Source of the DNA: a virus
Lineage: Duplodnaviria > Caudoviricetes
IMG/VR virus record: IMGVR_UViG_3300049454_000023
Coordinates: 1 to 53,090 of that record
Reading direction: 5' to 3' (one strand)
Length of the DNA stretch: 53,090 bases
Part shown: in pieces, positions 1 to 53,090 of the stretch
Layout: every line of letters starts with the position of its first letter
Numbering within the stretch: the first letter of the stretch is position 1
Translations under genes and position numbers: made by a program
Notes under the pieces: generated by a model
What the model saw: only the letters and a program-made list of their open reading frames with translations
What the model was told of the DNA's origin: nothing
Database searches by the model: none

Positions 1-127
1 AACTCCTCCTGGCGCACGGCGATCTGTCCCTCGATGCGCTCGTTAAGCAGTCGCTCTAGCCAGGCGATCCGCGTCTCGATCAGCTCTCGGAGGTTGAGAA
101 CCTCGCGTTGAAGGGCCTCGGTGGTGA
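1..127 (+). repeat. 127-bp terminal direct repeat (copy 1), most likely an assembly circularisation overlap
   Basis: 1-127 is identical to 52964-53090, and a reading frame runs through the join. Confidence 0.95.
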
Positions 128-182
128 GGACGGTCGGGTCGGGGACCGGGCGTGACCCTCGTTCGTCGTCAGGCGGCGGCAT
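1..182 (-). CDS. 5' part of a junction-spanning 193-aa coiled-coil protein with C-terminal TM helix
   Basis: ATG at 182 gives MPPPDDERGSRPVPDPTVLTTEALQREV..., in frame across the join with ORF 52564..52980. Confidence 0.75.
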   Translation of the reverse strand, partial: MPPPDDERGSRPVPDPTVLTTEALQREVLNLRELIETRIAWLERLLNERIEGQIAVRQEE

Positions 183-238
183 CCTTGATCAAGGGTAGGC
201 GAAAGCCCCTCGCCCGCTGAGAGGCCGCCTAAGCCCCG

Positions 239-625
239 CTAAGCGTCTTCGGGCGTATCGCCCTGCCCGGAGTCCTCGGCGGGCGCCAGGTCGAAGCCAG
301 AGCAGCCACAGCCCCTCTCAGCGCACGGTCCCGGCTCCGTCTCGTTGGCCATGTGAGCGAAGCGCTCGTGGCCGCACTTGCACAGGTCGTCGCAGTCTCC
401 GGCGGGCTGCTCGGAAGCGGATGGGTCGCGGTAGATCCCGATCAACTCTGCCTCTTCGGCATGCAGCGAGGCGATTGCCCCAAGGTAAGCGCCCCCCGCC
501 GATTCCAGCATCTCGGTCGCACGCGGGTCGTCGGTCGACATCGCTCCGGCGTTGCGCAGGTTCGCGAGAGCGCGCTCGGCGTTGTCGTGCAGGGTGATGA
601 TGCGGCGGGCTTGATCGGTGTTCAT
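239..625 (-). CDS. Hypothetical protein with C-terminal Cys/His zinc-binding motif
   Basis: CKCGHERFAH...CAERGCGC motif; ATGA overlap with the upstream gene; SD-like GGAGA. Confidence 0.65.
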   Translation of the reverse strand: MNTDQARRIITLHDNAERALANLRNAGAMSTDDPRATEMLESAGGAYLGAIASLHAEEAELIGIYRDPSASEQPAGDCDDLCKCGHERFAHMANETEPGPCAERGCGCSGFDLAPAEDSGQGDTPEDA

Positions 626-1059
626 GGAGTCTCCTCGGTTTCGGGGTGTGCCTCGCGCCACTCGCGCTCGGCTAGAATTTTGGCACGTCGCTTCGTGAAT
701 CCCTGGCCGTACAGCGAGCAGACGCGACGATCAACGTACTCCTCGCGCGTCTCGGGTAGAGCGGGCGGCGGCTCTGCGCGCTCGCCCTCGTGGTTGCACG
801 GGTCGCCGTCTTGGCAGGGGCAGTGGGGGTTGCCGTGAGGGCAGGGCCTCTGCGCGGGCTGCTCAGCGACGGGGACGCTGTTGCCGGTTGACCCGGCAAC
901 CCGCTCGGCTTTCGCCTGCGAGTCACGCAAGTCAGCGTTCCCGTCGCTCAACGCCCGATCCCGCAGATACGGCGAGAGCTTCGCATACCCGGCGGCCTTG
1001 GCTCGGGCTTCGATCTCGGCCATCTGCTCGTCGGTGCAGCGGAAGTGGGGGTTAGGCAT
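622..1059 (-). CDS. Ribbon-helix-helix (MobC/CopG-like) DNA-binding protein with Cys-rich region
   Basis: N-terminus PHFRCTDEQMAEIEARAKAAGYAKLSPYLRDRAL fits the RHH pattern; CPHGNPHCPCQDGDPC downstream. Confidence 0.6.
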   Translation of the reverse strand: MPNPHFRCTDEQMAEIEARAKAAGYAKLSPYLRDRALSDGNADLRDSQAKAERVAGSTGNSVPVAEQPAQRPCPHGNPHCPCQDGDPCNHEGERAEPPPALPETREEYVDRRVCSLYGQGFTKRRAKILAEREWREAHPETEETP

Positions 1060-1216
1060 CGAACCGCGTCTCCGTAACCGCCAGCCACGCTTCCCATCCG
1101 CGCAGGGGAATCCGCTTGAACTCGGGTGGGTAATCGTGAATTGCTTCATTGTGGGCGGCTGCCGCGAGATCTGACTTCAGGAAGGCAAGAAAGCGACGAC
1201 ACAGGGCGCTATCCAT
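1052..1216 (-). CDS. Hypothetical protein
   Basis: Tight overlaps with both neighbours. Confidence 0.5.
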   Translation of the reverse strand: MDSALCRRFLAFLKSDLAAAAHNEAIHDYPPEFKRIPLRGWEAWLAVTETRFDA

Positions 1217-1451
1217 ACGACTCCGCCTCCGAGGAGATGGGTTCGCCGAGGGCGTCAAGCTGGGTCAGAACGCTCGTGTAGGCAGCCGCCCAGTGATCGG
1301 CCCGCAAACGTTCCTCCGGGTGCGTGCCGTCGTCTTCGGCGGTGGCCTTGAATTGGCCGACCGCGAGCCGCATCGCAGCCCTGAGTCGCTCGCGGTCGGC
1401 CTCCACGGCCACCCGAACCGCATCCTCCAGACCCTCATCTACCTGTCGCAC
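1209..1451 (-). CDS. Hypothetical protein
   Basis: GTG start after SD GAGGAGG. Confidence 0.6.
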   Translation of the reverse strand: MRQVDEGLEDAVRVAVEADRERLRAAMRLAVGQFKATAEDDGTHPEERLRADHWAAAYTSVLTQLDALGEPISSEAESYG

Positions 1452-1468
1452 CAGTCCCCTCCTCGTTG

Positions 1469-1530
1469 CGTTGTGCTACTTCCACGTTGTGCTACAGAAC
1501 GATAGCGGGTTTCGAGGTCGCTTGTGCTAC
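1469..1530 (-). promoter_or_regulatory. Three direct repeats GTAGCACAA, probable operator of the RHH operon
   Basis: ttgtgctac at 1471-1479, 1487-1495 and 1522-1530, around a TATCGT -10-like hexamer in the intergenic gap. Confidence 0.55.
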
Positions 1531-1531
1531 A

Positions 1532-2941
1532 TCACCATTTGCGCTCGAATAGGCCAGCGGTGATCGGCGCCTCGACTGGGTGCTCGCCGTTGGCCCCGGC
1601 GAAGGCGTAGTCCTGGCTGGAGTCGACGAGGTCGGTTATCGCCCAGACGAGCGCGTCCATGCGCGACGGCGACGGCTCGCCAGGCACCCACGCGGTCTGC
1701 TCTGACTCAAGCTCCGGCAGCGGCTCGACGTGATGTACCCGCCCCTGCTCATACAGGGCGCTGATCGGCTCTGCGCGCGGCACCTTGCCCTTGGAGGCCC
1801 AGACCAGGGAGATCGGCACGTTGGGGTCGATGGACCGGATCGTCGAGGCGACCATGTCCCCGCCCTGGTTCTTCTCGGCGACGATGCGGTCGGCCTTCAG
1901 CTCGTGGTAAAGCTCAATCGCCTCGGCGGCCCAGCCACGCGGGGAGAAGCGGCCCGACCTGTCGGCGCGGACGAAGTAGTGATCGACCTCTTCGCCGTGG
2001 ACGAGGTTGGCTTTCGGGAATGGGGTCGCGGCGCTGTAGCACGTCGCGGCCACGATGCCGGTCTCATCCGAGCCTTCCTCGGCCGTGGTCGCGGGGTCGA
2101 TGGCTACAACGGTGCGCGAGGCGCCTTCGGTGGGCAGGGCGCAGCGGTGGCCGTCGATGATCGCCCAGGTCCATAGGGCGCCCTCTACGTCGTCGAGGAT
2201 CTCCCCCGACAGCTCCTGTCGCCCGAGCCTGGTTCCGGCGTACTGACGGCGCAGGGAAGCGATCTGGGCGGGGTCGAGGTTGCGTTCGTTGTCCTCCAGG
2301 TAGGTGCGAGTGAAAACGATGTCGTCGGGGGCCGCTTCCTTCTCTTCGAGTAGGAGCTTGACCAGCGCGCGTTTGCCCTTCGGGGTTCCCTCGGCGAAGA
2401 TTTTGGCGGGAGGCAGCCGCACCGCGAACTGAATCGACTCTTTCCAGGAGGTCTCCCAGTCCTTCCACAGCCCGATCTCCGAGGCCCAAAGCCCGCGCAG
2501 ATTTTCCCCCTGGACGCGCAATGCCCCGTCGTCTGCCCCGTCGAGGAAGACTTTCGCTCCGTTGGCCAGGTATAGCTCCCCGACTGAGCGGTTCCAGTTC
2601 GTGACGAGCGGCCCGTCCTGGCCGCCCAGCACCGTCAACAGACCGGACGGTCCCTCTACGCACTTACGCCTCGCATCGCCGAAGGTGGGCGCAACGATCC
2701 CCCACTCGGCCGGTTGCCCCTCCGTTGGCGGATAGGCGAAGATCCACTCTGCGAGCTGCTCAGCCCCCGCACGGGTCTTTCCGCTACCTCTGGCCCCCTG
2801 GGCGTAGCAAACCCGCCAGGGGCCGTCTGGGGGCGTCTGACCGGGGTTTGCGGAGCGCTTCCAGCGCTGGCTACGAAGCCCGCCCAGGTACTTCAGCTTC
2901 GCGGGGAGGGGCCAGGTGCGCCAGTCGGGTTGGGCGGCCAT
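1532..2941 (-). CDS. terL: Terminase large subunit
   Basis: Walker A GARGSGKT, motif WGIVAPTFGDARR, variant Walker B LWASEIG, nuclease motifs VVAIDPA and SRMDALVWA. Confidence 0.95.
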   Translation of the reverse strand: MAAQPDWRTWPLPAKLKYLGGLRSQRWKRSANPGQTPPDGPWRVCYAQGARGSGKTRAGAEQLAEWIFAYPPTEGQPAEWGIVAPTFGDARRKCVEGPSGLLTVLGGQDGPLVTNWNRSVGELYLANGAKVFLDGADDGALRVQGENLRGLWASEIGLWKDWETSWKESIQFAVRLPPAKIFAEGTPKGKRALVKLLLEEKEAAPDDIVFTRTYLEDNERNLDPAQIASLRRQYAGTRLGRQELSGEILDDVEGALWTWAIIDGHRCALPTEGASRTVVAIDPATTAEEGSDETGIVAATCYSAATPFPKANLVHGEEVDHYFVRADRSGRFSPRGWAAEAIELYHELKADRIVAEKNQGGDMVASTIRSIDPNVPISLVWASKGKVPRAEPISALYEQGRVHHVEPLPELESEQTAWVPGEPSPSRMDALVWAITDLVDSSQDYAFAGANGEHPVEAPITAGLFERKW

Positions 2942-2970
2942 CTAGGCCGCGAGCATAGAGGCCCAGGGGG

Positions 2971-3204
2971 TCAGGCAGACCAGCCGTGAAGTCTTTCCTG
3001 CTGGCGAAGTGCCTCTGCCTGATGGCGAGTAATGGCGACTATCTGCCGAGGCTCCAAGGTGTCTTCGCCTCGACGATGCCGACGCGCGAGAAGGACTACC
3101 TGCTCTGGACCCCGATTGACCACGCCCGTGCATTCGAGGAACAGTAGGTCGTCTCCAGGTATACGCAGCACGTCGTAGTGATCGCGCTGCGGCAGATCAG
3201 GCAT
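2971..3204 (-). CDS. Hypothetical protein between terS and terL
   Basis: Overlaps the terS stop. Confidence 0.55.
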   Translation of the reverse strand: MPDLPQRDHYDVLRIPGDDLLFLECTGVVNRGPEQVVLLARRHRRGEDTLEPRQIVAITRHQAEALRQQERLHGWSA

Positions 3205-3652
3205 CTACCTTCGCCTCCAACTGCGCCAGTCGCTCGGTGAGACGGTCGTTTTCGGCGAGGAGGCCATCTATCGCCTCATCGACCCCTTCCTCGATTTCGA
3301 CCGCGACCCCGACCTTGCCCCCGTGCTTGACATTGAGGGACTCACGATAGACGGAGGGGCGGCGAGCCTTGAGCGCGATATCGAGGGCGCGGACCTGACC
3401 GCGATGGGTGAAGTCCAGCGCGACCTCGACCAGCGTCTTCTCAAGCTTGTCCGTTACCGCGTTCTCCTCGCGATCCCAGGCGGCGGCGAACTCCTCGTTT
3501 TTCTTGCGGTGCTGATAGGCCGTCTCGCGGCTGATCCCCACCACCTTGCAGGCGGCGGTGACGGTGCCGTGCTCTGCATATGCCTCAAGCCAGACCGACT
3601 TGTCCCAGGACTTGCGGCGCTTATCGGGCGATTTGTCAGGTTCGTCAGACAT
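3197..3652 (-). CDS. terS: Terminase small subunit
   Basis: N-terminal HTH (GTVTAACKVVGISRETAYQHR), F..AW..E...D.LE and LKARRP.VYRE patterns; lies upstream of terL. Confidence 0.8.
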   Translation of the reverse strand: MSDEPDKSPDKRRKSWDKSVWLEAYAEHGTVTAACKVVGISRETAYQHRKKNEEFAAAWDREENAVTDKLEKTLVEVALDFTHRGQVRALDIALKARRPSVYRESLNVKHGGKVGVAVEIEEGVDEAIDGLLAENDRLTERLAQLEAKVDA

Positions 3653-3667
3653 GTAATGCCTACTCGT

Positions 3668-3925
3668 CTACGTCGAGGATGGGCGGCGCGGAACGGCCTC
3701 AGAGAGATCGACGCCGGTATCGGCTAACGCAACGAGGAACTGACGGACCGCCCGATGCGCATCCTCGCGCCGCGTGAAGCCCTCGCCGCCTATTGCGGTG
3801 ATCTGACCGTTGACTGCGCGGAAGCGCCAGCCGAATTGCGGCGCGATCACATTGCCCGTCTCCTCGTCGACCATATCGCCGCGGATGCCGCGTTCGTAGA
3901 CCTCGAACCTCGCCTCGTTCGCCAT
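3668..3925 (-). CDS. DUF1508/YegP-like protein
   Basis: WRFRAVNGQITAIGGEGFTRREDAHRAV pattern. Confidence 0.7.
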   Translation of the reverse strand: MANEARFEVYERGIRGDMVDEETGNVIAPQFGWRFRAVNGQITAIGGEGFTRREDAHRAVRQFLVALADTGVDLSEAVPRRPSST

Positions 3926-3970
3926 CAGTCCTCCAGGTCGCGCGTCGTCATGTCCGGCAGTCTAACGCAG

Positions 3971-4090
3971 CTATTTCCGGTGACGCCGACGACGCTTTGC
4001 TGCTGCGACCTTCGCGCGGAGCGCTGCCTCCACCGCCTTTACTGCGCGGTCGGTTTCTTCCTGCATTTGAATGACCGGATTCTTGGGCAT
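3971..4090 (-). CDS. Small basic protein
   Basis: Leaderless TAGGAT-N7-ATG; MPKNPVIQ...KRRRRHRK. Confidence 0.5.
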   Translation of the reverse strand: MPKNPVIQMQEETDRAVKAVEAALRAKVAAAKRRRRHRK

Positions 4091-4178
4091 GGGAGCGATC
4101 CTAACGCCCGCTACCAGCGGAGCCGAGGGAGAGGTCGCATCGACCCTCCCCTGGCCCGCAGATCGGCGGAGGCGGCGT

Positions 4179-4511
4179 CTAGAGATCCTTTTCGCGGGCG
4201 GCGCCCTGTTCCGCCTCGCCCTCGGGGGCCTGTTCGGCTGCCGCATCGATTTCCTCATCGCTATCGGGCGGCGTCGGCTGCTCGGAGACCTTGCGCTCGT
4301 TCTCTGCCTCGGTCTCGGCGTCCGGCTCCGGCTCTGGGATGTTTTCGCAGCCGCCCCACTCGATATCGGCTGGAGAGTGGGCGGTCGTGGCGGTAACGGT
4401 GATCTGTTCGCCCAGCGCGGGGGAGCAGCCGTGGGTCACGGCACCGTCGCTCGGGTCGATCACCTCGACCGTGACTCGACCGTCATTGTCGACCTTCGTC
4501 CTGATCTGCAT
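4179..4511 (-). CDS. Hypothetical protein with acidic C-terminal tail
   Basis: SD GAGGA upstream; plausible protein composition. Confidence 0.65.
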   Translation of the reverse strand: MQIRTKVDNDGRVTVEVIDPSDGAVTHGCSPALGEQITVTATTAHSPADIEWGGCENIPEPEPDAETEAENERKVSEQPTPPDSDEEIDAAAEQAPEGEAEQGAAREKDL

Positions 4512-4553
4512 CTAATCCTCGCTTTCGCTGGGGGTTGGGTTGAGCGGCGCAGG

Positions 4554-4898
4554 TTACGGGGTGGGGGCAGCGTAGCGCTCTTGCAGGGTGGTGGCTGCGG
4601 CTTGGAGGTGATCGGCGGCAGCCGTGAGGTGGCTCCGGCGTTGCGTCTCCAAAAGTACATCCCAGCGCGGCGGGCTTGCGTCGAGGAGGCGACTGGCTTC
4701 ATACCGCACCTTGGCTAGGGCCTCTACCACCTCATCGCTCGTTAGTAGGTCTTGTAGCTGGGAGAGGGGGATGTAGAGCTCGGCTTCGTCGCCGATCCGC
4801 TCGGCCTCTTCGCGGGTGTCGCAGGCGCTCACGAACGAGACCTGCGCGTGTCGGCTGATCCACTGCACCGGCCACTCCTGCCTTGCCGATTCACTCAT
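4554..4898 (-). CDS. Hypothetical early protein
   Basis: Part of an ATGA-coupled gene chain. Confidence 0.6.
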   Translation of the reverse strand: MSESARQEWPVQWISRHAQVSFVSACDTREEAERIGDEAELYIPLSQLQDLLTSDEVVEALAKVRYEASRLLDASPPRWDVLLETQRRSHLTAAADHLQAAATTLQERYAAPTP

Positions 4899-5125
4899 GA
4901 CTCGCCCTCGAAGGGATCGCTGATCGAAAGCGTCAGACGCCCTTCCACCTCGTGCATGTTCAGTACGGACAAGGCGGCCTCGACCACCGTCGCCGCCGAG
5001 CCAGCGGGTACTACCGCCTCGCAGGTTCGGGCGAACTGGCGCTTGTGAATGTCCGCGTGCCTGTCTGCTGGGCGATGAATTGTGACCGCCTGCAGCATCG
5101 TGTCCATGGGCGCCGACTCACTCAT
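4895..5125 (-). CDS. Hypothetical early protein
   Basis: ATGA-coupled. Confidence 0.55.
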   Translation of the reverse strand: MSESAPMDTMLQAVTIHRPADRHADIHKRQFARTCEAVVPAGSAATVVEAALSVLNMHEVEGRLTLSISDPFEGES

Positions 5126-5304
5126 GGGGTGGTCTCCCCGGCGTCAGGGACGGCAAGCGGTTTAGCGCCGAGAGGAACCCGCGCCGGAGGAGGCAGATGG
5201 CACCGGCAGTCCTTCACGGCGCATCCTCTCTTCTTCGAGTGCGCGTACCACGGGTGGCCGCAGCGCTCGCAGCTCTTCGGCTTCTCTTCGCGACCTCTAG
5301 GCAT
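5122..5304 (-). CDS. Small Cys/His zinc-binding protein
   Basis: CERCGHPWYAH...CAVKDCRC, the same motif type as 239..625. Confidence 0.55.
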   Translation of the reverse strand: MPRGREEKPKSCERCGHPWYAHSKKRGCAVKDCRCHLPPPARVPLGAKPLAVPDAGETTP

Positions 5305-5641
5305 CCTGGTCCTCCTCGGGGAGGTCGGTCCAGTCGGATGCGGCCTTGCGGGCTTGGACGCGAGCGTTGCGGAACGACGCAGACCCCCTAGCGGTTGCCC
5401 GGGCGACGGGGAGACTCACGTACTCGGCGATGACGGCTCGCTGGCCGCCGCGGCCCTCCCCGATCACCCGGTACTCCGTCTTTGCCTCTACCTGGGGGGC
5501 GTCTAGGGCTTTGCGGAGCTTGGCGAGCGCCTGCTCGGCGGCGTCCACCACCTCGGGATGAAAGCCCCAGCACTCCATAAGCGCGTCTGCTTCCTCCCGC
5601 TCCAGCGTCAAGGTGACCTCCTGCCTTGCCGTGTCAGCCAC
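5297..5641 (-). CDS. Hypothetical early protein
   Basis: Coupled to neighbours. Confidence 0.6.
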   Translation of the reverse strand: MADTARQEVTLTLEREEADALMECWGFHPEVVDAAEQALAKLRKALDAPQVEAKTEYRVIGEGRGGQRAVIAEYVSLPVARATARGSASFRNARVQARKAASDWTDLPEEDQDA

Positions 5642-5837
5642 GGGAACTCCTTCCTGCGTACCAGTCAGGTGCCTGGAGCTTTTCCCCGGTTGCCTTGGCG
5701 GTGCGGATCAAGAGGCGGCGAATATCACTGGGGACCTTCAGTTGGTCGCATCGGCGATGGAAGCGTGCAAGCCTGCGGCCCTCTAGCCAGTTGCGGAACC
5801 GCTGGGTTGCCGTGTCTTTGGAGGGGCTAGGTGGCAT
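5634..5837 (-). CDS. Hypothetical early protein
   Basis: Coupled to neighbours. Confidence 0.45.
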   Translation of the reverse strand: MPPSPSKDTATQRFRNWLEGRRLARFHRRCDQLKVPSDIRRLLIRTAKATGEKLQAPDWYAGRSSRG

Positions 5838-5848
5838 CGGTCACCAGC

Positions 5849-6709
5849 TCAATCGAAAGGCCCAGGTGTCCGGCCTCCGCCTCTTCCCGCTCCGCCTCCT
5901 TGGTCACTGCTTGGGGTGATAGCGAGGGCGACCAGCTTCTCCATATCGAGGCTCAGCCCCAGCTCTATCCAGCTGTTATCAGCTGCCTCTGCCCTGGTAG
6001 CGAGGTAGCCCACTTTCTCGCCGTCTAGGTCTTCACCTGCGTGGACTACTACTGCTCGGTTGCGAGAGAGCGGTAAGAGGATTCGGAGCGTGGCGTCTTG
6101 GTGGCGCTTCTCAAGTAGTTCGGCCCGTGTCTCAGCTAGCTTTGCCTCGGCTTTGTCGGCTCGTTCGGCGTGTTTGGCCGACTCGCCTCCGTTGACGATC
6201 GCCAACTCGCGCAGCTCCTCGCGCTCACCTTCAACCTCCGCGATCTGCTCGTCCTTGGCGGCGGCATTCTTCTCAGCCTCGAAGCGAAGCCGCCGCTCCG
6301 ATTCCCACTCTTGCTCAATAGCTCGTGCTCGTAGCGGGTCGCAGTCGCAGAACTTTCCCTTGCCCTTTGCTTCTAGGCCCTCTACGAGCTTTTCGAGTTC
6401 TTCTTGGCGCTCGATGTTTTCGGCGGCCTTGTCTCGCGCAAGCAAACGCTCGGTGAGGCAAGTGTTTGCCGAGGCCAGTTCCTCGATCTCCTGGTCCTTG
6501 GCGGCAAGCCGGTCTAGAGCTTTTTCCGCCCGGCGTTCCCTCTGGCGGTAGGCCTCGGCGAGCCGGTCTTCCAAGGCGGCGAGTACTTGCTGATGGGCGG
6601 GGACGGTGACGTAGCCGCCGAGCGTTTGGCATGGCCGCATCTGCGCGCCAAGCTCGGGATGCTCATACGGTTCCAGCCGCTCTATCTCCGGTACGTCTCT
6701 ATTGGGCAT
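5849..6709 (-). CDS. Coiled-coil hypothetical protein
   Basis: Long E/A/R/L heptad region; SD GAGGG before the ATG at 6709. Confidence 0.65.
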   Translation of the reverse strand: MPNRDVPEIERLEPYEHPELGAQMRPCQTLGGYVTVPAHQQVLAALEDRLAEAYRQRERRAEKALDRLAAKDQEIEELASANTCLTERLLARDKAAENIERQEELEKLVEGLEAKGKGKFCDCDPLRARAIEQEWESERRLRFEAEKNAAAKDEQIAEVEGEREELRELAIVNGGESAKHAERADKAEAKLAETRAELLEKRHQDATLRILLPLSRNRAVVVHAGEDLDGEKVGYLATRAEAADNSWIELGLSLDMEKLVALAITPSSDQGGGAGRGGGRTPGPFD

Positions 6710-7169
6710 CGGTGCCCTCCCGGATCGCTTCGTCGCACATTTGGCGGTCGGTGCACTCGACGCGGAACGGGGCAACGCGGCGGACTTCGTAGTCCACGTC
6801 AGAGGCCCAGGCTTCGCAGCGGCGACAAACGTCCTTGGAGCCGTGAAAGCACTGGCCGATGCCGAACCAGCGCGAGAGTCGCCACTGGACTTCGAGCTTC
6901 CAGTCGCGCGGTCCTCGGTACTTGCGGGCGAGGCGCTTGCGCTCCCGCTCCTCTTGACGCTCGGCCCGCCACTGGCCGAAGGGCGATAGCTCTCCGAAGT
7001 GCACCGCGATCCCTGACCCGCCGCACTCTTCGCAGGCCCGGTACATTGAGAAGAGTTCGTTACCGCTGCCTTTGCAACGTGAGCAGAGCGTGTGCCCTGC
7101 CGCCCGGTTCTCTCGCTGGCGCTGTTCGTCCGGCGAACGATGCGTCAATGGAAACGTCGTCGCAGCCAT
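6699..7169 (-). CDS. DnaJ-like zinc-finger protein
   Basis: CSRCKGSG...CEECGGSG repeats. Confidence 0.65.
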   Translation of the reverse strand: MAATTFPLTHRSPDEQRQRENRAAGHTLCSRCKGSGNELFSMYRACEECGGSGIAVHFGELSPFGQWRAERQEERERKRLARKYRGPRDWKLEVQWRLSRWFGIGQCFHGSKDVCRRCEAWASDVDYEVRRVAPFRVECTDRQMCDEAIREGTDAQ

Positions 7170-7336
7170 CAGCCCGCTACCTCCTTCAGGGCGGCCTTCT
7201 TCCGCTTCCAAATCTTCCACAAGCCGCAGCCAGGACAGCGATGCTGGGTGTGGGTTCTGTTCTTGCGTCCGGCCCAGGCGTGCCAGGCGAGGTAGCCCTC
7301 GGGCGCAGGCGTGTGCTGACACGTTGCCTCAATCAA
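7169..7336 (-). CDS. Small conserved phage zinc-binding protein (not in the ORF track)
   Basis: TTG start gives MIEATCQHTPAPEGYLAWHAWAGRKNRTHTQHRCPGCGLWKIW...; fills the gap with coupled overlaps. Confidence 0.6.
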   Translation of the reverse strand: MIEATCQHTPAPEGYLAWHAWAGRKNRTHTQHRCPGCGLWKIWKRKKAALKEVAG

Positions 7337-8405
7337 GATTGACCTCCTTGCCAGCGGCCGATTCGTGGATCAGGAAGCCCCGAAGGGCGGGCAGCTTCTC
7401 CATATCGGCGTCGCCCTCAACGGCGGCACGAATGCGGCCGAGTTTCGTGCGCAGGATGTCCTGCTCCTCCTCCAGCCGTTTCCTCCAGGCGGCTTCTAGG
7501 GCGGGGAGGGCGGTGGCGATTGCACGGGAAAGCTGATCGCGAATCTCGCCCTGGGCCGCCTCCCATTCCTCCGGGGTCGGTTTATCGCCCGGTGCTTTTC
7601 CAGCAACAGCGAGCCACGCCCTGGCGTTGGCGTCAAGCCAGCCCAGCCCGATCAGCTCAAGCCGAGCAGCCTCAACCGCCTCCTCCGGCACTGCCTCCCT
7701 CGTCTCGCAGTCGGGGCAGCCGCCGCACGGGATCAGGTCGAACATGCCCCAGCTCCAGACTTTTCGCTCCCTGCTTCCTCCGCACCGCTCCCCCTCCTGA
7801 ACACCGAGATCCTTGGCTCGATCGCGCAGCCATTTGGCGCACGTCAGGTAGGTGTGGTGACGATCAAACGCTCGCCCGTTGTCCGCCTCCTTGTCGTCAC
7901 CGATCCAAGCCGCCTGAGCCTCGAACGCCGCGGCTGCCGCGAGCATTCCGTTGGTCTCGGAGTCGGGGTGCTGGGGCTGGGTGAGGGCGGCGAGTACCGC
8001 GTCCTTTGCATCAGAGACACCGGCGCGCCAACCGTCCTGCCAACGCGCTTCACGATCGGGAGCGGTCCCATTGTGAAGGCCGGTCAACAGCTCTTTGATC
8101 AGGACCCGCAAACCCTCCAGCGTGTCCTCCAGCGTGTACCGGGGCTCCCTCGTCTCAGGCTGGGTAACGGGCAGTGGGGACTCGCGGCGGATCGTCTCGG
8201 CTAGGTTGTAGAGCGCGTTGTCGACGTCGTCCCGGTGAAAAGGTTGAGCCCCGCCGCCGGCCGCGCTGTCCAGCGTGTCGCGGTGCTTGTCGATCGCGCG
8301 CAGCAGCTCCGCCTGTCGAGCCTGCGTCGCGCCGAGTTCGACTCGAAGCTGCCGCGCGTCCTTCCTCGTCTCAGTTGAGTGGGTTGGGCTAGGCATTGTC
8401 GTCAC
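7329..8405 (-). CDS. Mosaic hypothetical protein
   Basis: 358-aa ORF in the operon; CGGS...CGGCPDC motif. Confidence 0.65.
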   Translation of the reverse strand: MTTMPSPTHSTETRKDARQLRVELGATQARQAELLRAIDKHRDTLDSAAGGGAQPFHRDDVDNALYNLAETIRRESPLPVTQPETREPRYTLEDTLEGLRVLIKELLTGLHNGTAPDREARWQDGWRAGVSDAKDAVLAALTQPQHPDSETNGMLAAAAAFEAQAAWIGDDKEADNGRAFDRHHTYLTCAKWLRDRAKDLGVQEGERCGGSRERKVWSWGMFDLIPCGGCPDCETREAVPEEAVEAARLELIGLGWLDANARAWLAVAGKAPGDKPTPEEWEAAQGEIRDQLSRAIATALPALEAAWRKRLEEEQDILRTKLGRIRAAVEGDADMEKLPALRGFLIHESAAGKEVNLD

Positions 8406-8958
8406 CTACTGGTGGTGCCGAGGTGGGCTGGGTGGAGGCGGCTGGCTGCTCTTCCAGCTCGGCCCGGGTAAGTTCAAGCTTCAGAGCACGTTCAATCGTC
8501 GCCTTGCGCTCTACCTCGAACGCGGTTTGCATCCGGTCCTCTAGCTCGGCGACCAGCTCGTCAAAACGAGCGATGTAGGACGGAGCCAGGGCTAAGTCAA
8601 AGGTGTCCTTCGCGCGCTCGGCCTCCTCGCTCGTGTTGTTCGCATACATGATCCTCTGAGAGGCGGCAGCGAGATCGCCCCGTCGAACCGTCAGGGTGAT
8701 CGGCTCGTCCCAATTTACGTAAGGGTCCTGCTCTACCTGCCCCTCCCCTGCCTCCTGCGGTGAAGCCAGGGCGCGTTGGGATAGGTGCTCGCAGGTCTCG
8801 GCGTGCTTAGCGAAGATCCCGGCCGCGATCCCGGAGTCGGCGTGGTTGCAGCACGTGACCAGATCCTCGGCGATCTCCCTCAGCCGCTCCCCGTCCTCTC
8901 GGGTGAGCCCTGGTCCCTGTTGTGGGCTCGTCTCTGTATTGGAGGGTGGGCTAGGCAT
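8389..8958 (-). CDS. Hypothetical protein
   Basis: Operon context. Confidence 0.6.
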   Translation of the reverse strand: MPSPPSNTETSPQQGPGLTREDGERLREIAEDLVTCCNHADSGIAAGIFAKHAETCEHLSQRALASPQEAGEGQVEQDPYVNWDEPITLTVRRGDLAAASQRIMYANNTSEEAERAKDTFDLALAPSYIARFDELVAELEDRMQTAFEVERKATIERALKLELTRAELEEQPAASTQPTSAPPVGDDNA

Positions 8959-9160
8959 CGGTCAACCTCACGTTCATTTCCTCTAGCTCGTGCCAGATGC
9001 CGTTGAGCGCCTCGGCAATGGCGATCTGTGCCGAGGCGCTAGCCGCCAAGGCACGAACGTGGCGGTCGTCCCGCCCCTGGTCGCCGTCGTAGAAGCCGCC
9101 GATTCCGTCCAGGCAACCGCGAGCGTCTTCGAGCGCATCGCGCTTCGTCGCGTCCCCCAT
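8951..9160 (-). CDS. Hypothetical protein
   Basis: TGATG coupling. Confidence 0.55.
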   Translation of the reverse strand: MGDATKRDALEDARGCLDGIGGFYDGDQGRDDRHVRALAASASAQIAIAEALNGIWHELEEMNVRLTDA

Positions 9161-9444
9161 CACTCCAGCTCCTGTTTGTTGGCTGGCTCGTAGGTGGCCT
9201 CGAAGGTGCTGGACTCCCAAGCGGTCAGCACGCCATCCGCAAGACGACGGACTAGGTAGCGGCCGGGGTCCGCCACCACACGCGGGATTCCTTTGCGCTT
9301 GACTAGAACAGCGCCATCAAGCCGATGCTGTTCGGCAATCTCGTCGTCGCACAGAAACTCCGTGGGGAACGCCGCTCCTTCCGCCCAGAACACCGCGCAG
9401 ACCTCCACCGGCTTCTTCCGATACCGCTTCACCTCAGTCGCCAC
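9160..9444 (-). CDS. Conserved phage protein (YRKKPVEV.A...FEATYE family)
   Basis: Characteristic N- and C-terminal motifs; SD AGGAGG. Confidence 0.7.
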   Translation of the reverse strand: MATEVKRYRKKPVEVCAVFWAEGAAFPTEFLCDDEIAEQHRLDGAVLVKRKGIPRVVADPGRYLVRRLADGVLTAWESSTFEATYEPANKQELE

Positions 9445-9485
9445 TTCCTGCCTCCTGTTCTTGGGTCGGCTCGGTCACGCGACGG

Positions 9486-9514
9486 AGTCTGTCAGGTCGC
9501 TTGCGCTTTGTCAA
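9486..9514 (-). promoter_or_regulatory. SigA-type promoter containing the 14-bp box
   Basis: TTGACA-AAGCGCAAGCGACCTGA(17)-CAGACT. Confidence 0.7.
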
Positions 9515-9828
9515 CAGGGGTTCGCGACAACGTGCGCCTCGAACCCCTCAACCGCAGCGTCGATCAGCAGGTCCACCGCATCGAGGCGCCGCACGAACTC
9601 CCAGACGCCCACGGTCGGCCCATGCGACCAGACCGCGAGGTAGGCGATCTGGCGCAGGTCGGCCTCAGGCGGAGCGCCGATGGAAGCCGCGTATTCCCAC
9701 GGCCCCACGTCCGCACACAGGATGCGGTAGTCGACCAAGAGCTCGGCGACACGTTTGCGGGCGACGGCGTCCTCGATGCGCGCTACCTCGGAAGGGAAGA
9801 TCGCGCGCAGCTTCTCGATTGCCTTCAC
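9511..9828 (-). CDS. Hypothetical protein
   Basis: GTG start preceded by a TAGTGT -10-like hexamer. Confidence 0.55.
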   Translation of the reverse strand: MKAIEKLRAIFPSEVARIEDAVARKRVAELLVDYRILCADVGPWEYAASIGAPPEADLRQIAYLAVWSHGPTVGVWEFVRRLDAVDLLIDAAVEGFEAHVVANPC

Positions 9829-9869
9829 GGCCGGGACACTATCGGCGGCGGTGGACTGAACCGGGGGCG

Positions 9870-10226
9870 TCAGGAAGGCGGACTTTGCGAGGCGTCTAGC
9901 GCGCCGGCGGCTTCACGTAGCAGGGCCGCCGCGTCATAAGCCGAGAGGCCGACGACGAAGACCGAGGTGCCGCCCTGGCTCTCGACAACTAGGGCACCCC
10001 AATCCACAAAGCGGCTTTCCTCCTGTATCAGGGAGTCGGCCCCGAGGTTGATCTGCACGTTCGGAGCCTCAGTCGAAGCAGGCACGTAGAGAACCGGGGT
10101 CCAGCCACGACTTTCAAGGTCAGCGGCTCGCTCTCGAAGCCAGCCCTCTCCCGCGCTGGGCTGCGGCTTAGGAAGGTGGACGCCTAGATCGTCGTGAAAC
10201 CAGAGAGTGATCGCGGTTTCGCTCAT
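9870..10226 (-). CDS. Hypothetical protein
   Basis: ATGA coupling. Confidence 0.6.
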   Translation of the reverse strand: MSETAITLWFHDDLGVHLPKPQPSAGEGWLRERAADLESRGWTPVLYVPASTEAPNVQINLGADSLIQEESRFVDWGALVVESQGGTSVFVVGLSAYDAAALLREAAGALDASQSPPS

Positions 10227-10600
10227 TCGTCCGGCATCTCCTCGGCCATCCAGGCGTCGGCCTCGTCAATAGGCGGCGCCCACTCCTCGGCGGCGCTGGT
10301 TAGCGCGTCGTGGGCACGAGAGGCAATCGCGCGGGCCGTCGGATCAAGCAGGGTCGGGGCAGGCTCGGTCGACTCGAAGAAGTCGATCTGTACCGGCTCT
10401 GGCTCGGCGACCTCCGTGTTCGGCCCCGGCCCCGCCTTCTCGCATTTGTCGCAGTGGAAGCGGTCCGGCACGATGATTAGTTGCCAGCGCCGCAGGCCGC
10501 AGATCGGGCACGTATCCCATTCGCGCTCCAGGCCGTCCTTGGGCGGGCCGGTGCCGTAGTTGAGGACGCGCGGGTTTGAGCGGGGGGCGGTGGCGGGCAC
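10223..10600 (-). CDS. Zinc-ribbon protein
   Basis: CPICG...CDKC; GTG start overlaps the upstream stop. Confidence 0.55.
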   Translation of the reverse strand: MPATAPRSNPRVLNYGTGPPKDGLEREWDTCPICGLRRWQLIIVPDRFHCDKCEKAGPGPNTEVAEPEPVQIDFFESTEPAPTLLDPTARAIASRAHDALTSAAEEWAPPIDEADAWMAEEMPDE

Positions 10601-10809
10601 TAGCCGCGCTCCGACTCGATTTCGTCCACGCACATGGCGATATGGGTTCCGATCAGCCCCCACTTGTTGCCGCCGCCGTCGGCGCCACCGTGCATGTAGT
10701 TGTAGGCCGCCTGACGAATCTCTCCGGCGGAGAGAGGGGTCGGAGCCGTCGAACGGACTCGCTTCAGAAGGCGCTCCCAATCCGCGTCGGTCCAAGTTGC
10801 ATAACTCAT
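10600..10809 (-). CDS. Hypothetical protein
   Basis: SD GAGGAG; lies downstream of a boxed promoter. Confidence 0.6.
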   Translation of the reverse strand: MSYATWTDADWERLLKRVRSTAPTPLSAGEIRQAAYNYMHGGADGGGNKWGLIGTHIAMCVDEIESERG

Positions 10810-10826
10810 CGCCGCTCCTCTCGGTT

Positions 10827-10864
10827 CATGCCCGAACCCTACCGAACCTCTTGCGCTTTGTCAA
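10827..10864 (-). promoter_or_regulatory. Boxed SigA-type promoter with ATGAACCG start
   Basis: TTGACA-AAGCGCAAGAGGTTCGG(17)-TAGGGT-N6-ATGAACCG. Confidence 0.7.
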
Positions 10865-10870
10865 GCGAGT

Positions 10871-11089
10871 CTAGGCCGCAGCGGGGGCGCCGGTGCGATC
10901 GCGCTCAGCCTTGAAGGACTCAACATCGCGGGTCCAGAAGATCGGCGATTCGTTTTTGCCTTCCTTGTCGATGGGCGCAGGGAAGTCTGGGTGGTCGATA
11001 ATGGACTGCGTTCCTTGGCGGCTGACGCCGAAGATCTGGGCGATCTTGTAGCGGCCAGCGAGTGATCCTGGCTGAGTCGGTTCCTTCAC
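10871..11089 (-). CDS. AlpA/excisionase-like HTH DNA-binding protein (Cro-like candidate)
   Basis: LAGRYKIAQIFGVSRQ...HPDFPAP...PIFWTRDVESF; own boxed promoter TTGACC-N17-TAAGCT at 11098-11126. Confidence 0.75.
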   Translation of the reverse strand: MKEPTQPGSLAGRYKIAQIFGVSRQGTQSIIDHPDFPAPIDKEGKNESPIFWTRDVESFKAERDRTGAPAAA

Positions 11090-11103
11090 AGGGCGGTAGC
11101 TTA

Positions 11104-11706
11104 CTAGGTGCCTTGCGCTTGGTCAAGCGTCGTTTGCTCGGGCTTCGGCTGGCCAATGACTTCGCGGATGCGCTCTATGGGCGCGGCGTTGCACCTCTCC
11201 TCGAAGCGATCAGCGGTTTCAAAGGCCAGGTGGAAGCCCGTGTGCCGCTTCGGCGTGCCGTTCTTGCGGGTCGTCACGAAGGGATCGTGGGCGAGACCGT
11301 CGACCGCGAGCTTGCACAGTGCCTCGGCGTGGGCGAGTCGCGCTTCTGCCGAATCCGGGCGGCCCTTTTTCGCTCGGCTCAGGCGCTCCAGGTGGGGCCG
11401 GATCATCTCGAAGCGGTCGAGGCTGAACTCTGAGCGGGGGTGGTTGCACTGTCGCCTCCAGTGCTCGAAGACGCGTAGCGCCGCAGGCCAGCAGGGCGAT
11501 TCCTCGGCTTCGGCATCCTTGTCCCTCTTGAGTTCCGCATATCTCGCCGCCCAGCCACGTACGTCGCGCTGTAGGCCCGCGACGGTGTCCTCAAGCTCTT
11601 GCCTGTAGTCGGCCAGCATCCCGACCCGCTCCCCCGTCTCGGGGTTGACGACGATCAGGGGGGGCGAGTCTGAGACCGGGGTCAGGTGGCGGGCCGGTTC
11701 GCTCAT
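11104..11706 (-). CDS. Putative replication protein: coiled coil plus conserved phage replication-protein C-terminal-like domain
   Basis: VFEHW...R..I...L...CKLAVDG..HDPF...KNG...F.L.F resembles C-terminal domains of phage initiators; no N-terminal HTH seen. Confidence 0.5.
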   Translation of the reverse strand: MSEPARHLTPVSDSPPLIVVNPETGERVGMLADYRQELEDTVAGLQRDVRGWAARYAELKRDKDAEAEESPCWPAALRVFEHWRRQCNHPRSEFSLDRFEMIRPHLERLSRAKKGRPDSAEARLAHAEALCKLAVDGLAHDPFVTTRKNGTPKRHTGFHLAFETADRFEERCNAAPIERIREVIGQPKPEQTTLDQAQGT

Positions 11707-11969
11707 CCCGCCGCCCAGACCCGTAGCGCCTCGTCCAGAAGCTTGGCGCGCTCATCGCCGCTCGCGCACAAGAGCCGAGCAAGCGCGTCGCCACGTTCGC
11801 GCTGGCGCTGCACGTCCTGGCGCAGTTCGCTGATCCGGTCTTCCAACTCCAAGGTCCGGATGCCTTCGCTGAGGGCGTCAGGATCGACCCGCTCCAAGGC
11901 CGTGAGGGCGCGCTGAATCTGGGCCTTCGCAAAGCGTACGCGGGGCGGGACTTCGGCCTCTGCCGCCAC
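11703..11969 (-). CDS. Coiled-coil hypothetical protein
   Basis: ATGA coupling to the next gene. Confidence 0.55.
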   Translation of the reverse strand: MAAEAEVPPRVRFAKAQIQRALTALERVDPDALSEGIRTLELEDRISELRQDVQRQRERGDALARLLCASGDERAKLLDEALRVWAAG

Positions 11970-12018
11970 TTACGTTAGCCTGAACGGGTCGATCATCACA
12001 GACGGCGACCCTACAGAC

Positions 12019-12050
12019 AGAGGGCGGCTCCCGCAAGGAAGTCGCCCTCT
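12019..12050. terminator. Intrinsic terminator-like hairpin
   Basis: agagggcggct / agtcgccctct inverted repeat. Confidence 0.55.
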
Positions 12051-12078
12051 TCTGTTCTACGGAAGGTGCAGGGAGAAG

Positions 12079-12441
12079 CTAGCCGGTGACGGCCTCGATC
12101 TGAAGCATCTTGAACTGATGCTCGCGTTCGACCTCGATCGTCTCGCCATCGTTCACCTTGTGGTTGATCGACACCTTTGAGACGCGCAGTTTGACCACGG
12201 CCTCGATCACTTCACCGGGCTGGTACTCGCCCTTCGGGATATCGATCTTCCCGCCGACCAGTTTCGCCGTCGCCTTGTCGGGCGCCTGACCGCCGATCTT
12301 GAGCGAGAGCTGGCCGCGACCCTCTAGCTCGATGGGCGGCGCCTTTGGTTTCGGCTGCTCGTCAGGGTGCTCGCCGTCAAGCGGTTCATCGCTTCCGCCA
12401 TTGCCATTCGCAGTCTGGGGTCGTTTTGCTACTACCTCCAT
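12079..12441 (-). CDS. Hypothetical protein (beta-rich C-terminus)
   Basis: SD GGAGGA before the ATG at 12441. Confidence 0.65.
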   Translation of the reverse strand: MEVVAKRPQTANGNGGSDEPLDGEHPDEQPKPKAPPIELEGRGQLSLKIGGQAPDKATAKLVGGKIDIPKGEYQPGEVIEAVVKLRVSKVSINHKVNDGETIEVEREHQFKMLQIEAVTG

Positions 12442-12509
12442 GCCGGTCCTCCGTTCGTCGTTAACGTTCGGCGGCATAAAAGCCGATGGGCCGGACGGCT
12501 CGTCTGTGT

Positions 12510-13034
12510 TTAGCGGAGGAAGCCCACGTCGATCAGGGTCCGCGCCTGCTCGCCGACCTCGCCGAAACGCTTGACCCCAACCCAACTGACGACGCGGGAA
12601 TCGTTCGTGAACAGGACGCCAGTCAGCGCGTCCCAAATCGCTCTGTCGAGCTTGTCGCCGTCAGGGGCGGTGTCGGGGTAGCGATGCGCGCCCTTGCGCA
12701 GGGTAACGCCGTCGGTGAGGTAGTCGTTCGGCGAGCGCTCGCGAACGAAGACAATCGAGAGGAAGATCGGCCCGTCCCAAAGCTCGCGCAGCCACTCGGG
12801 TTTCGAGTAGGTGGCCGTCTCGGCGACCAGCTTGCGCCAGCGGTTCAGCGCCGTCTTGTTGTCGTCGATGACGCGGACGTGGCCGAAGTTGTCGACGAAG
12901 CCCTTCTTGGACCCCTGCGGGACCGCCTCGCCGACGACCTCGAACTTAAAGAGGCCGAAGAGGTCAGAGTCGAGCGGAGCCGCCGCCGGATCGGTCGGGG
13001 GCGTCAGCGGCGATATGAGCGTTGCCTGCTCCAT
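12510..13034 (-). CDS. rusA: RusA-family Holliday junction resolvase
   Basis: G.AVPQGSK and PDGDKLDRAIWDALTG..FTNDS.V motifs. Confidence 0.9.
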   Translation of the reverse strand: MEQATLISPLTPPTDPAAAPLDSDLFGLFKFEVVGEAVPQGSKKGFVDNFGHVRVIDDNKTALNRWRKLVAETATYSKPEWLRELWDGPIFLSIVFVRERSPNDYLTDGVTLRKGAHRYPDTAPDGDKLDRAIWDALTGVLFTNDSRVVSWVGVKRFGEVGEQARTLIDVGFLR

Positions 13035-13130
13035 GCCGCAAGTCTGCCTCCCAGATCGGCGGAACGGGCGTTAGGCGGCGGGAGAGAGGCGCAGGCGGGG
13101 CATGGGGCGGGGCCAGAGGTAGCCGATGGT

Positions 13131-13247
13131 TCAGTCCCCCTTGTAACGCCTGCCCCCGGGCGCGGTCAAGTCCATGAGGCGACCGAGACCGTAGATGCCG
13201 ACAGGTAGCAGAAGGAAGAAGAGGATGATTTCGACGGCGGTGCTCAC
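13131..13247 (-). CDS. Small membrane peptide (38 aa)
   Basis: MSTAVEIILFFLLLPVGIYGLGRLMDL...; GTGA coupling. Confidence 0.5.
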   Translation of the reverse strand: MSTAVEIILFFLLLPVGIYGLGRLMDLTAPGGRRYKGD

Positions 13248-13534
13248 GGTGCGGGATGCGGCGGAGTCTGATGCGGCGTCACCGTCTCGGCGCTCGGCTC
13301 CGGGTCAAGCTCGACCTGCTGCATCCCGAGCTTCGGCACCATGCGCTCGACCATCTTGCGCGGCGTGAAGCGCTGGGTCGCGTAGAAAATCGCCTCCGGC
13401 TTGTCGGCGTAGTGGGTCGCCTGGACTCGCTTGCAGGCTTGCTCGGTCGTGTTGGCGATGATGCCTCGGTGCAGCTTCCAGTTCACGCCTTCGTCGATCG
13501 AGACGAGGACGGAGAATCGGGTCTCATCGGTCAT
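13244..13534 (-). CDS. Hypothetical protein
   Basis: SD AAGGA; ATGA coupling. Confidence 0.6.
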   Translation of the reverse strand: MTDETRFSVLVSIDEGVNWKLHRGIIANTTEQACKRVQATHYADKPEAIFYATQRFTPRKMVERMVPKLGMQQVELDPEPSAETVTPHQTPPHPAP

Positions 13535-13905
13535 TCGGGATTCCTTTCGGTGGCAACGGTTATCAGATGGTTGGCGGTGTCGAAGTCGAAGCCGAATTCC
13601 CGTAGCCAGCCGTGGTGATTGGCGGTCAGCGCCGAGTAGAGCGCCACGGCCGCGCCAACCGTCGTGCCCTCGGCCTTTAGCGGGATCGAGGCGCTAAGTG
13701 CCTGCTCAATCGCCTGCATCGTCCGAGTGTGCTGAGAGCCATCCGGCTCGATCTTCGTTCGCACCGCAACTAGGTACAGGGCTTCTTCGGCTGGCTCGGC
13801 GAGTTCCCGTTCCAACTCCTCGATTCGCGGCACGTGGCCGCCCTCACCGCTAGCACTCTTAGCGCGCAATTCTGCCAACTCTCGGACTAACTCGTCATGG
13901 TCCAT
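13531..13905 (-). CDS. Hypothetical protein
   Basis: SD GGAGG. Confidence 0.6.
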   Translation of the reverse strand: MDHDELVRELAELRAKSASGEGGHVPRIEELERELAEPAEEALYLVAVRTKIEPDGSQHTRTMQAIEQALSASIPLKAEGTTVGAAVALYSALTANHHGWLREFGFDFDTANHLITVATERNPE

Positions 13906-15241
13906 TGGTTCCTCCCGGTTCGATTTTCCGCTTGGCGAAAGACACGCCCTCGCTGCGTTTCACATGATCATCGCGGTTGAATGGCTCGCCAAACCGCGCA
14001 GCCGCCTCAGCCGAAGCAAAGAGATTGTCGCGGTCGATGATCTTCTCAGTCTGGGTCGGGGTGAAGACGAGCGCGAGGTCGGTGCCGATCCGCACGCCGA
14101 GGATCGGGTCGCCGTTCTCATCGGTGCCGATCCGCAAGTCCTCGTCGGGGAAGGTTTCGGCGGCCTTCTTCAGGCGGCCTTTGAGACGCTGGGCGCTGCC
14201 GCTCATGAAGTTCCACGTGGTCGCCGCCTTCTCTAGATCGGCAATCGAGTCGAGGTTCGCGTTCTGGGACTCGGGACGCAGGACGCGGGGCAGGGGGCAT
14301 TTCGCCTCGCAAGGGCATTCCCGACAGTGGTTGCCCTCCGTGGCGGTCCACTTGCGTTTGCCGATGCAGACCTCGCGGAGGCGCTTTAGCTGCAAGTCGA
14401 GATCGTCGCGGAAGGACTGGACCTGGAGCCGGTCTACTTCGACGCGGCGGCGGTCAATGCCATCGTCCCTCAGGATGCGGGGGAATTCGAGGTCCAAAAT
14501 GAATCTCTCGAAGTTGCCAAGCGGCAGGCCGTCGTCAGTGATGCCGAACGCGGCCACCACTGCGGCCATGTTCAACTGATAGTTGCCGGCCCAGCGCGGG
14601 TTGCCGTGGGAGTCGTAAGCCTGCGCGCGGAATTCTTCGGAGTCGGGCGGCCACGCCGTTTTGTAGTCCCGGATTCGACACACGCGAGGTTCCGGTTCTT
14701 CGATCAGGTCCGGTCTAATCAACACCCGAAAGCCGCCCGTTTCCAGCGTCAACGTCTTCTCGATGCCAATGATTTTGTCCGGCTCGAAGGTCGTCCCCCG
14801 ACAGAAGTGATCCACCATGTAGCGACAGGCGTCCCGTTCCTCGGCGCTGACCTGCAACTCGGGCCGCTCGGCCATGACCTCGTAGAGAACCTGTCTGCCG
14901 AGGTCGGGTGGGATCGTATTCCCTAGCTGGTCGACCAGGTGTTCGGCGTGTTCGCGAGCGTCTTCGATTTCGTAGTCGGGTGCCGGATCAGTGCCTATAC
15001 CCTCCGCCCGTTCACGATGCGCGGCGAGCAGCATCCGCTCTAGGCGCTCGGCTACCTCATGCACAATCGACCCACGATTGAGTTCGTGGGTGGCCGCCCC
15101 GCCGCCGTACTGGAGCAGAAGGAGCGCCGCGCGATCACAGGCGTCCATGCGACGTAGGAACGTCTGTGAGGGCGTCCAGTCGGGCGCGAAATCGGGCTGG
15201 GCCTCCTCGGAAATCGGCGGCAAATCTCGCCAGTTCGTCAC
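13895..15241 (-). CDS. PD-(D/E)xK exonuclease, Cas4/AddB-like
   Basis: RGSIVHEVAE, RPDLIE...IRDYKT and YQL motifs; N-terminal Cys plus C-terminal CRECPCEAKC Fe-S-type cluster. Confidence 0.85.
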   Translation of the reverse strand: MTNWRDLPPISEEAQPDFAPDWTPSQTFLRRMDACDRAALLLLQYGGGAATHELNRGSIVHEVAERLERMLLAAHRERAEGIGTDPAPDYEIEDAREHAEHLVDQLGNTIPPDLGRQVLYEVMAERPELQVSAEERDACRYMVDHFCRGTTFEPDKIIGIEKTLTLETGGFRVLIRPDLIEEPEPRVCRIRDYKTAWPPDSEEFRAQAYDSHGNPRWAGNYQLNMAAVVAAFGITDDGLPLGNFERFILDLEFPRILRDDGIDRRRVEVDRLQVQSFRDDLDLQLKRLREVCIGKRKWTATEGNHCRECPCEAKCPLPRVLRPESQNANLDSIADLEKAATTWNFMSGSAQRLKGRLKKAAETFPDEDLRIGTDENGDPILGVRIGTDLALVFTPTQTEKIIDRDNLFASAEAAARFGEPFNRDDHVKRSEGVSFAKRKIEPGGTNGP

Positions 15242-15531
15242 AGGCCCCAGCGCTCTTTCATCTCGGCGTCGAGCGCTTCGCATTCCTCGCGATTCATCAG
15301 CCGGTTGCACCACTCGGGTGCGATCTCACGGTCGTCGGGACAGCGCTGGAGATGGACTTCGCCACCGGGGTTGATCCCGAGAAGGTGAGCCTGCGGAACC
15401 GGGTCGCTCATCCGGGGCTGGCCCATGATCATTTCGGTACCCTTGACTATGCAGGCACCGAGGAACTGTTCGCCCTCGGGAAGACCCCCGTCGGCGAAGC
15501 TAAGCCACCACCAGTACATCGGCTCAGTCAT
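15238..15531 (-). CDS. Conserved phage hypothetical protein
   Basis: WWWLSFAD...FLGACIV...AHLLGINPGGEV motif. Confidence 0.65.
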   Translation of the reverse strand: MTEPMYWWWLSFADGGLPEGEQFLGACIVKGTEMIMGQPRMSDPVPQAHLLGINPGGEVHLQRCPDDREIAPEWCNRLMNREECEALDAEMKERWGL

Positions 15532-15991
15532 CCTCCGCCCCGTCCTCGTTGTAGACCCGCCGCACCTGATTTCCGTAGCACCATCCGCCTTGGCCGAGGT
15601 CGAACACGGCGTAGGGGAGTAGCGCGGCCTCGATTTGCCAAACCGCAACCGCAGTTGACTCGGGCGTCGTGTATTCGCCATCGGCACCCTCGGCTGCGGG
15701 GTCGCGCCTCGGGCAGAAGGTGACGCTGATCCCCGTAATCGGCATCCGGTCCCCGTGCCGCTCCACGTCGGCCAACATCCCGACCTTGATCAGGGTGTCG
15801 GGGGGCATCGGCAACGCTTGCTCGTTGGCGCTATGAGCTTCATCACGTTCGCGACAGGCGTCAACGAATTCCTTGATCTTCTTGCTTAGCAGCCGCTCGC
15901 AGTCCGTTTTGCTTTCTTCCAGCGCCACGACGACTTCCTTCTCTTCCCGCAGTTCGCCCCTAAGCGTGTCCACTTCGGTCTGGCTAGGCAT
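15524..15991 (-). CDS. Hypothetical protein
   Basis: SD AGGGAG; operon context. Confidence 0.6.
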   Translation of the reverse strand: MPSQTEVDTLRGELREEKEVVVALEESKTDCERLLSKKIKEFVDACRERDEAHSANEQALPMPPDTLIKVGMLADVERHGDRMPITGISVTFCPRRDPAAEGADGEYTTPESTAVAVWQIEAALLPYAVFDLGQGGWCYGNQVRRVYNEDGAEDD

Positions 15992-16041
15992 CGCTTGCTC
16001 CCTTAGTCGGCAACTCGACGGCTTCGATGGTGTAGTGGGGG

Positions 16042-16356
16042 TCAGGCATGGTCGGCCTCCAGAGTGTCGAGGGCAGATTCTGCTCGATCAAGCGCAGCGA
16101 TTAGCTCATGATCAGCAAGACCAGTGCGGTGGGTCATCTCTTGGTAGATCGCCTCCCTCACCCGCTCCCGCTCCTGAGAGCGGATGGCTGGGGCGGCAGC
16201 TTGGAGGCCCGCGCGGATGTTACGGCGCATAGAATCGTCTGCCCAATGCCCTGGCGGGGTTGCACTCCCCCGGGGCACTGCCGAAACCCAAAACGCCGTG
16301 AGGAACCCCTCAACCGCCTCCTCCGACACGTTCACGTCACTCCCCATCGGAACCAC
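16042..16356 (-). CDS. Hypothetical protein
   Basis: SD AAGGAGG; the start may be 16347. Confidence 0.6.
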   Translation of the reverse strand: MVPMGSDVNVSEEAVEGFLTAFWVSAVPRGSATPPGHWADDSMRRNIRAGLQAAAPAIRSQERERVREAIYQEMTHRTGLADHELIAALDRAESALDTLEADHA

Positions 16357-16516
16357 CTCCTTTGTCGAACTTGACGGAGCGTGACTGTTCGCGGTCGATC
16401 ACGACCTGATGCGTGGGGTTCTTCCGCTTGTGGGCACAGCCTTCTCCCGCTGCGCGTCGCGGCCGGTCAAAGTCGCCGCCCCTCCACCCGCAGGTCAGAC
16501 ACTGCGCGACGGTCAT
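16337..16516 (-). CDS. Small zinc-binding protein
   Basis: AQCLTCGW...AH...PTH motif. Confidence 0.5.
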   Translation of the reverse strand: MTVAQCLTCGWRGGDFDRPRRAAGEGCAHKRKNPTHQVVIDREQSRSVKFDKGGGSDGE

Positions 16517-16529
16517 TGACGTTCGCCAC

Positions 16530-17585
16530 CTAGGCATCGCCGTCACCCTTCGCCTCGGCCAACGCCTTCTCAAGCACTTCGACCCGCTCGCGACGAGAGG
16601 CCCGACGCTGGGCGCGGTCGATGATCTTCTTCCAGTCGGCCTCGTCCTCCAGCACTCCGGCTAGCTCCGTCTGCAACTCGTCGAAGCGGCGAACGTCGGC
16701 CAGCAGCTCGGTCAGGTTGCCGACGAAATCCTCCAGCCGCTCATGTGAGTGTTCGCGCTGGCCCATCGCGGCGTCGAAGGACTGAGCGGGGAGCGCCCCG
16801 TCGTCGATGGCGCGGATTTCGTCGCGCAGCTTGCGGGCATCGCCGCCGAGGGCCTTTGCCTTGTCGTCGTCGAGCGGCTCGCTCGCTTCCGAAGGGCCGC
16901 TTTCCTCCGCCTCAGCTTCGCCCACAGACCCCTCAGCGGCATCTCCGTGGTCGAGGGGGGCGCCGAAGGCCGCTTCGCCTTCGCGCCGCAGCCAATCTTC
17001 GTAGCACTTGCGCAGGTAGGCGAGATGCGGCTCGCGCAGGCCCGACGGTTTGCCGTCTTTGCGGCGCTTGATCGTCGGCGTCCCGTCGCTGCGCTCGGCT
17101 CCGTCCTCGGTAACGGCCAGTCGGAACTCTGGCATCGCATACAGCGATTCGCCGATCCCGAACTTGACCGCCGGTCGTTTCAGGGCGTCGGAGTGGACCG
17201 CCTTCAGCTTCATCTCGTCGGTGTGGCCCTGGCCGACGCCGAGGTCAGTGTGCGTCTGGTCGAAGACCGTTAGCTCGCAGAGCAGGGCGTTGGACTGTCC
17301 CTCGACGCGGATCGGCTTCTCCGACCAGTTGCCGCCGACGACTTTGTTCAGCCGCGCGCTGACGAGGCGAGCGTCGATGTAGCCGACGATGATCGCGCCC
17401 TCGGCGGGCTTGCCTTTCGGCCACGTGCTCTGGATCTTCCACTTCACGGCACCGGGCGTGAAGGGCTGGCGCAGATAGGGCAGGGCTTTGCTCACCGCCT
17501 GGCCTGGCACGTTGAAGATCGCCTGCTGGATGGGAAGCTCGGGCTTGCTCGCCTCGGCCTCTGGGGCCTGATCGGTGTCGCTCAT
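16530..17585 (-). CDS. Sak/Rad52-family single-strand annealing protein
   Basis: PF....VKWK, GYIDAR.V..RLN..VG.NW and SDALKRPAVKFGIG..LY motifs. Confidence 0.85.
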   Translation of the reverse strand: MSDTDQAPEAEASKPELPIQQAIFNVPGQAVSKALPYLRQPFTPGAVKWKIQSTWPKGKPAEGAIIVGYIDARLVSARLNKVVGGNWSEKPIRVEGQSNALLCELTVFDQTHTDLGVGQGHTDEMKLKAVHSDALKRPAVKFGIGESLYAMPEFRLAVTEDGAERSDGTPTIKRRKDGKPSGLREPHLAYLRKCYEDWLRREGEAAFGAPLDHGDAAEGSVGEAEAEESGPSEASEPLDDDKAKALGGDARKLRDEIRAIDDGALPAQSFDAAMGQREHSHERLEDFVGNLTELLADVRRFDELQTELAGVLEDEADWKKIIDRAQRRASRRERVEVLEKALAEAKGDGDA

Positions 17586-17619
17586 TCGGTTGTCTCCTAC
17601 TCGGTTGGGAAGGGTCGGG

Positions 17620-18129
17620 TCAAATCTCGGAAGGGAAGCGGTCTAGCTGGGACTCGATTCCCCAGTCGAAAGCGAAGTGGATCGCGTGCGTCGGGAGGTG
17701 TTCGTAGCGCAGCGTCAGGGGCGGGGTCAGGTGCAAATCGAATCGCCGATGGTGATGCTCGCAGGCCACGACGCCGTTGCGGGGGTCCCAGGCGGCGAGC
17801 AGAATCAGGTCGGCGCGGCCCTCGAAAATGAAGCGGTCGAGCACGGCCGGGATGCCCGCCGACCGCATCCCGAATGACGCGCCGTAGATCGAGAAGTCCG
17901 CACCGTCTTCGGGCAGCAGCGCCCACAACGCGTTTTCGACCCTCTGTCGCGAAATCAGATGAGCGCGCTCAAACCGACCCTCACAAGGCCGACGCCGCTC
18001 ATCGAACTGCGCCAGCCAGCAGCGGCCTAGCGCGCCCGGATAGGCGGGGGCGGGACGGGGCGGGGCGAGTTCGACCACGCCCTCGGCGAAGGCAGTGGTC
18101 AGCCAGGCGGGCGGCTTTGGCTTCGCCAT
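17620..18129 (-). CDS. HNH-like protein
   Basis: C...CEG.FERAHLIS...NGVVACEHHH..FD. Confidence 0.6.
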   Translation of the reverse strand: MAKPKPPAWLTTAFAEGVVELAPPRPAPAYPGALGRCWLAQFDERRRPCEGRFERAHLISRQRVENALWALLPEDGADFSIYGASFGMRSAGIPAVLDRFIFEGRADLILLAAWDPRNGVVACEHHHRRFDLHLTPPLTLRYEHLPTHAIHFAFDWGIESQLDRFPSEI

Positions 18130-18458
18130 CAGCGGTAATGGGGCGGCTTGATCCCCATCTCCTTAAACCGTTCCTCGCATTCGCGCAGCCAGCGCGTCCG
18201 ATTGTTGAGTAGGTCCAGTAGGTGGGCCTCGGCCCCGTCCCGATCAACCTTCATCTCTCGCCAGCGTGCGAGGGTGGCCGGATCGTCGGCCGCTGCGATC
18301 AGCGCCTCGGCGCAGTCAGCGGCCGTGCTGAGCCTTAGGCAGCGCAGGGCGCGAATCGCCCTGTCGCCAGTGTCCCCGTGAGTACCAGCCGGTGACGCGA
18401 TCCAGCGGGCGAGCGTGAAGAAGGCTTCGTCGAGGGCATCCTGCTTGACCTCGCCCAT
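18129..18458 (-). CDS. Hypothetical protein
   Basis: TGATG coupling. Confidence 0.6.
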   Translation of the reverse strand: MGEVKQDALDEAFFTLARWIASPAGTHGDTGDRAIRALRCLRLSTAADCAEALIAAADDPATLARWREMKVDRDGAEAHLLDLLNNRTRWLRECEERFKEMGIKPPHYR

Positions 18459-18745
18459 CAGCCGCCCAGCCCATCGGTCGTCTGCATGTTGGCGGCCTCG
18501 ACAACCTCCGACCAGGTGCCGACCTCGCGTTCTTCAAGCGTTGGCATGGCCGCGAAGGGCGCGGTCATGCGCTCCCAGCGAGCGTAGTCGGAATCCGACC
18601 AAGTCTCCTCGCTCGGCGGTTCGTCGGGATGACTGCGCAGAAGCACGTCCAGCATCGCTTCGGCCCCGCTGCGGGTCTGGTAAATCCTTGCTCGTTTCGG
18701 CTTGCCCTCGCGCTGCCAGGTGACCCGGTACTCGACGGCGGCCAT
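18458..18745 (-). CDS. Hypothetical protein
   Basis: TGATG coupling; SD GGAGG. Confidence 0.6.
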   Translation of the reverse strand: MAAVEYRVTWQREGKPKRARIYQTRSGAEAMLDVLLRSHPDEPPSEETWSDSDYARWERMTAPFAAMPTLEEREVGTWSEVVEAANMQTTDGLGG

Positions 18746-19077
18746 CAGCCGACCTCCCGCCGCATCGTGACTTCGCGTCCGCTTTCGTCGTCGACCCACT
18801 CCCAGGGGTCGGAGCGCTTGCCGGAGCCGTTGCAGTCCGGGCAGAGGACAGGGCGCTCGCCGTGTTCGGCTCCAACGGTGGTTGGTACCGAGCCTTCGCC
18901 CTCGCCCCCGCACCGCTCGCAGTCCTCGTCGAAGTCGGAGAGGATGCTGTCGGCATCGTGACCGATTAAGTCTTCCATTCGCAACACCGCCTCCTCTAGG
19001 GTCAGGTGTCGGTATTCCTCTTCGCGATCTAGATAAGGAAAGCAGTCGATGATGCGGTAGAGGGTCGGGGCGGTCAT
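18745..19077 (-). CDS. DnaJ-like zinc-finger protein
   Basis: CERCGGEG...CPDCNGSG. Confidence 0.65.
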   Translation of the reverse strand: MTAPTLYRIIDCFPYLDREEEYRHLTLEEAVLRMEDLIGHDADSILSDFDEDCERCGGEGEGSVPTTVGAEHGERPVLCPDCNGSGKRSDPWEWVDDESGREVTMRREVG

Positions 19078-19301
19078 CGGCCGCCCTTGATGTTGGCGAT
19101 CAGCAAGGAGAAGCCGTCGGCAGGCTCGGTTCCCCAACGGTGAAGGGTGCCTTTCAGTGGCCCGTCGATGCCGTCGATCTTGACCTCAACGGTAGTAGGG
19201 CCATCGGCGATTGCGTCTTCAATCGCGGGCATATCGACGCCTTTCTCCCACATCATCTGCTGGAGATGCCGCCGATCATCCCACCATGGGTGCCTTGGCA
19301 T
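19074..19301 (-). CDS. Hypothetical protein
   Basis: Operon context. Confidence 0.55.
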   Translation of the reverse strand: MPRHPWWDDRRHLQQMMWEKGVDMPAIEDAIADGPTTVEVKIDGIDGPLKGTLHRWGTEPADGFSLLIANIKGGR

Positions 19302-19306
19302 CCCGC

Positions 19307-19501
19307 TCAGTCCTTCGGCCGCGTGGCGGCGATGTAGTCGCGCTGGCTGATCGCCTCGACGGTAAGGCAGCTATAGAGGTTGCCCGCCAAGATCCCTGCG
19401 ACACGCTGGCCCATGTTCGCGGGACCAGCGCACTGCTCGTATCTCGTGCTCGTCATCCTCGGCACCGCGCGGGTCGTCTTCGTGATCTTGAAGTAGAACA
19501 T
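19307..19501 (-). CDS. Hypothetical protein
   Basis: TGATG coupling. Confidence 0.5.
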   Translation of the reverse strand: MFYFKITKTTRAVPRMTSTRYEQCAGPANMGQRVAGILAGNLYSCLTVEAISQRDYIAATRPKD

Positions 19502-19824
19502 CAGCCGCGCCAGCCCAGCCCGTCGGCCAGGAAGGAGGTGACGATCTTCTCATCGACCACGGCCAACTCGATCCGGTCGCTGAGGTCGTCGTAGCTGCCC
19601 CACCGTTCGACGGCCTCAGCACGCTGCTCGACGGTGTCCTCGATCCGCTCCCTCATGGCCCTCTCGGCCGCGAGGATTACGTCGTCGTCATTGCCGGTCA
19701 GGGCGGCGGCGACGATTGATGCCTGGCGCAGCGGCACTCGGACCTCGATCGCGAAGCGGACCCAGCCGTCGCCCGTCTCTTCTACTGCGTTCATCGTGAC
19801 TCCCTTCGGTTGACTGCGGTTCAT
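19501..19824 (-). CDS. First gene of the early operon, hypothetical
   Basis: Leaderless ATG at 19824, or SD-led ATG at 19794 in the same frame. Confidence 0.65.
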   Translation of the reverse strand: MNRSQPKGVTMNAVEETGDGWVRFAIEVRVPLRQASIVAAALTGNDDDVILAAERAMRERIEDTVEQRAEAVERWGSYDDLSDRIELAVVDEKIVTSFLADGLGWRG

Positions 19825-19860
19825 GGCCACAGTCTATCGGAGTCGCTTGCGCTTTGTCAA
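19822..19860 (-). promoter_or_regulatory. Major early promoter with the 14-bp box
   Basis: TTGACA-AAGCGCAAGCGACTCCGA(18)-TAGACT-N6-ATGAACCG. Confidence 0.75.
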
Positions 19861-19926
19861 GGCGACAAAGAAACGACCCGACGCTAGCCGGGCCGCTGGG
19901 CGCTGCCTTTTGCGAAGCGGAAGGGG

Positions 19927-20247
19927 CTAGCCGTTGGGCGATTTAGGCGGCGCGCTGGGTGCGGCAGGCAGTCGGCTTATGACGGCCCCGACGATCAGGT
20001 CGAGCTTGTCGGAATCGATCCCGGTCGCCTTTGCGATCTCATATTTCCCTCGGTTGTGCAACCAGAGTCCGATGCCGCCTGCGATTGCGGCAACGCTGCT
20101 GACCACATAGGCCGTGGCCTCGGCGGGGTCGAGATCGTAGTTGAACCAGGCTTTCGCCTTGATCGCGATGAAGCCGCCGATCAAGGTCGCCAGGGGCAAG
20201 ACCAAGAAGGCCACCCACCGGCTGATGTTGGAGTTCTCAGGACTCAT
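19927..20247 (-). CDS. Holin (putative)
   Basis: Two TM helices; directly after the endolysin. Confidence 0.7.
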   Translation of the reverse strand: MSPENSNISRWVAFLVLPLATLIGGFIAIKAKAWFNYDLDPAEATAYVVSSVAAIAGGIGLWLHNRGKYEIAKATGIDSDKLDLIVGAVISRLPAAPSAPPKSPNG

Positions 20248-20254
20248 GCGTCTC

Positions 20255-21076
20255 CTATCCGTAGTGGGGGCGGGCCACAATGCCCGAGTCGAAGTCTGAG
20301 AGCGAGCGCGTGTTTTCGGCGACTTCGCCCCCGTTGGAAGCTTTGCCGCCGGCAGTCGTGTTCCCGCCGAGGCAACGCACTGAGCCGCCAGAGGGCCGCT
20401 CTGCGATGACCTCGATGTGCTGGCCGCCCCAGAGGCAGGCAATGTCTCCGGGTCGGGCCTGATCCGCAGGGATGGCGGTAAGGCCGTTCACGCCCGCGCG
20501 GGCGTCGGCGGTGATCAACCAGGCGGCGCCTAGCCTGATCCGGGTCGGGATGTTCGCGCCGCCGAGTTTGACAACGACCCAGCAGGCGAAGCACCCGCAC
20601 CAGAAGACAGCTTCGTCGTAACCCGTGAAGCGAATGAACTCCTCGACCTGCCCGCCCCAGTTGGAGCCCTCGGGCTGCTCCTTGACGCCGATCAGTTTGC
20701 GGCCTCGGGCGATTGCCTGCTCGCCGCCGCTCTTGTCGTAGCGCTTGCGGAGCATCTTGCGGAAGTCCTCGCGCTCGCGACCGGCCTTCTCCTCCTCCTC
20801 GGTGCGTTTGCGGCCCCGGATGAGGGCCTGCGTTCCTTCGCTGAGGATGTTGCGTTTGAGTTTGTCCTGCGCCTCGCCGGTAACGCCCAGGCAAAGCGCG
20901 ATCTCATCGGCCCCGTCGAAGGTCTGCTTGCCGAAGTTGCCGTCCTTGGCGATCTGGCGGTCGATCTTTAGGTGCCGGTACTGCTCGTTGACCTGGCCCT
21001 GTAGCACCCCGATATCGGGGCCGTACTCCTGCGGGGAGGCGAGTGCGAGGCGACGGTGAACTTTCTCTGAAGGCAT
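20255..21076 (-). CDS. Endolysin: peptidoglycan-binding domain plus CHAP-like amidase
   Basis: G.DI..LQ...DG.FG..T binding motif; GVKE.P.GSN, WCGCFACW, HIEV and GGNT catalytic motifs; leaderless TAGACT-N7-ATG. Confidence 0.85.
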   Translation of the reverse strand: MPSEKVHRRLALASPQEYGPDIGVLQGQVNEQYRHLKIDRQIAKDGNFGKQTFDGADEIALCLGVTGEAQDKLKRNILSEGTQALIRGRKRTEEEEKAGREREDFRKMLRKRYDKSGGEQAIARGRKLIGVKEQPEGSNWGGQVEEFIRFTGYDEAVFWCGCFACWVVVKLGGANIPTRIRLGAAWLITADARAGVNGLTAIPADQARPGDIACLWGGQHIEVIAERPSGGSVRCLGGNTTAGGKASNGGEVAENTRSLSDFDSGIVARPHYG

Positions 21077-21308
21077 GGCCCGCAGTCTAGTCCCCGGTTC
21101 GGTCCCCCGGCGAGGGCATCTCGAAGAGCATCGAGACGAAGCGCGCCGGGATCGGAGCCGAGTCGGGATTCTCCAGCGGTGTCCTTCGTGTGGCGGGTCC
21201 GGCTTTCCTACGGGGGCCGGACCCGATGCATTTCGCAGCATTGTCGCAATTAGTGGGTACCCCCTGAGCATCATCGGCGAAGGGCAGTATGCTTTCGGCC
21301 CACAGTGA
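21075..21308 (+). CDS. Possible small zinc-finger protein (start uncertain)
   Basis: CPSCGGSG; GTGA coupling to the next gene. Confidence 0.35.
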   Translation: MARSLVPGSVPRRGHLEEHRDEARRDRSRVGILQRCPSCGGSGFPTGAGPDAFRSIVAISGYPLSIIGEGQYAFGPQ

Positions 21309-21685
21309 ACGGCGACGACCTAGGTTTCGACGGCCTCCTCGCATCGTTGTCGGCATTGGGCGCCGATAGCCTGCTCACCCTCCCCGGCGTTGACGAGCCG
21401 ATTCGCGCGCCGGAGTACATGCGGCGAGCGCTGGATCTACTAGGGCGCGAGGGCTACGGGTTCGAGGACGCGTGGTCCTCGGCGATCAACCGGATTCAGG
21501 CCCCGCAAGGGGAGGGCGGCTTCATCGAAGACCCGGCCGTGGGCGCGCTGGTACTCGAAGAACGGGCGCTGCTCGAAGAGGATCGGCCACAGTGGCGGGC
21601 CGCCTATGAGCGCAGAGCGCCGACCACTCGGGAGCGGGCGCTATGCACGGTGCGAGCTTGGCGGCGACTCGACCACGCAGTATGA
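21305..21685 (+). CDS. Hypothetical protein
   Basis: ATGA-coupled to the HNH gene. Confidence 0.6.
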   Translation: MNGDDLGFDGLLASLSALGADSLLTLPGVDEPIRAPEYMRRALDLLGREGYGFEDAWSSAINRIQAPQGEGGFIEDPAVGALVLEERALLEEDRPQWRAAYERRAPTTRERALCTVRAWRRLDHAV

Positions 21686-22158
21686 GCACGGTACGGGGGA
21701 GCAAACTTCAGTGGTTTTGCGGAGTGGGAGAGGGGCTGCCGTGGGAGCCGGGGCTATGTGCTTGGTGCGGCCAGCGAATCGTCCTCGCCGATCCGACTGA
21801 CTATCGCCGCGCCAAGCGCACCCGCCACCGGGGCGATGAGCATGAGGTTGGCGGGGGCGACGGCTTCGATAACCCACGCGGCCGTAACTGCCAGCGCGAG
21901 TACATGCGCTCGACGGTTTGGAACGCTCGCGCCCTCGTCATCCTTCGGGGCGATCCGTGTTGCGTTGACTGCGGCGTGATCGACACCTACTGGGAAGCCG
22001 ACCACCGCATCCCGCTTTGCGACGGTGGCCCGCACGACCCGACCAATATCGAACGCCGCTGCGAGGACTGTCACCGCCGAAAGACCGCCGCCGAGGCAAG
22101 AGCGCGCCGACCCCAGGCGGCAGGGATCACGGGGCTGGCGGGGAAGCGAGCAGCGTGA
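21682..22158 (+). CDS. HNH endonuclease
   Basis: CVDCG...EADHRIPL.DGG.HD.TN....CEDCHRRKT. Confidence 0.85.
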   Translation: MSTVRGSKLQWFCGVGEGLPWEPGLCAWCGQRIVLADPTDYRRAKRTRHRGDEHEVGGGDGFDNPRGRNCQREYMRSTVWNARALVILRGDPCCVDCGVIDTYWEADHRIPLCDGGPHDPTNIERRCEDCHRRKTAAEARARRPQAAGITGLAGKRAA

Positions 22159-22748
22159 GCGGCAAGTACCGAACCATCGTCGCCGACCCGCCGTGGCCCT
22201 ATGATCTCGCGGGCACTGGGATCTTCGCTAGGGCGCCCAAGCTCGACGGCAACCCCTCGAACGCGGTGCAGGATACGGGTTACCCGCTGATGTCGGTGGG
22301 CGAGTTGTCTGCCCTGCAACCACCTGCGTCAGCCGACGCCCACCTCTACCTCTGGACGACCAATAGCTTCATGGTCGAGGCCCATGAGATCGCCCGAGCC
22401 TGGGGCTTCAAGCCAAAGACGATCCTGACCTGGGCGAAGACGCATCAGGACGATCGAGCACGGATCTCCATGAAGACGGGCTACTACTTCCGGGGTGCGA
22501 CCGAGCATTGCCTGTTTTGTGTGCGCGGATCGCTACCACTCCAGGTTGATGAGGGGTTGCCGACCGCCTATCTCTGGCCTCGGTTGGCCGAACATTCCGC
22601 CAAGCCTGACGCCTTCTACGATTTGGTCGAACGAGCTAGCCCCGGCCCCTATCTAGAGATGTTCGCTCGCCGTGCTCGACTCGGCGACTGGAACTACTGG
22701 GGTGATCAGAGCCTCGGGACCGCCGAGATGCCGACTGCTGCCGCATGA
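22155..22748 (+). CDS. MT-A70 family N6-adenine methyltransferase
   Basis: YRTIVADPPW, HLYLWTTN, WGF...TILTW.K, EHS.KP and YLEMFAR motifs. Confidence 0.9.
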   Translation: MSGKYRTIVADPPWPYDLAGTGIFARAPKLDGNPSNAVQDTGYPLMSVGELSALQPPASADAHLYLWTTNSFMVEAHEIARAWGFKPKTILTWAKTHQDDRARISMKTGYYFRGATEHCLFCVRGSLPLQVDEGLPTAYLWPRLAEHSAKPDAFYDLVERASPGPYLEMFARRARLGDWNYWGDQSLGTAEMPTAAA

Positions 22749-22825
22749 CTTTGCTCGCGCATCTCGCAGTCCTCGCCTTCGCTCTCGGCGCCGCCTGGTA
22801 CTTCGCCGGTCGCATCCTCGACTGA
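22745..22825 (+). CDS. Small membrane peptide (26 aa)
   Basis: MTLLAHLAVLAFALGAAWYFAGRILD; ATGA coupling. Confidence 0.45.
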   Translation: MTLLAHLAVLAFALGAAWYFAGRILD

Positions 22826-22883
22826 GAGGGGCCGTCAGACGCCGTATGCGGCGATCTGAGGGGGTTCGAGGGGCTACGGGAGG

Positions 22884-23516
22884 TCAGGGTTCGTAACTTC
22901 GGTACGACTGCCAGTCCGCGAATCCTTCTTTAACCGTTTTCCAAGTTGGGAATTCGAGGGATTTTTTGGCCTCGCCCCAGACCCACGCGACCCGTTCGTT
23001 GTAGAAGAGGACGATTCCGACCGGCTTTTGGTAGGCGACAATGTCGGCTTTCGTACCTTCGGGGTCGGGCGTCTCTCCTTCCAGCGTTTCGACCAGCAGC
23101 CGCCAAGCATTCAGGGTGTAGCGCTCCGTGACGAGAACCGTTTTCGTCCCCGTCAATCTCCGCTTCGCTACCGCTTCCAGCGAAGCGAGCCGCCCCCGAC
23201 TGAACGCCTCAGGGGTCTGAATTGCGGCTCGGCGAGCGGCCTCGTCCATCTCCGGGGTGAGAACCGCACCGTCGAACTGCGCAAGGTAGGGCAAGCACGC
23301 CTCGGGGCAAGTGGCCGGGTCGAACACGATCCCCCAGGCCGGGAGGTTCGTCACGTCGTCGATTAGCAGTTCGTGCAGGAGGTCGAGGCGACCAGCGGTT
23401 ATCGCCATACAGATCTTGAGCGATATCCAGTCCCGGTCTTCGTCTCCCTGTGAAAACGGCGGCGAGAGGGCATCGTAGATTTCGAGAGCCGCAGGGGATG
23501 CGTCAGGTTTTGACAT
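22884..23516 (-). CDS. Baseplate/tail protein, P2 gpI-like
   Basis: [16 protein letters not shown] and KPVG motifs; follows baseplate J. Confidence 0.7.
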
Positions 23517-24051
23517 GTCGCCAAGTCACCCCCAGAATTACATTGCGGATCGTCTGGCTATGCACGCCGAACTCGCGCCCTAATTCCCTTTGCTCGCCAT
23601 GTTTGCCGGTAGCGCGTCGGCGAATCTCACGAACATCTTCAGCCGTGAGTTTTGCCTTCCCGTTGTCCTCGCCCCTCGCCAACTGATCTGGCCTTACGCG
23701 GCGCCAGTTGACGCCGTAATTGCGATGTTGCTTACCTGAGCAACTACGTCCCTTTGCCGCCCTATCCGCATTGTTTTCCGCCGCCGTCGCGGCAAACAGA
23801 TGCGCCGGATTCACGCAGCCGGGGTTATCGCAGCGGTGACAGATGCACGTTCCGTGGTAGCCCGCGCCCTTGGGGATCGGGCCGTAGGCCAATTCGTAGG
23901 CGAAACGGTGCGCAAAAATCCATTTGCCAACACAGATCCCTATCTGCCCGTACCCCTTGCGATCCCGATACGCCGTCCACGGCCAGCACTCGTCCTCGCC
24001 GCGCCGGTCAACCTTCTCCCAGAAACGTTCCTCTAGAGTCCTGCTCGGCAT
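23503..24051 (-). CDS. HNH homing endonuclease (free-standing)
   Basis: RFW.KVD...[35 protein letters not shown] plus HTH. Confidence 0.9.
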
Positions 24052-24133
24052 GAAGCGATCCCTTCGTGTCCGGCCCCGGAGCGTGGATGCGCTGCCGGGG
24101 CATTCTTGTACATGGACCGACATTCTAACCGCC

Positions 24134-25294
24134 CTAGGTGACGGTGATCGTATCGGCACGCGGTAGTGGAGCGACCCCCGTGAGAGCGATGTCAGCGGCT
24201 GCGAAGGCTTCCGCCGCGCGGCGCCATTTCAAGGTGCTGAAGTGTGAGACTCCCTCAGAATTATTAACCACAGCGGAAAGATCCTGGAAGCGCAGCGTGG
24301 TCGAGTTCACCCAGCTTGACGAATCGCCGGGGGGCTGCTGGCCGAACGTCGCAGGGTCGAGGAAATCTTCGATGGCCGCTTTAACGTTCGCCGCGACTTC
24401 GGCCTGGCTGAACCCCTGCATCGGGACGATCACGCCTTCTACGTCGATTTCGTTGTAGGTCGGGTCTCCCACCCAAAACACGTAGTTGACCTCGCGCTTT
24501 TCCTCCAGCAGCGCTTCGAGCGCTTCTTTCGCTTCGGCCGTGGCGGCTTCGCCTTCGTCGTCGGTGACGATCACGGTGGTGGTCTTCTCTTCTTCGTCTT
24601 CGGCGGTTTCGAGGTTGTAGTTGTCGAGCGCCAGCGCCCGCCCGATTCCTGGCACGTTCAGCGCGACGATCTCCACGTCTCGCGCGATCACCACGCCTTC
24701 GATGTAGGTCTGCATGGTCAGCGCTAGGCGGCCAAGGTAGGCGGCGGGGTCCTCGGCATCGGTCCCGCCCGACGAGGCGCCGACAATCGCGATATCGGTG
24801 ACGAAGAACAGGGCGTCGATCAGGATGCCTTCGCCTTCCAGGCCGTTGCCGTCGAGGCCCGATTCTATGGCTTCCAGCACGACCTCGCCCGCTTCGGTGA
24901 CTTTGGAGCCGGGATCGATAACCACGTCGGCCGTGACCAGGAAGCCGATCCGTTCGTCGCCTGAGCGCGCGATATCGACCTGAGTTCCCGCCTGGATCGT
25001 GTAGCCGGATTCGTCTTGCACGGTCCAGGTCGAGGCGACGGTCGCGCGGGTCGCTTCTTGGGGGACGACGTTGACGATGGTGCGGCCCCACTCGTTGAAA
25101 ATCGCTGCGTCTACGTTGGCCGCCAACTGGAGCAGCGGGAAGATGATGCGGTAAATCGTCGCCTGCGCCTGGATCGTCTCGTACTCGGCGAGCGCTGGGT
25201 CCCATCCTTCGATGAGCGCGGACATTTCCGCTGCCCACTCTTCGAGCATTTGTTGCGGGGTCGATTCGATCGGAAGGCGAACGAAGTCGGTCAC
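24134..25294 (-). CDS. Baseplate J/gp47-family wedge protein
   Basis: G..GN, GG.DAE....Y..R motifs; position after gp25. Confidence 0.85.
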
Positions 25295-25542
25295 TAGAAA
25301 CCTTCCTCGGCAACGGCAGCGACAACCGCTTTCCGCAAGCGCTCGCCCAACTCACGTTCCGTGCTCTCAGCCCGTTCCAGGGCCTTATCGAGGCTGATCG
25401 CTTCGTTATCCCTACGGACGGGCGGTTCAGGCGGGCCGTAAAGGCAGAAGTCACAGAACTGGAAGCCGGTCGCGCATTGCGCTTGTGCGTCGGCGCAACT
25501 ACGCGGCCAATGGACGCACTGCGTCTCGGCAAGTTCAGCCAT
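25294..25542 (-). CDS. Cys-rich small protein inserted in the baseplate cluster
   Basis: CVHWPRSC...C...FCDFC; coupled on both sides. Confidence 0.5.
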   Translation of the reverse strand: MAELAETQCVHWPRSCADAQAQCATGFQFCDFCLYGPPEPPVRRDNEAISLDKALERAESTERELGERLRKAVVAAVAEEGF

Positions 25543-25850
25543 CAGGACGGCCCCACTTCGACCAGCACGCGCCCCGTCAGGTCTTCGATCTCCTGTTGCG
25601 TCTGCACACTTGCGCGGGGCTCGTAAGCGGAGATCTGCTCCAGCCATTCGTCAACGTCGACCGGCATCTGGTCGAACAGGCGACTCTCGACGCCGAAGTC
25701 AACGTCCTCGATTCGGCTACCGCGTTCGTAGCTGAGGATCGCGAAAACGCACGCCGCCACATTGTCCTGGCTGTCCTGCTCGACCAGCGCTAGGCGCCCG
25801 TTCTCTAGGCGGAGCGGGATTCGGAGCTTCGGGATAGTCGGGGTCGGCAT
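25542..25850 (-). CDS. Baseplate wedge gp25/gpW-like protein
   Basis: G.R....DFG...LFD...I..YEPR; leaderless promoter. Confidence 0.85.
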   Translation of the reverse strand: MPTPTIPKLRIPLRLENGRLALVEQDSQDNVAACVFAILSYERGSRIEDVDFGVESRLFDQMPVDVDEWLEQISAYEPRASVQTQQEIEDLTGRVLVEVGPS

Positions 25851-25869
25851 GTGCTCAGTCTAAGGCGGG

Positions 25870-28644
25870 CTAGCCGACCCTGATCGGAAGCACAGTCAGG
25901 ATGCGGTCAAAGAACGTCGCCGTGCCCCCAGAAGTCATGTAGTTCGCGACCAGCGCAGTTGAGGCCGCGAGTCCGGCCTTGCGCTTTTTCTTGAAGGTCG
26001 GGACCTGCGGCTGAAAGACGCCCGACGTGGTGATCTTGACCCCGTCGGCGTTGGTCGCGGCCGAGGCGCCGATTTTGTAGCTCATGCGCAAGTCTTTGCC
26101 CGCTTCGGTGTGAAACCAGGCGCAGCCAATCTCGACCCAGTAGTCGCCTTTCAGCGGCACCGTGACCGACGGCCCGGTGGTTTCTCCCGCTTCAATTGGT
26201 TCGTAGCTCGTTTTTTTGGTTGCGCCTTCGGCGGGTTTTTCCTCCTGGAGAGGCGGTCCGCCGACGTAGACCCACGGCGTTTCGCCAACACCGTCATAGG
26301 CAAAATCCCAGAGTCCAGCAGAGGTTTTGTATAGGCAACGGTCACCGACGACGGCTTCGGAAGTCGGCAGGGCTTCTACCAGGCCGAAGTCGCGGGGGCG
26401 AAGCTGCGTCCATTCATGTTCGGTGGTCCCCGGCGTTACCGATCCGGCCGGGGTGAAGATCGTGAACACGCGGCGCTTGTTGTGGGTGCCTTCGGCGACG
26501 TAGACGGTCGTGCCGCCTGAAAGCTCCCCAGCGGTGTCGGCGTCAGTGGCGCGGGTGGGAGTGACGCCGACGACCCAGATGCCATTTTCTTTTTTCGTCG
26601 TCTGATCCTTGACCAGGACGCGATCCCCGGTCGCCAGCGTAACGCCGTCGAGGGTGTCGGCGTTGTTCAACGCCGTGGCAATCGTGATGTTCGCGGTCGT
26701 CGCGGCGCGACACGACGCCTTCCAGTCTTCGGTCGAGGCGACTCCCGCAGGACCTTCTTTTCCTTCTTTGCCTTCGACCCCCGTTTCGCCTTTGGACCCC
26801 GTCGCACCGGTTTCCCCTTTGGCCCCGGTCGCGCCTTTTTCGCCCGTCGGGCCTGCCGATCCCGCCCCTGAGAGCACCGTGACCACATATTCGCTTGAGC
26901 CGGGGGCTACGTCGAATTCCACCGTGACGGCTTCAGTGGTCCCAGCAGTCGCGGTGAAGCCCGCCCAGACCGGCGCATAGGGACTCCCTGCCTGGCGCAC
27001 CCCGACCAGTACGTTGCGAGTGCCGAGGCCGTGCGTGATCGTGAAGCTGGTTTTTACCGTGTCGCCGATGGTCTGTGAGAACGCCCCGGCCGCTTCGCCT
27101 TTCGCGCCCTTTTCGGCGACCACTTCCCAGTATTCGGCGTTGGGCGGTTCGTGGTTCGTGCCCGCTTTGACGGCGATGTAGGAGGTGCCGTTGAGCCGTA
27201 CGAGATCGTTGATCGCGTAAGCGGTGAGGGCCGACCAGGCGCCGCGCCAGGTCGCCCCGGCCGGACCAGTCGGCCCCGTTTTTCCTTCCGGCCCGGTGGA
27301 CCCCGTTTCTCCTTTGGCCCCGGTGTCTCCTTTTTCCCCTTTCGCACCGGTTTCCCCTTTGGCCCCGGTCGCGCCCGTTTCCCCTTTGGAACCCGTTTCC
27401 CCTTTCGCACCCGCGTCGCCTTTAGCTCCTTTTTCCCCGGTCGCGCCTTTTTCCCCGGGAGGCCCTTCGGGTCCTTCTGGGCCGGTGCCGGGGACGACTT
27501 CGATGATCCCGCCGGAGTCAACCTTGTAGGTGACAGTCGGCGTCTCGGTCCAGTAGAAGTCTTCGGCGATTGCGCTGGTGGCCTTGATCCCTTTGATCGA
27601 CCACTCCCCCGTGTAGTGGGACTGGCAGAACCAGTTGGCTACGAGGACCGCCGTGGCCTGAATCTCTATCCCGGTGCAAGCTGATTCGTCGAAGTTCTCA
27701 AAGCCGAGATGGGATCGGACGCCCTGCATATCACCCGCGACCACAAACCCTTTCTGTGATTTCACCGTCCAGAAGATCACGCCGTCAAGAACAGAGCGAT
27801 AGAGGGTGCAACCGCTGGCGAGCACCATTCCCGTTCCGCACCCCGCCAACCCGACCTGCGTCATCGAGGTCTCCCCGAAGCTGTTGCCTGCGCCGGTCTT
27901 ACTGAATTCGATGCCGACGTTGCATTCGCTGACGTAGAGATGCTCAAGTCGCGTGAACTCGACCCACCCGGTGCCCTGAGCCTGCATCTCTACTCCACGA
28001 TTGCAGTGCGCGATTCGCATATCCCGTAGGGCGATGAAATCGGAGTTGACGATCTTGACCGCCGAGACGAACGCCTGAAACTGGCCGTCGATTTCGAGGC
28101 CATGAATTGACCAACCGGGAACTTCGCTGCCGTTTTCGGTTTCAACGTAGATACCGACCGTTTCTTTGTGAGGCAGCAGCTTTGCTCCGTAGCCCCAGAC
28201 CTGGCCGTGGACGTTGGCGAGGATCTGGAAGCTGCCGACGTACTCGCCAGGTGGGAAGAAGAGGACGCCGCCACCCGCCGCCTCCAGCGCCGCCCGCGCC
28301 GCCTGGAGGGCCGTGCTGTCATCAGCGATACCGTCGCCTAGCGCGCCGTAGTCCTTCACGTTGAAGATTTCCAGGCCGCTCGGTGGGGAAGTGTCACCAT
28401 TGGCGGGCCACCATGCTGCGACCCACGGCTCGGCCTCGTCGTCCACCACAACCAGGCATTCGTCGTCTTTGGCCGGGAGCGTTGCGCCGCGATATTCCCA
28501 CCGCCGAATCTCGAAGACGTGCAGCTCGTCGAAATCGGGGACCAGGACCGTGAAGGGATCGCCGAGTTCGGCGGGCGGGGTGACGACCACGCCGTGACGG
28601 GCAACCGGCAGGTCGGGGCCATCGGGTTCGGCAAGCAGCGCCAT
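25870..28644 (-). CDS. Spike/tail-fibre chimera: gpV-like N-terminus, pectate-lyase-like beta-helix, collagen repeats, fibre domains
   Basis: P..DDECLVV..PW; FNVKDYGALGDG..DD..ALQAA...LFFPPG.Y; Gly-X-Y runs; WKASCRAATTANI...DGVTLATGDRVLVKDQ. Confidence 0.8.
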   Translation of the reverse strand: MALLAEPDGPDLPVARHGVVVTPPAELGDPFTVLVPDFDELHVFEIRRWEYRGATLPAKDDECLVVVDDEAEPWVAAWWPANGDTSPPSGLEIFNVKDYGALGDGIADDSTALQAARAALEAAGGGVLFFPPGEYVGSFQILANVHGQVWGYGAKLLPHKETVGIYVETENGSEVPGWSIHGLEIDGQFQAFVSAVKIVNSDFIALRDMRIAHCNRGVEMQAQGTGWVEFTRLEHLYVSECNVGIEFSKTGAGNSFGETSMTQVGLAGCGTGMVLASGCTLYRSVLDGVIFWTVKSQKGFVVAGDMQGVRSHLGFENFDESACTGIEIQATAVLVANWFCQSHYTGEWSIKGIKATSAIAEDFYWTETPTVTYKVDSGGIIEVVPGTGPEGPEGPPGEKGATGEKGAKGDAGAKGETGSKGETGATGAKGETGAKGEKGDTGAKGETGSTGPEGKTGPTGPAGATWRGAWSALTAYAINDLVRLNGTSYIAVKAGTNHEPPNAEYWEVVAEKGAKGEAAGAFSQTIGDTVKTSFTITHGLGTRNVLVGVRQAGSPYAPVWAGFTATAGTTEAVTVEFDVAPGSSEYVVTVLSGAGSAGPTGEKGATGAKGETGATGSKGETGVEGKEGKEGPAGVASTEDWKASCRAATTANITIATALNNADTLDGVTLATGDRVLVKDQTTKKENGIWVVGVTPTRATDADTAGELSGGTTVYVAEGTHNKRRVFTIFTPAGSVTPGTTEHEWTQLRPRDFGLVEALPTSEAVVGDRCLYKTSAGLWDFAYDGVGETPWVYVGGPPLQEEKPAEGATKKTSYEPIEAGETTGPSVTVPLKGDYWVEIGCAWFHTEAGKDLRMSYKIGASAATNADGVKITTSGVFQPQVPTFKKKRKAGLAASTALVANYMTSGGTATFFDRILTVLPIRVG
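26741..26862 (-). repeat. Collagen-like Gly-X-Y repeat 2
   Basis: GSAGPTGEKGATGAKGETG... Confidence 0.9.
27252..27488 (-). repeat. Collagen-like Gly-X-Y repeat 1 (about 26 triplets)
   Basis: GPEGPEGPPGEKGATGEKGAKGD... Confidence 0.9.
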
Positions 28645-30501
28645 CTACAGGCCCGCCGGGTGGGAGGCGTTCGGGTGGGAGCGGGCGCCGTCTTCACCGA
28701 CGCTATCGCTTATCCAGCCGGGGCCGCCACCCGGATTGGAGTCGGAGGTGCCCGCCCAGCGCCAGTTGCCATCGGCGTATTTCACTTTGCCCAACACGTG
28801 CTTAGAGTCGCCGTAGATCGTGACCCACTCCCCGACCCCGCCCTGCAGCACGGAGGCGAACGATCCAGAGGTGATCGGCGTGTCGAGGTAGCCCGCTGCG
28901 TGCAGGACCGCAGACCAGAAGCCCGAGCAGTCCACGCGCTCAGTCGGCGAGGCAAATGAGCCGTGGCCGCCACCCCAAAGGTAGGAGGTCTTGGCGGCGT
29001 CGAAGGCGTCAATCGTTTCGATGATCGTCGCCACCTTCGGCGGCACGTCGCCTACGCCGGTGCTGTCAAAGCTGACGCTGCCCGATTTCGAGGATGGTGC
29101 AGGCTCGGGCAGCGCCTCGGTCGGCTTGCGCAGGGTGACGTTGACGACCTCCTTGCGCGAGGAGGGTTTCGATTCGATCTGCTCGACCAAGTAGAGGCCG
29201 TCGGCGGGGCCGAGGCGGGACACGGCGGAGACGGTTCCGGGCGGCCCCGCCCACGTCTTCGCGACTGCTTCGACCGTTACCTCCGTGACCTCCTTGCCTA
29301 CGTCATAGTCAAACGATACGTCGATGATCCCAGGGGCGGAGTCGGATACGCGCATCCGGCGCGAGGAGCGCAGCAGGGTCGGCTCGTCGAGGAAGTAGAT
29401 CCAGGCCGCCGACTCAAAGCAGCGCCAGCGAACCTCGGAGGCGAGCCGGACCATGCAGTGCCAGTTCGACTCTTTTTTCGACTGCTGGAAGGCGTAGCGG
29501 GTGGTGTCGCGGGTGGTGACCTCGCCACCCCCCCCGTAGGCCGCTACCCAGGCGCGGGCTTCCTCCGTGAAACGTTCATAGGGTCCGACTCCGGCGGCGT
29601 TTCGCTGCACGGTGGTCGCGATCTGGGCGGCCGAGTACTCCGGGTGGGCTTTGTAGACGCCGAGGGCGTTGGGCGCGGCGGGTTCGTAACCGCGCAGGAA
29701 GCCCATCGCGGACTGCTCGGGGTTAGTCGGGTCGCCGTCGAACCCCGACACGGACTCGGGTTCGATCTGGAGCAGGTTGTCCGACAACGTGCCGACCACG
29801 GACTCGTCGATCACCGCCAGGATGAGCGCTTCCATGACCTTCGTGCTGGCGCCTGCCGATTCGGCCGTGCGCAGCATCCGGTCGATGATCTCGGCCTGGG
29901 CTTTCGTGGCTGGGCGGGTGTTGATCTTGAGGTTCGGATCGTGGACCCCGATCCCCTTGCCGCGTGATTCCTCGGCCTTCTTCTTCGCATCTTTACCCTG
30001 CGCAGCGGAGTCGATGTCCTGCACGACGTGGAGTTCGGGCGAGATGAAGCGGGGTCGCGGGCGCGCCTGGTAGGCCCTCCCCTGAGCGAACTCTGCTCGC
30101 GTCATCTTATCGCGGAAGGCTTTGTGCGGCCCCTTCAGCCGCTTGAGCAGGTAGACGATCAGCGGCTCATACGTCAGAACTAGCGGCTCGTTCTGGCCCT
30201 CACTCGACACCTTGACGAACTTCCAGTGCAGCCCGTCGAGGGTTAGTTCGTGGGCTTCTTCGAGCAGCTTGGAGCGCAGCAGCTTGCCGTTCGGGTCGAG
30301 GACGGAGAGGGTGAGTTCAGAGGCTCCGGTGATCTTGCGGACCAGCGTCGCCTCAACGACCGTGTCGCCGATCACCCCCAGCAACCCTGCGCCGCGCAGC
30401 TTTATGTCCTCGATCCGCGAGTTGATCCCCTGCACGGAGTGGATGCCGGGGACGAAGCGTTCCTCCTTCACCGGCTGGCGCTGCGCGACTGCGGCCGGCA
30501 T
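28645..30501 (-). CDS. Baseplate hub/tail-associated lysin with C-terminal NlpC/P60 peptidase
   Basis: Hub-like F.Q..ES.W....RLA motif; lysozyme-like insert (IDES, QRNA); YLWGGGH...DCSG...HV. Confidence 0.75.
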   Translation of the reverse strand: MPAAVAQRQPVKEERFVPGIHSVQGINSRIEDIKLRGAGLLGVIGDTVVEATLVRKITGASELTLSVLDPNGKLLRSKLLEEAHELTLDGLHWKFVKVSSEGQNEPLVLTYEPLIVYLLKRLKGPHKAFRDKMTRAEFAQGRAYQARPRPRFISPELHVVQDIDSAAQGKDAKKKAEESRGKGIGVHDPNLKINTRPATKAQAEIIDRMLRTAESAGASTKVMEALILAVIDESVVGTLSDNLLQIEPESVSGFDGDPTNPEQSAMGFLRGYEPAAPNALGVYKAHPEYSAAQIATTVQRNAAGVGPYERFTEEARAWVAAYGGGGEVTTRDTTRYAFQQSKKESNWHCMVRLASEVRWRCFESAAWIYFLDEPTLLRSSRRMRVSDSAPGIIDVSFDYDVGKEVTEVTVEAVAKTWAGPPGTVSAVSRLGPADGLYLVEQIESKPSSRKEVVNVTLRKPTEALPEPAPSSKSGSVSFDSTGVGDVPPKVATIIETIDAFDAAKTSYLWGGGHGSFASPTERVDCSGFWSAVLHAAGYLDTPITSGSFASVLQGGVGEWVTIYGDSKHVLGKVKYADGNWRWAGTSDSNPGGGPGWISDSVGEDGARSHPNASHPAGL

Positions 30502-31190
30502 CAGTTCGCCTCGGTGGTGAAGTTGAGGTTGGCGGCGGTGCCGAGCTTGAGTCGGGTTCCGACCGGGAGTTTCTTGCGCAAGTCCTTCACGTCGTTCAGC
30601 TCGCCGAGGTCTTTCGCGTCGTCTGCGCTATTGAGGAACTTGGCCGCGACTTCGAGCAGGTTCATGGACTGCTTCAGCACAATCGAGGTCACGTCGGCTT
30701 CCTGCTTTTTGGAGGCGACAGGGCCGCGCTTGATGAACTTGATATCGGTCGGGTCGTTGAACTCGATGAGCTTCAAGATCAACGCCTGCCGAAACACGGT
30801 TCCGCCCGGCCCGACAATCGGTTTCGGATCGTCGAGTTCTTCGGGCAGCGCCATCTGGTAGCGCTCGCCTGAGCCGGGACCGGGGTAGGTGGCAATGAAG
30901 TTGGGCGGCGGCTTGCGACCTCGGCCGAAGCAGAGGTTCTGGACCTGATCGATGTGATCGCCGATGTCGCGGCGCTGGCCGGGCGGCCCCCAGCCGTCGA
31001 ACAGCACCGGCACGTCCACGGTCAGCAGGCCGTTCCCGGTGAAGATGGTCGCGGAGTCGGCAGATGGGCGGCGCTGGCCTTCGTATTCTGCTCCGCCCCC
31101 GGTGATGCGCGGGCGACCGTTGCCGAGGTAGCACTTGAAGTCGAAGTTGCGGCCCCTGATTCGGATGTATGCCTTCGGGTTGCGCTGCAT
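30501..31190 (-). CDS. Tail tube initiator/LysM-like protein
   Basis: Follows the tape measure; degenerate LysM (L.EVAAKFL...LN.....L.VGT.LKL). Confidence 0.6.
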   Translation of the reverse strand: MQRNPKAYIRIRGRNFDFKCYLGNGRPRITGGGAEYEGQRRPSADSATIFTGNGLLTVDVPVLFDGWGPPGQRRDIGDHIDQVQNLCFGRGRKPPPNFIATYPGPGSGERYQMALPEELDDPKPIVGPGGTVFRQALILKLIEFNDPTDIKFIKRGPVASKKQEADVTSIVLKQSMNLLEVAAKFLNSADDAKDLGELNDVKDLRKKLPVGTRLKLGTAANLNFTTEAN

Positions 31191-33706
31191 CAGAGCCTCG
31201 CCTTCGCGTCCTCTTCGGCCTCAAGGGTGGCTTCGGCCATGCCTTTCTTGCCAATCTTCAGCGGCACAGTGACGATGTAACGCACTCCGTCGCCCCCTGA
31301 GCCGCTGAACGCCGCCAACCTAGTCGAGGGCTGCGGATCGGGCACGGAGGCTCTTAGGCGCTGCGTGGCGGGCGCTGGTTTGCCTGCGGTGTTGCGGTGG
31401 CGGCCGCCTCCACCCGTTGGGGGGGCGATGGGCGAGGGAGTTCCGGGCAGCGTCGGCATATTGACTTCCTGTTCGCCGAGACGGCGAAAGGTCTCCGCGA
31501 GCGCTTCGGCCTTCTGGTTCAGCGCCTTCATCTGCCCGCCAGCCCGGAGCGATTCCTGATTGGCTTTCTGGAGGAACTTCGCGTAGCGCTCCCCGCCTTT
31601 GGAGGCGGCATCGGAGAGGGTCTGAGCGTGGCGCTTCGTCGCCTCGCTGAGCTTGCCTTCGGTGCCGAGCAGCTTGTTGGCCATTTCGACGGTCCGCTTC
31701 GACTGCGGTCCCATCTTGTTCGCAGCCTGGAAGAGGCGCGACTGGCGATCCCGAAGTTGCGTGAGCTTGTTGATCCGGTCGCGCTCCGCCAGCACCGTCA
31801 GGTTCGTCGTCACTTTGTACGCCTGGAGAGCCGCGCCCTGGAGTTTCTGCGCGTGCCGCAGGCGCTTAAGGGCGCGGCTATGACCATCGATCTTGTTGGT
31901 AAGGGTCGCTTCGGCGTGAATAGCCGGGCGGGATTTCGCGCCATATTCGTAGACGACGGCGTTGAGGTGGCGGCGAGCCTGTTCCACTGCGCGGGTCGCG
32001 GCGGTCGAACGGCGCGATGCATCCCGGACCCGAGCATCGGCAGCGAGCAGTCCGCGCGAGGCTACGCGCTGGCGCTCTGACCATTCCTTGACCGACTTGG
32101 AGGACTGAGCGAGGCGCATCTGCTGCAAGGTCAGTTGCTTCTCGCCGGAGATGAGTTTCTGAACCTCGGGGATCGCGAGCATCACCGCTCCCGCAGTCGC
32201 CCCTACCGCAGCCCCCATCGGCCCGCCTACAGCGAACCCTAGGCCCGCGCCGCCGCCGATGTTGGAGAGCAGTTCGCCGCCCTTGCCACCCAGCGCGCTA
32301 CCGCCAGCCATCGCGCCGAGTCCAGCTATCCCGCCGCCAAGCCTCGCTTTGCCCATCCAGCTTCCCATCTTTCCCGCGCCACCGAAGGTTTCGGCCATGC
32401 GCAACTCGCGGAGCGCGAGGGCAGCTTTCGCCATCGACCCCGCGAACCAGAGGACCGGACCAGCCAGCGCCACCATCACGCCCACGACTGCAATCGTGCT
32501 CTGAACACCGGGGGGGAGAGCCGCGAAGGAATCTGCGAGTCCGCCGATTGCGGTAGCGCTCGCTTCGACCGCAGGCGCAAGGGCGTGCCCGAGATGCACG
32601 GCTGCAGTTTCCAGCGACCCCTTCAGGTTCTCCAGCGACCCGGCGAGGCCCTGCATCTGAGCCTGCGCCATCTTCTCGGCCGCGCCCGATTTTTCGGTGG
32701 CGACGATGTATTTGCTGAGGCCCGTAGCCCCTTCCTTGAAGACGATGTTGGCGGCACGGCGGGCGTCAGAGCCGAACAGGACGTTGAAGGCCGCGCCGCG
32801 CTCCTTGTCGCTCATATCGCCCAACTCGTGCTGTAGCTCGGCTGCGACCCCGCGCATGTTCAGCATCGTGCCCGTGGAGTCGAAGAAGCTGAGGCCGAGG
32901 TCGGCCATCAGTTCTTTCGCTTTTTTGGTCGCGGGGTTAAGTCGCGCGATGAAGGTTTTGAACGAGGTGCCGGCGTCGGAGGCCTGGATGCCGTTCTGAG
33001 CGAAGGCCGCGAGGGTGCCGACGGTTTCTTCGAGAGAGATGCCCATTTCGGCCGCACTCTGCCCGCCCTGAGAGAGCGAGAGCGACAGGCCGCCTACCGA
33101 AGCCGAAGACGCGAGCGCGCCGCCCGCAAGAGCGTCAGAGATACGCCCGGCTTGGTTGGCGCGCAGCCCAAAGGTGTTCATGGCAGCGCCGACGATTTCG
33201 GCCGTTTTCCCTAGCTGCAAGCCTTCGGTCGCCGCCAGGTTCATGGTCGCGCCGAGCGCCCCGGCTTTCGTCTGGGCGGGCGAGATGCCGGATTTCGTCA
33301 ACTCCAGCATCGCTTCGGCGGCCTCGTTCGCGCTGAAGATCGTTTCGCTGCCCCATTTCAGCGCCAGCGTTTCCATCTCTTTCATGCCGCGACCGCCGAG
33401 GCCGGTGGCGGTTTTTACCTGCGCCATCGAACGGTCGAAGCTCGCGGCCGTTTTAACCGCCATCGCGCCAGCCAGCACTAGCGGCGCGGTCAACCCGAAG
33501 GTCATGGTCCGGCCCGCCGACTGCATCATCGCGGCCTGTCGTTTGAAGGCCGAGGAGGTGGCCTTGCTCGACTGTGCCGCCATCGCCGCCGACTGCTTGG
33601 AGACGGCGCCAGTTTTCGCGACCTCTCGGTTGAGGGTTTTTACCTCTGCGGCACCGGATTTACCACCAGTGACTTTGATGCGGAGCGCGATCAGGTCAGC
33701 GTCCAC
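31190..33706 (-). CDS. Tape measure protein
   Basis: TP901-type core (FD..MA.V, T.FSA.EAAEAM..L, GIQASDAGTS). Confidence 0.9.
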   Translation of the reverse strand: MDADLIALRIKVTGGKSGAAEVKTLNREVAKTGAVSKQSAAMAAQSSKATSSAFKRQAAMMQSAGRTMTFGLTAPLVLAGAMAVKTAASFDRSMAQVKTATGLGGRGMKEMETLALKWGSETIFSANEAAEAMLELTKSGISPAQTKAGALGATMNLAATEGLQLGKTAEIVGAAMNTFGLRANQAGRISDALAGGALASSASVGGLSLSLSQGGQSAAEMGISLEETVGTLAAFAQNGIQASDAGTSFKTFIARLNPATKKAKELMADLGLSFFDSTGTMLNMRGVAAELQHELGDMSDKERGAAFNVLFGSDARRAANIVFKEGATGLSKYIVATEKSGAAEKMAQAQMQGLAGSLENLKGSLETAAVHLGHALAPAVEASATAIGGLADSFAALPPGVQSTIAVVGVMVALAGPVLWFAGSMAKAALALRELRMAETFGGAGKMGSWMGKARLGGGIAGLGAMAGGSALGGKGGELLSNIGGGAGLGFAVGGPMGAAVGATAGAVMLAIPEVQKLISGEKQLTLQQMRLAQSSKSVKEWSERQRVASRGLLAADARVRDASRRSTAATRAVEQARRHLNAVVYEYGAKSRPAIHAEATLTNKIDGHSRALKRLRHAQKLQGAALQAYKVTTNLTVLAERDRINKLTQLRDRQSRLFQAANKMGPQSKRTVEMANKLLGTEGKLSEATKRHAQTLSDAASKGGERYAKFLQKANQESLRAGGQMKALNQKAEALAETFRRLGEQEVNMPTLPGTPSPIAPPTGGGGRHRNTAGKPAPATQRLRASVPDPQPSTRLAAFSGSGGDGVRYIVTVPLKIGKKGMAEATLEAEEDAKARL

Positions 33707-33712
33707 GGTGGC

Positions 33713-33940
33713 CTACTTCCCGTCGAGCATCTTGCGGACGGCTTCGGCGATCCTGTGGGCCTGGTCTTTGCGCTCGCGCTCGCGTTGCTCTGCGGCCTCG
33801 CGACTCGCGCGCTCCAGAATCGCCAAGTCGTCGGGGCCGCGCGCCGCTAGGTACCGCTCGCCCAACCCGGCAAGGCAACAGAGGCCGAAGACGAAGAACG
33901 CATCCTCGACCCCCGTGTCCTCGAACGGGTCTAGGTAGGG
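33713..33940 (-). CDS. Tail assembly chaperone C-terminal extension (-1 frame; probably made by frameshift)
   Basis: Open frame PYLDPFEDTGVEDAFFVFGLCCLAG...MLDGK* between the chaperone and the tape measure; no ATG/GTG start near its 5' end. Confidence 0.65.
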   Translation of the reverse strand, partial: PYLDPFEDTGVEDAFFVFGLCCLAGLGERYLAARGPDDLAILERASREAAEQRERERKDQAHRIAEAVRKMLDGK

Positions 33941-34623
33941 CGATCACCGCCCTCATCCTCTTCTTCGTCGTCGCTGATATCGAAGGCGTCCAGCGACCAA
34001 CCGTTCAGGGTCATGTAGTGGGCGTCGAAGATGCCGGAGTCCCCGAAGACCAGGCGGCAGATATCGGCTTCTGACTCTCCGCCGATCAACTCCATGCCGA
34101 GAATGTCGGCAAGGCGCGCATCGAAGCGGACCGGCTCTCCGCCCCGGTACTTCTCGACCAGCGTGTGAAGCTGAACGTAGTCGGCACCAGGCGCGGGGCG
34201 GAACAGCATCGACACGCAGGCGGCCGCCATACAGGCAGCGTTGATCCGCAGATCGGCCTCATAGCCCGACTCGCCCTGGCGGTTGGCACGGCGGATCAGC
34301 TTGCGCCGAAGCTCCCAGTTGATCGGCTTGAACTCGGCGGCGAGGCCGTCATAGCGAGCGGGGGCGATTTCGATTGTCTTGCGACGCTCGCCCTGTCCGG
34401 CCGCGTATCCGGCCCGTAGGCGCCCTAGGACGTTCTCTGGGCCGTCGCTACCTGCCGGGGACTCCGAGTTCGTCTCCGCGCCGTTGGCGGCGTCTGCTGG
34501 CTCTTTGAAGTCTTCTTCCCACCCGTCCGCGATGGCTTCTTCTTTGCTGACCTCGACGCCGTCTTTGTAGAAGCGTCCGTCGATGCACTCCAGGGTCGGC
34601 AGACCCTCCTGCTTGTCACTCAT
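33931..34623 (-). CDS. Tail assembly chaperone
   Basis: Lies between tube and tape measure; acidic tail ending in RPT*. Confidence 0.7.
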   Translation of the reverse strand: MSDKQEGLPTLECIDGRFYKDGVEVSKEEAIADGWEEDFKEPADAANGAETNSESPAGSDGPENVLGRLRAGYAAGQGERRKTIEIAPARYDGLAAEFKPINWELRRKLIRRANRQGESGYEADLRINAACMAAACVSMLFRPAPGADYVQLHTLVEKYRGGEPVRFDARLADILGMELIGGESEADICRLVFGDSGIFDAHYMTLNGWSLDAFDISDDEEEDEGGDRPT

Positions 34624-34659
34624 CGGCTAGTCCTTTCGTCGGCGTTGGCGGCCGACAGG

Positions 34660-35067
34660 CTAGGCGATCGGCTCGTCGGCCGAGACTTCGAGGGTGAATT
34701 CCGCGCGGTCAGATGCGTTGGAATCGTGATCCGGCGGGGTGACTTTGATCAGCGTCCCGGTGTAGGTGATCGGGTCGCCAACAGCGGAGCGATCTTTGGC
34801 GAGTTTCTGGCGCACCGCGACTACGCGGGCGGCGCCGGTTTTCGCGTCGAGGATCTTGAAGATCGGGTGGTCGCGCTCCAGTTTGTAGAGGCGCCCGACC
34901 GTGAAGGCGTCGCGGCTGACCGTCCCGCCGAGGGATTCCTCTGGACCCATCCCGCCGGGACGGTTCTTCGTGTCGTCGGCCGCAGAGCCGCCGCCCGAGA
35001 AGGTCTGGAATACGCCGAGGTCGAGGTCGTCGGCGCGGACGGTTACGCGTTCCTGGTCGGTGCGCAT
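34660..35067 (-). CDS. Tail tube protein
   Basis: 135 aa directly after the sheath; F..FSGG...RPGG...TV.R pattern. Confidence 0.75.
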   Translation of the reverse strand: MRTDQERVTVRADDLDLGVFQTFSGGGSAADDTKNRPGGMGPEESLGGTVSRDAFTVGRLYKLERDHPIFKILDAKTGAARVVAVRQKLAKDRSAVGDPITYTGTLIKVTPPDHDSNASDRAEFTLEVSADEPIA

Positions 35068-36503
35068 TAGAGCGATTCTCCAGTCGGGACTTTGACTACC
35101 TCGACTTCGAGGAACGAAGCCGTAGGCGAGACACGGATGCCGATCTGCGCTTTGATTTCTTCGGCCGCAATCGAGGTCGGCGTATTCACGTCGGGGCCGG
35201 TGTTGACGAAGAACGCCTCAGCGGGCGTGGTGCCGTAGAGGGCATTGTCGAGGTAGAAGGGCATACAGGCCGCGCCCGAGAGGTCGCCCTGGAGCTTTTT
35301 GAACACGTAGCCGTGGCCGTCGATCTGCTCGAAATCGTAGGACTCCAGCACCTCAGAGGCCAGCGCCGCGACGCCCATGACAAGGCGCGAGGCAGAGAAC
35401 GAAACCCAATTCGGTTCCGTGGTCTGGTTGACGAGCGTGACGTTTCCGTAGGTGGTGACGACGCCGCGAACCAGGATCGAGGCGATCACACCGGCGGCGT
35501 CGAGTTCGCCGCGCTCGACCTCCGTGAACAGCGTGACTAGGCCGGTCGCGTACTTCGACTTGCCACGCGGGCCAGCGGCGGCCTTGTTCGGGTTATTGCC
35601 TTCGGCTTCGCTGCGGGCGATCTGGCCCATTTCGATGCCCGACTTGGGCACTTTGCGAGTGGTCCCCAGCGAAACCCCGGGCACGTAGGCCCAGCTCCCG
35701 AGGATGCAGCCGTAGCGGGCGTTGGGGCCGCGCAGGGCGGTCGAGTGGGAGACCAGTTCCGAAGCAGTGGTTTCGACTGGGTCGTCGAGCAGGGCGCGGC
35801 GGTTCGTGGTCGAGGCGTGAACCAGAAGCGCTTTGTGAATCGCTTCGGTGGTGAAACCGGGAGCGGCGACCTGGCCGGGACCGAGGTCGTTCGTGAGAAT
35901 GTCGAGGGCGTCTTCGATCTGCGCGGTGCTAACGCCCGCAACGTCGTCTTTGCCGCCCGCGAGTTCCAGCGTCTGGGTTTTTGCGTCGGCGGCTTCGGCT
36001 TCGCCAATCGTGACCGAGATGTATTCGGAGGCTTTGGCCCACTCGACCACTTCGGCGTTCGTGCCGAGGGCGGGCGAGGATTCGATGGTCGTGCCGTTCA
36101 GTTTCACGACGAGGGTGACGCTGCCCGCCGAAAGCGTGATCGCCACGTCGAGGCCGTTACCCCAGGCGCCAGGTGAGCGCGCGTCGACCGTGAAGGACGT
36201 TTTGCCACCCGCGTCAACGGCCACTTTGGTCGCCGTCTCAGATTCAGCGCCGACCGCGCGAGCGATGTAGACGACCGATGCGCCCTCGCGGAAGGCACAA
36301 TCGAGGGCGTCATACAGGTAAGGGTTCGCGGCGAGCCGTTCGCCGATTGAGTCGATTGCGTCGGCGAGGCTGATCGCCTTGATCGGCACGTCGGTCGGGC
36401 CTTTTTCGCAGACCCCGACGAGGAAGCCGTTGGAGGTCGAGGCCGCCGCCAGCGGGGAGGCGGCGCGGTCGCCGACGGTGACTACATGGCCTGGGGCTGG
36501 CAT
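35067..36503 (-). CDS. Contractile tail sheath protein
   Basis: G..EKGP...P, PGAWGN, LAGG.D, APG, RALLD.P and FE.ID motifs. Confidence 0.9.
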   Translation of the reverse strand: MPAPGHVVTVGDRAASPLAAASTSNGFLVGVCEKGPTDVPIKAISLADAIDSIGERLAANPYLYDALDCAFREGASVVYIARAVGAESETATKVAVDAGGKTSFTVDARSPGAWGNGLDVAITLSAGSVTLVVKLNGTTIESSPALGTNAEVVEWAKASEYISVTIGEAEAADAKTQTLELAGGKDDVAGVSTAQIEDALDILTNDLGPGQVAAPGFTTEAIHKALLVHASTTNRRALLDDPVETTASELVSHSTALRGPNARYGCILGSWAYVPGVSLGTTRKVPKSGIEMGQIARSEAEGNNPNKAAAGPRGKSKYATGLVTLFTEVERGELDAAGVIASILVRGVVTTYGNVTLVNQTTEPNWVSFSASRLVMGVAALASEVLESYDFEQIDGHGYVFKKLQGDLSGAACMPFYLDNALYGTTPAEAFFVNTGPDVNTPTSIAAEEIKAQIGIRVSPTASFLEVEVVKVPTGESL

Positions 36504-36559
36504 ACGCGCCAATTGTTAGCGGAACTCGCCGCCCCCCCTTCGAGGCTAGAATGCTAGGC

Positions 36560-36970
36560 GTGGACCAACGGGTAGAAGTCGCGCGCACCATGCGTATCAC
36601 GCACGGCTGGGGATACAAGCGCCTCGCCACTCATTTCGGCATCAGTCGCGACGTGATCCGATACTGGCTGAACGGGCCGCGCGGGAAAGTCGGGCGCGGA
36701 GATCCCATTCCGTCGATGTACCCCGACGAATGTGTGACCTGCGGGATGCCCTGCAAGGGCGAGACCTGCATGTGCTGCAAGTCGGTTCGCTGCTTCAACC
36801 GCTATTCGGGAATCGAGACGCTATTCGGCCGAGGAATGACCTATGAGGAAATTGCCGACGCTCTCGGTTCGAACAAGAACAGAATTGGGGCCGATATCGA
36901 GAGGATGCGCGCAATAGGTGGCTGGCGAGTGCCTATCCGCCAGCATCAGCGCCACGGTTGCTCCGCTTAG
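36560..36970 (+). CDS. Double-HTH/zinc-finger DNA-binding protein (candidate late regulator)
   Basis: GYKRLATHFGISRDVIRYWL, CVTC...CMCC, GMTYEEIADALG; leaderless TAGAAT-N7-GTG. Confidence 0.7.
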   Translation: MDQRVEVARTMRITHGWGYKRLATHFGISRDVIRYWLNGPRGKVGRGDPIPSMYPDECVTCGMPCKGETCMCCKSVRCFNRYSGIETLFGRGMTYEEIADALGSNKNRIGADIERMRAIGGWRVPIRQHQRHGCSA

Positions 36971-37662
36971 GGTTTCGCCTCGAAGAACCCCGCCTCCGTC
37001 AGCGCATCGACGGTCGCGCTCCCGCCCCCGGCTTTCACGGTCGGCCAGTCTTCAACTTCGGTCTCAGGATCTTCGGGGGCGGTGATCGGGCCGCCAGACA
37101 CGTCCATGATCTGCGGAATGCCGATGAAGTACTCGACCGTGCAGATCATCAGGTTCCGTTCCCCTTCCACGCCCCTACGCACCTGGCCGTTGCTCTCGCG
37201 CCCCAGTTTCACGTGGTCGGCGAAGAAGTCCCCGGTTCCAGCGTCTAGCTGCGGCGCCTGCATGATCGCCAGTCGCGCCGCCGAGGCGTACAGCCGCGCG
37301 AGTTCCTTCGCGTCCTCAATCGTGACCGAAGAGGCGATAGTCGAGAGCGCGACGCCGTAGGTGGCCGAGACGCGCCCGCCCTCTTCGACCACCGGGTCGC
37401 CCTCCATGCCGGGGCTATGCGCTATCGCCATCGGCATCTGATCCTCCGGGAAACGGTGCGCCACGGCGTCGGCGTGCGATACCCCGTAGTGGCGGATCGG
37501 CTCGATGAAGTTGCCGTCTTCGCGTTCGGGCCATTTGACCGCGTCGGGATCCTTCTGTTTTCGCACGTAGGCGGTGGTCGCAGGAAGCCAGTGTTCGAGG
37601 TGGGCGATTACCGCTCGCTCTACGTCGGCTCCGTCGAGAATATCGCCCCAGACTGGAGTCAT
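36967..37662 (-). CDS. Tail terminator/completion protein (putative)
   Basis: Synteny between neck genes and sheath. Confidence 0.55.
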   Translation of the reverse strand: MTPVWGDILDGADVERAVIAHLEHWLPATTAYVRKQKDPDAVKWPEREDGNFIEPIRHYGVSHADAVAHRFPEDQMPMAIAHSPGMEGDPVVEEGGRVSATYGVALSTIASSVTIEDAKELARLYASAARLAIMQAPQLDAGTGDFFADHVKLGRESNGQVRRGVEGERNLMICTVEYFIGIPQIMDVSGGPITAPEDPETEVEDWPTVKAGGGSATVDALTEAGFFEAKP

Positions 37663-38243
37663 ACGTGCGCCCAGATTTGGCGAGATAGAACTTGCGAAAT
37701 CAGGGACCGGCTGACTCCAAAGGCGGCAGCAAGATCATCGAGACTCCAACCAGCCGGGTGCCACTCGCGGATCACGCGAACATCGGCGCTGGTCAGTTTG
37801 GAATTGTGGTGATCCTCCCCGGCTCTTATGCGGCCCTTCGTGGCGGCGTCCGCCATATTGTCGGCCTGGGTTCCTACGAACAAGTGGGCGGGGTTTACGC
37901 AGGCGCGGTTGTCGCAGTGGTGGCAGACGACAAGATCATCCGGGATCGGTCCGTTGGCGAGTTCGTAGGAGAATCGGTGGGCACGATGCAGGCGACGGGA
38001 ACCCGCGTCTCCAACCAGAAGCGCTCCATAGCCCCTCTGCTTAGCGCCCATCCACTCCCAGCACTCGTCCGGGCCACGCTTGTCGACCTTCGGCCAGAAG
38101 CGCTCGACCGGATCGCGCTTCAAACGGAAGTTGTGGTGGCCGCGAATGAAGCGAACCGGCTGACCCTTGACATGGCCGCACTTTGCCTTCGTCATTTTCG
38201 CTATCGGAGCCGCCCCGCCGCAACCGCACTCGCAAAGCTTCAT
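37659..38243 (-). CDS. HNH homing endonuclease (free-standing)
   Basis: CECGCG N-terminus; RFW.KVD, AHRFSYE and CHHCDNRACVNPAHL. Confidence 0.9.
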   Translation of the reverse strand: MKLCECGCGGAAPIAKMTKAKCGHVKGQPVRFIRGHHNFRLKRDPVERFWPKVDKRGPDECWEWMGAKQRGYGALLVGDAGSRRLHRAHRFSYELANGPIPDDLVVCHHCDNRACVNPAHLFVGTQADNMADAATKGRIRAGEDHHNSKLTSADVRVIREWHPAGWSLDDLAAAFGVSRSLISQVLSRQIWAHV

Positions 38244-38252
38244 GCCTTCACT

Positions 38253-38762
38253 CTACGGGAACGTTAGGTCGCCCATCGAGAACGAACCGACCCCGAACTC
38301 GCTCCGATCAACCCCTATAATCCAGGCTTGCAACTCACGCGAAAACCTGCGTAGGTCCATGCCAGCAGGATCGAAAAGTGGGCGGGCTGGCTGGCGCGAA
38401 GTTCCGTCATGGAAGGCAACGGGGTAGGCGAAACCATCGTCATTGGTCAACGCAATTCCATACACGAGTTCATCCCCCACGATCTCCCGCAGCGCCCCCT
38501 CGCCCCCCTCCGTGGTCAGGGCCTGCATCATCGCGTCGGTCTCGCGGCCGATCACGCTCGATCCCTTCTTCGCCACCGTAGAGGCCGCCAGAGGCGCCCA
38601 GTCGCCTTCTCCCTGCGATGCGAAGCGCTCGGCCATCATCTGCTGCAAGAGGTCGACGAAGCGCCCTAGGACCGGCCGAGGCTCCATTAGACGGGCCTCC
38701 ATGCCGAGCAGGTCGTGCTCGACGGCTGCGACCCCGTCAACGTCGTAGCTGATACGGGTCAT
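38253..38762 (-). CDS. Virion morphogenesis protein (Mu gpG/P2 gpS-like)
   Basis: RF..QG...WAPLAAST..K, Y...FH.GT..QPARP. Confidence 0.8.
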   Translation of the reverse strand: MTRISYDVDGVAAVEHDLLGMEARLMEPRPVLGRFVDLLQQMMAERFASQGEGDWAPLAASTVAKKGSSVIGRETDAMMQALTTEGGEGALREIVGDELVYGIALTNDDGFAYPVAFHDGTSRQPARPLFDPAGMDLRRFSRELQAWIIGVDRSEFGVGSFSMGDLTFP

Positions 38763-38806
38763 GGGGTCAGTCTACGCCGGGGACATAGCGCCCCCGGCGC
38801 GGTCCT

Positions 38807-39085
38807 CTAGCGACGCAGGATTTCTATCCAGTCGTTGGTTAGGCAAGTTTCTAGGTCGCCCTGCTCGCTCTCTTTCGAAACCTCGCGCACCACGTCGAGC
38901 ACTAAGTCCCACGTCTCGGCGCTGACATGCTTAACCGAAGCCGTCGTGACACGCAACCGAAACTCGCGGTTTAGGTTTTCGTCGAACCCAGCGTCAAGCC
39001 TGACGTTGAACAGCGGCTCGGCTTCGCCTTCGTAGCGATGTTTCTCTAGGTCTTCGAACAGGCCGATAGCTTCCTGAGCATCCAT
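38807..39085 (-). CDS. Moron-like hypothetical protein
   Basis: Own CATAAT -10 and strong SD AAAGGAGG; inserted between neck genes. Confidence 0.65.
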   Translation of the reverse strand: MDAQEAIGLFEDLEKHRYEGEAEPLFNVRLDAGFDENLNREFRLRVTTASVKHVSAETWDLVLDVVREVSKESEQGDLETCLTNDWIEILRR

Positions 39086-39181
39086 CGGTCCTCCTTTGAG
39101 TAGTGGTCACCCGCTGGCACCGTTACCGGCCACGGCGGGATCGGATAGAGCCGATTATGCCATGGCCGACGGACGCCCCGC

Positions 39182-39658
39182 CTACCACCGCTCCGGGTAG
39201 TCGCGCCCGATCAGCGGATAGCCATCGTTGAAGCTGCCCGCTGCAACCGCGCCAGCATTGCCCCCACCTTCTTCGCCACCGGTCCCCTGGCCGCCGCATT
39301 CCTCAGAGACCGCCGAGGTGAGCGACTTCATGCGGGTGTCGAAGAGCTTTTCCAGGCGCGCCGCCGCAGAGCCGCGCGCTTCGGCCTGCTCGGGCCAGTA
39401 GGAGGTCTCGATGATGACGGCCGCCAGGAGCGAGGCCGCAGCCGTAGCGGATTGCACGAGCTGGTCGTTGCAGGGTTCGCCGCCGACGCTTGCCGCGACG
39501 TGATCGACCGCCTGGGCGATGATCCGTTCGACCTCGGCTTTGGTCGGCCGCGTCTGCTCCGTGAAGGTCCCGGCCTCGCCGCCACCGGGGATTTTGGTTC
39601 GGGCGCGGATCAGGGCCGCTACGTCGTCAACGGTGGGCGAGAAGGTGGCTTCGCTCAT
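39182..39658 (-). CDS. Head-tail adaptor
   Basis: PT.DDVAAL...F...TRPT...V...I; position after the MCP. Confidence 0.7.
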   Translation of the reverse strand: MSEATFSPTVDDVAALIRARTKIPGGGEAGTFTEQTRPTKAEVERIIAQAVDHVAASVGGEPCNDQLVQSATAAASLLAAVIIETSYWPEQAEARGSAAARLEKLFDTRMKSLTSAVSEECGGQGTGGEEGGGNAGAVAAGSFNDGYPLIGRDYPERW

Positions 39659-39671
39659 GGGGCCAGTCTAG

Positions 39672-39840
39672 AAGAAGGCGGCAGCCCCGCGAGCCGGTCC
39701 TAACATCGTCCGCGGGGCCTTAATCCCATCGAGTTCTCGCTGCTCGCCCTCGCCGGTTAGGTGCCCCTTCCCGGGTCTGAACGCCGCCGTGATTAGGACT
39801 GGCGGTAGCGCGCTGGGGAACGTGGGAACCGCGTTGCACC
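39672..39840 (-). ncRNA. Candidate structured ncRNA (RNA-C) with kissing loops
   Basis: Promoter TTGCGT-N17-TATAAG at 39845-39873; two hairpins with complementary loops GUCCUAA/UUAGGAC. Confidence 0.5.
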
Positions 39841-39855
39841 CCTTCTTATATGCGC

Positions 39856-39936
39856 CTATCTTACAAAACGCAAGCCAACCGCGCAAGGCGGGGCGATCAT
39901 CGGGGAGAAGGTCGCCTCGGCCATGAGGCCAGTCTA
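39856..39936 (-). pseudogene. Relic duplicate of the adaptor gene 5' end with its promoter
   Basis: TAGACT-ggcctc-ATG MAEATFSP versus TAGACT-ggcccc-ATG MSEATFSP at 39658. Confidence 0.7.
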
Positions 39937-39942
39937 GGCGGC

Positions 39943-40128
39943 ACGGCAACGCCCCCTCTTGTTGGCGGCTCATGAACCACCGAGGGGGCGCGTATGCCGT
40001 TGTCTCGCTGCCGATCCCGCCCACCGCGGAGACGTCGCGGCTTCGATTGCTGGCAGCGCCGGGGGCCTACATCGGGTTCGGCGTACTCCGAAGAGGGCCT
40101 AGACCGGGTTCGGGGTTCCCCCAACTGG
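39943..40128 (-). ncRNA. Candidate structured ncRNA (RNA-B) downstream of the MCP
   Basis: Promoter TTGCGT-N17-TAGGCT at 40134-40162; several stems, ending in the long hairpin 39943-40000. Confidence 0.45.
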
Positions 40129-40205
40129 CGGACAGCCTACAGAACGCAAGCGACCGACGCAAGGGTCGGCCACCGGCGGAGCAGGAAACAGTGCGGAAGG
40201 AAGTT

Positions 40206-41138
40206 CTAGGAGTCGGTGCCTTCGAGCATCCAGACCGCAGAGGCGTCGAAGGCGGCGTAGACGGGGCGGCACTCAAGGACGTAAACGTCGGTTTTGCGGA
40301 TGCCCTCGCGGACGAACTCCTGCGCCATCGGCAGCTCCCAGCCGATCACGCCGGGGGCGCCAGACTTGACGAAGAGGACTTTGCCTTTGTCGATCAGCGG
40401 CGTCGGGATGATCCGGTTGATGCCGTATTTGGAGAGCATCCCATTCAGGGAGAGGGTCGTGCCGATGCCGGGGTAGAAGAGATCGAGGAAGAGGTTTTCT
40501 TCCGTGTTCATGATGATCGTGTCGGGACGAACGCCGACCTTGTCGTCAAGGAACTGTTTGAGGACCAGCGCCACGTCGCGGTGGGGCATTTTCAGCGGAT
40601 CGACGTTCTGCACGCCCGATTCGTGGGCTTCGTGCCAGTTGACTTTCGCTTCGCCGACCCGTTCCCATGCTTCCACCGCGTCGAGCAGAACCTCGATGCC
40701 ACGCCGCTGGATGATGTCGGCGAAGGAGTTGGCCGCCTTCGTGAACTGGTTGCGGACGGCGATGATGTTGTTGCGCTGTTTCGCCTCGTCGGTGACCTCA
40801 ATCGAACCGGACCAGGACTCGGGGCGGCGGATTTTCGGTTCGCGGCGCTCGCTCTCCATGCGCGGAGCCTCGGCGCCAGGGGCACGGGGGGCGGGCTCGG
40901 TACCGGCGGCGAGGAAGAAGTCTTCGGGGAAGGTCTCTTCGACGTGGACCGCGCCGCCCTGCACGGGGGTACCGAGGCTGCCAAACACGCTCTCGATGAA
41001 GTAACCCTCGTCCTCGGCGACCAGCGACCGGATTAGCGCCGGGATTTTGGTCGGCGGGTTGACGTAGGTGTCGACCGTGACCGTCGTTCCCTGGACGGTG
41101 GCCCCACCGAGCGGCTGCGCTACTGGATTCTGCGGCAT
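40206..41138 (-). CDS. Major capsid protein
   Basis: 310 aa after the protease and decoration genes; RAPGAEAP, PDTIIMN and C-terminal P...D..AV..L.G. Confidence 0.85.
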   Translation of the reverse strand: MPQNPVAQPLGGATVQGTTVTVDTYVNPPTKIPALIRSLVAEDEGYFIESVFGSLGTPVQGGAVHVEETFPEDFFLAAGTEPAPRAPGAEAPRMESERREPKIRRPESWSGSIEVTDEAKQRNNIIAVRNQFTKAANSFADIIQRRGIEVLLDAVEAWERVGEAKVNWHEAHESGVQNVDPLKMPHRDVALVLKQFLDDKVGVRPDTIIMNTEENLFLDLFYPGIGTTLSLNGMLSKYGINRIIPTPLIDKGKVLFVKSGAPGVIGWELPMAQEFVREGIRKTDVYVLECRPVYAAFDASAVWMLEGTDS

Positions 41139-41168
41139 GTTCTCTTAGTTCCTGTCGCTCGTCGTGGG

Positions 41169-41945
41169 TTAGTAGAAGTCGACCTGGATGTAGTCGCCCG
41201 CTTCTTCGGCGGACGTAAGGGCTTTGCCGACCGCGTTGGCGCCACCGGTTGAGTCGGTGCCGCCCGCGAGGGACGTTTTGGCGACCGCAGCGACCACTCC
41301 AGCACCGGAGGACGCGCCCGTGTTGGCGGCTTTGACCAACTGGGAGGCAGCGTCATGCTCGGCTATGGCGGCGATGACCAGCGTCGCCGTGGAAGTGATT
41401 TCGCCTGCGCCGACTTCGTTGGTCGCGGCGATCACGGTGATCGTGTCGCCGTCAACGTCCACCGACAGGGTTTTGCCTTTGCCGGTGTTCAGGATCTCGA
41501 CGGCGAGATCGTTGCCGTCCTCGCCCGCCTCTTTGGCGGTGAAGGTGATCGCGTTGTTGTCGGCGACTTTGCCGGTTTCGAGTTTCGCCGCAACCGCAGA
41601 GTCGGCCACTACCGCTTTGCCGTCTGCGCCGACCGCGATATCGACGGGGGGGGAGGCGTCGATTGCCTCGCCAGCCTCGACCCAAGGGATCGAGCCGGTG
41701 CGAACGCACTCGACCAGGAGGTCAACGGAAGTCGGGTCTTCGACGTTCGGTTTCGCGGAGTCGCGCTGGGTCACGCCGAAGGGCTTTGGGTCGCCAGCCT
41801 CGGCGTGCGCGGCCAGATAGCTGCGGTCGGCGCCGTAGCCAGTAATCGCGACGAAGCGGGCTGCTTTGAGCTGATCGCCAGCCAGTTCGCCGTCAGGGCG
41901 AACGCTGACGTTCTCGGCGGGCTTGAATCGGGCGATTTTCTCCAT
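41169..41945 (-). CDS. Capsid decoration/cement protein (DUF2190-like) with inserted domain
   Basis: PFGV...G.....AG.AI....I.V.ADGKAV...AVGKAL..A..AGD.I.V. Confidence 0.7.
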   Translation of the reverse strand: MEKIARFKPAENVSVRPDGELAGDQLKAARFVAITGYGADRSYLAAHAEAGDPKPFGVTQRDSAKPNVEDPTSVDLLVECVRTGSIPWVEAGEAIDASPPVDIAVGADGKAVVADSAVAAKLETGKVADNNAITFTAKEAGEDGNDLAVEILNTGKGKTLSVDVDGDTITVIAATNEVGAGEITSTATLVIAAIAEHDAASQLVKAANTGASSGAGVVAAVAKTSLAGGTDSTGGANAVGKALTSAEEAGDYIQVDFY

Positions 41946-41948
41946 GAT

Positions 41949-42509
41949 CTACGCGGCCGCCTTTCGCGATCCGTGGCCTGGGAAGAGCGCGGCCATGTCG
42001 TCTTCGGACACCGCGACCGGGTCGGTCGCCGAGGAACCGCCGTGGCCGATCTCATCGACCGGGACCAGGCCGGTCGGCAGCGCGGAGAGTTCAGCCTCGG
42101 TCGCCTCGGGGGCGCCTTTCAGCTTCGTCTCCCATGCGGCCCTTGAGGCCGGGGTTATTTTGCCGTCCTTGAGCGCAGCCTTCAGGATCGTCTCGCGGTG
42201 CGCGGCGACCTGCTGATCGCGGGCCGCCCGACCCGCGGCGGCATCGGCCTGAAGCTGGCTGAGGACCGTTGAGTCGACCGGCGTGGTCGTCTCCTCCGGC
42301 GTCTCGGCCGGGGTCTCCTCGGGGGACTCCTCCGGCGGGTCGCCCTCGGGCGTCTCCGGGGTCTCCTCCGGGTCGGCCGGAGCGGGGGGCTCAGTCGGGG
42401 GCGTGTCCGGCTCGGCCTCCAGGGCGGCGGCGATCTGCTCGTCCGTCGCATCCTCGGCGAGGTCCAACCGCTTGCGGAGGGAGGTCAACTGCGAGTCGGA
42501 AAGTTTCAT
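41949..42509 (-). CDS. Nested in-frame scaffolding protein (Mu gpZ-like)
   Basis: Internal ATG (MKLSDSQLTSLRKRLDL) behind a promoter near-identical to the sheath promoter. Confidence 0.65.
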   Translation of the reverse strand: MKLSDSQLTSLRKRLDLAEDATDEQIAAALEAEPDTPPTEPPAPADPEETPETPEGDPPEESPEETPAETPEETTTPVDSTVLSQLQADAAAGRAARDQQVAAHRETILKAALKDGKITPASRAAWETKLKGAPEATEAELSALPTGLVPVDEIGHGGSSATDPVAVSEDDMAALFPGHGSRKAAA

Positions 42510-43484
42510 GCCGGAATTGTTAGCGGGGTTGCCGCCCCCCCCCTTCGGATGCTCTTTGCGCTCGGCTGGGACGGTCTGCTCGCGGGCCGCAAACGCTTTC
42601 AGGGTGCGGCCTGAGTCGGGCGCGGTCTGAGCGGCGGCGCTGAGGACGGCTGCGGCCTCTGGGGCGGGCTGGAAGGTCTGTAGGACGCGCTCCGGCTCGC
42701 CGAAGGTGATGGTCTGGTCGCCGTCGGTCTGGATCGGGACGCGCCACAGGGAGCCTTCGTCGTCGTCGGCGATGATCACGTTCGGGTCGACGCGGACGGC
42801 TCGCGCCCACCACCAGTAGCGGTCGTCGGTGCAGAACTCGGCGTAGAAGGTGTCGATCACTTTGTCGACATCGGCCTCTAGGGAGACGGCGGTTGGCACG
42901 GCCCCCATGCTGACAGCGATGGGAACCCCCCCGGCCTCGGGATCGCCGGTGACGATCACGCCCGCACCCTCGCTGAGTCGGAACTGCAAGTCCTCCAGAT
43001 CCTTCACCGCTGGCGCCTGGACGCCGAGCAGGGCGCAGCCCGTGAGGACGAAGCTGTAGTGCTTGCCGCCGGGGGTCTCTACGTCCCAGCGGGCTTCGAG
43101 TTTGCCGCCCGCGCCCTCGCTGATTTCGTAGGCACCCTCGATTGAGCGCGACGGGTAGAAGGCCGGTGCGCCTTCGGCGAGCCACTTCGGCATGTAGACG
43201 TAGTCGCCCATCGCCGTGGCGCCGTCGTTGACGAGGCGCATGTTGGCAATTGAGCCGAAGGCCGGTTCGCCGTCGAAGAAGGGATCGTGGCCGGGGTCGT
43301 CCGGTTCAGCGAAGCGTGGGTCCGTGTGGCCGATCTTCAGCCGCGCAGGCGTGATCAGCGTGTCTTCCCCGGCGCGCACGCAGTCGGCGATGTGCTCCAG
43401 CGTCAGGGTGACGGGGCCGCCCGCGCTCGGCCAGGCCATTCCTGCCGAGCAAAGCTCTACGTCCTTAATCGTGACGAACTCCAT
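41949..43484 (-). CDS. Mu gpI-like prohead protease/scaffold
   Basis: KIGH, YPSRSIE and LTGCALLG..PAV.DL motifs; C-terminal A..DGKI.PA scaffold pattern. Confidence 0.85.
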   Translation of the reverse strand: MEFVTIKDVELCSAGMAWPSAGGPVTLTLEHIADCVRAGEDTLITPARLKIGHTDPRFAEPDDPGHDPFFDGEPAFGSIANMRLVNDGATAMGDYVYMPKWLAEGAPAFYPSRSIEGAYEISEGAGGKLEARWDVETPGGKHYSFVLTGCALLGVQAPAVKDLEDLQFRLSEGAGVIVTGDPEAGGVPIAVSMGAVPTAVSLEADVDKVIDTFYAEFCTDDRYWWWARAVRVDPNVIIADDDEGSLWRVPIQTDGDQTITFGEPERVLQTFQPAPEAAAVLSAAAQTAPDSGRTLKAFAAREQTVPAERKEHPKGGGGNPANNSGMKLSDSQLTSLRKRLDLAEDATDEQIAAALEAEPDTPPTEPPAPADPEETPETPEGDPPEESPEETPAETPEETTTPVDSTVLSQLQADAAAGRAARDQQVAAHRETILKAALKDGKITPASRAAWETKLKGAPEATEAELSALPTGLVPVDEIGHGGSSATDPVAVSEDDMAALFPGHGSRKAAA

Positions 43485-43519
43485 GGCCGGGAGTGTGCCG
43501 AATGTAGACGACCCCGCCT

Positions 43520-43804
43520 GTCCCTTTCCGATTCGGGACTCAGCGAGGTCGTAAGTGATGGCGGTGCCCCGTCACCGTGCTCTGATCACCCGAAGGCGAA
43601 CGGCTGGCCCATCCTAGCGTCCAGAACGTCGACTAGCGGTTTTTGGCTCTGCGCCTACGTCCCCGGGCGCTTTGGGACTCGAAACCGGCCGATTCGTCGC
43701 CTTCATGCCTGAATGCGTGCTTATTTGGCTTGCTAGAGCGAAGTTGCCGGGCGCCGCATCTGGCGGCAACGGCGGCGGCCAAGCGAACCGCGACCTACCC
43801 GGCG
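43520..43804 (-). ncRNA. Candidate ~280-nt structured ncRNA (RNA-A)
   Basis: TACACT -10 at 43810-43815; cUUCGg hairpin with a G-U pair, many stems, a pseudoknot; no convincing ORF. Confidence 0.5.
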
Positions 43805-43817
43805 GGACGAGTGTAGA

Positions 43818-44051
43818 TCAAGGTCTTGCGTCGAGTAGCTTGTCAACGCGCAGGCCCAGAGCGAGGAACGGCGGCTTGTTCAACCCGAGGGTGACGCCGT
43901 CGACCATGAATTCGTGACCGTTGGCGCACTCGACGCGCGGGGTTGGCTCAAAGTTCGACCAGTCGAGGTCCGGCGGGGTTGCCTTCACGAACCGCTCATC
44001 GCAGACCGGGCAGTTCGGCTCGACCGCGTCAACGTTGGGCGGCTTCACCAC
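43818..44051 (-). CDS. Small zinc-ribbon protein
   Basis: CPVC...CANGH. Confidence 0.55.
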   Translation of the reverse strand: MVKPPNVDAVEPNCPVCDERFVKATPPDLDWSNFEPTPRVECANGHEFMVDGVTLGLNKPPFLALGLRVDKLLDARP

Positions 44052-44395
44052 GGTGGATCGTCTCCGAACATCGCCGGATCACCGCTCGGCTGCGGTTTCG
44101 GCGTCGGCCCATCCAGCGCCATCGCGTAGGCGTTGCGCAAGCCCGTGCCCTCCTCGTCGTCGTGGTAGCGGGCGATGCCGCCTGCGGGGCGGGTGACGCG
44201 GAAGCCGACTGGCTCGCCATCGCAGGTCGGGCATTTCCACGGCACGTCGCCCTCCATCGTTCCAATTGGCTCTTCCCCGGCCCCGCCGCATCCAGGGCAA
44301 ATTTCCCGCTTGACCCTGGAGCCGTTCTTGAAGACGACTTCGCCGTCGCGCTCCAGGGCTTCGCGGAGGGCGCGGAGTTTCGGGGTCGGGATCAC
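44045..44395 (-). CDS. DnaJ-like zinc-finger protein
   Basis: CPGCGGAG...CPTCDG. Confidence 0.6.
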   Translation of the reverse strand: MIPTPKLRALREALERDGEVVFKNGSRVKREICPGCGGAGEEPIGTMEGDVPWKCPTCDGEPVGFRVTRPAGGIARYHDDEEGTGLRNAYAMALDGPTPKPQPSGDPAMFGDDPPW

Positions 44396-44622
44396 AGTCG
44401 ATCCTGCGGCGCATCCCCATATCGCTTAACCAGCCAATCGGGGACGTGTATGCGTGGGTCGGCCTGATACGCATATTGGGCGATTATCCAGGCTGCCTGC
44501 ACCTGACCAGCGGCCTGGTAGATAGCACGCACATCCTCGCGAGCATCGTCGTCGGGCGCGAGGTCGTCCATCGCCTGTGCGCAGTAGTCCAGCGCTTCAT
44601 GGGCCTCTATCAGTCGGCTCAC
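44392..44622 (-). CDS. Hypothetical protein
   Basis: GTGA coupling. Confidence 0.55.
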   Translation of the reverse strand: MSRLIEAHEALDYCAQAMDDLAPDDDAREDVRAIYQAAGQVQAAWIIAQYAYQADPRIHVPDWLVKRYGDAPQDRL

Positions 44623-44804
44623 CGCCGCACCACCGCCTCCGCAGGCCGCAAGTAGAGGTCGAACTGTCGGCGCTCCGGGACCGACCAGGAGGGGGGTGGG
44701 GGCGGGACCGGAATGTCGGCCTCGTCTACGAGGTAGTCAAAGGGTCGGGTGCGGACCGCCCAGGTTGGGAAGTGCCAAAGCAGGTTGCCGAGCCAGAGCT
44801 TCAT
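44619..44804 (-). CDS. Hypothetical protein
   Basis: TGATG coupling. Confidence 0.5.
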   Translation of the reverse strand: MKLWLGNLLWHFPTWAVRTRPFDYLVDEADIPVPPPPPSWSVPERRQFDLYLRPAEAVVRR

Positions 44805-45052
44805 CAGTCGAGGGTCCCGTTGTAGGCCATCGCACAGCGGATCAGGTGGTCGTAGTCCCCTTCCATGCACTGCTCGCGGAATAGCTCGATCATCCACGTC
44901 GGGTTCCCTTTGCGCTTTAGCGGTCGGGTGATCGCTGCCATGATCGACCCTGCGTTGCCGTCTACGCCGACCAGTTCAACCTCGGCGGGCACTAGGTCGT
45001 CGGGAACCTGAATGCCATCTGCCACTGCGTGGGTGCTGCGTTCCTCGCTCAT
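44804..45052 (-). CDS. Conserved phage protein (LVG.DGNA..I...GDYDHL family)
   Basis: Recognisable motif; SD AAAGGAG. Confidence 0.7.
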   Translation of the reverse strand: MSEERSTHAVADGIQVPDDLVPAEVELVGVDGNAGSIMAAITRPLKRKGNPTWMIELFREQCMEGDYDHLIRCAMAYNGTLD

Positions 45053-45078
45053 GCGACTCCTTTCGATTGGCTGCGGTT

Positions 45079-45118
45079 CATGCCCCGCATCCTACCGAAC
45101 TCAGTTGCGCTTTGTCAA
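45079..45118 (-). promoter_or_regulatory. Boxed SigA-type promoter with ATGAACCG start
   Basis: TTGACA-AAGCGCAACTGAGTTCGG(18)-TAGGAT-N7-ATGAACCG. Confidence 0.7.
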
Positions 45119-45285
45119 TCCGCCTGCTGCCGAGCCTGCGCCCGCTTCGCCGCTTCCAGCCGACATAGCCGATCTGTCGAGGGGTTGCGGATATAGGCGA
45201 GTTCGCGGTGGGCGACAAGCTGCTCGACGGTGTCGATTTCGAGGCCGCGACGGCGGGGGCGGTCCTTCTTTTGCCGCCGCGCCAT
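45115..45285 (-). CDS. Small basic hypothetical protein
   Basis: MARRQKKDRPRRRGLEID...; TGATG coupling. Confidence 0.5.
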   Translation of the reverse strand: MARRQKKDRPRRRGLEIDTVEQLVAHRELAYIRNPSTDRLCRLEAAKRAQARQQAD

Positions 45286-45533
45286 CAGGACTCCAGTGCT
45301 TCTCGGCCTAGCTGGATTCGCTCCAGCGCCGAGAGGGCGATCTGTGGGCCATCACCAGCGTGTTCGGGGGAGAGCGCACCAATCGCCTCAAGGGCTTCCT
45401 GGAACCGTTCTGCTTCGGTGTCTGCGCGGCTGTACCGACGCATCCATGCGTCCCGGTCAGCTTCTAGACGACGAAACTCGTCCTTAAGCGCCTCGTTATC
45501 ACTCGACCAGACCGGGTGCGCAGCGGCCTCCAT
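45285..45533 (-). CDS. Coiled-coil hypothetical protein
   Basis: SD GGAGGA. Confidence 0.55.
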   Translation of the reverse strand: MEAAAHPVWSSDNEALKDEFRRLEADRDAWMRRYSRADTEAERFQEALEAIGALSPEHAGDGPQIALSALERIQLGREALES

Positions 45534-45534
45534 T

Positions 45535-45714
45535 CTAATCCTCCGCCTTTTCGGCCGCGGCCACTTCGCGGCCTAGGTCGGCGATGAGCGCGTAGGCATC
45601 GGCGCTCTCCGGCTCGCACTCGACACCATCCTCTGCGCTGGGGCAGCCGTCGGTCGAAGCGATGGGCCAGGCTACACGGTGCCGACGGCAGTAGCGGAGG
45701 AAGAGGCCCGTCAT
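45535..45714 (-). CDS. Hypothetical protein
   Basis: MTGLFLRYCRRH...; ATGA coupling. Confidence 0.5.
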   Translation of the reverse strand: MTGLFLRYCRRHRVAWPIASTDGCPSAEDGVECEPESADAYALIADLGREVAAAEKAED

Positions 45715-45941
45715 TCGTGCGGCGTCAGGGTCCGGGCGTGGGCGGCTGCAGCCTTTAGCTGGTCGGCGAGGTTGTCGGCGTCGTCGGTGGTGAACGCCGA
45801 GATTGCGAAGGCATCGGTGGCCCGACTGGCCTCGCCCGTTTGGGTGAGCGCGAAGAAAACCTCCGCGTCGCCCTCGTCAACGTTGACCTCCAGGCTCTCG
45901 CCGTACTTGTCGATGATCGCTTTGCGGGCGCCGAAGCTCAT
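45711..45941 (-). CDS. Hypothetical protein
   Basis: ATGA coupling. Confidence 0.55.
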   Translation of the reverse strand: MSFGARKAIIDKYGESLEVNVDEGDAEVFFALTQTGEASRATDAFAISAFTTDDADNLADQLKAAAAHARTLTPHE

Positions 45942-46105
45942 GGTCGCAACGCGACTTCGACGATTTTCTCGGCGTCGCTGCTATACGAACAAGCACTCGC
46001 CGCTTCCAGCGCCATCTTGTAGCGCTCGCAGAGCGCCGCCAGCGCTGCGGCCTCCTCTCGCGCCTTCATAAACTCCTCGAACAGCTTCTCCTCGGTTTCT
46101 AGCAC
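45938..46105 (-). CDS. Hypothetical protein
   Basis: GTG start after SD AGGAGG. Confidence 0.55.
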   Translation of the reverse strand: MLETEEKLFEEFMKAREEAAALAALCERYKMALEAASACSYSSDAEKIVEVALRP

Positions 46106-46130
46106 GGCTCGCCTCCTGGTCGGTTACGGA

Positions 46131-46425
46131 TCATGGCGCGGCGGGTGGGTCAACCCAAAGGTTGCGATCCTCATCCCAGACGCGGCCTGAGGGGGTAGTC
46201 GTCTCCAGCTCGACGTTTACCTGCTCGGCAGTGACCCGAAAGTGGCTAGCGACTCCTGACTTTTCGGCGATCTCGATAAAGCAAGAGGCGCAGACGAGAT
46301 CGCCGAAAATTGGATCGCCGTTGATCGAGCCGCCGCGCATGACCGCGTTCCAGAGCGGCGACGGAGCACCCCAGATCGTGTTGCCTCGCCCGCAGCGATG
46401 GCAATGCTCGAAGCCCTCGGTCATG
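46131..46425 (-). CDS. Zinc-binding phage protein
   Basis: CHRCG...W.APS.LWN.VM...VCASCF; leaderless TTGCGC-N17-TACGCT-N7-ATG. Confidence 0.65.
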
Positions 46426-46465
46426 CAGGGCAGCGTAGCGCTTTGCTTGACGAAGCGCAAGCGGC

Positions 46466-48913
46466 CTACACGTATTCGGCGACACCGGTCCCGCGACAAC
46501 GCAGTCCGGCCAGGCACCCGACGTAGCCTCCAACCGGGTAGTCCGCGCGCAACTCGGCCATCGAGGCGTATTCGGTGCCGTCGATGCCGTTGCAGGCGGT
46601 GCAGGTGTTGCCATCGAGGATCTCCGAGGCGTAGAGGCTGGTCGGTTTCGCGGCTTCCATGTAGCTGAACCGCCCCTGGTTGTAGCTCTGCTGGGTCGCG
46701 CCGCCCAACTGCTCCTCCAGGGCGGCATCGCTCAGCCCCTCCAGGTGTTCGCGCACAAGCCCGGCGGCGGCTTCCGGCTCCAGGGCCGAGACTGCTGCGG
46801 CTTTCTTGCTCGCCGAGGTCGAGAGGCCAGCGGCCAGCGTGAGAGAGGCCGCCTCGGCACGTTCACGCACGGTGCGCTCCAGTTGGTCGCCGTCAATTTC
46901 TGGCTCTGCGAGTGCGATCCCCGGTTTTTTGACTCGATTTTGGCCCGATTGGTCGCCGTCGCTCGCAGCCACCCCAGTCTGCGCCTCATGCTCTGCCCGC
47001 GCGCTATTAACGCCTTCCTCGGCAATCTTTAGCATCGGCTCGGCGAGCACCTCGGTATCAACGGGGTCGCAACTAAGGGTGGCGAGCTTTGCGCTATCGC
47101 CCTCTGCTGCCTCGACCTCGGCTACTAGCTGAGCGATCTGCTGGGCCTGTCCCTCGCGATATGCGGCGACCAGCGTGTCTCGGCCGCTGAGGAAGGTGTC
47201 CTCCATCGCGGCGAAGTCGACTTGAGCGGCGACCTCGAAGGCGAGCGGCTGGCGCTTTAGGTCGCGGTCTGGAAGCGCGAGTGCCATCGTCGGGGCCAAG
47301 GTGCCATCCGGTTGGCGAAGCAGCGTGCCATCCCCCAAGAGCTGGTCCCTTGCGCGGCGAGCGGTTCCGTTCTTTGGGTCCGACCCGGCGAGACGGGCAG
47401 CCTGCGGCCAGCTCATCGGCGCAGTCACGACCTCGGCGAGCCTCTCGGCGAGCTTGGAGCGCTGAGGCTGTGAGGCGCCCTCTGCGGCTTTGGGGGGCGT
47501 TTGCGGGGGTTCGGGCGTGGGAGGAAGGTCCGGGGCCGCAGGAGGCGCTACAGCGGGTTCAGGCGCGTTCTTCTGCCCCGGCACCTTCCAGCGCTGCTCG
47601 ATGTAGGCGCGAAGCTCCGGCGTGACGAGGACAAGCCCTTCTTTAACGGCGGTCGCGAGATCGGTGAAAGCCACGTCGGCGGTCTCAATGCGGGTGTAGG
47701 TGATCTGTGGGGACGCCTGGTCGGGGCCGAAGTTTCGCTTGACCTGTTTGTCGATGAACGCCTGGGTGGCCTCGCAGTACCAGTCCGCGATTGCGCCCTG
47801 GAACTCGATGGCGCGTTCGGCGAAGGTGTCGCCCAGCGCGCGGGCGCCGGATGCCGCGTCGCCGCCGAGGTTGAAAAGCATCTGCATCAGCGCCTTCGCC
47901 ATCTGCTCATCGTGGTAGCGAATCGAGGCGATGGTGTCGGGGAGGGTGCCTTCGACGCCCGCGATCCGCAGTTTGCCCGGGCCGGCGCCGCCACCTACCG
48001 TTGAGGCGCGGATTTCTTCGGCGCGCTGGGCGAGGGATTCGATCTGCGGCTGGGAGGCCGAGGGGTCGACCTCAAACCAGGGGATGCCCATCGCGTTGCG
48101 CTCGTGCTTGACGGCGTCGACACGGATCAGGGCGTCCTTGACGAGGAAGTTGCGGTAGCAGGCCCGCAGCACCGAGCGGCCGACCTGATCGCCGTCGTCG
48201 GCGGTGTCCCAGAGGTAGGTGAGCAGGCGCGATGCCTCCAGGGTGCGAATTCCGCCCACAATGCCGCCCATCACGCGCTGGCCGCCGGTGATCCCAATCC
48301 CCCCGGCCATCTGTTCGATTGCCTCCAGGTTGCCGTGCTCGTCAGTGCGGATGCCGATGATCGAGCGAGGCGGGCGGGTGCCGAGCTTCTTCAGGTGCAG
48401 CAGGCCGTCCTCGCGCAGCTCCAGGACTTCCTCGAAGTGGTAGTGCCCCTGGCCGACCGCCCGCAGGGAGTGGCTGAGGTGCTTGTCGTGGTTGAAGCCG
48501 CCTCGGCGCGGAACCGTGGTCTCGTCCCCTCGCACCGGCAGGTTCAGGTCTTCGTGGGCGAGCGCGATAGCTCCCGGCTGGGCGTCGACCGGGTTCAGTT
48601 CCCAGCGGAAGCGACGGGTCGGCAGGAAGGTCGCCAGTAAAAGGCCCTTGACCTGCGCATCGGTGGTTTCCATGCGCTCGTTGACTTCGACTGAGCGCGG
48701 CCACTGCATCTCGACGGCGAACTCGCGGTCGTCGATGAAGTAAGCCCAGTCGGGTCGGCCCCCGAAGGCACCCATGGGGGAGAGGACGGCGCCGGGGACA
48801 CCCTGCTCGGTGGTCGGCGCCGCACGCACCATCTCTTTGGAGGCGGCCATCGAGACTCCGGCCTTGGCTGCCATGCGGGCACGGGCGGCATCGATGGCTG
48901 GGCGGTCGGGCAT
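46466..48913 (-). CDS. Portal protein (DUF935/Mu gp29-like) fused to wHTH-like and MuF-like domains
   Basis: G.SVLR.CY...L.K....ER..MG.P, I.YHD..M.K and G.RALG portal motifs; C-terminal SEILD.NTC..C..IDG...C..RCRG. Confidence 0.85.
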   Translation of the reverse strand: MPDRPAIDAARARMAAKAGVSMAASKEMVRAAPTTEQGVPGAVLSPMGAFGGRPDWAYFIDDREFAVEMQWPRSVEVNERMETTDAQVKGLLLATFLPTRRFRWELNPVDAQPGAIALAHEDLNLPVRGDETTVPRRGGFNHDKHLSHSLRAVGQGHYHFEEVLELREDGLLHLKKLGTRPPRSIIGIRTDEHGNLEAIEQMAGGIGITGGQRVMGGIVGGIRTLEASRLLTYLWDTADDGDQVGRSVLRACYRNFLVKDALIRVDAVKHERNAMGIPWFEVDPSASQPQIESLAQRAEEIRASTVGGGAGPGKLRIAGVEGTLPDTIASIRYHDEQMAKALMQMLFNLGGDAASGARALGDTFAERAIEFQGAIADWYCEATQAFIDKQVKRNFGPDQASPQITYTRIETADVAFTDLATAVKEGLVLVTPELRAYIEQRWKVPGQKNAPEPAVAPPAAPDLPPTPEPPQTPPKAAEGASQPQRSKLAERLAEVVTAPMSWPQAARLAGSDPKNGTARRARDQLLGDGTLLRQPDGTLAPTMALALPDRDLKRQPLAFEVAAQVDFAAMEDTFLSGRDTLVAAYREGQAQQIAQLVAEVEAAEGDSAKLATLSCDPVDTEVLAEPMLKIAEEGVNSARAEHEAQTGVAASDGDQSGQNRVKKPGIALAEPEIDGDQLERTVRERAEAASLTLAAGLSTSASKKAAAVSALEPEAAAGLVREHLEGLSDAALEEQLGGATQQSYNQGRFSYMEAAKPTSLYASEILDGNTCTACNGIDGTEYASMAELRADYPVGGYVGCLAGLRCRGTGVAEYV

Positions 48914-49057
48914 TGGCACCCGACAATACGGAAAGGTGCCGACCCCAACGAAGAAGCTCCGACCCACGCCCTGTTTCACGCGCCTCTCGGCAATGAAGTC
49001 AGCGGTACGTGCAAATCGGAGCCGCCCGCAGGTTATCACCCGTGCCACAATCCCGCG

Positions 49058-49264
49058 ATGGAACGGCGGCGCCTCAAACTCGGCATGAAGGTCGGGGTCA
49101 GACCCGCCAACCTCTCCAAGTCCCTCGGCCTGCGTACCGCGACGGTGGTCGGCCTGATCGACCGGCCCGGCTATCGCCAGCACCGGGCCATCGTGCGCTA
49201 TGAGGACACTGGCAAGCGGGTCGAGCTTCCGCTTTCGCGCCTGGCGCCGATAGAGCGCCCCTAG
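49058..49264 (+). CDS. Small SH3/KOW-like protein
   Basis: LKLGMKVGV...ATVVG...VRYED...LSRL; leaderless CACAAT-N6-ATG. Confidence 0.6.
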   Translation: MERRRLKLGMKVGVRPANLSKSLGLRTATVVGLIDRPGYRQHRAIVRYEDTGKRVELPLSRLAPIERP

Positions 49265-49272
49265 AACGCCGA

Positions 49273-49303
49273 CGACCCGCCATGCGGTGAGCTAGGCGGG
49301 TCG
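49273..49303. terminator. Hairpin after the SH3-like gene
   Basis: cgacccgcc / ggcgggtcg. Confidence 0.5.
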
Positions 49304-49385
49304 TGGCGATGAACCGAGTCAACCCGTGGCACAGGACGAACCACGATGAGACGCGATGGGCTGAGACTACCACTCCGGTCAGCGC

Positions 49386-49428
49386 TTGACAAACCGCAAA
49401 GGGAGGCTTACGCTGAGCACCTGAACCG
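49386..49428 (+). promoter_or_regulatory. Boxed promoter of the plus-strand operon
   Basis: TTGACA-AACCGCAAAGGGAGGCT(17)-TACGCT-N6-CTGAACCG. Confidence 0.7.
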
Positions 49429-49450
49429 TTGTCAACCATTGGAGGATTCG

Positions 49451-49810
49451 ATGATTAACTACGATCTGATCGGGCAGGGGCTGCTGCACCCGATTGCCGC
49501 CAACATTCTGGCCGCCTATGAATTCCACGCAGGTCGGAAGCTCTCGCCAAACGAACTATCGGCGATAACCGATGAGGCGCTGGGCAACGTCAGCTACCAC
49601 GTCTCGATGCTCTCGGGCCGCCATCCGAACTCTCGCTTCAAGGAGAACCCAGTGCTGGAGCTGGTCGACACTCAGCCGCGTCGCGGTGCCGTCGAGCACT
49701 ACTACGCGCTAAGCGACGCCGCGAAGCTGACCCCGGCCGTGCTACGCGATCAGTTGGATCGGTTGCGGAACGGCGAGCTGGACGCAGCAGAAGGGGAGGG
49801 TCGGCGATGA
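49451..49810 (+). CDS. ArsR/HTH_20-like winged-helix regulator
   Basis: HP....IL...SPNELS....LGNVSYHV..L...LELVDTQPRRGAVEHYY. Confidence 0.8.
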   Translation: MINYDLIGQGLLHPIAANILAAYEFHAGRKLSPNELSAITDEALGNVSYHVSMLSGRHPNSRFKENPVLELVDTQPRRGAVEHYYALSDAAKLTPAVLRDQLDRLRNGELDAAEGEGRR

Positions 49811-49989
49811 GCGGCGGGGGCCTGTTCGACAATCTGTTTATGGCGGCCTGCGTCGCCTTGGGGAGCACCCTCATCCTCCACGACCTAGGGGTCGTGCTGG
49901 GGACCGAGGGCGCAATCGGACTCGGCGTGATCTCGGCCGCCCTCGGCATCACGCTAGCCGCCATCGCAAACCGAGGGGAGGGGCGATGA
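49807..49989 (+). CDS. Small two-TM membrane protein
   Basis: Two hydrophobic helices; ATGA coupling. Confidence 0.6.
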   Translation: MSGGGLFDNLFMAACVALGSTLILHDLGVVLGTEGAIGLGVISAALGITLAAIANRGEGR

Positions 49990-50084
49990 GGCGGCACCCA
50001 AGCCCCTGGGCGATCCTCGCGGTGCTCGTTTTCGAGATCGCCGTCGCCGTCCAGGTCTACGTGCTTGTGAAGCTGATCGTATGA
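49986..50084 (+). CDS. Small membrane peptide (32 aa)
   Basis: MRRHPSPWAILAVLVFEIAVAVQVYVLVKLIV; ATGA coupling. Confidence 0.55.
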   Translation: MRRHPSPWAILAVLVFEIAVAVQVYVLVKLIV

Positions 50085-50245
50085 GCGAGAAGACGCCCAA
50101 CCCTGGTTCTGAGGAGGCGCGAGCGCAGGGCTGTACCTGCCCGATACTCGACAACAATCACGGCAAGGCAGCGCCATGGCCGCCCGACGGATGGTGGATG
50201 GTCGAGGGCTGCCCGGTGCATAACCCGAAGGAGGAAGCGAAATGA
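50081..50245 (+). CDS. Conserved small phage zinc-binding protein
   Basis: PNPGS.EA...GCTCP..DN.HG...W...GCPVH. Confidence 0.65.
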   Translation: MSEKTPNPGSEEARAQGCTCPILDNNHGKAAPWPPDGWWMVEGCPVHNPKEEAK

Positions 50246-50406
50246 GGGCGCTCCTGATCGGCTTCGCGATTTTGGTCGTGCTCGCGATCATCATCACGCC
50301 CGTCTCCTATCTGACCATGCCCGACACGGCCTGTATGGACGCCTGGCGCGAAGACCGTGCCACCCATGCCTGTTGGGCCGAACACAACGAATGGAGTCCC
50401 GAATGA
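50242..50406 (+). CDS. Small membrane-anchored/secreted peptide
   Basis: MRALLIGFAILVVLAIII... with a 2-Cys external part; SD AAGGAGG. Confidence 0.55.
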   Translation: MRALLIGFAILVVLAIIITPVSYLTMPDTACMDAWREDRATHACWAEHNEWSPE

Positions 50407-50999
50407 ACCCCGCAACCCGACCCACCCTGGTCGTCTTTGCCGCGTTGTTTGCGGTGATCGGCTGCCTGTTGGCGACCTCGGAGTCAAAGGGGGCGGCTGC
50501 CTCCCCTAGCGCCTCCCAAGAAGCGCTCTACAACGGGTGGCTTGCCGAATCAGCGATGCCGCTGCCGAAGGCGACGATCAAGGTCCAGCCGCGAACCTGC
50601 CCGGAGTTCCATGCGACCCTCTGCGCGCATCCGGGCCGCTCGGTCATCGTGATCCCGGACCCGACCTACCTGACCGAAGTGATGGCGAGCGGGCGCACCT
50701 ACGGGTCTACGCGAGAAATCGCAAGTGAGCGCTTTGGCCTCTACCACGAGGTCGGGCACGTTATCGACCTAGGAGAACATCGTGGCCCCCGGCGTTACCG
50801 ACGGGCTTTCTCGCGCCTGATCGGCGGGGACGGGCCGAACGCCGACTTTGAGCTATTGGCAGACGCCTATGCCTTGTGCTCGTTCAGCCGGACTCAACTG
50901 CCAGCACTTGGGGTAAATGCCATCAGCTTCTACGGCTACAAGCCCTCGGTGACGTTGCACAGAAAGGTCTGCCGAGTGCTGGCGGCAGGGATGCGCTAA
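50403..50999 (+). CDS. Secreted zinc metallopeptidase-like protein
   Basis: Signal peptide; YHEVGH (HEXXH) plus downstream ELLADAY. Confidence 0.65.
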   Translation: MNPATRPTLVVFAALFAVIGCLLATSESKGAAASPSASQEALYNGWLAESAMPLPKATIKVQPRTCPEFHATLCAHPGRSVIVIPDPTYLTEVMASGRTYGSTREIASERFGLYHEVGHVIDLGEHRGPRRYRRAFSRLIGGDGPNADFELLADAYALCSFSRTQLPALGVNAISFYGYKPSVTLHRKVCRVLAAGMR

Positions 51000-51562
51000 G
51001 CGGCGACAAGAAGGTAGGCAAAGCCGGTGTTCGCGGCGTAGCATTTGCCTTCGGGACTGGTTTCCCGCCTCGCTCGCATTTTGATCGTGTGTTTGGCCGC
51101 ACTCAGCGTCAGCAGGTAGAACTGCGGGACCGTGGCTCGTAGGACGTTATTTAGGTTCGTCACTTCACCCGCGGTTTCGTCGATCCTGTCTCCTAACTGA
51201 GCGCTAACCCGAGCCTCCCGCGTCTGGTCGGCTGCGTCAAGGCGTATCGTGCCCCGGGCACGGATGATTGCCCCGGTCGACGAGGGTGATGCCTCAAGGT
51301 CAAAGACGGCCGCGATTAGCAGCTTGCTTTCCACGGCCGGGGTCAGTTCAAGGGACCCACCCGAGAGCGGTACGTCTTCAAAGCTGGCCGAGAGCGCTAG
51401 ATCGCTTTCGGCAGCCTTTAAGCCGATGGTCGGCGCTAGGTTCCGCGACCCCCATTTCAGCGTGTCGAGCAGGGTGGCGAGGGCTTTGATCTGGGTTGGA
51501 GCGTCGGGGGCGTCGGAATCCTCCGGGTAGGGGATCGCGTTGACGGTGGTGGTTTTGGACAT
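50996..51562 (-). CDS. Minor tail/tail-fibre protein (displaced from the tail module)
   Basis: N-terminus TT...IPYPEDSD.PD....KALA..LD, typical of actinophage fibre attachment domains; beta-rich C-terminus. Confidence 0.6.
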   Translation of the reverse strand: MSKTTTVNAIPYPEDSDAPDAPTQIKALATLLDTLKWGSRNLAPTIGLKAAESDLALSASFEDVPLSGGSLELTPAVESKLLIAAVFDLEASPSSTGAIIRARGTIRLDAADQTREARVSAQLGDRIDETAGEVTNLNNVLRATVPQFYLLTLSAAKHTIKMRARRETSPEGKCYAANTGFAYLLVAA

Positions 51563-51568
51563 TGTCGC

Positions 51569-51670
51569 CTACCTATCGAACTGGTTCGCCGCGTGCCGGT
51601 AGAACTTGATCCCGCCCTGGATGGCGAGGACGAGGGCGGCACCGAGGGCGATTCCGAGGAGGAAGGTCAT
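51569..51670 (-). CDS. Small membrane peptide (33 aa)
   Basis: MTFLLGIALGAALVLAIQGGIKF...; late-type leaderless promoter. Confidence 0.55.
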   Translation of the reverse strand: MTFLLGIALGAALVLAIQGGIKFYRHAANQFDR

Positions 51671-51707
51671 GGGCGGCAGCCTAGCGGGCTGGGCCGACCC
51701 CTGAAAT

Positions 51708-51754
51708 GACAAAACCCCCCAAGGTGCGGGAGGCGCCAGGTGGGGGGCTTTGTC
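51708..51754. terminator. Terminator-like hairpin
   Basis: gacaaaacccccc / ggggggctttgtc. Confidence 0.55.
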
Positions 51755-51803
51755 GAGCAGTTAGTCTGCCCGGTATCTCCATACCGACCCTCACCCTACT
51801 AAG

Positions 51804-51968
51804 TTGACCGGCCGCCCCAAGCGGAGCGCGTCGAGCCGCTACTTCAAGCGCGTCCACCGCGACCGCGAGCGGATCGCTGCCGAAGAACGCAAGGCACGCG
51901 GAGAGCCGAACGAGCAGGAGCGCTGGGCCGATGAGCTAGTCGAACGTCTGCGGGGTAAGGGCAAGTAG
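51804..51968 (+). CDS. Small basic protein (54 aa)
   Basis: TTG start gives MTGRPKRSASSRYFKRVHRDRERIAAEERK...; protein-like codon pattern. Confidence 0.5.
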   Translation: MTGRPKRSASSRYFKRVHRDRERIAAEERKARGEPNEQERWADELVERLRGKGK

Positions 51969-52256
51969 GTCCGGCGATGCGTGGTAGCCCACGGCGCCCG
52001 TGCGAGCCAAGTAGCTGGGCGTAAAACCAGGAGCACACCGCCGAATGTAGCTGCTTAGAACCGCGTAAGAGCGCGGGGGATGAGGCAGGCGCGGGGCAAT
52101 CGCCCAAGGCTTATTCGCCAAACCCGTAGTTGGACCCTGGAGCCGATGAGGAAACGAGGGGAAACCGGACGGTCGGAGGCGCGCCAGCAGAACGGAACTC
52201 GATACCTCGTAGGAGCGGAGGAAGGCTGGTTAATGCCTTCAGCCGCTTACCCTACC
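51969..52256 (+). ncRNA. Candidate multi-stem structured RNA/origin element (RNA-D)
   Basis: Closing stem gtccgg/ccggac enclosing at least 5 hairpins, followed by a long hairpin at 52209-52255. Confidence 0.4.
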
Positions 52257-52265
52257 CAGCCGGGG

Positions 52266-52294
52266 TTGACTAAGCGCAAGCCCCTAGCTAAGAT
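52266..52294 (+). promoter_or_regulatory. Boxed promoter with no downstream ORF
   Basis: TTGACT-AAGCGCAAGCCCCTAGC(17)-TAAGAT. Confidence 0.7.
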
Positions 52295-52299
52295 CCACG

Positions 52300-52426
52300 C
52301 CGGGTAATCGGTGAGTGCCCGTCAGAGGGGCGCGGGGGCGGTTTCGACACTGTCCGTACCTCGCCGTTAAGCCGCTCGCGCAGCAGGAGCGGAAAGCGCT
52401 TTCACCCGCAACCGCCGGACTGCTGC
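52300..52426 (+). ncRNA. Candidate ~125-nt multi-hairpin, pseudoknotted sRNA (RNA-E)
   Basis: Three hairpins inside ggtga/tcacc; loop GCAGCAG complementary to 3' CUGCUGC. Confidence 0.5.
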
Positions 52427-52552
52427 CTACCGCACCATCACCCGCACGAACTCCAGGATCAGCAGGAGCGAGATCGCGACCAAGAGCGCTACGGCCGCGA
52501 CGAGGACGTAGAGGGCAGCGCGCTCAAGCAGGGCGAATAGCTTCTCGGACAC
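52427..52552 (-). CDS. Small single-TM peptide (41 aa)
   Basis: MSEKLFALLERAALYVLVAAVALLVAISLLLILEFVRVMVR. Confidence 0.55.
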   Translation of the reverse strand: MSEKLFALLERAALYVLVAAVALLVAISLLLILEFVRVMVR

Positions 52553-52563
52553 GCGGCGAGAAG

Positions 52564-53090
52564 CTACACGTTGCTCGCCACGACTGCGACGAGCGCGACA
52601 AGAACTCCGACCGCGCCGATAACTACCCCGATGATCGCCCCGCTCGCGCTCTGTTGCTCACGACGCTGCCCTTCGGCTTCACCGCTGCCGACCGCACGCT
52701 GCTCGACGGTGGTGAGGCGTTCCTTGAGATCGGCAACCTCGCGGCGCTGGCCACCTAGGGCGGTCTCGAAGGTCGAGCCGAGCTGCTCGATGGACTTCGT
52801 GGTCGCGGCCTCGCTCTTGGCGATCGAGCGCTCTGAGGCGATGGTCTGCTCTTTGACGGCCTCTTTGGCGGCACTGAGCGCGGCGTCGACGGCGGCCTTC
52901 GTGTCCTCCTTCTGCTCTACGCGCTGGCGCTCGGTTTGGTTCAGCTTGTCTTTGACGCCGCGGAACTCCTCCTGGCGCACGGCGATCTGTCCCTCGATGC
53001 GCTCGTTAAGCAGTCGCTCTAGCCAGGCGATCCGCGTCTCGATCAGCTCTCGGAGGTTGAGAACCTCGCGTTGAAGGGCCTCGGTGGTGA
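52564..53090 (-). CDS. 3' part of the junction-spanning coiled-coil/membrane-anchored protein
   Basis: Heptad-rich A/E/K/Q segment ending in hydrophobic AIIGVVIGAVGVLVALVAVVA. Confidence 0.75.
   Translation of the reverse strand, partial: TTEALQREVLNLRELIETRIAWLERLLNERIEGQIAVRQEEFRGVKDKLNQTERQRVEQKEDTKAAVDAALSAAKEAVKEQTIASERSIAKSEAATTKSIEQLGSTFETALGGQRREVADLKERLTTVEQRAVGSGEAEGQRREQQSASGAIIGVVIGAVGVLVALVAVVASNV
52964..53090 (+). repeat. 127-bp terminal direct repeat (copy 2)
   Basis: Identical to 1-127. Confidence 0.95.

Follow-up and report, generated by a model that had tools for sequence, protein, structure and literature searches.

The window, the whole stretch of 53,090 nucleotides analysed here, is the complete 53-kb genome of a high-GC myophage derived from a metagenome, with a terminal overlap of 127 nt. 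The minus strand encodes its head and tail genes. Related loci were found (n = 12), and no close cultured relative was found. Around the head genes, the first-pass annotation marked five ORF-poor segments, here A to E in order of position. A and B lie between the capsid gene and a 158-residue gene downstream of it, C lies before the protease/scaffold gene, and D and E lie near the right end. These were read as a co-regulated suite of structured, mostly promoter-driven small RNAs.

Coding content and folding of the five segments

The segments are true non-coding gaps, as had been claimed. The periodicity of GC by codon phase disappears in them, and every ORF is below a codon log-odds of 8, the cut-off taken for coding sequence. 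By a crude gene call, 39659-40205, 43485-43817 and 51969-52426 rank among the longest gaps of the genome. It is extremely unlikely that the segments hold unannotated small protein genes. ORFs of 39-118 codons are present, as everywhere in DNA of 65% GC, and differences between the two copies of the D core (one here, one in a relative) are uneven by coordinate phase (4, 15 and 15). However, besides the low log-odds values, the two longest ORFs have no Pfam match, the longest has no tblastn match in 50,697 phage records, and the segment sequences are missing in relatives. Each of the six frames of the D core is broken by a stop codon in one copy or in both; none is open in the two together, so conservation of a reading frame between homologues does not apply there.

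The segments had also been described as dense in stems. We folded each of the five on both strands and compared the 10 folds with dinucleotide shuffles. In nine of them z lies between -1.14 and +1.09, which is no better than the shuffled controls, the outcome that the first-pass annotation had itself named as counting against it. The sole fold to beat the shuffles is the minus strand of B (z -3.12, with 0 of 200 shuffles as stable).

Searches for known RNAs were empty. The comparison with Rfam that had been called for gives no family match in the whole window; at the gathering score of Rfam 15 there are none in the window and none in eight related loci. With E values up to 10, three regions give only six weak matches, the best at 18.8 bits against a cut-off of 50. 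ARAGORN finds no tRNA or tmRNA gene in the window. No counterparts of A, B, E and most of C were found among up to 13 related sequences, and no motif common to the segments beyond chance was found. The 8-mer said to open both A and E has three copies in the window, where about 3.8 are expected from a GC content of 65%.

Promoters and the capsid-gene junction

The features of the junction after the capsid gene are, in the direction of transcription:

40134..40171, minus strand: conserved hairpin directly downstream of the capsid gene's stop codon (40206), with a T-rich tail whose last bases are a -10-like TANNNT hexamer (40134-40139)
39943..40128, minus strand: segment B, an unconserved spacer that ends in a long hairpin (39943-40000); no relative below E 0.04
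39856..39936, minus strand: second -10-like hexamer (39931-39936) and, after 6 nt, the next gene's start repeated in a truncated form of 22 codons (39856-39924); direct repeat
39845..39894, minus strand: second, degenerate capsid-downstream hairpin (39874-39894, from the sequence and the hairpin alignment), with a T-rich tail and a -10-like hexamer (39845-39850) without the final T
39672..39840, minus strand: segment A, unconserved and with a hairpin at its end (39683-39719), which fills the space from one junction copy to the other; none of 13 related sequences matches it
39656..39670, minus strand: -10-like hexamer (39665-39670), 6 nt, ATG (39658), seen in the sequence as a leaderless-type start of the 158-residue gene 39182-39658

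The capsid-downstream hairpin has a 9-pair stem in all seven aligned copies (both window copies and five relatives), with G-U pairs on the sense strand and double changes at four pairs. It qualifies as the GC-rich hairpin of an intrinsic terminator; the tail is T-rich and conserved, yet absent from the list of the terminator scan.

This junction is duplicated in tandem, and A and B are the unconserved DNA that fills the duplication. A direct repeat of 36 nt, 83% identical, occurs at a distance of 266 nt, and identity between the interiors of the two units is 33-47%. The truncated gene-start copy continues into the second hairpin copy. It shares 93-97% identity with the gene start in two relatives (G005 and L006) and is closer to these than to the phage's own version, which suggests a scar left by recombination. 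In the 11 loci holding both genes, the spacer between the capsid gene and the next gene can be as short as about 100 nt and as long as 2.7 kb, and in L005 two genes sit in it. Orthologues of the 158-residue gene in L004, L006, L009, L010 and L012-L015 have the same start arrangement, with a hexamer, 6 nt and ATG.

For A, folding gives z values of -0.26 (plus), +1.09 (minus) and +0.67 from the predicted start. B has z 0.04 on the plus strand, and its minus-strand value becomes -2.33 when taken from the predicted start. The 359-nt spacer of L004 also folds better than shuffles (z -2.38). The -10-like hexamer after the hairpin is present in all four genomes with a spacer (window, L004, L009, L010) and in neither of the two without one (L006, L014). 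Since these folds beat shuffles and the hexamer tracks the spacer, the spacers may be transcribed units and not inert fill.

In terms of promoters, the repeated box of this phage is real. We count 14 matches to a 15-nt form at up to three mismatches against 1.12 expected, and none of 100 shuffles reaches 14. Seven of the eight best copies have a -10-like hexamer at 17-18 nt, and the box is present 7-9 times in each of four complete or large relatives. Among the promoters with -35, 17-bp spacer and -10 that had been reported, the one before E (52266-52294) holds; the others are single hexamers of the TANNNT type. A sigma-70 scan of 39000-53090 gives two promoter-like sites against 1.4 expected, and only one of them adjoins a segment. 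What had been taken as degenerate box copies by A and B, in the case of B within 40134..40171, are the T-rich tails of the conserved minus-strand hairpins after the capsid gene.

The hexamer is found 6-7 nt before ATG or GTG at 14 ORFs of at least 30 codons, including those starting at 39658, 38762, 38243, 25850, 51670 and 46424. One further junction, left of D, shows the same order:

51714..51734, minus strand: terminator-like hairpin with T run (8-pair stem), intrinsic-terminator-like by both its GC-rich hairpin and its T run
51671..51734 region, minus strand: after this hairpin, -10-like hexamer (51678-51683), 7 nt, ATG (51670) of a 33-codon ORF

The junctions thus share a layout of hairpin, hexamer and start, and we infer that the hexamers serve as promoters. 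A transcription unit would end at a GC-rich hairpin, in some cases with a T-rich tail, followed by one -10 hexamer of the TANNNT type, and the next unit would begin 6-7 bases further on, usually at the ATG of a leaderless gene. The second promoter class would be that of the 15-nt box, with a leader and a ribosome site. Such junctions would also be hot spots of recombination, where DNA is inserted, duplicated or deleted.

Actinobacteria have a -10-only TANNNT consensus and hairpin terminators without a strong U tract. The window resembles their leaderless genes: TANNNT precedes the start codon by 6-7 nt, a ribosome site is missing, and a GC-rich hairpin lies immediately upstream. In mycobacteria leaderless mRNAs are frequent, at about 14% of genes (PMC7148126). 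In contrast to those genes, the starts in the phage are predicted from its sequence.

Morons and mosaic boundaries are known from tailed-phage genomes. The likeness lies in a fixed head-gene junction, inserts of differing length and content in close relatives, and flanks made of a terminator and a promoter. Unlike a moron, the insert is geneless in the window phage and several relatives, with only non-coding DNA behind a -10-like hexamer.

These results bear on the original proposal of one undescribed system, in which each of the five segments would be a functional small RNA (decoy, antitoxin mimic or regulator) regulated together with the others. We consider it very improbable. The segments are all ORF-poor, each has at least one -10-like hexamer at an edge, the minus strand of B is more stable than shuffles, and relatives carry non-homologous non-coding inserts behind hexamers at the same junctions. 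However, a coherent suite does not agree with folds at the level of shuffles in nine of ten cases, with 13 related sequences that lack A, B, E and about 260 nt of C, with an empty Rfam search, or with the missing shared motif, the 8-mer being at chance level and element X of segment C (below) being single. At least two promoter classes occur among the segments, so there is no sign of common regulation.

Element X in segment C

Segment C and its edges contain:

43810..43815, minus strand: -10-like TANNNT hexamer, separated by 7 nt from the base where pairing in X begins; at that offset in 6 of 7 carriers
43747..43802, minus strand: element X, a three-way junction of an outer helix and two hairpins; the sole conserved part of C
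43485..43746, minus strand: rest of C, 260 nt, unconserved, with no match in relatives (z -1.40)

X is a conserved, selected structure within C, and the remaining ~260 nt are lineage-specific DNA. It measures 56-62 nt and is 88-90% identical in G003 and G004 and 83% in G005. The three-way fold is the minimum-energy fold in all seven family carriers, with an outer helix of 6-10 pairs that closes both hairpins in each. In the alignment, 95% of cells are paired, against 38-60% with slid partners. Double changes occur at 5 of the 21 pairs, a count from only five sequences in an alignment fitted to the structure. Five outer-helix cells of the window copy are counted as unpaired there because of a one-base register shift. 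Of the covariation that had been proposed as a check, X shows compensatory changes; the remainder of C is matched in no relative.

A covariance model from four copies also detects the diverged copy of L007 (32.3 bits, E 0.0015). In the 320 kb searched, its next best match has 22.8 bits (E 0.12), and the window yields no second copy. The window X alone is not outstanding (z only -1.05, 29 of 200 shuffles as stable).

X is probably transcribed from the hexamer 7 nt upstream, toward the protease/scaffold and capsid genes. At the 5' end of this transcript it would act in cis, as a leader by which the RNA becomes more stable or elongation or termination is changed. The rest of C has two further -10-like hexamers (43611-43616 and 43492-43497), the latter 7 nt before the protease/scaffold ATG at 43484.

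A rather unlikely alternative is that X is not a 5' element and belongs instead to the upstream operon, as its terminator or 3' end structure, or is a DNA site for a regulator of the protease/capsid promoter. In every carrier X is located after a stop codon. In L009 and L010 X occupies the position of a -35 region, since about 5 nt separate its end from the -10-like hexamer of the leaderless protease gene, and in 3 of 7 carriers the antisense fold is nearly as stable as the sense fold. Against this, the sense fold is the more stable of the two in all seven carriers, and the 7-nt spacing to the hexamer on the 5' side is fixed (6 of 7 carriers), whereas the distance varies both to the upstream stop codon (~1 to 190 nt) and to the protease ATG (~22 to 260 nt). 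The stems covary as the sequence changes, G-U pairs would be A-C on the opposite strand, and no T run is found 3' of X.

Our preferred reading of X as a 5' leader has parallels. The put RNA of phage HK022 and the 6S leader transcript of the lambda late promoter are short structured RNAs that start at a phage promoter; RNA of the put type makes RNA polymerase read through downstream terminators. X is likewise short, structured, right at a predicted promoter and upstream of genes behind terminator-like hairpins. It differs in its closing helix (three-way junction), in having no sequence likeness and in belonging to a high-GC phage family. The put structure consists of two adjacent stem-loops with no closing helix, and by structure X is not a put-type RNA, with an outer helix closing the hairpins in all seven carriers.

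Segments D and E and the region as a whole

At the right end of the region lie:

51804..51968, plus strand: possible 54-codon ORF (basic protein) just upstream of D; log-odds 10.6
52036..52222, plus strand: D core, candidate structured RNA with conserved blocks at 52040-52197; 62% identical to G002:41040-41191
52266..52294, plus strand: box-type promoter with -35, 17 nt and -10 (9 of 12 matches, spacer 17); predicted start near 52302
52301..52426, plus strand: segment E, candidate non-coding transcript, with a three-way fold (52301-52374) and a 47-nt hairpin (52380-52426)
52427..52552, minus strand: ORF of 41 codons that encodes a hydrophobic peptide and runs toward the box promoter; GC by codon position 0.78/0.33/0.88, log-odds 17.3

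The D core is a second structured-RNA candidate, weaker than X. Covariation is modest: seven of its 43 predicted pairs have double changes between two sequences, the window and one relative, and alignment shuffles give z -2.71 on the plus strand (2/300) and -1.85 on the minus strand (15/300). Single sequences fold no better than chance (z +0.77, +1.33, +0.60 and -0.32). The copy in G002 lies between homologues of window genes 12082-12414 and 11107-11703, a different locus, which weakly suggests that D may move as a module between loci. The coding status of the 54-codon ORF is uncertain: it matches only itself among 5.8 billion proteins, has no tblastn match in phages and no Pfam hit above the cut-off.

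E has a promoter of the family-wide type upstream and no ORF inside, in agreement with the first-pass annotation. The -35 is part of the 15-nt box, and its distance from the -10 is that of a housekeeping-sigma promoter. Folding is ordinary (z -0.13 plus, +0.41 minus), and no match was found in relatives. The neighbouring genes are 350-455 nt apart in relatives and about 1.6 kb in the window, and E appears to lie inside an insertion of ~1.2 kb unique to this phage. The promoter is aimed at the 3' end of the membrane-peptide gene, whose stop the hairpin 52380-52426 abuts. Given this convergence within a unique insertion, E would most simply be an antisense or transcriptional-interference RNA.

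A more specific proposal is a pair resembling type I toxin-antitoxin systems, in which antisense RNA made at the box promoter would bind the peptide mRNA in its 3' part. Such pairs with convergent antisense RNAs are known in prophages, e.g. of Bacillus subtilis, and here too a promoter for a non-coding RNA points to the 3' end of a small hydrophobic peptide gene. The 41-residue product has a long hydrophobic core and charged ends and is within the size of type I toxins (<~60 residues). The consensus promoter is 125 nt from the stop of the ORF, and the hairpin 52380-52426 would be in both transcripts, the actual overlap depending on both transcript ends. However, the peptide ORF starts 11 nt after a 193-codon ORF, in an operon with this larger gene and with no promoter of its own seen, and no relative carries the pair. 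We regard the proposal as distinctly unlikely, and toxicity of the peptide with neutralisation by E is a predicted role only.

Taken together, the non-coding gaps, the box and the promoter of E stand as first described, and the excess of stems, the other promoters, the degenerate boxes and the shared 8-mer do not. From the small-RNA interpretation, the X structure, the D core and the ORF-free promoter unit of E survive the loss of the five-member repertoire. We favour, with a probability of roughly 0.6, the reading that, in this uncultured high-GC phage, the five segments are non-coding DNA where one transcription unit of the head region adjoins the next, and not one RNA system. They would be mostly variable spacer DNA at terminator-promoter junctions, in which the short three-stem element X and the ~170-base D stretch, both kept in relatives, may be real structured RNAs.

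Non-coding gaps of the phage genome

The virus record is complete at 53,090 bases, with the terminal 127 bases identical at both ends. GC content ranges from 61% to 70% across the window, and the minus strand carries almost all of the large genes. The main structural and packaging genes are as follows.

1532-2941, minus strand, terminase large subunit
31190-33706, minus strand, tape measure
35067-36512, minus strand, tail sheath
40206-41138, minus strand, major head protein
41949-43484, minus strand, head protease/scaffold of 511 residues
46466-49183, minus strand, Mu-type portal

No DNA-level match to 39000-53090 was found in cultured phages by megablast. The capsid protein matches 13 phage records of Gordonia, Mycobacterium and Corynebacterium, with an identity of 26-27% in all of them. 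As relatives we used 12 related loci from a viral collection (L-numbers), five of which have fuller records (G001-G005) that are complete or run to the record end. Searches with the protease alignment recovered 7 loci among viral contigs, all known already, 1 locus among metagenome contigs, at the same position as G001, and 0 among genome contigs.

The first-pass annotation had proposed a co-regulated system of five structured, mostly promoter-driven small RNAs, in segments A (39672-39840), B (39943-40128), C (43520-43804), D (51969-52256) and E (52300-52426). The segments are indeed non-coding. All five are found within three real gaps (39659-40205, 43485-43817 and 51969-52426), where codon-phase GC flattens and no ORF reaches the codon log-odds cut-off. 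These gaps rank among the longest left by a crude codon-based gene call. Further long stretches uncovered by this call are 15992-16529 and 23517-24133, which may be genes of atypical codon usage and not non-coding DNA, since ORFs of 104 and 218 codons are present there.

The segments were also described as dense in stems, and this does not go beyond chance. When each segment was folded on both strands and scored against dinucleotide shuffles, nine of the ten folds had z values from -1.14 to +1.09. The minus strand of B is the sole outlier, with z of -3.12 and none of 200 shuffles reaching its stability. Spacer DNA of high GC content looks well folded to the eye, yet it does no better than shuffled sequence, and most of the earlier finding is thus ordinary. 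No piece falls into a known RNA family. At gathering scores, Rfam gives 0 matches in the window and nothing in eight related loci; at E values up to 10, three regions return noise only, and ARAGORN reports nothing in the window. Overall, A, B, E and most of C are unconserved and the folds are mostly like those of shuffles, so that the five-member system as written is unsupported.

Predicted promoters and gene junctions of the head region

The repeated box seen in the first pass is real, with 14 matches at up to 3 mismatches to a 15-nt motif against 1.12 expected. This box is the -35 part of a predicted promoter, with a TANNNT-type hexamer 17-18 nt downstream of 7 of the 8 best copies, and in several cases a conserved leader that includes a ribosome site comes next. 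At a limit of 2 mismatches the window contains 8 copies, and the following were located.

9500-9514, minus strand, box copy
10850-10864, minus strand, box copy
11112-11126, minus strand, box copy
19846-19860, minus strand, box copy
45104-45118, minus strand, box copy
49386-49400, plus strand, box copy
52266-52280, plus strand, box copy

A similar leader and ribosome site come after four of the window boxes, at 10850, 19846, 45104 and 49386. The box occurs 7-9 times in each of four relatives (G001-G004), and a phage regulator may also use it as an operator. As for the promoters assigned to the segments, that of E stands (52266-52294), while the others have no box-type promoter. The “degenerate box copies” beside A and B are the other-strand reading of the T-rich tails of the hairpin found past the capsid gene stop. 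Another plus-strand box-like match, at 46447 (window 46424-46461), comes from reading the opposite strand of a hairpin, and that hairpin is followed by a -10-like hexamer and then by the leaderless start at 46424. The match is probably no plus-strand promoter, because it has no -10 at 17-18 nt.

A second type of start is present in the head region, with a lone TANNNT hexamer 6 or 7 nt before the ATG and no ribosome site. TANNNT is the consensus of the -10 hexamer, and these hexamers would act as promoters. The arrangement is found at 14 places in the window before ORFs of 30 or more codons, including the gene starts at 39658, 38762, 38243, 25850, 51670 and 46424, usually with a GC-rich hairpin just upstream of the hexamer. 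It is the layout of leaderless genes, which are common in mycobacteria (PMC7148126). This junction plan points to an actinobacterial-type host.

One such hairpin lies downstream of the capsid gene (40134..40171, minus strand). Its 9-pair stem is kept in 7 of 7 aligned copies, with four pairs showing double changes, G-U pairs fitting the sense strand only, and a conserved T-rich tail. The distance from the capsid stop to the next conserved gene (window 39182-39658) is highly variable: about 100 nt in L014, 155-235 nt in L006, L009, L010, L012, L013 and L015, 450 nt in L004, 1.5 kb in L011, 2.0 kb in L008 and 2.7 kb in L005. Conservation at this junction is limited to two parts, the hairpin plus tail and the hexamer together with the ATG of the following gene. 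In L005 (5930-8340) the junction contains two inserted genes, one for a 297-residue protein with collagen-like triplet repeats and one for a 401-residue protein.

The window holds the capsid junction twice, 266 nt apart. The inner copy has the hexamer, the ATG and 7 out of the 8 initial residues of the next gene, and it ends after 22 codons, having run into a second, degenerate hairpin. It shares 93-97% identity with the gene starts of G005 and L006 and only 83% with the functional copy of the window itself, which suggests the scar of recombination with a relative.

B and A are the stretches inside the two junction units. They are 33-47% identical to each other, and we rejected the idea that A and B are diverged copies of one RNA on this basis. 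Among 13 related sequences, A has no match and B has nothing below an E value of 0.04. On the sense strand, B (z -2.33) and the L004 spacer (z -2.38) fold better than shuffles; A (+0.67) and the spacers of L009 (-0.86) and L010 (-1.09) are unremarkable. A -10-like hexamer is found directly past the hairpin in 4 of 4 genomes with a spacer and in 0 of 2 without one. Together with the B and L004 folds, this suggests that spacers of the A and B type may be transcribed. They show no sign of selection on sequence or fold. Such inserts resemble morons, but without genes. At G002:1-540, there are about 330 nt of non-coding DNA where the window has a 1.2-kb insertion; at the start of this gene-free insert are a tail resembling the one past the capsid-downstream hairpin and a -10-like hexamer.

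A conserved element within segment C

Segment C is conserved over 56-58 nt only, which we termed element X (43802..43747, minus strand), with 88-90% identity in G003 and G004 and 83% in G005. The remaining 260 nt are lineage-specific, with z of -1.40. Element X forms a three-way junction in which an outer helix encloses two hairpins. This architecture is the minimum-energy fold in all seven carriers (window, L004, L005, L007, L008, L009 and L010), even though the sequence is largely different in L005, L007 and L008. The z values of the carriers range from -0.99 to -4.93, and in every one the antisense fold is the less stable of the two. In 5 of 7 carriers, the second hairpin has an identical 5-nt loop on a stem that varies. 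Among nine genomes covering the region, X is missing from L006, which has a 30-nt spacer, and from L014, which has other hairpins and a terminator.

A covariance model built from four copies was used to search 320 kb. It detects the diverged L007 copy with 32.3 bits (E 0.0015), and no second window copy, the next best score being 22.8 bits. In a model-fitted alignment of five copies, which leans towards structure and scores the outer helix of the window one base out of register, 95% of the cells are paired against 38-60% with slid partners, and 5 of 21 pairs have double changes. The covariation score is 0.29, compared with 0.12 +/- 0.035 for shuffled alignments, and 0 of 500 shuffles were as high. 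A pattern scan for X returned only 3 already-known relatives.

In terms of position, a TANNNT hexamer is found exactly 7 nt ahead of the first paired base of X in 6 of 7 carriers, and in L007 the hexamer lacks its last T. The distance to the upstream stop codon varies from about 1 to 190 nt, and for the protease ATG the range is about 22-260 nt. As only the distance to the hexamer is fixed, we infer that a transcript heading for the protease/scaffold and capsid genes begins with X, which would act there in cis as a leader. The likeness to promoter-proximal phage leader RNAs is one of position only. The put RNA layout has two hairpins without a closing helix, and X, with its closing outer helix, differs from it.

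Between an X-like element and the protease start, L008 (2400-2625) and L007 (825-1060) share about 200 nt that are ORF-free and about 85% identical. A -10-like hexamer precedes this stretch, and a terminator hairpin followed by a T run closes it. Double changes are present in 5 of 50 predicted pairs, and there is no Rfam match to it.

Segments D and E, and significance of the elements

Homologues of the window genes at 239-661 and 50996-51562 are 350-455 nt apart in relatives and about 1.6 kb apart in the window. The insertion contains a 47-nt hairpin, E, a rightward box promoter, D and a possible 54-codon ORF on the plus strand, along with the following features.

1-182 with 52564-52963, across the window ends, minus strand, 193-codon coiled-coil/membrane ORF with a hydrophobic C-terminus
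52427-52552, minus strand, 41-codon hydrophobic ORF after the 193-codon ORF
51714-51734, minus strand, terminator with T run at the region end, then a hexamer and a leaderless 33-codon ORF

Protein searches with the 54-codon ORF recover only itself, and tblastn gives no match. Neither the 193-codon nor the 41-codon ORF is present in close relatives. A copy of the former, 51-56% identical, is found in two other viral contigs, L045 and L046, which have neither E nor D. There it adjoins a 374-codon ORF, whose assignment as a lysis enzyme was dropped for want of a Pfam match.

For D, conservation is weaker than for X. Its core (52036-52222, plus strand) is 62% identical to a stretch of G002 at a different locus, between homologues of window genes 12082-12414 and 11107-11703 and in line with the local genes. 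RNAalifold gives 43 pairs, 7 with double changes, three of these within one 5-pair long-range stem. Compared with column-shuffled alignments, z is -2.71 on the plus strand (2/300) and -1.85 on the minus strand (15/300); single-sequence stability is ordinary. None of the six frames is open in both copies. Pattern scans and blastn against phages gave no third copy. Two patterns returned G002 only. Two looser ones gave L047, L048 and L049, which have nothing in common with D outside the typed blocks and were set aside as chance, as was the single 29-nt blastn match (E 0.9). The D core is a second candidate RNA, apparently moving between loci.

E has no counterpart in any relative, and its stability is ordinary on either strand. 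We rejected E as a copy of X, since the X model misses it; the shared 8-mer, with which two of the proposed RNAs were said to begin, is at chance level. The case for E rests on its box promoter and its convergent position against the 41-codon peptide ORF, and E would be an antisense RNA.

A joint reading, to which we give about one chance in five, is that the junctions carry “RNA moron” cargo, with X as a new cis-acting three-way-junction class, D as a mobile structured RNA and E as an antisense regulator. Promoter-driven non-coding cargo would then sit at the terminator-promoter junctions of an uncultured actinophage-like family. X would act in cis on how the protease/scaffold-capsid transcript is made or how stable it is, one possible role being that of an antiterminator, and E would regulate a membrane peptide by antisense.

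The new findings in this uncultured phage family are a small conserved element, as yet unnamed, and a second, weaker candidate. The junction plan of hairpin, -10-only hexamer and leaderless start aids genome annotation in a family seen only in metagenomes. Finally, X is a small conserved three-way junction, absent from Rfam, located where a transcript towards the head genes is predicted to start. It provides a concrete candidate cis-acting RNA in phages of high-GC hosts, where, to our knowledge, few are known.
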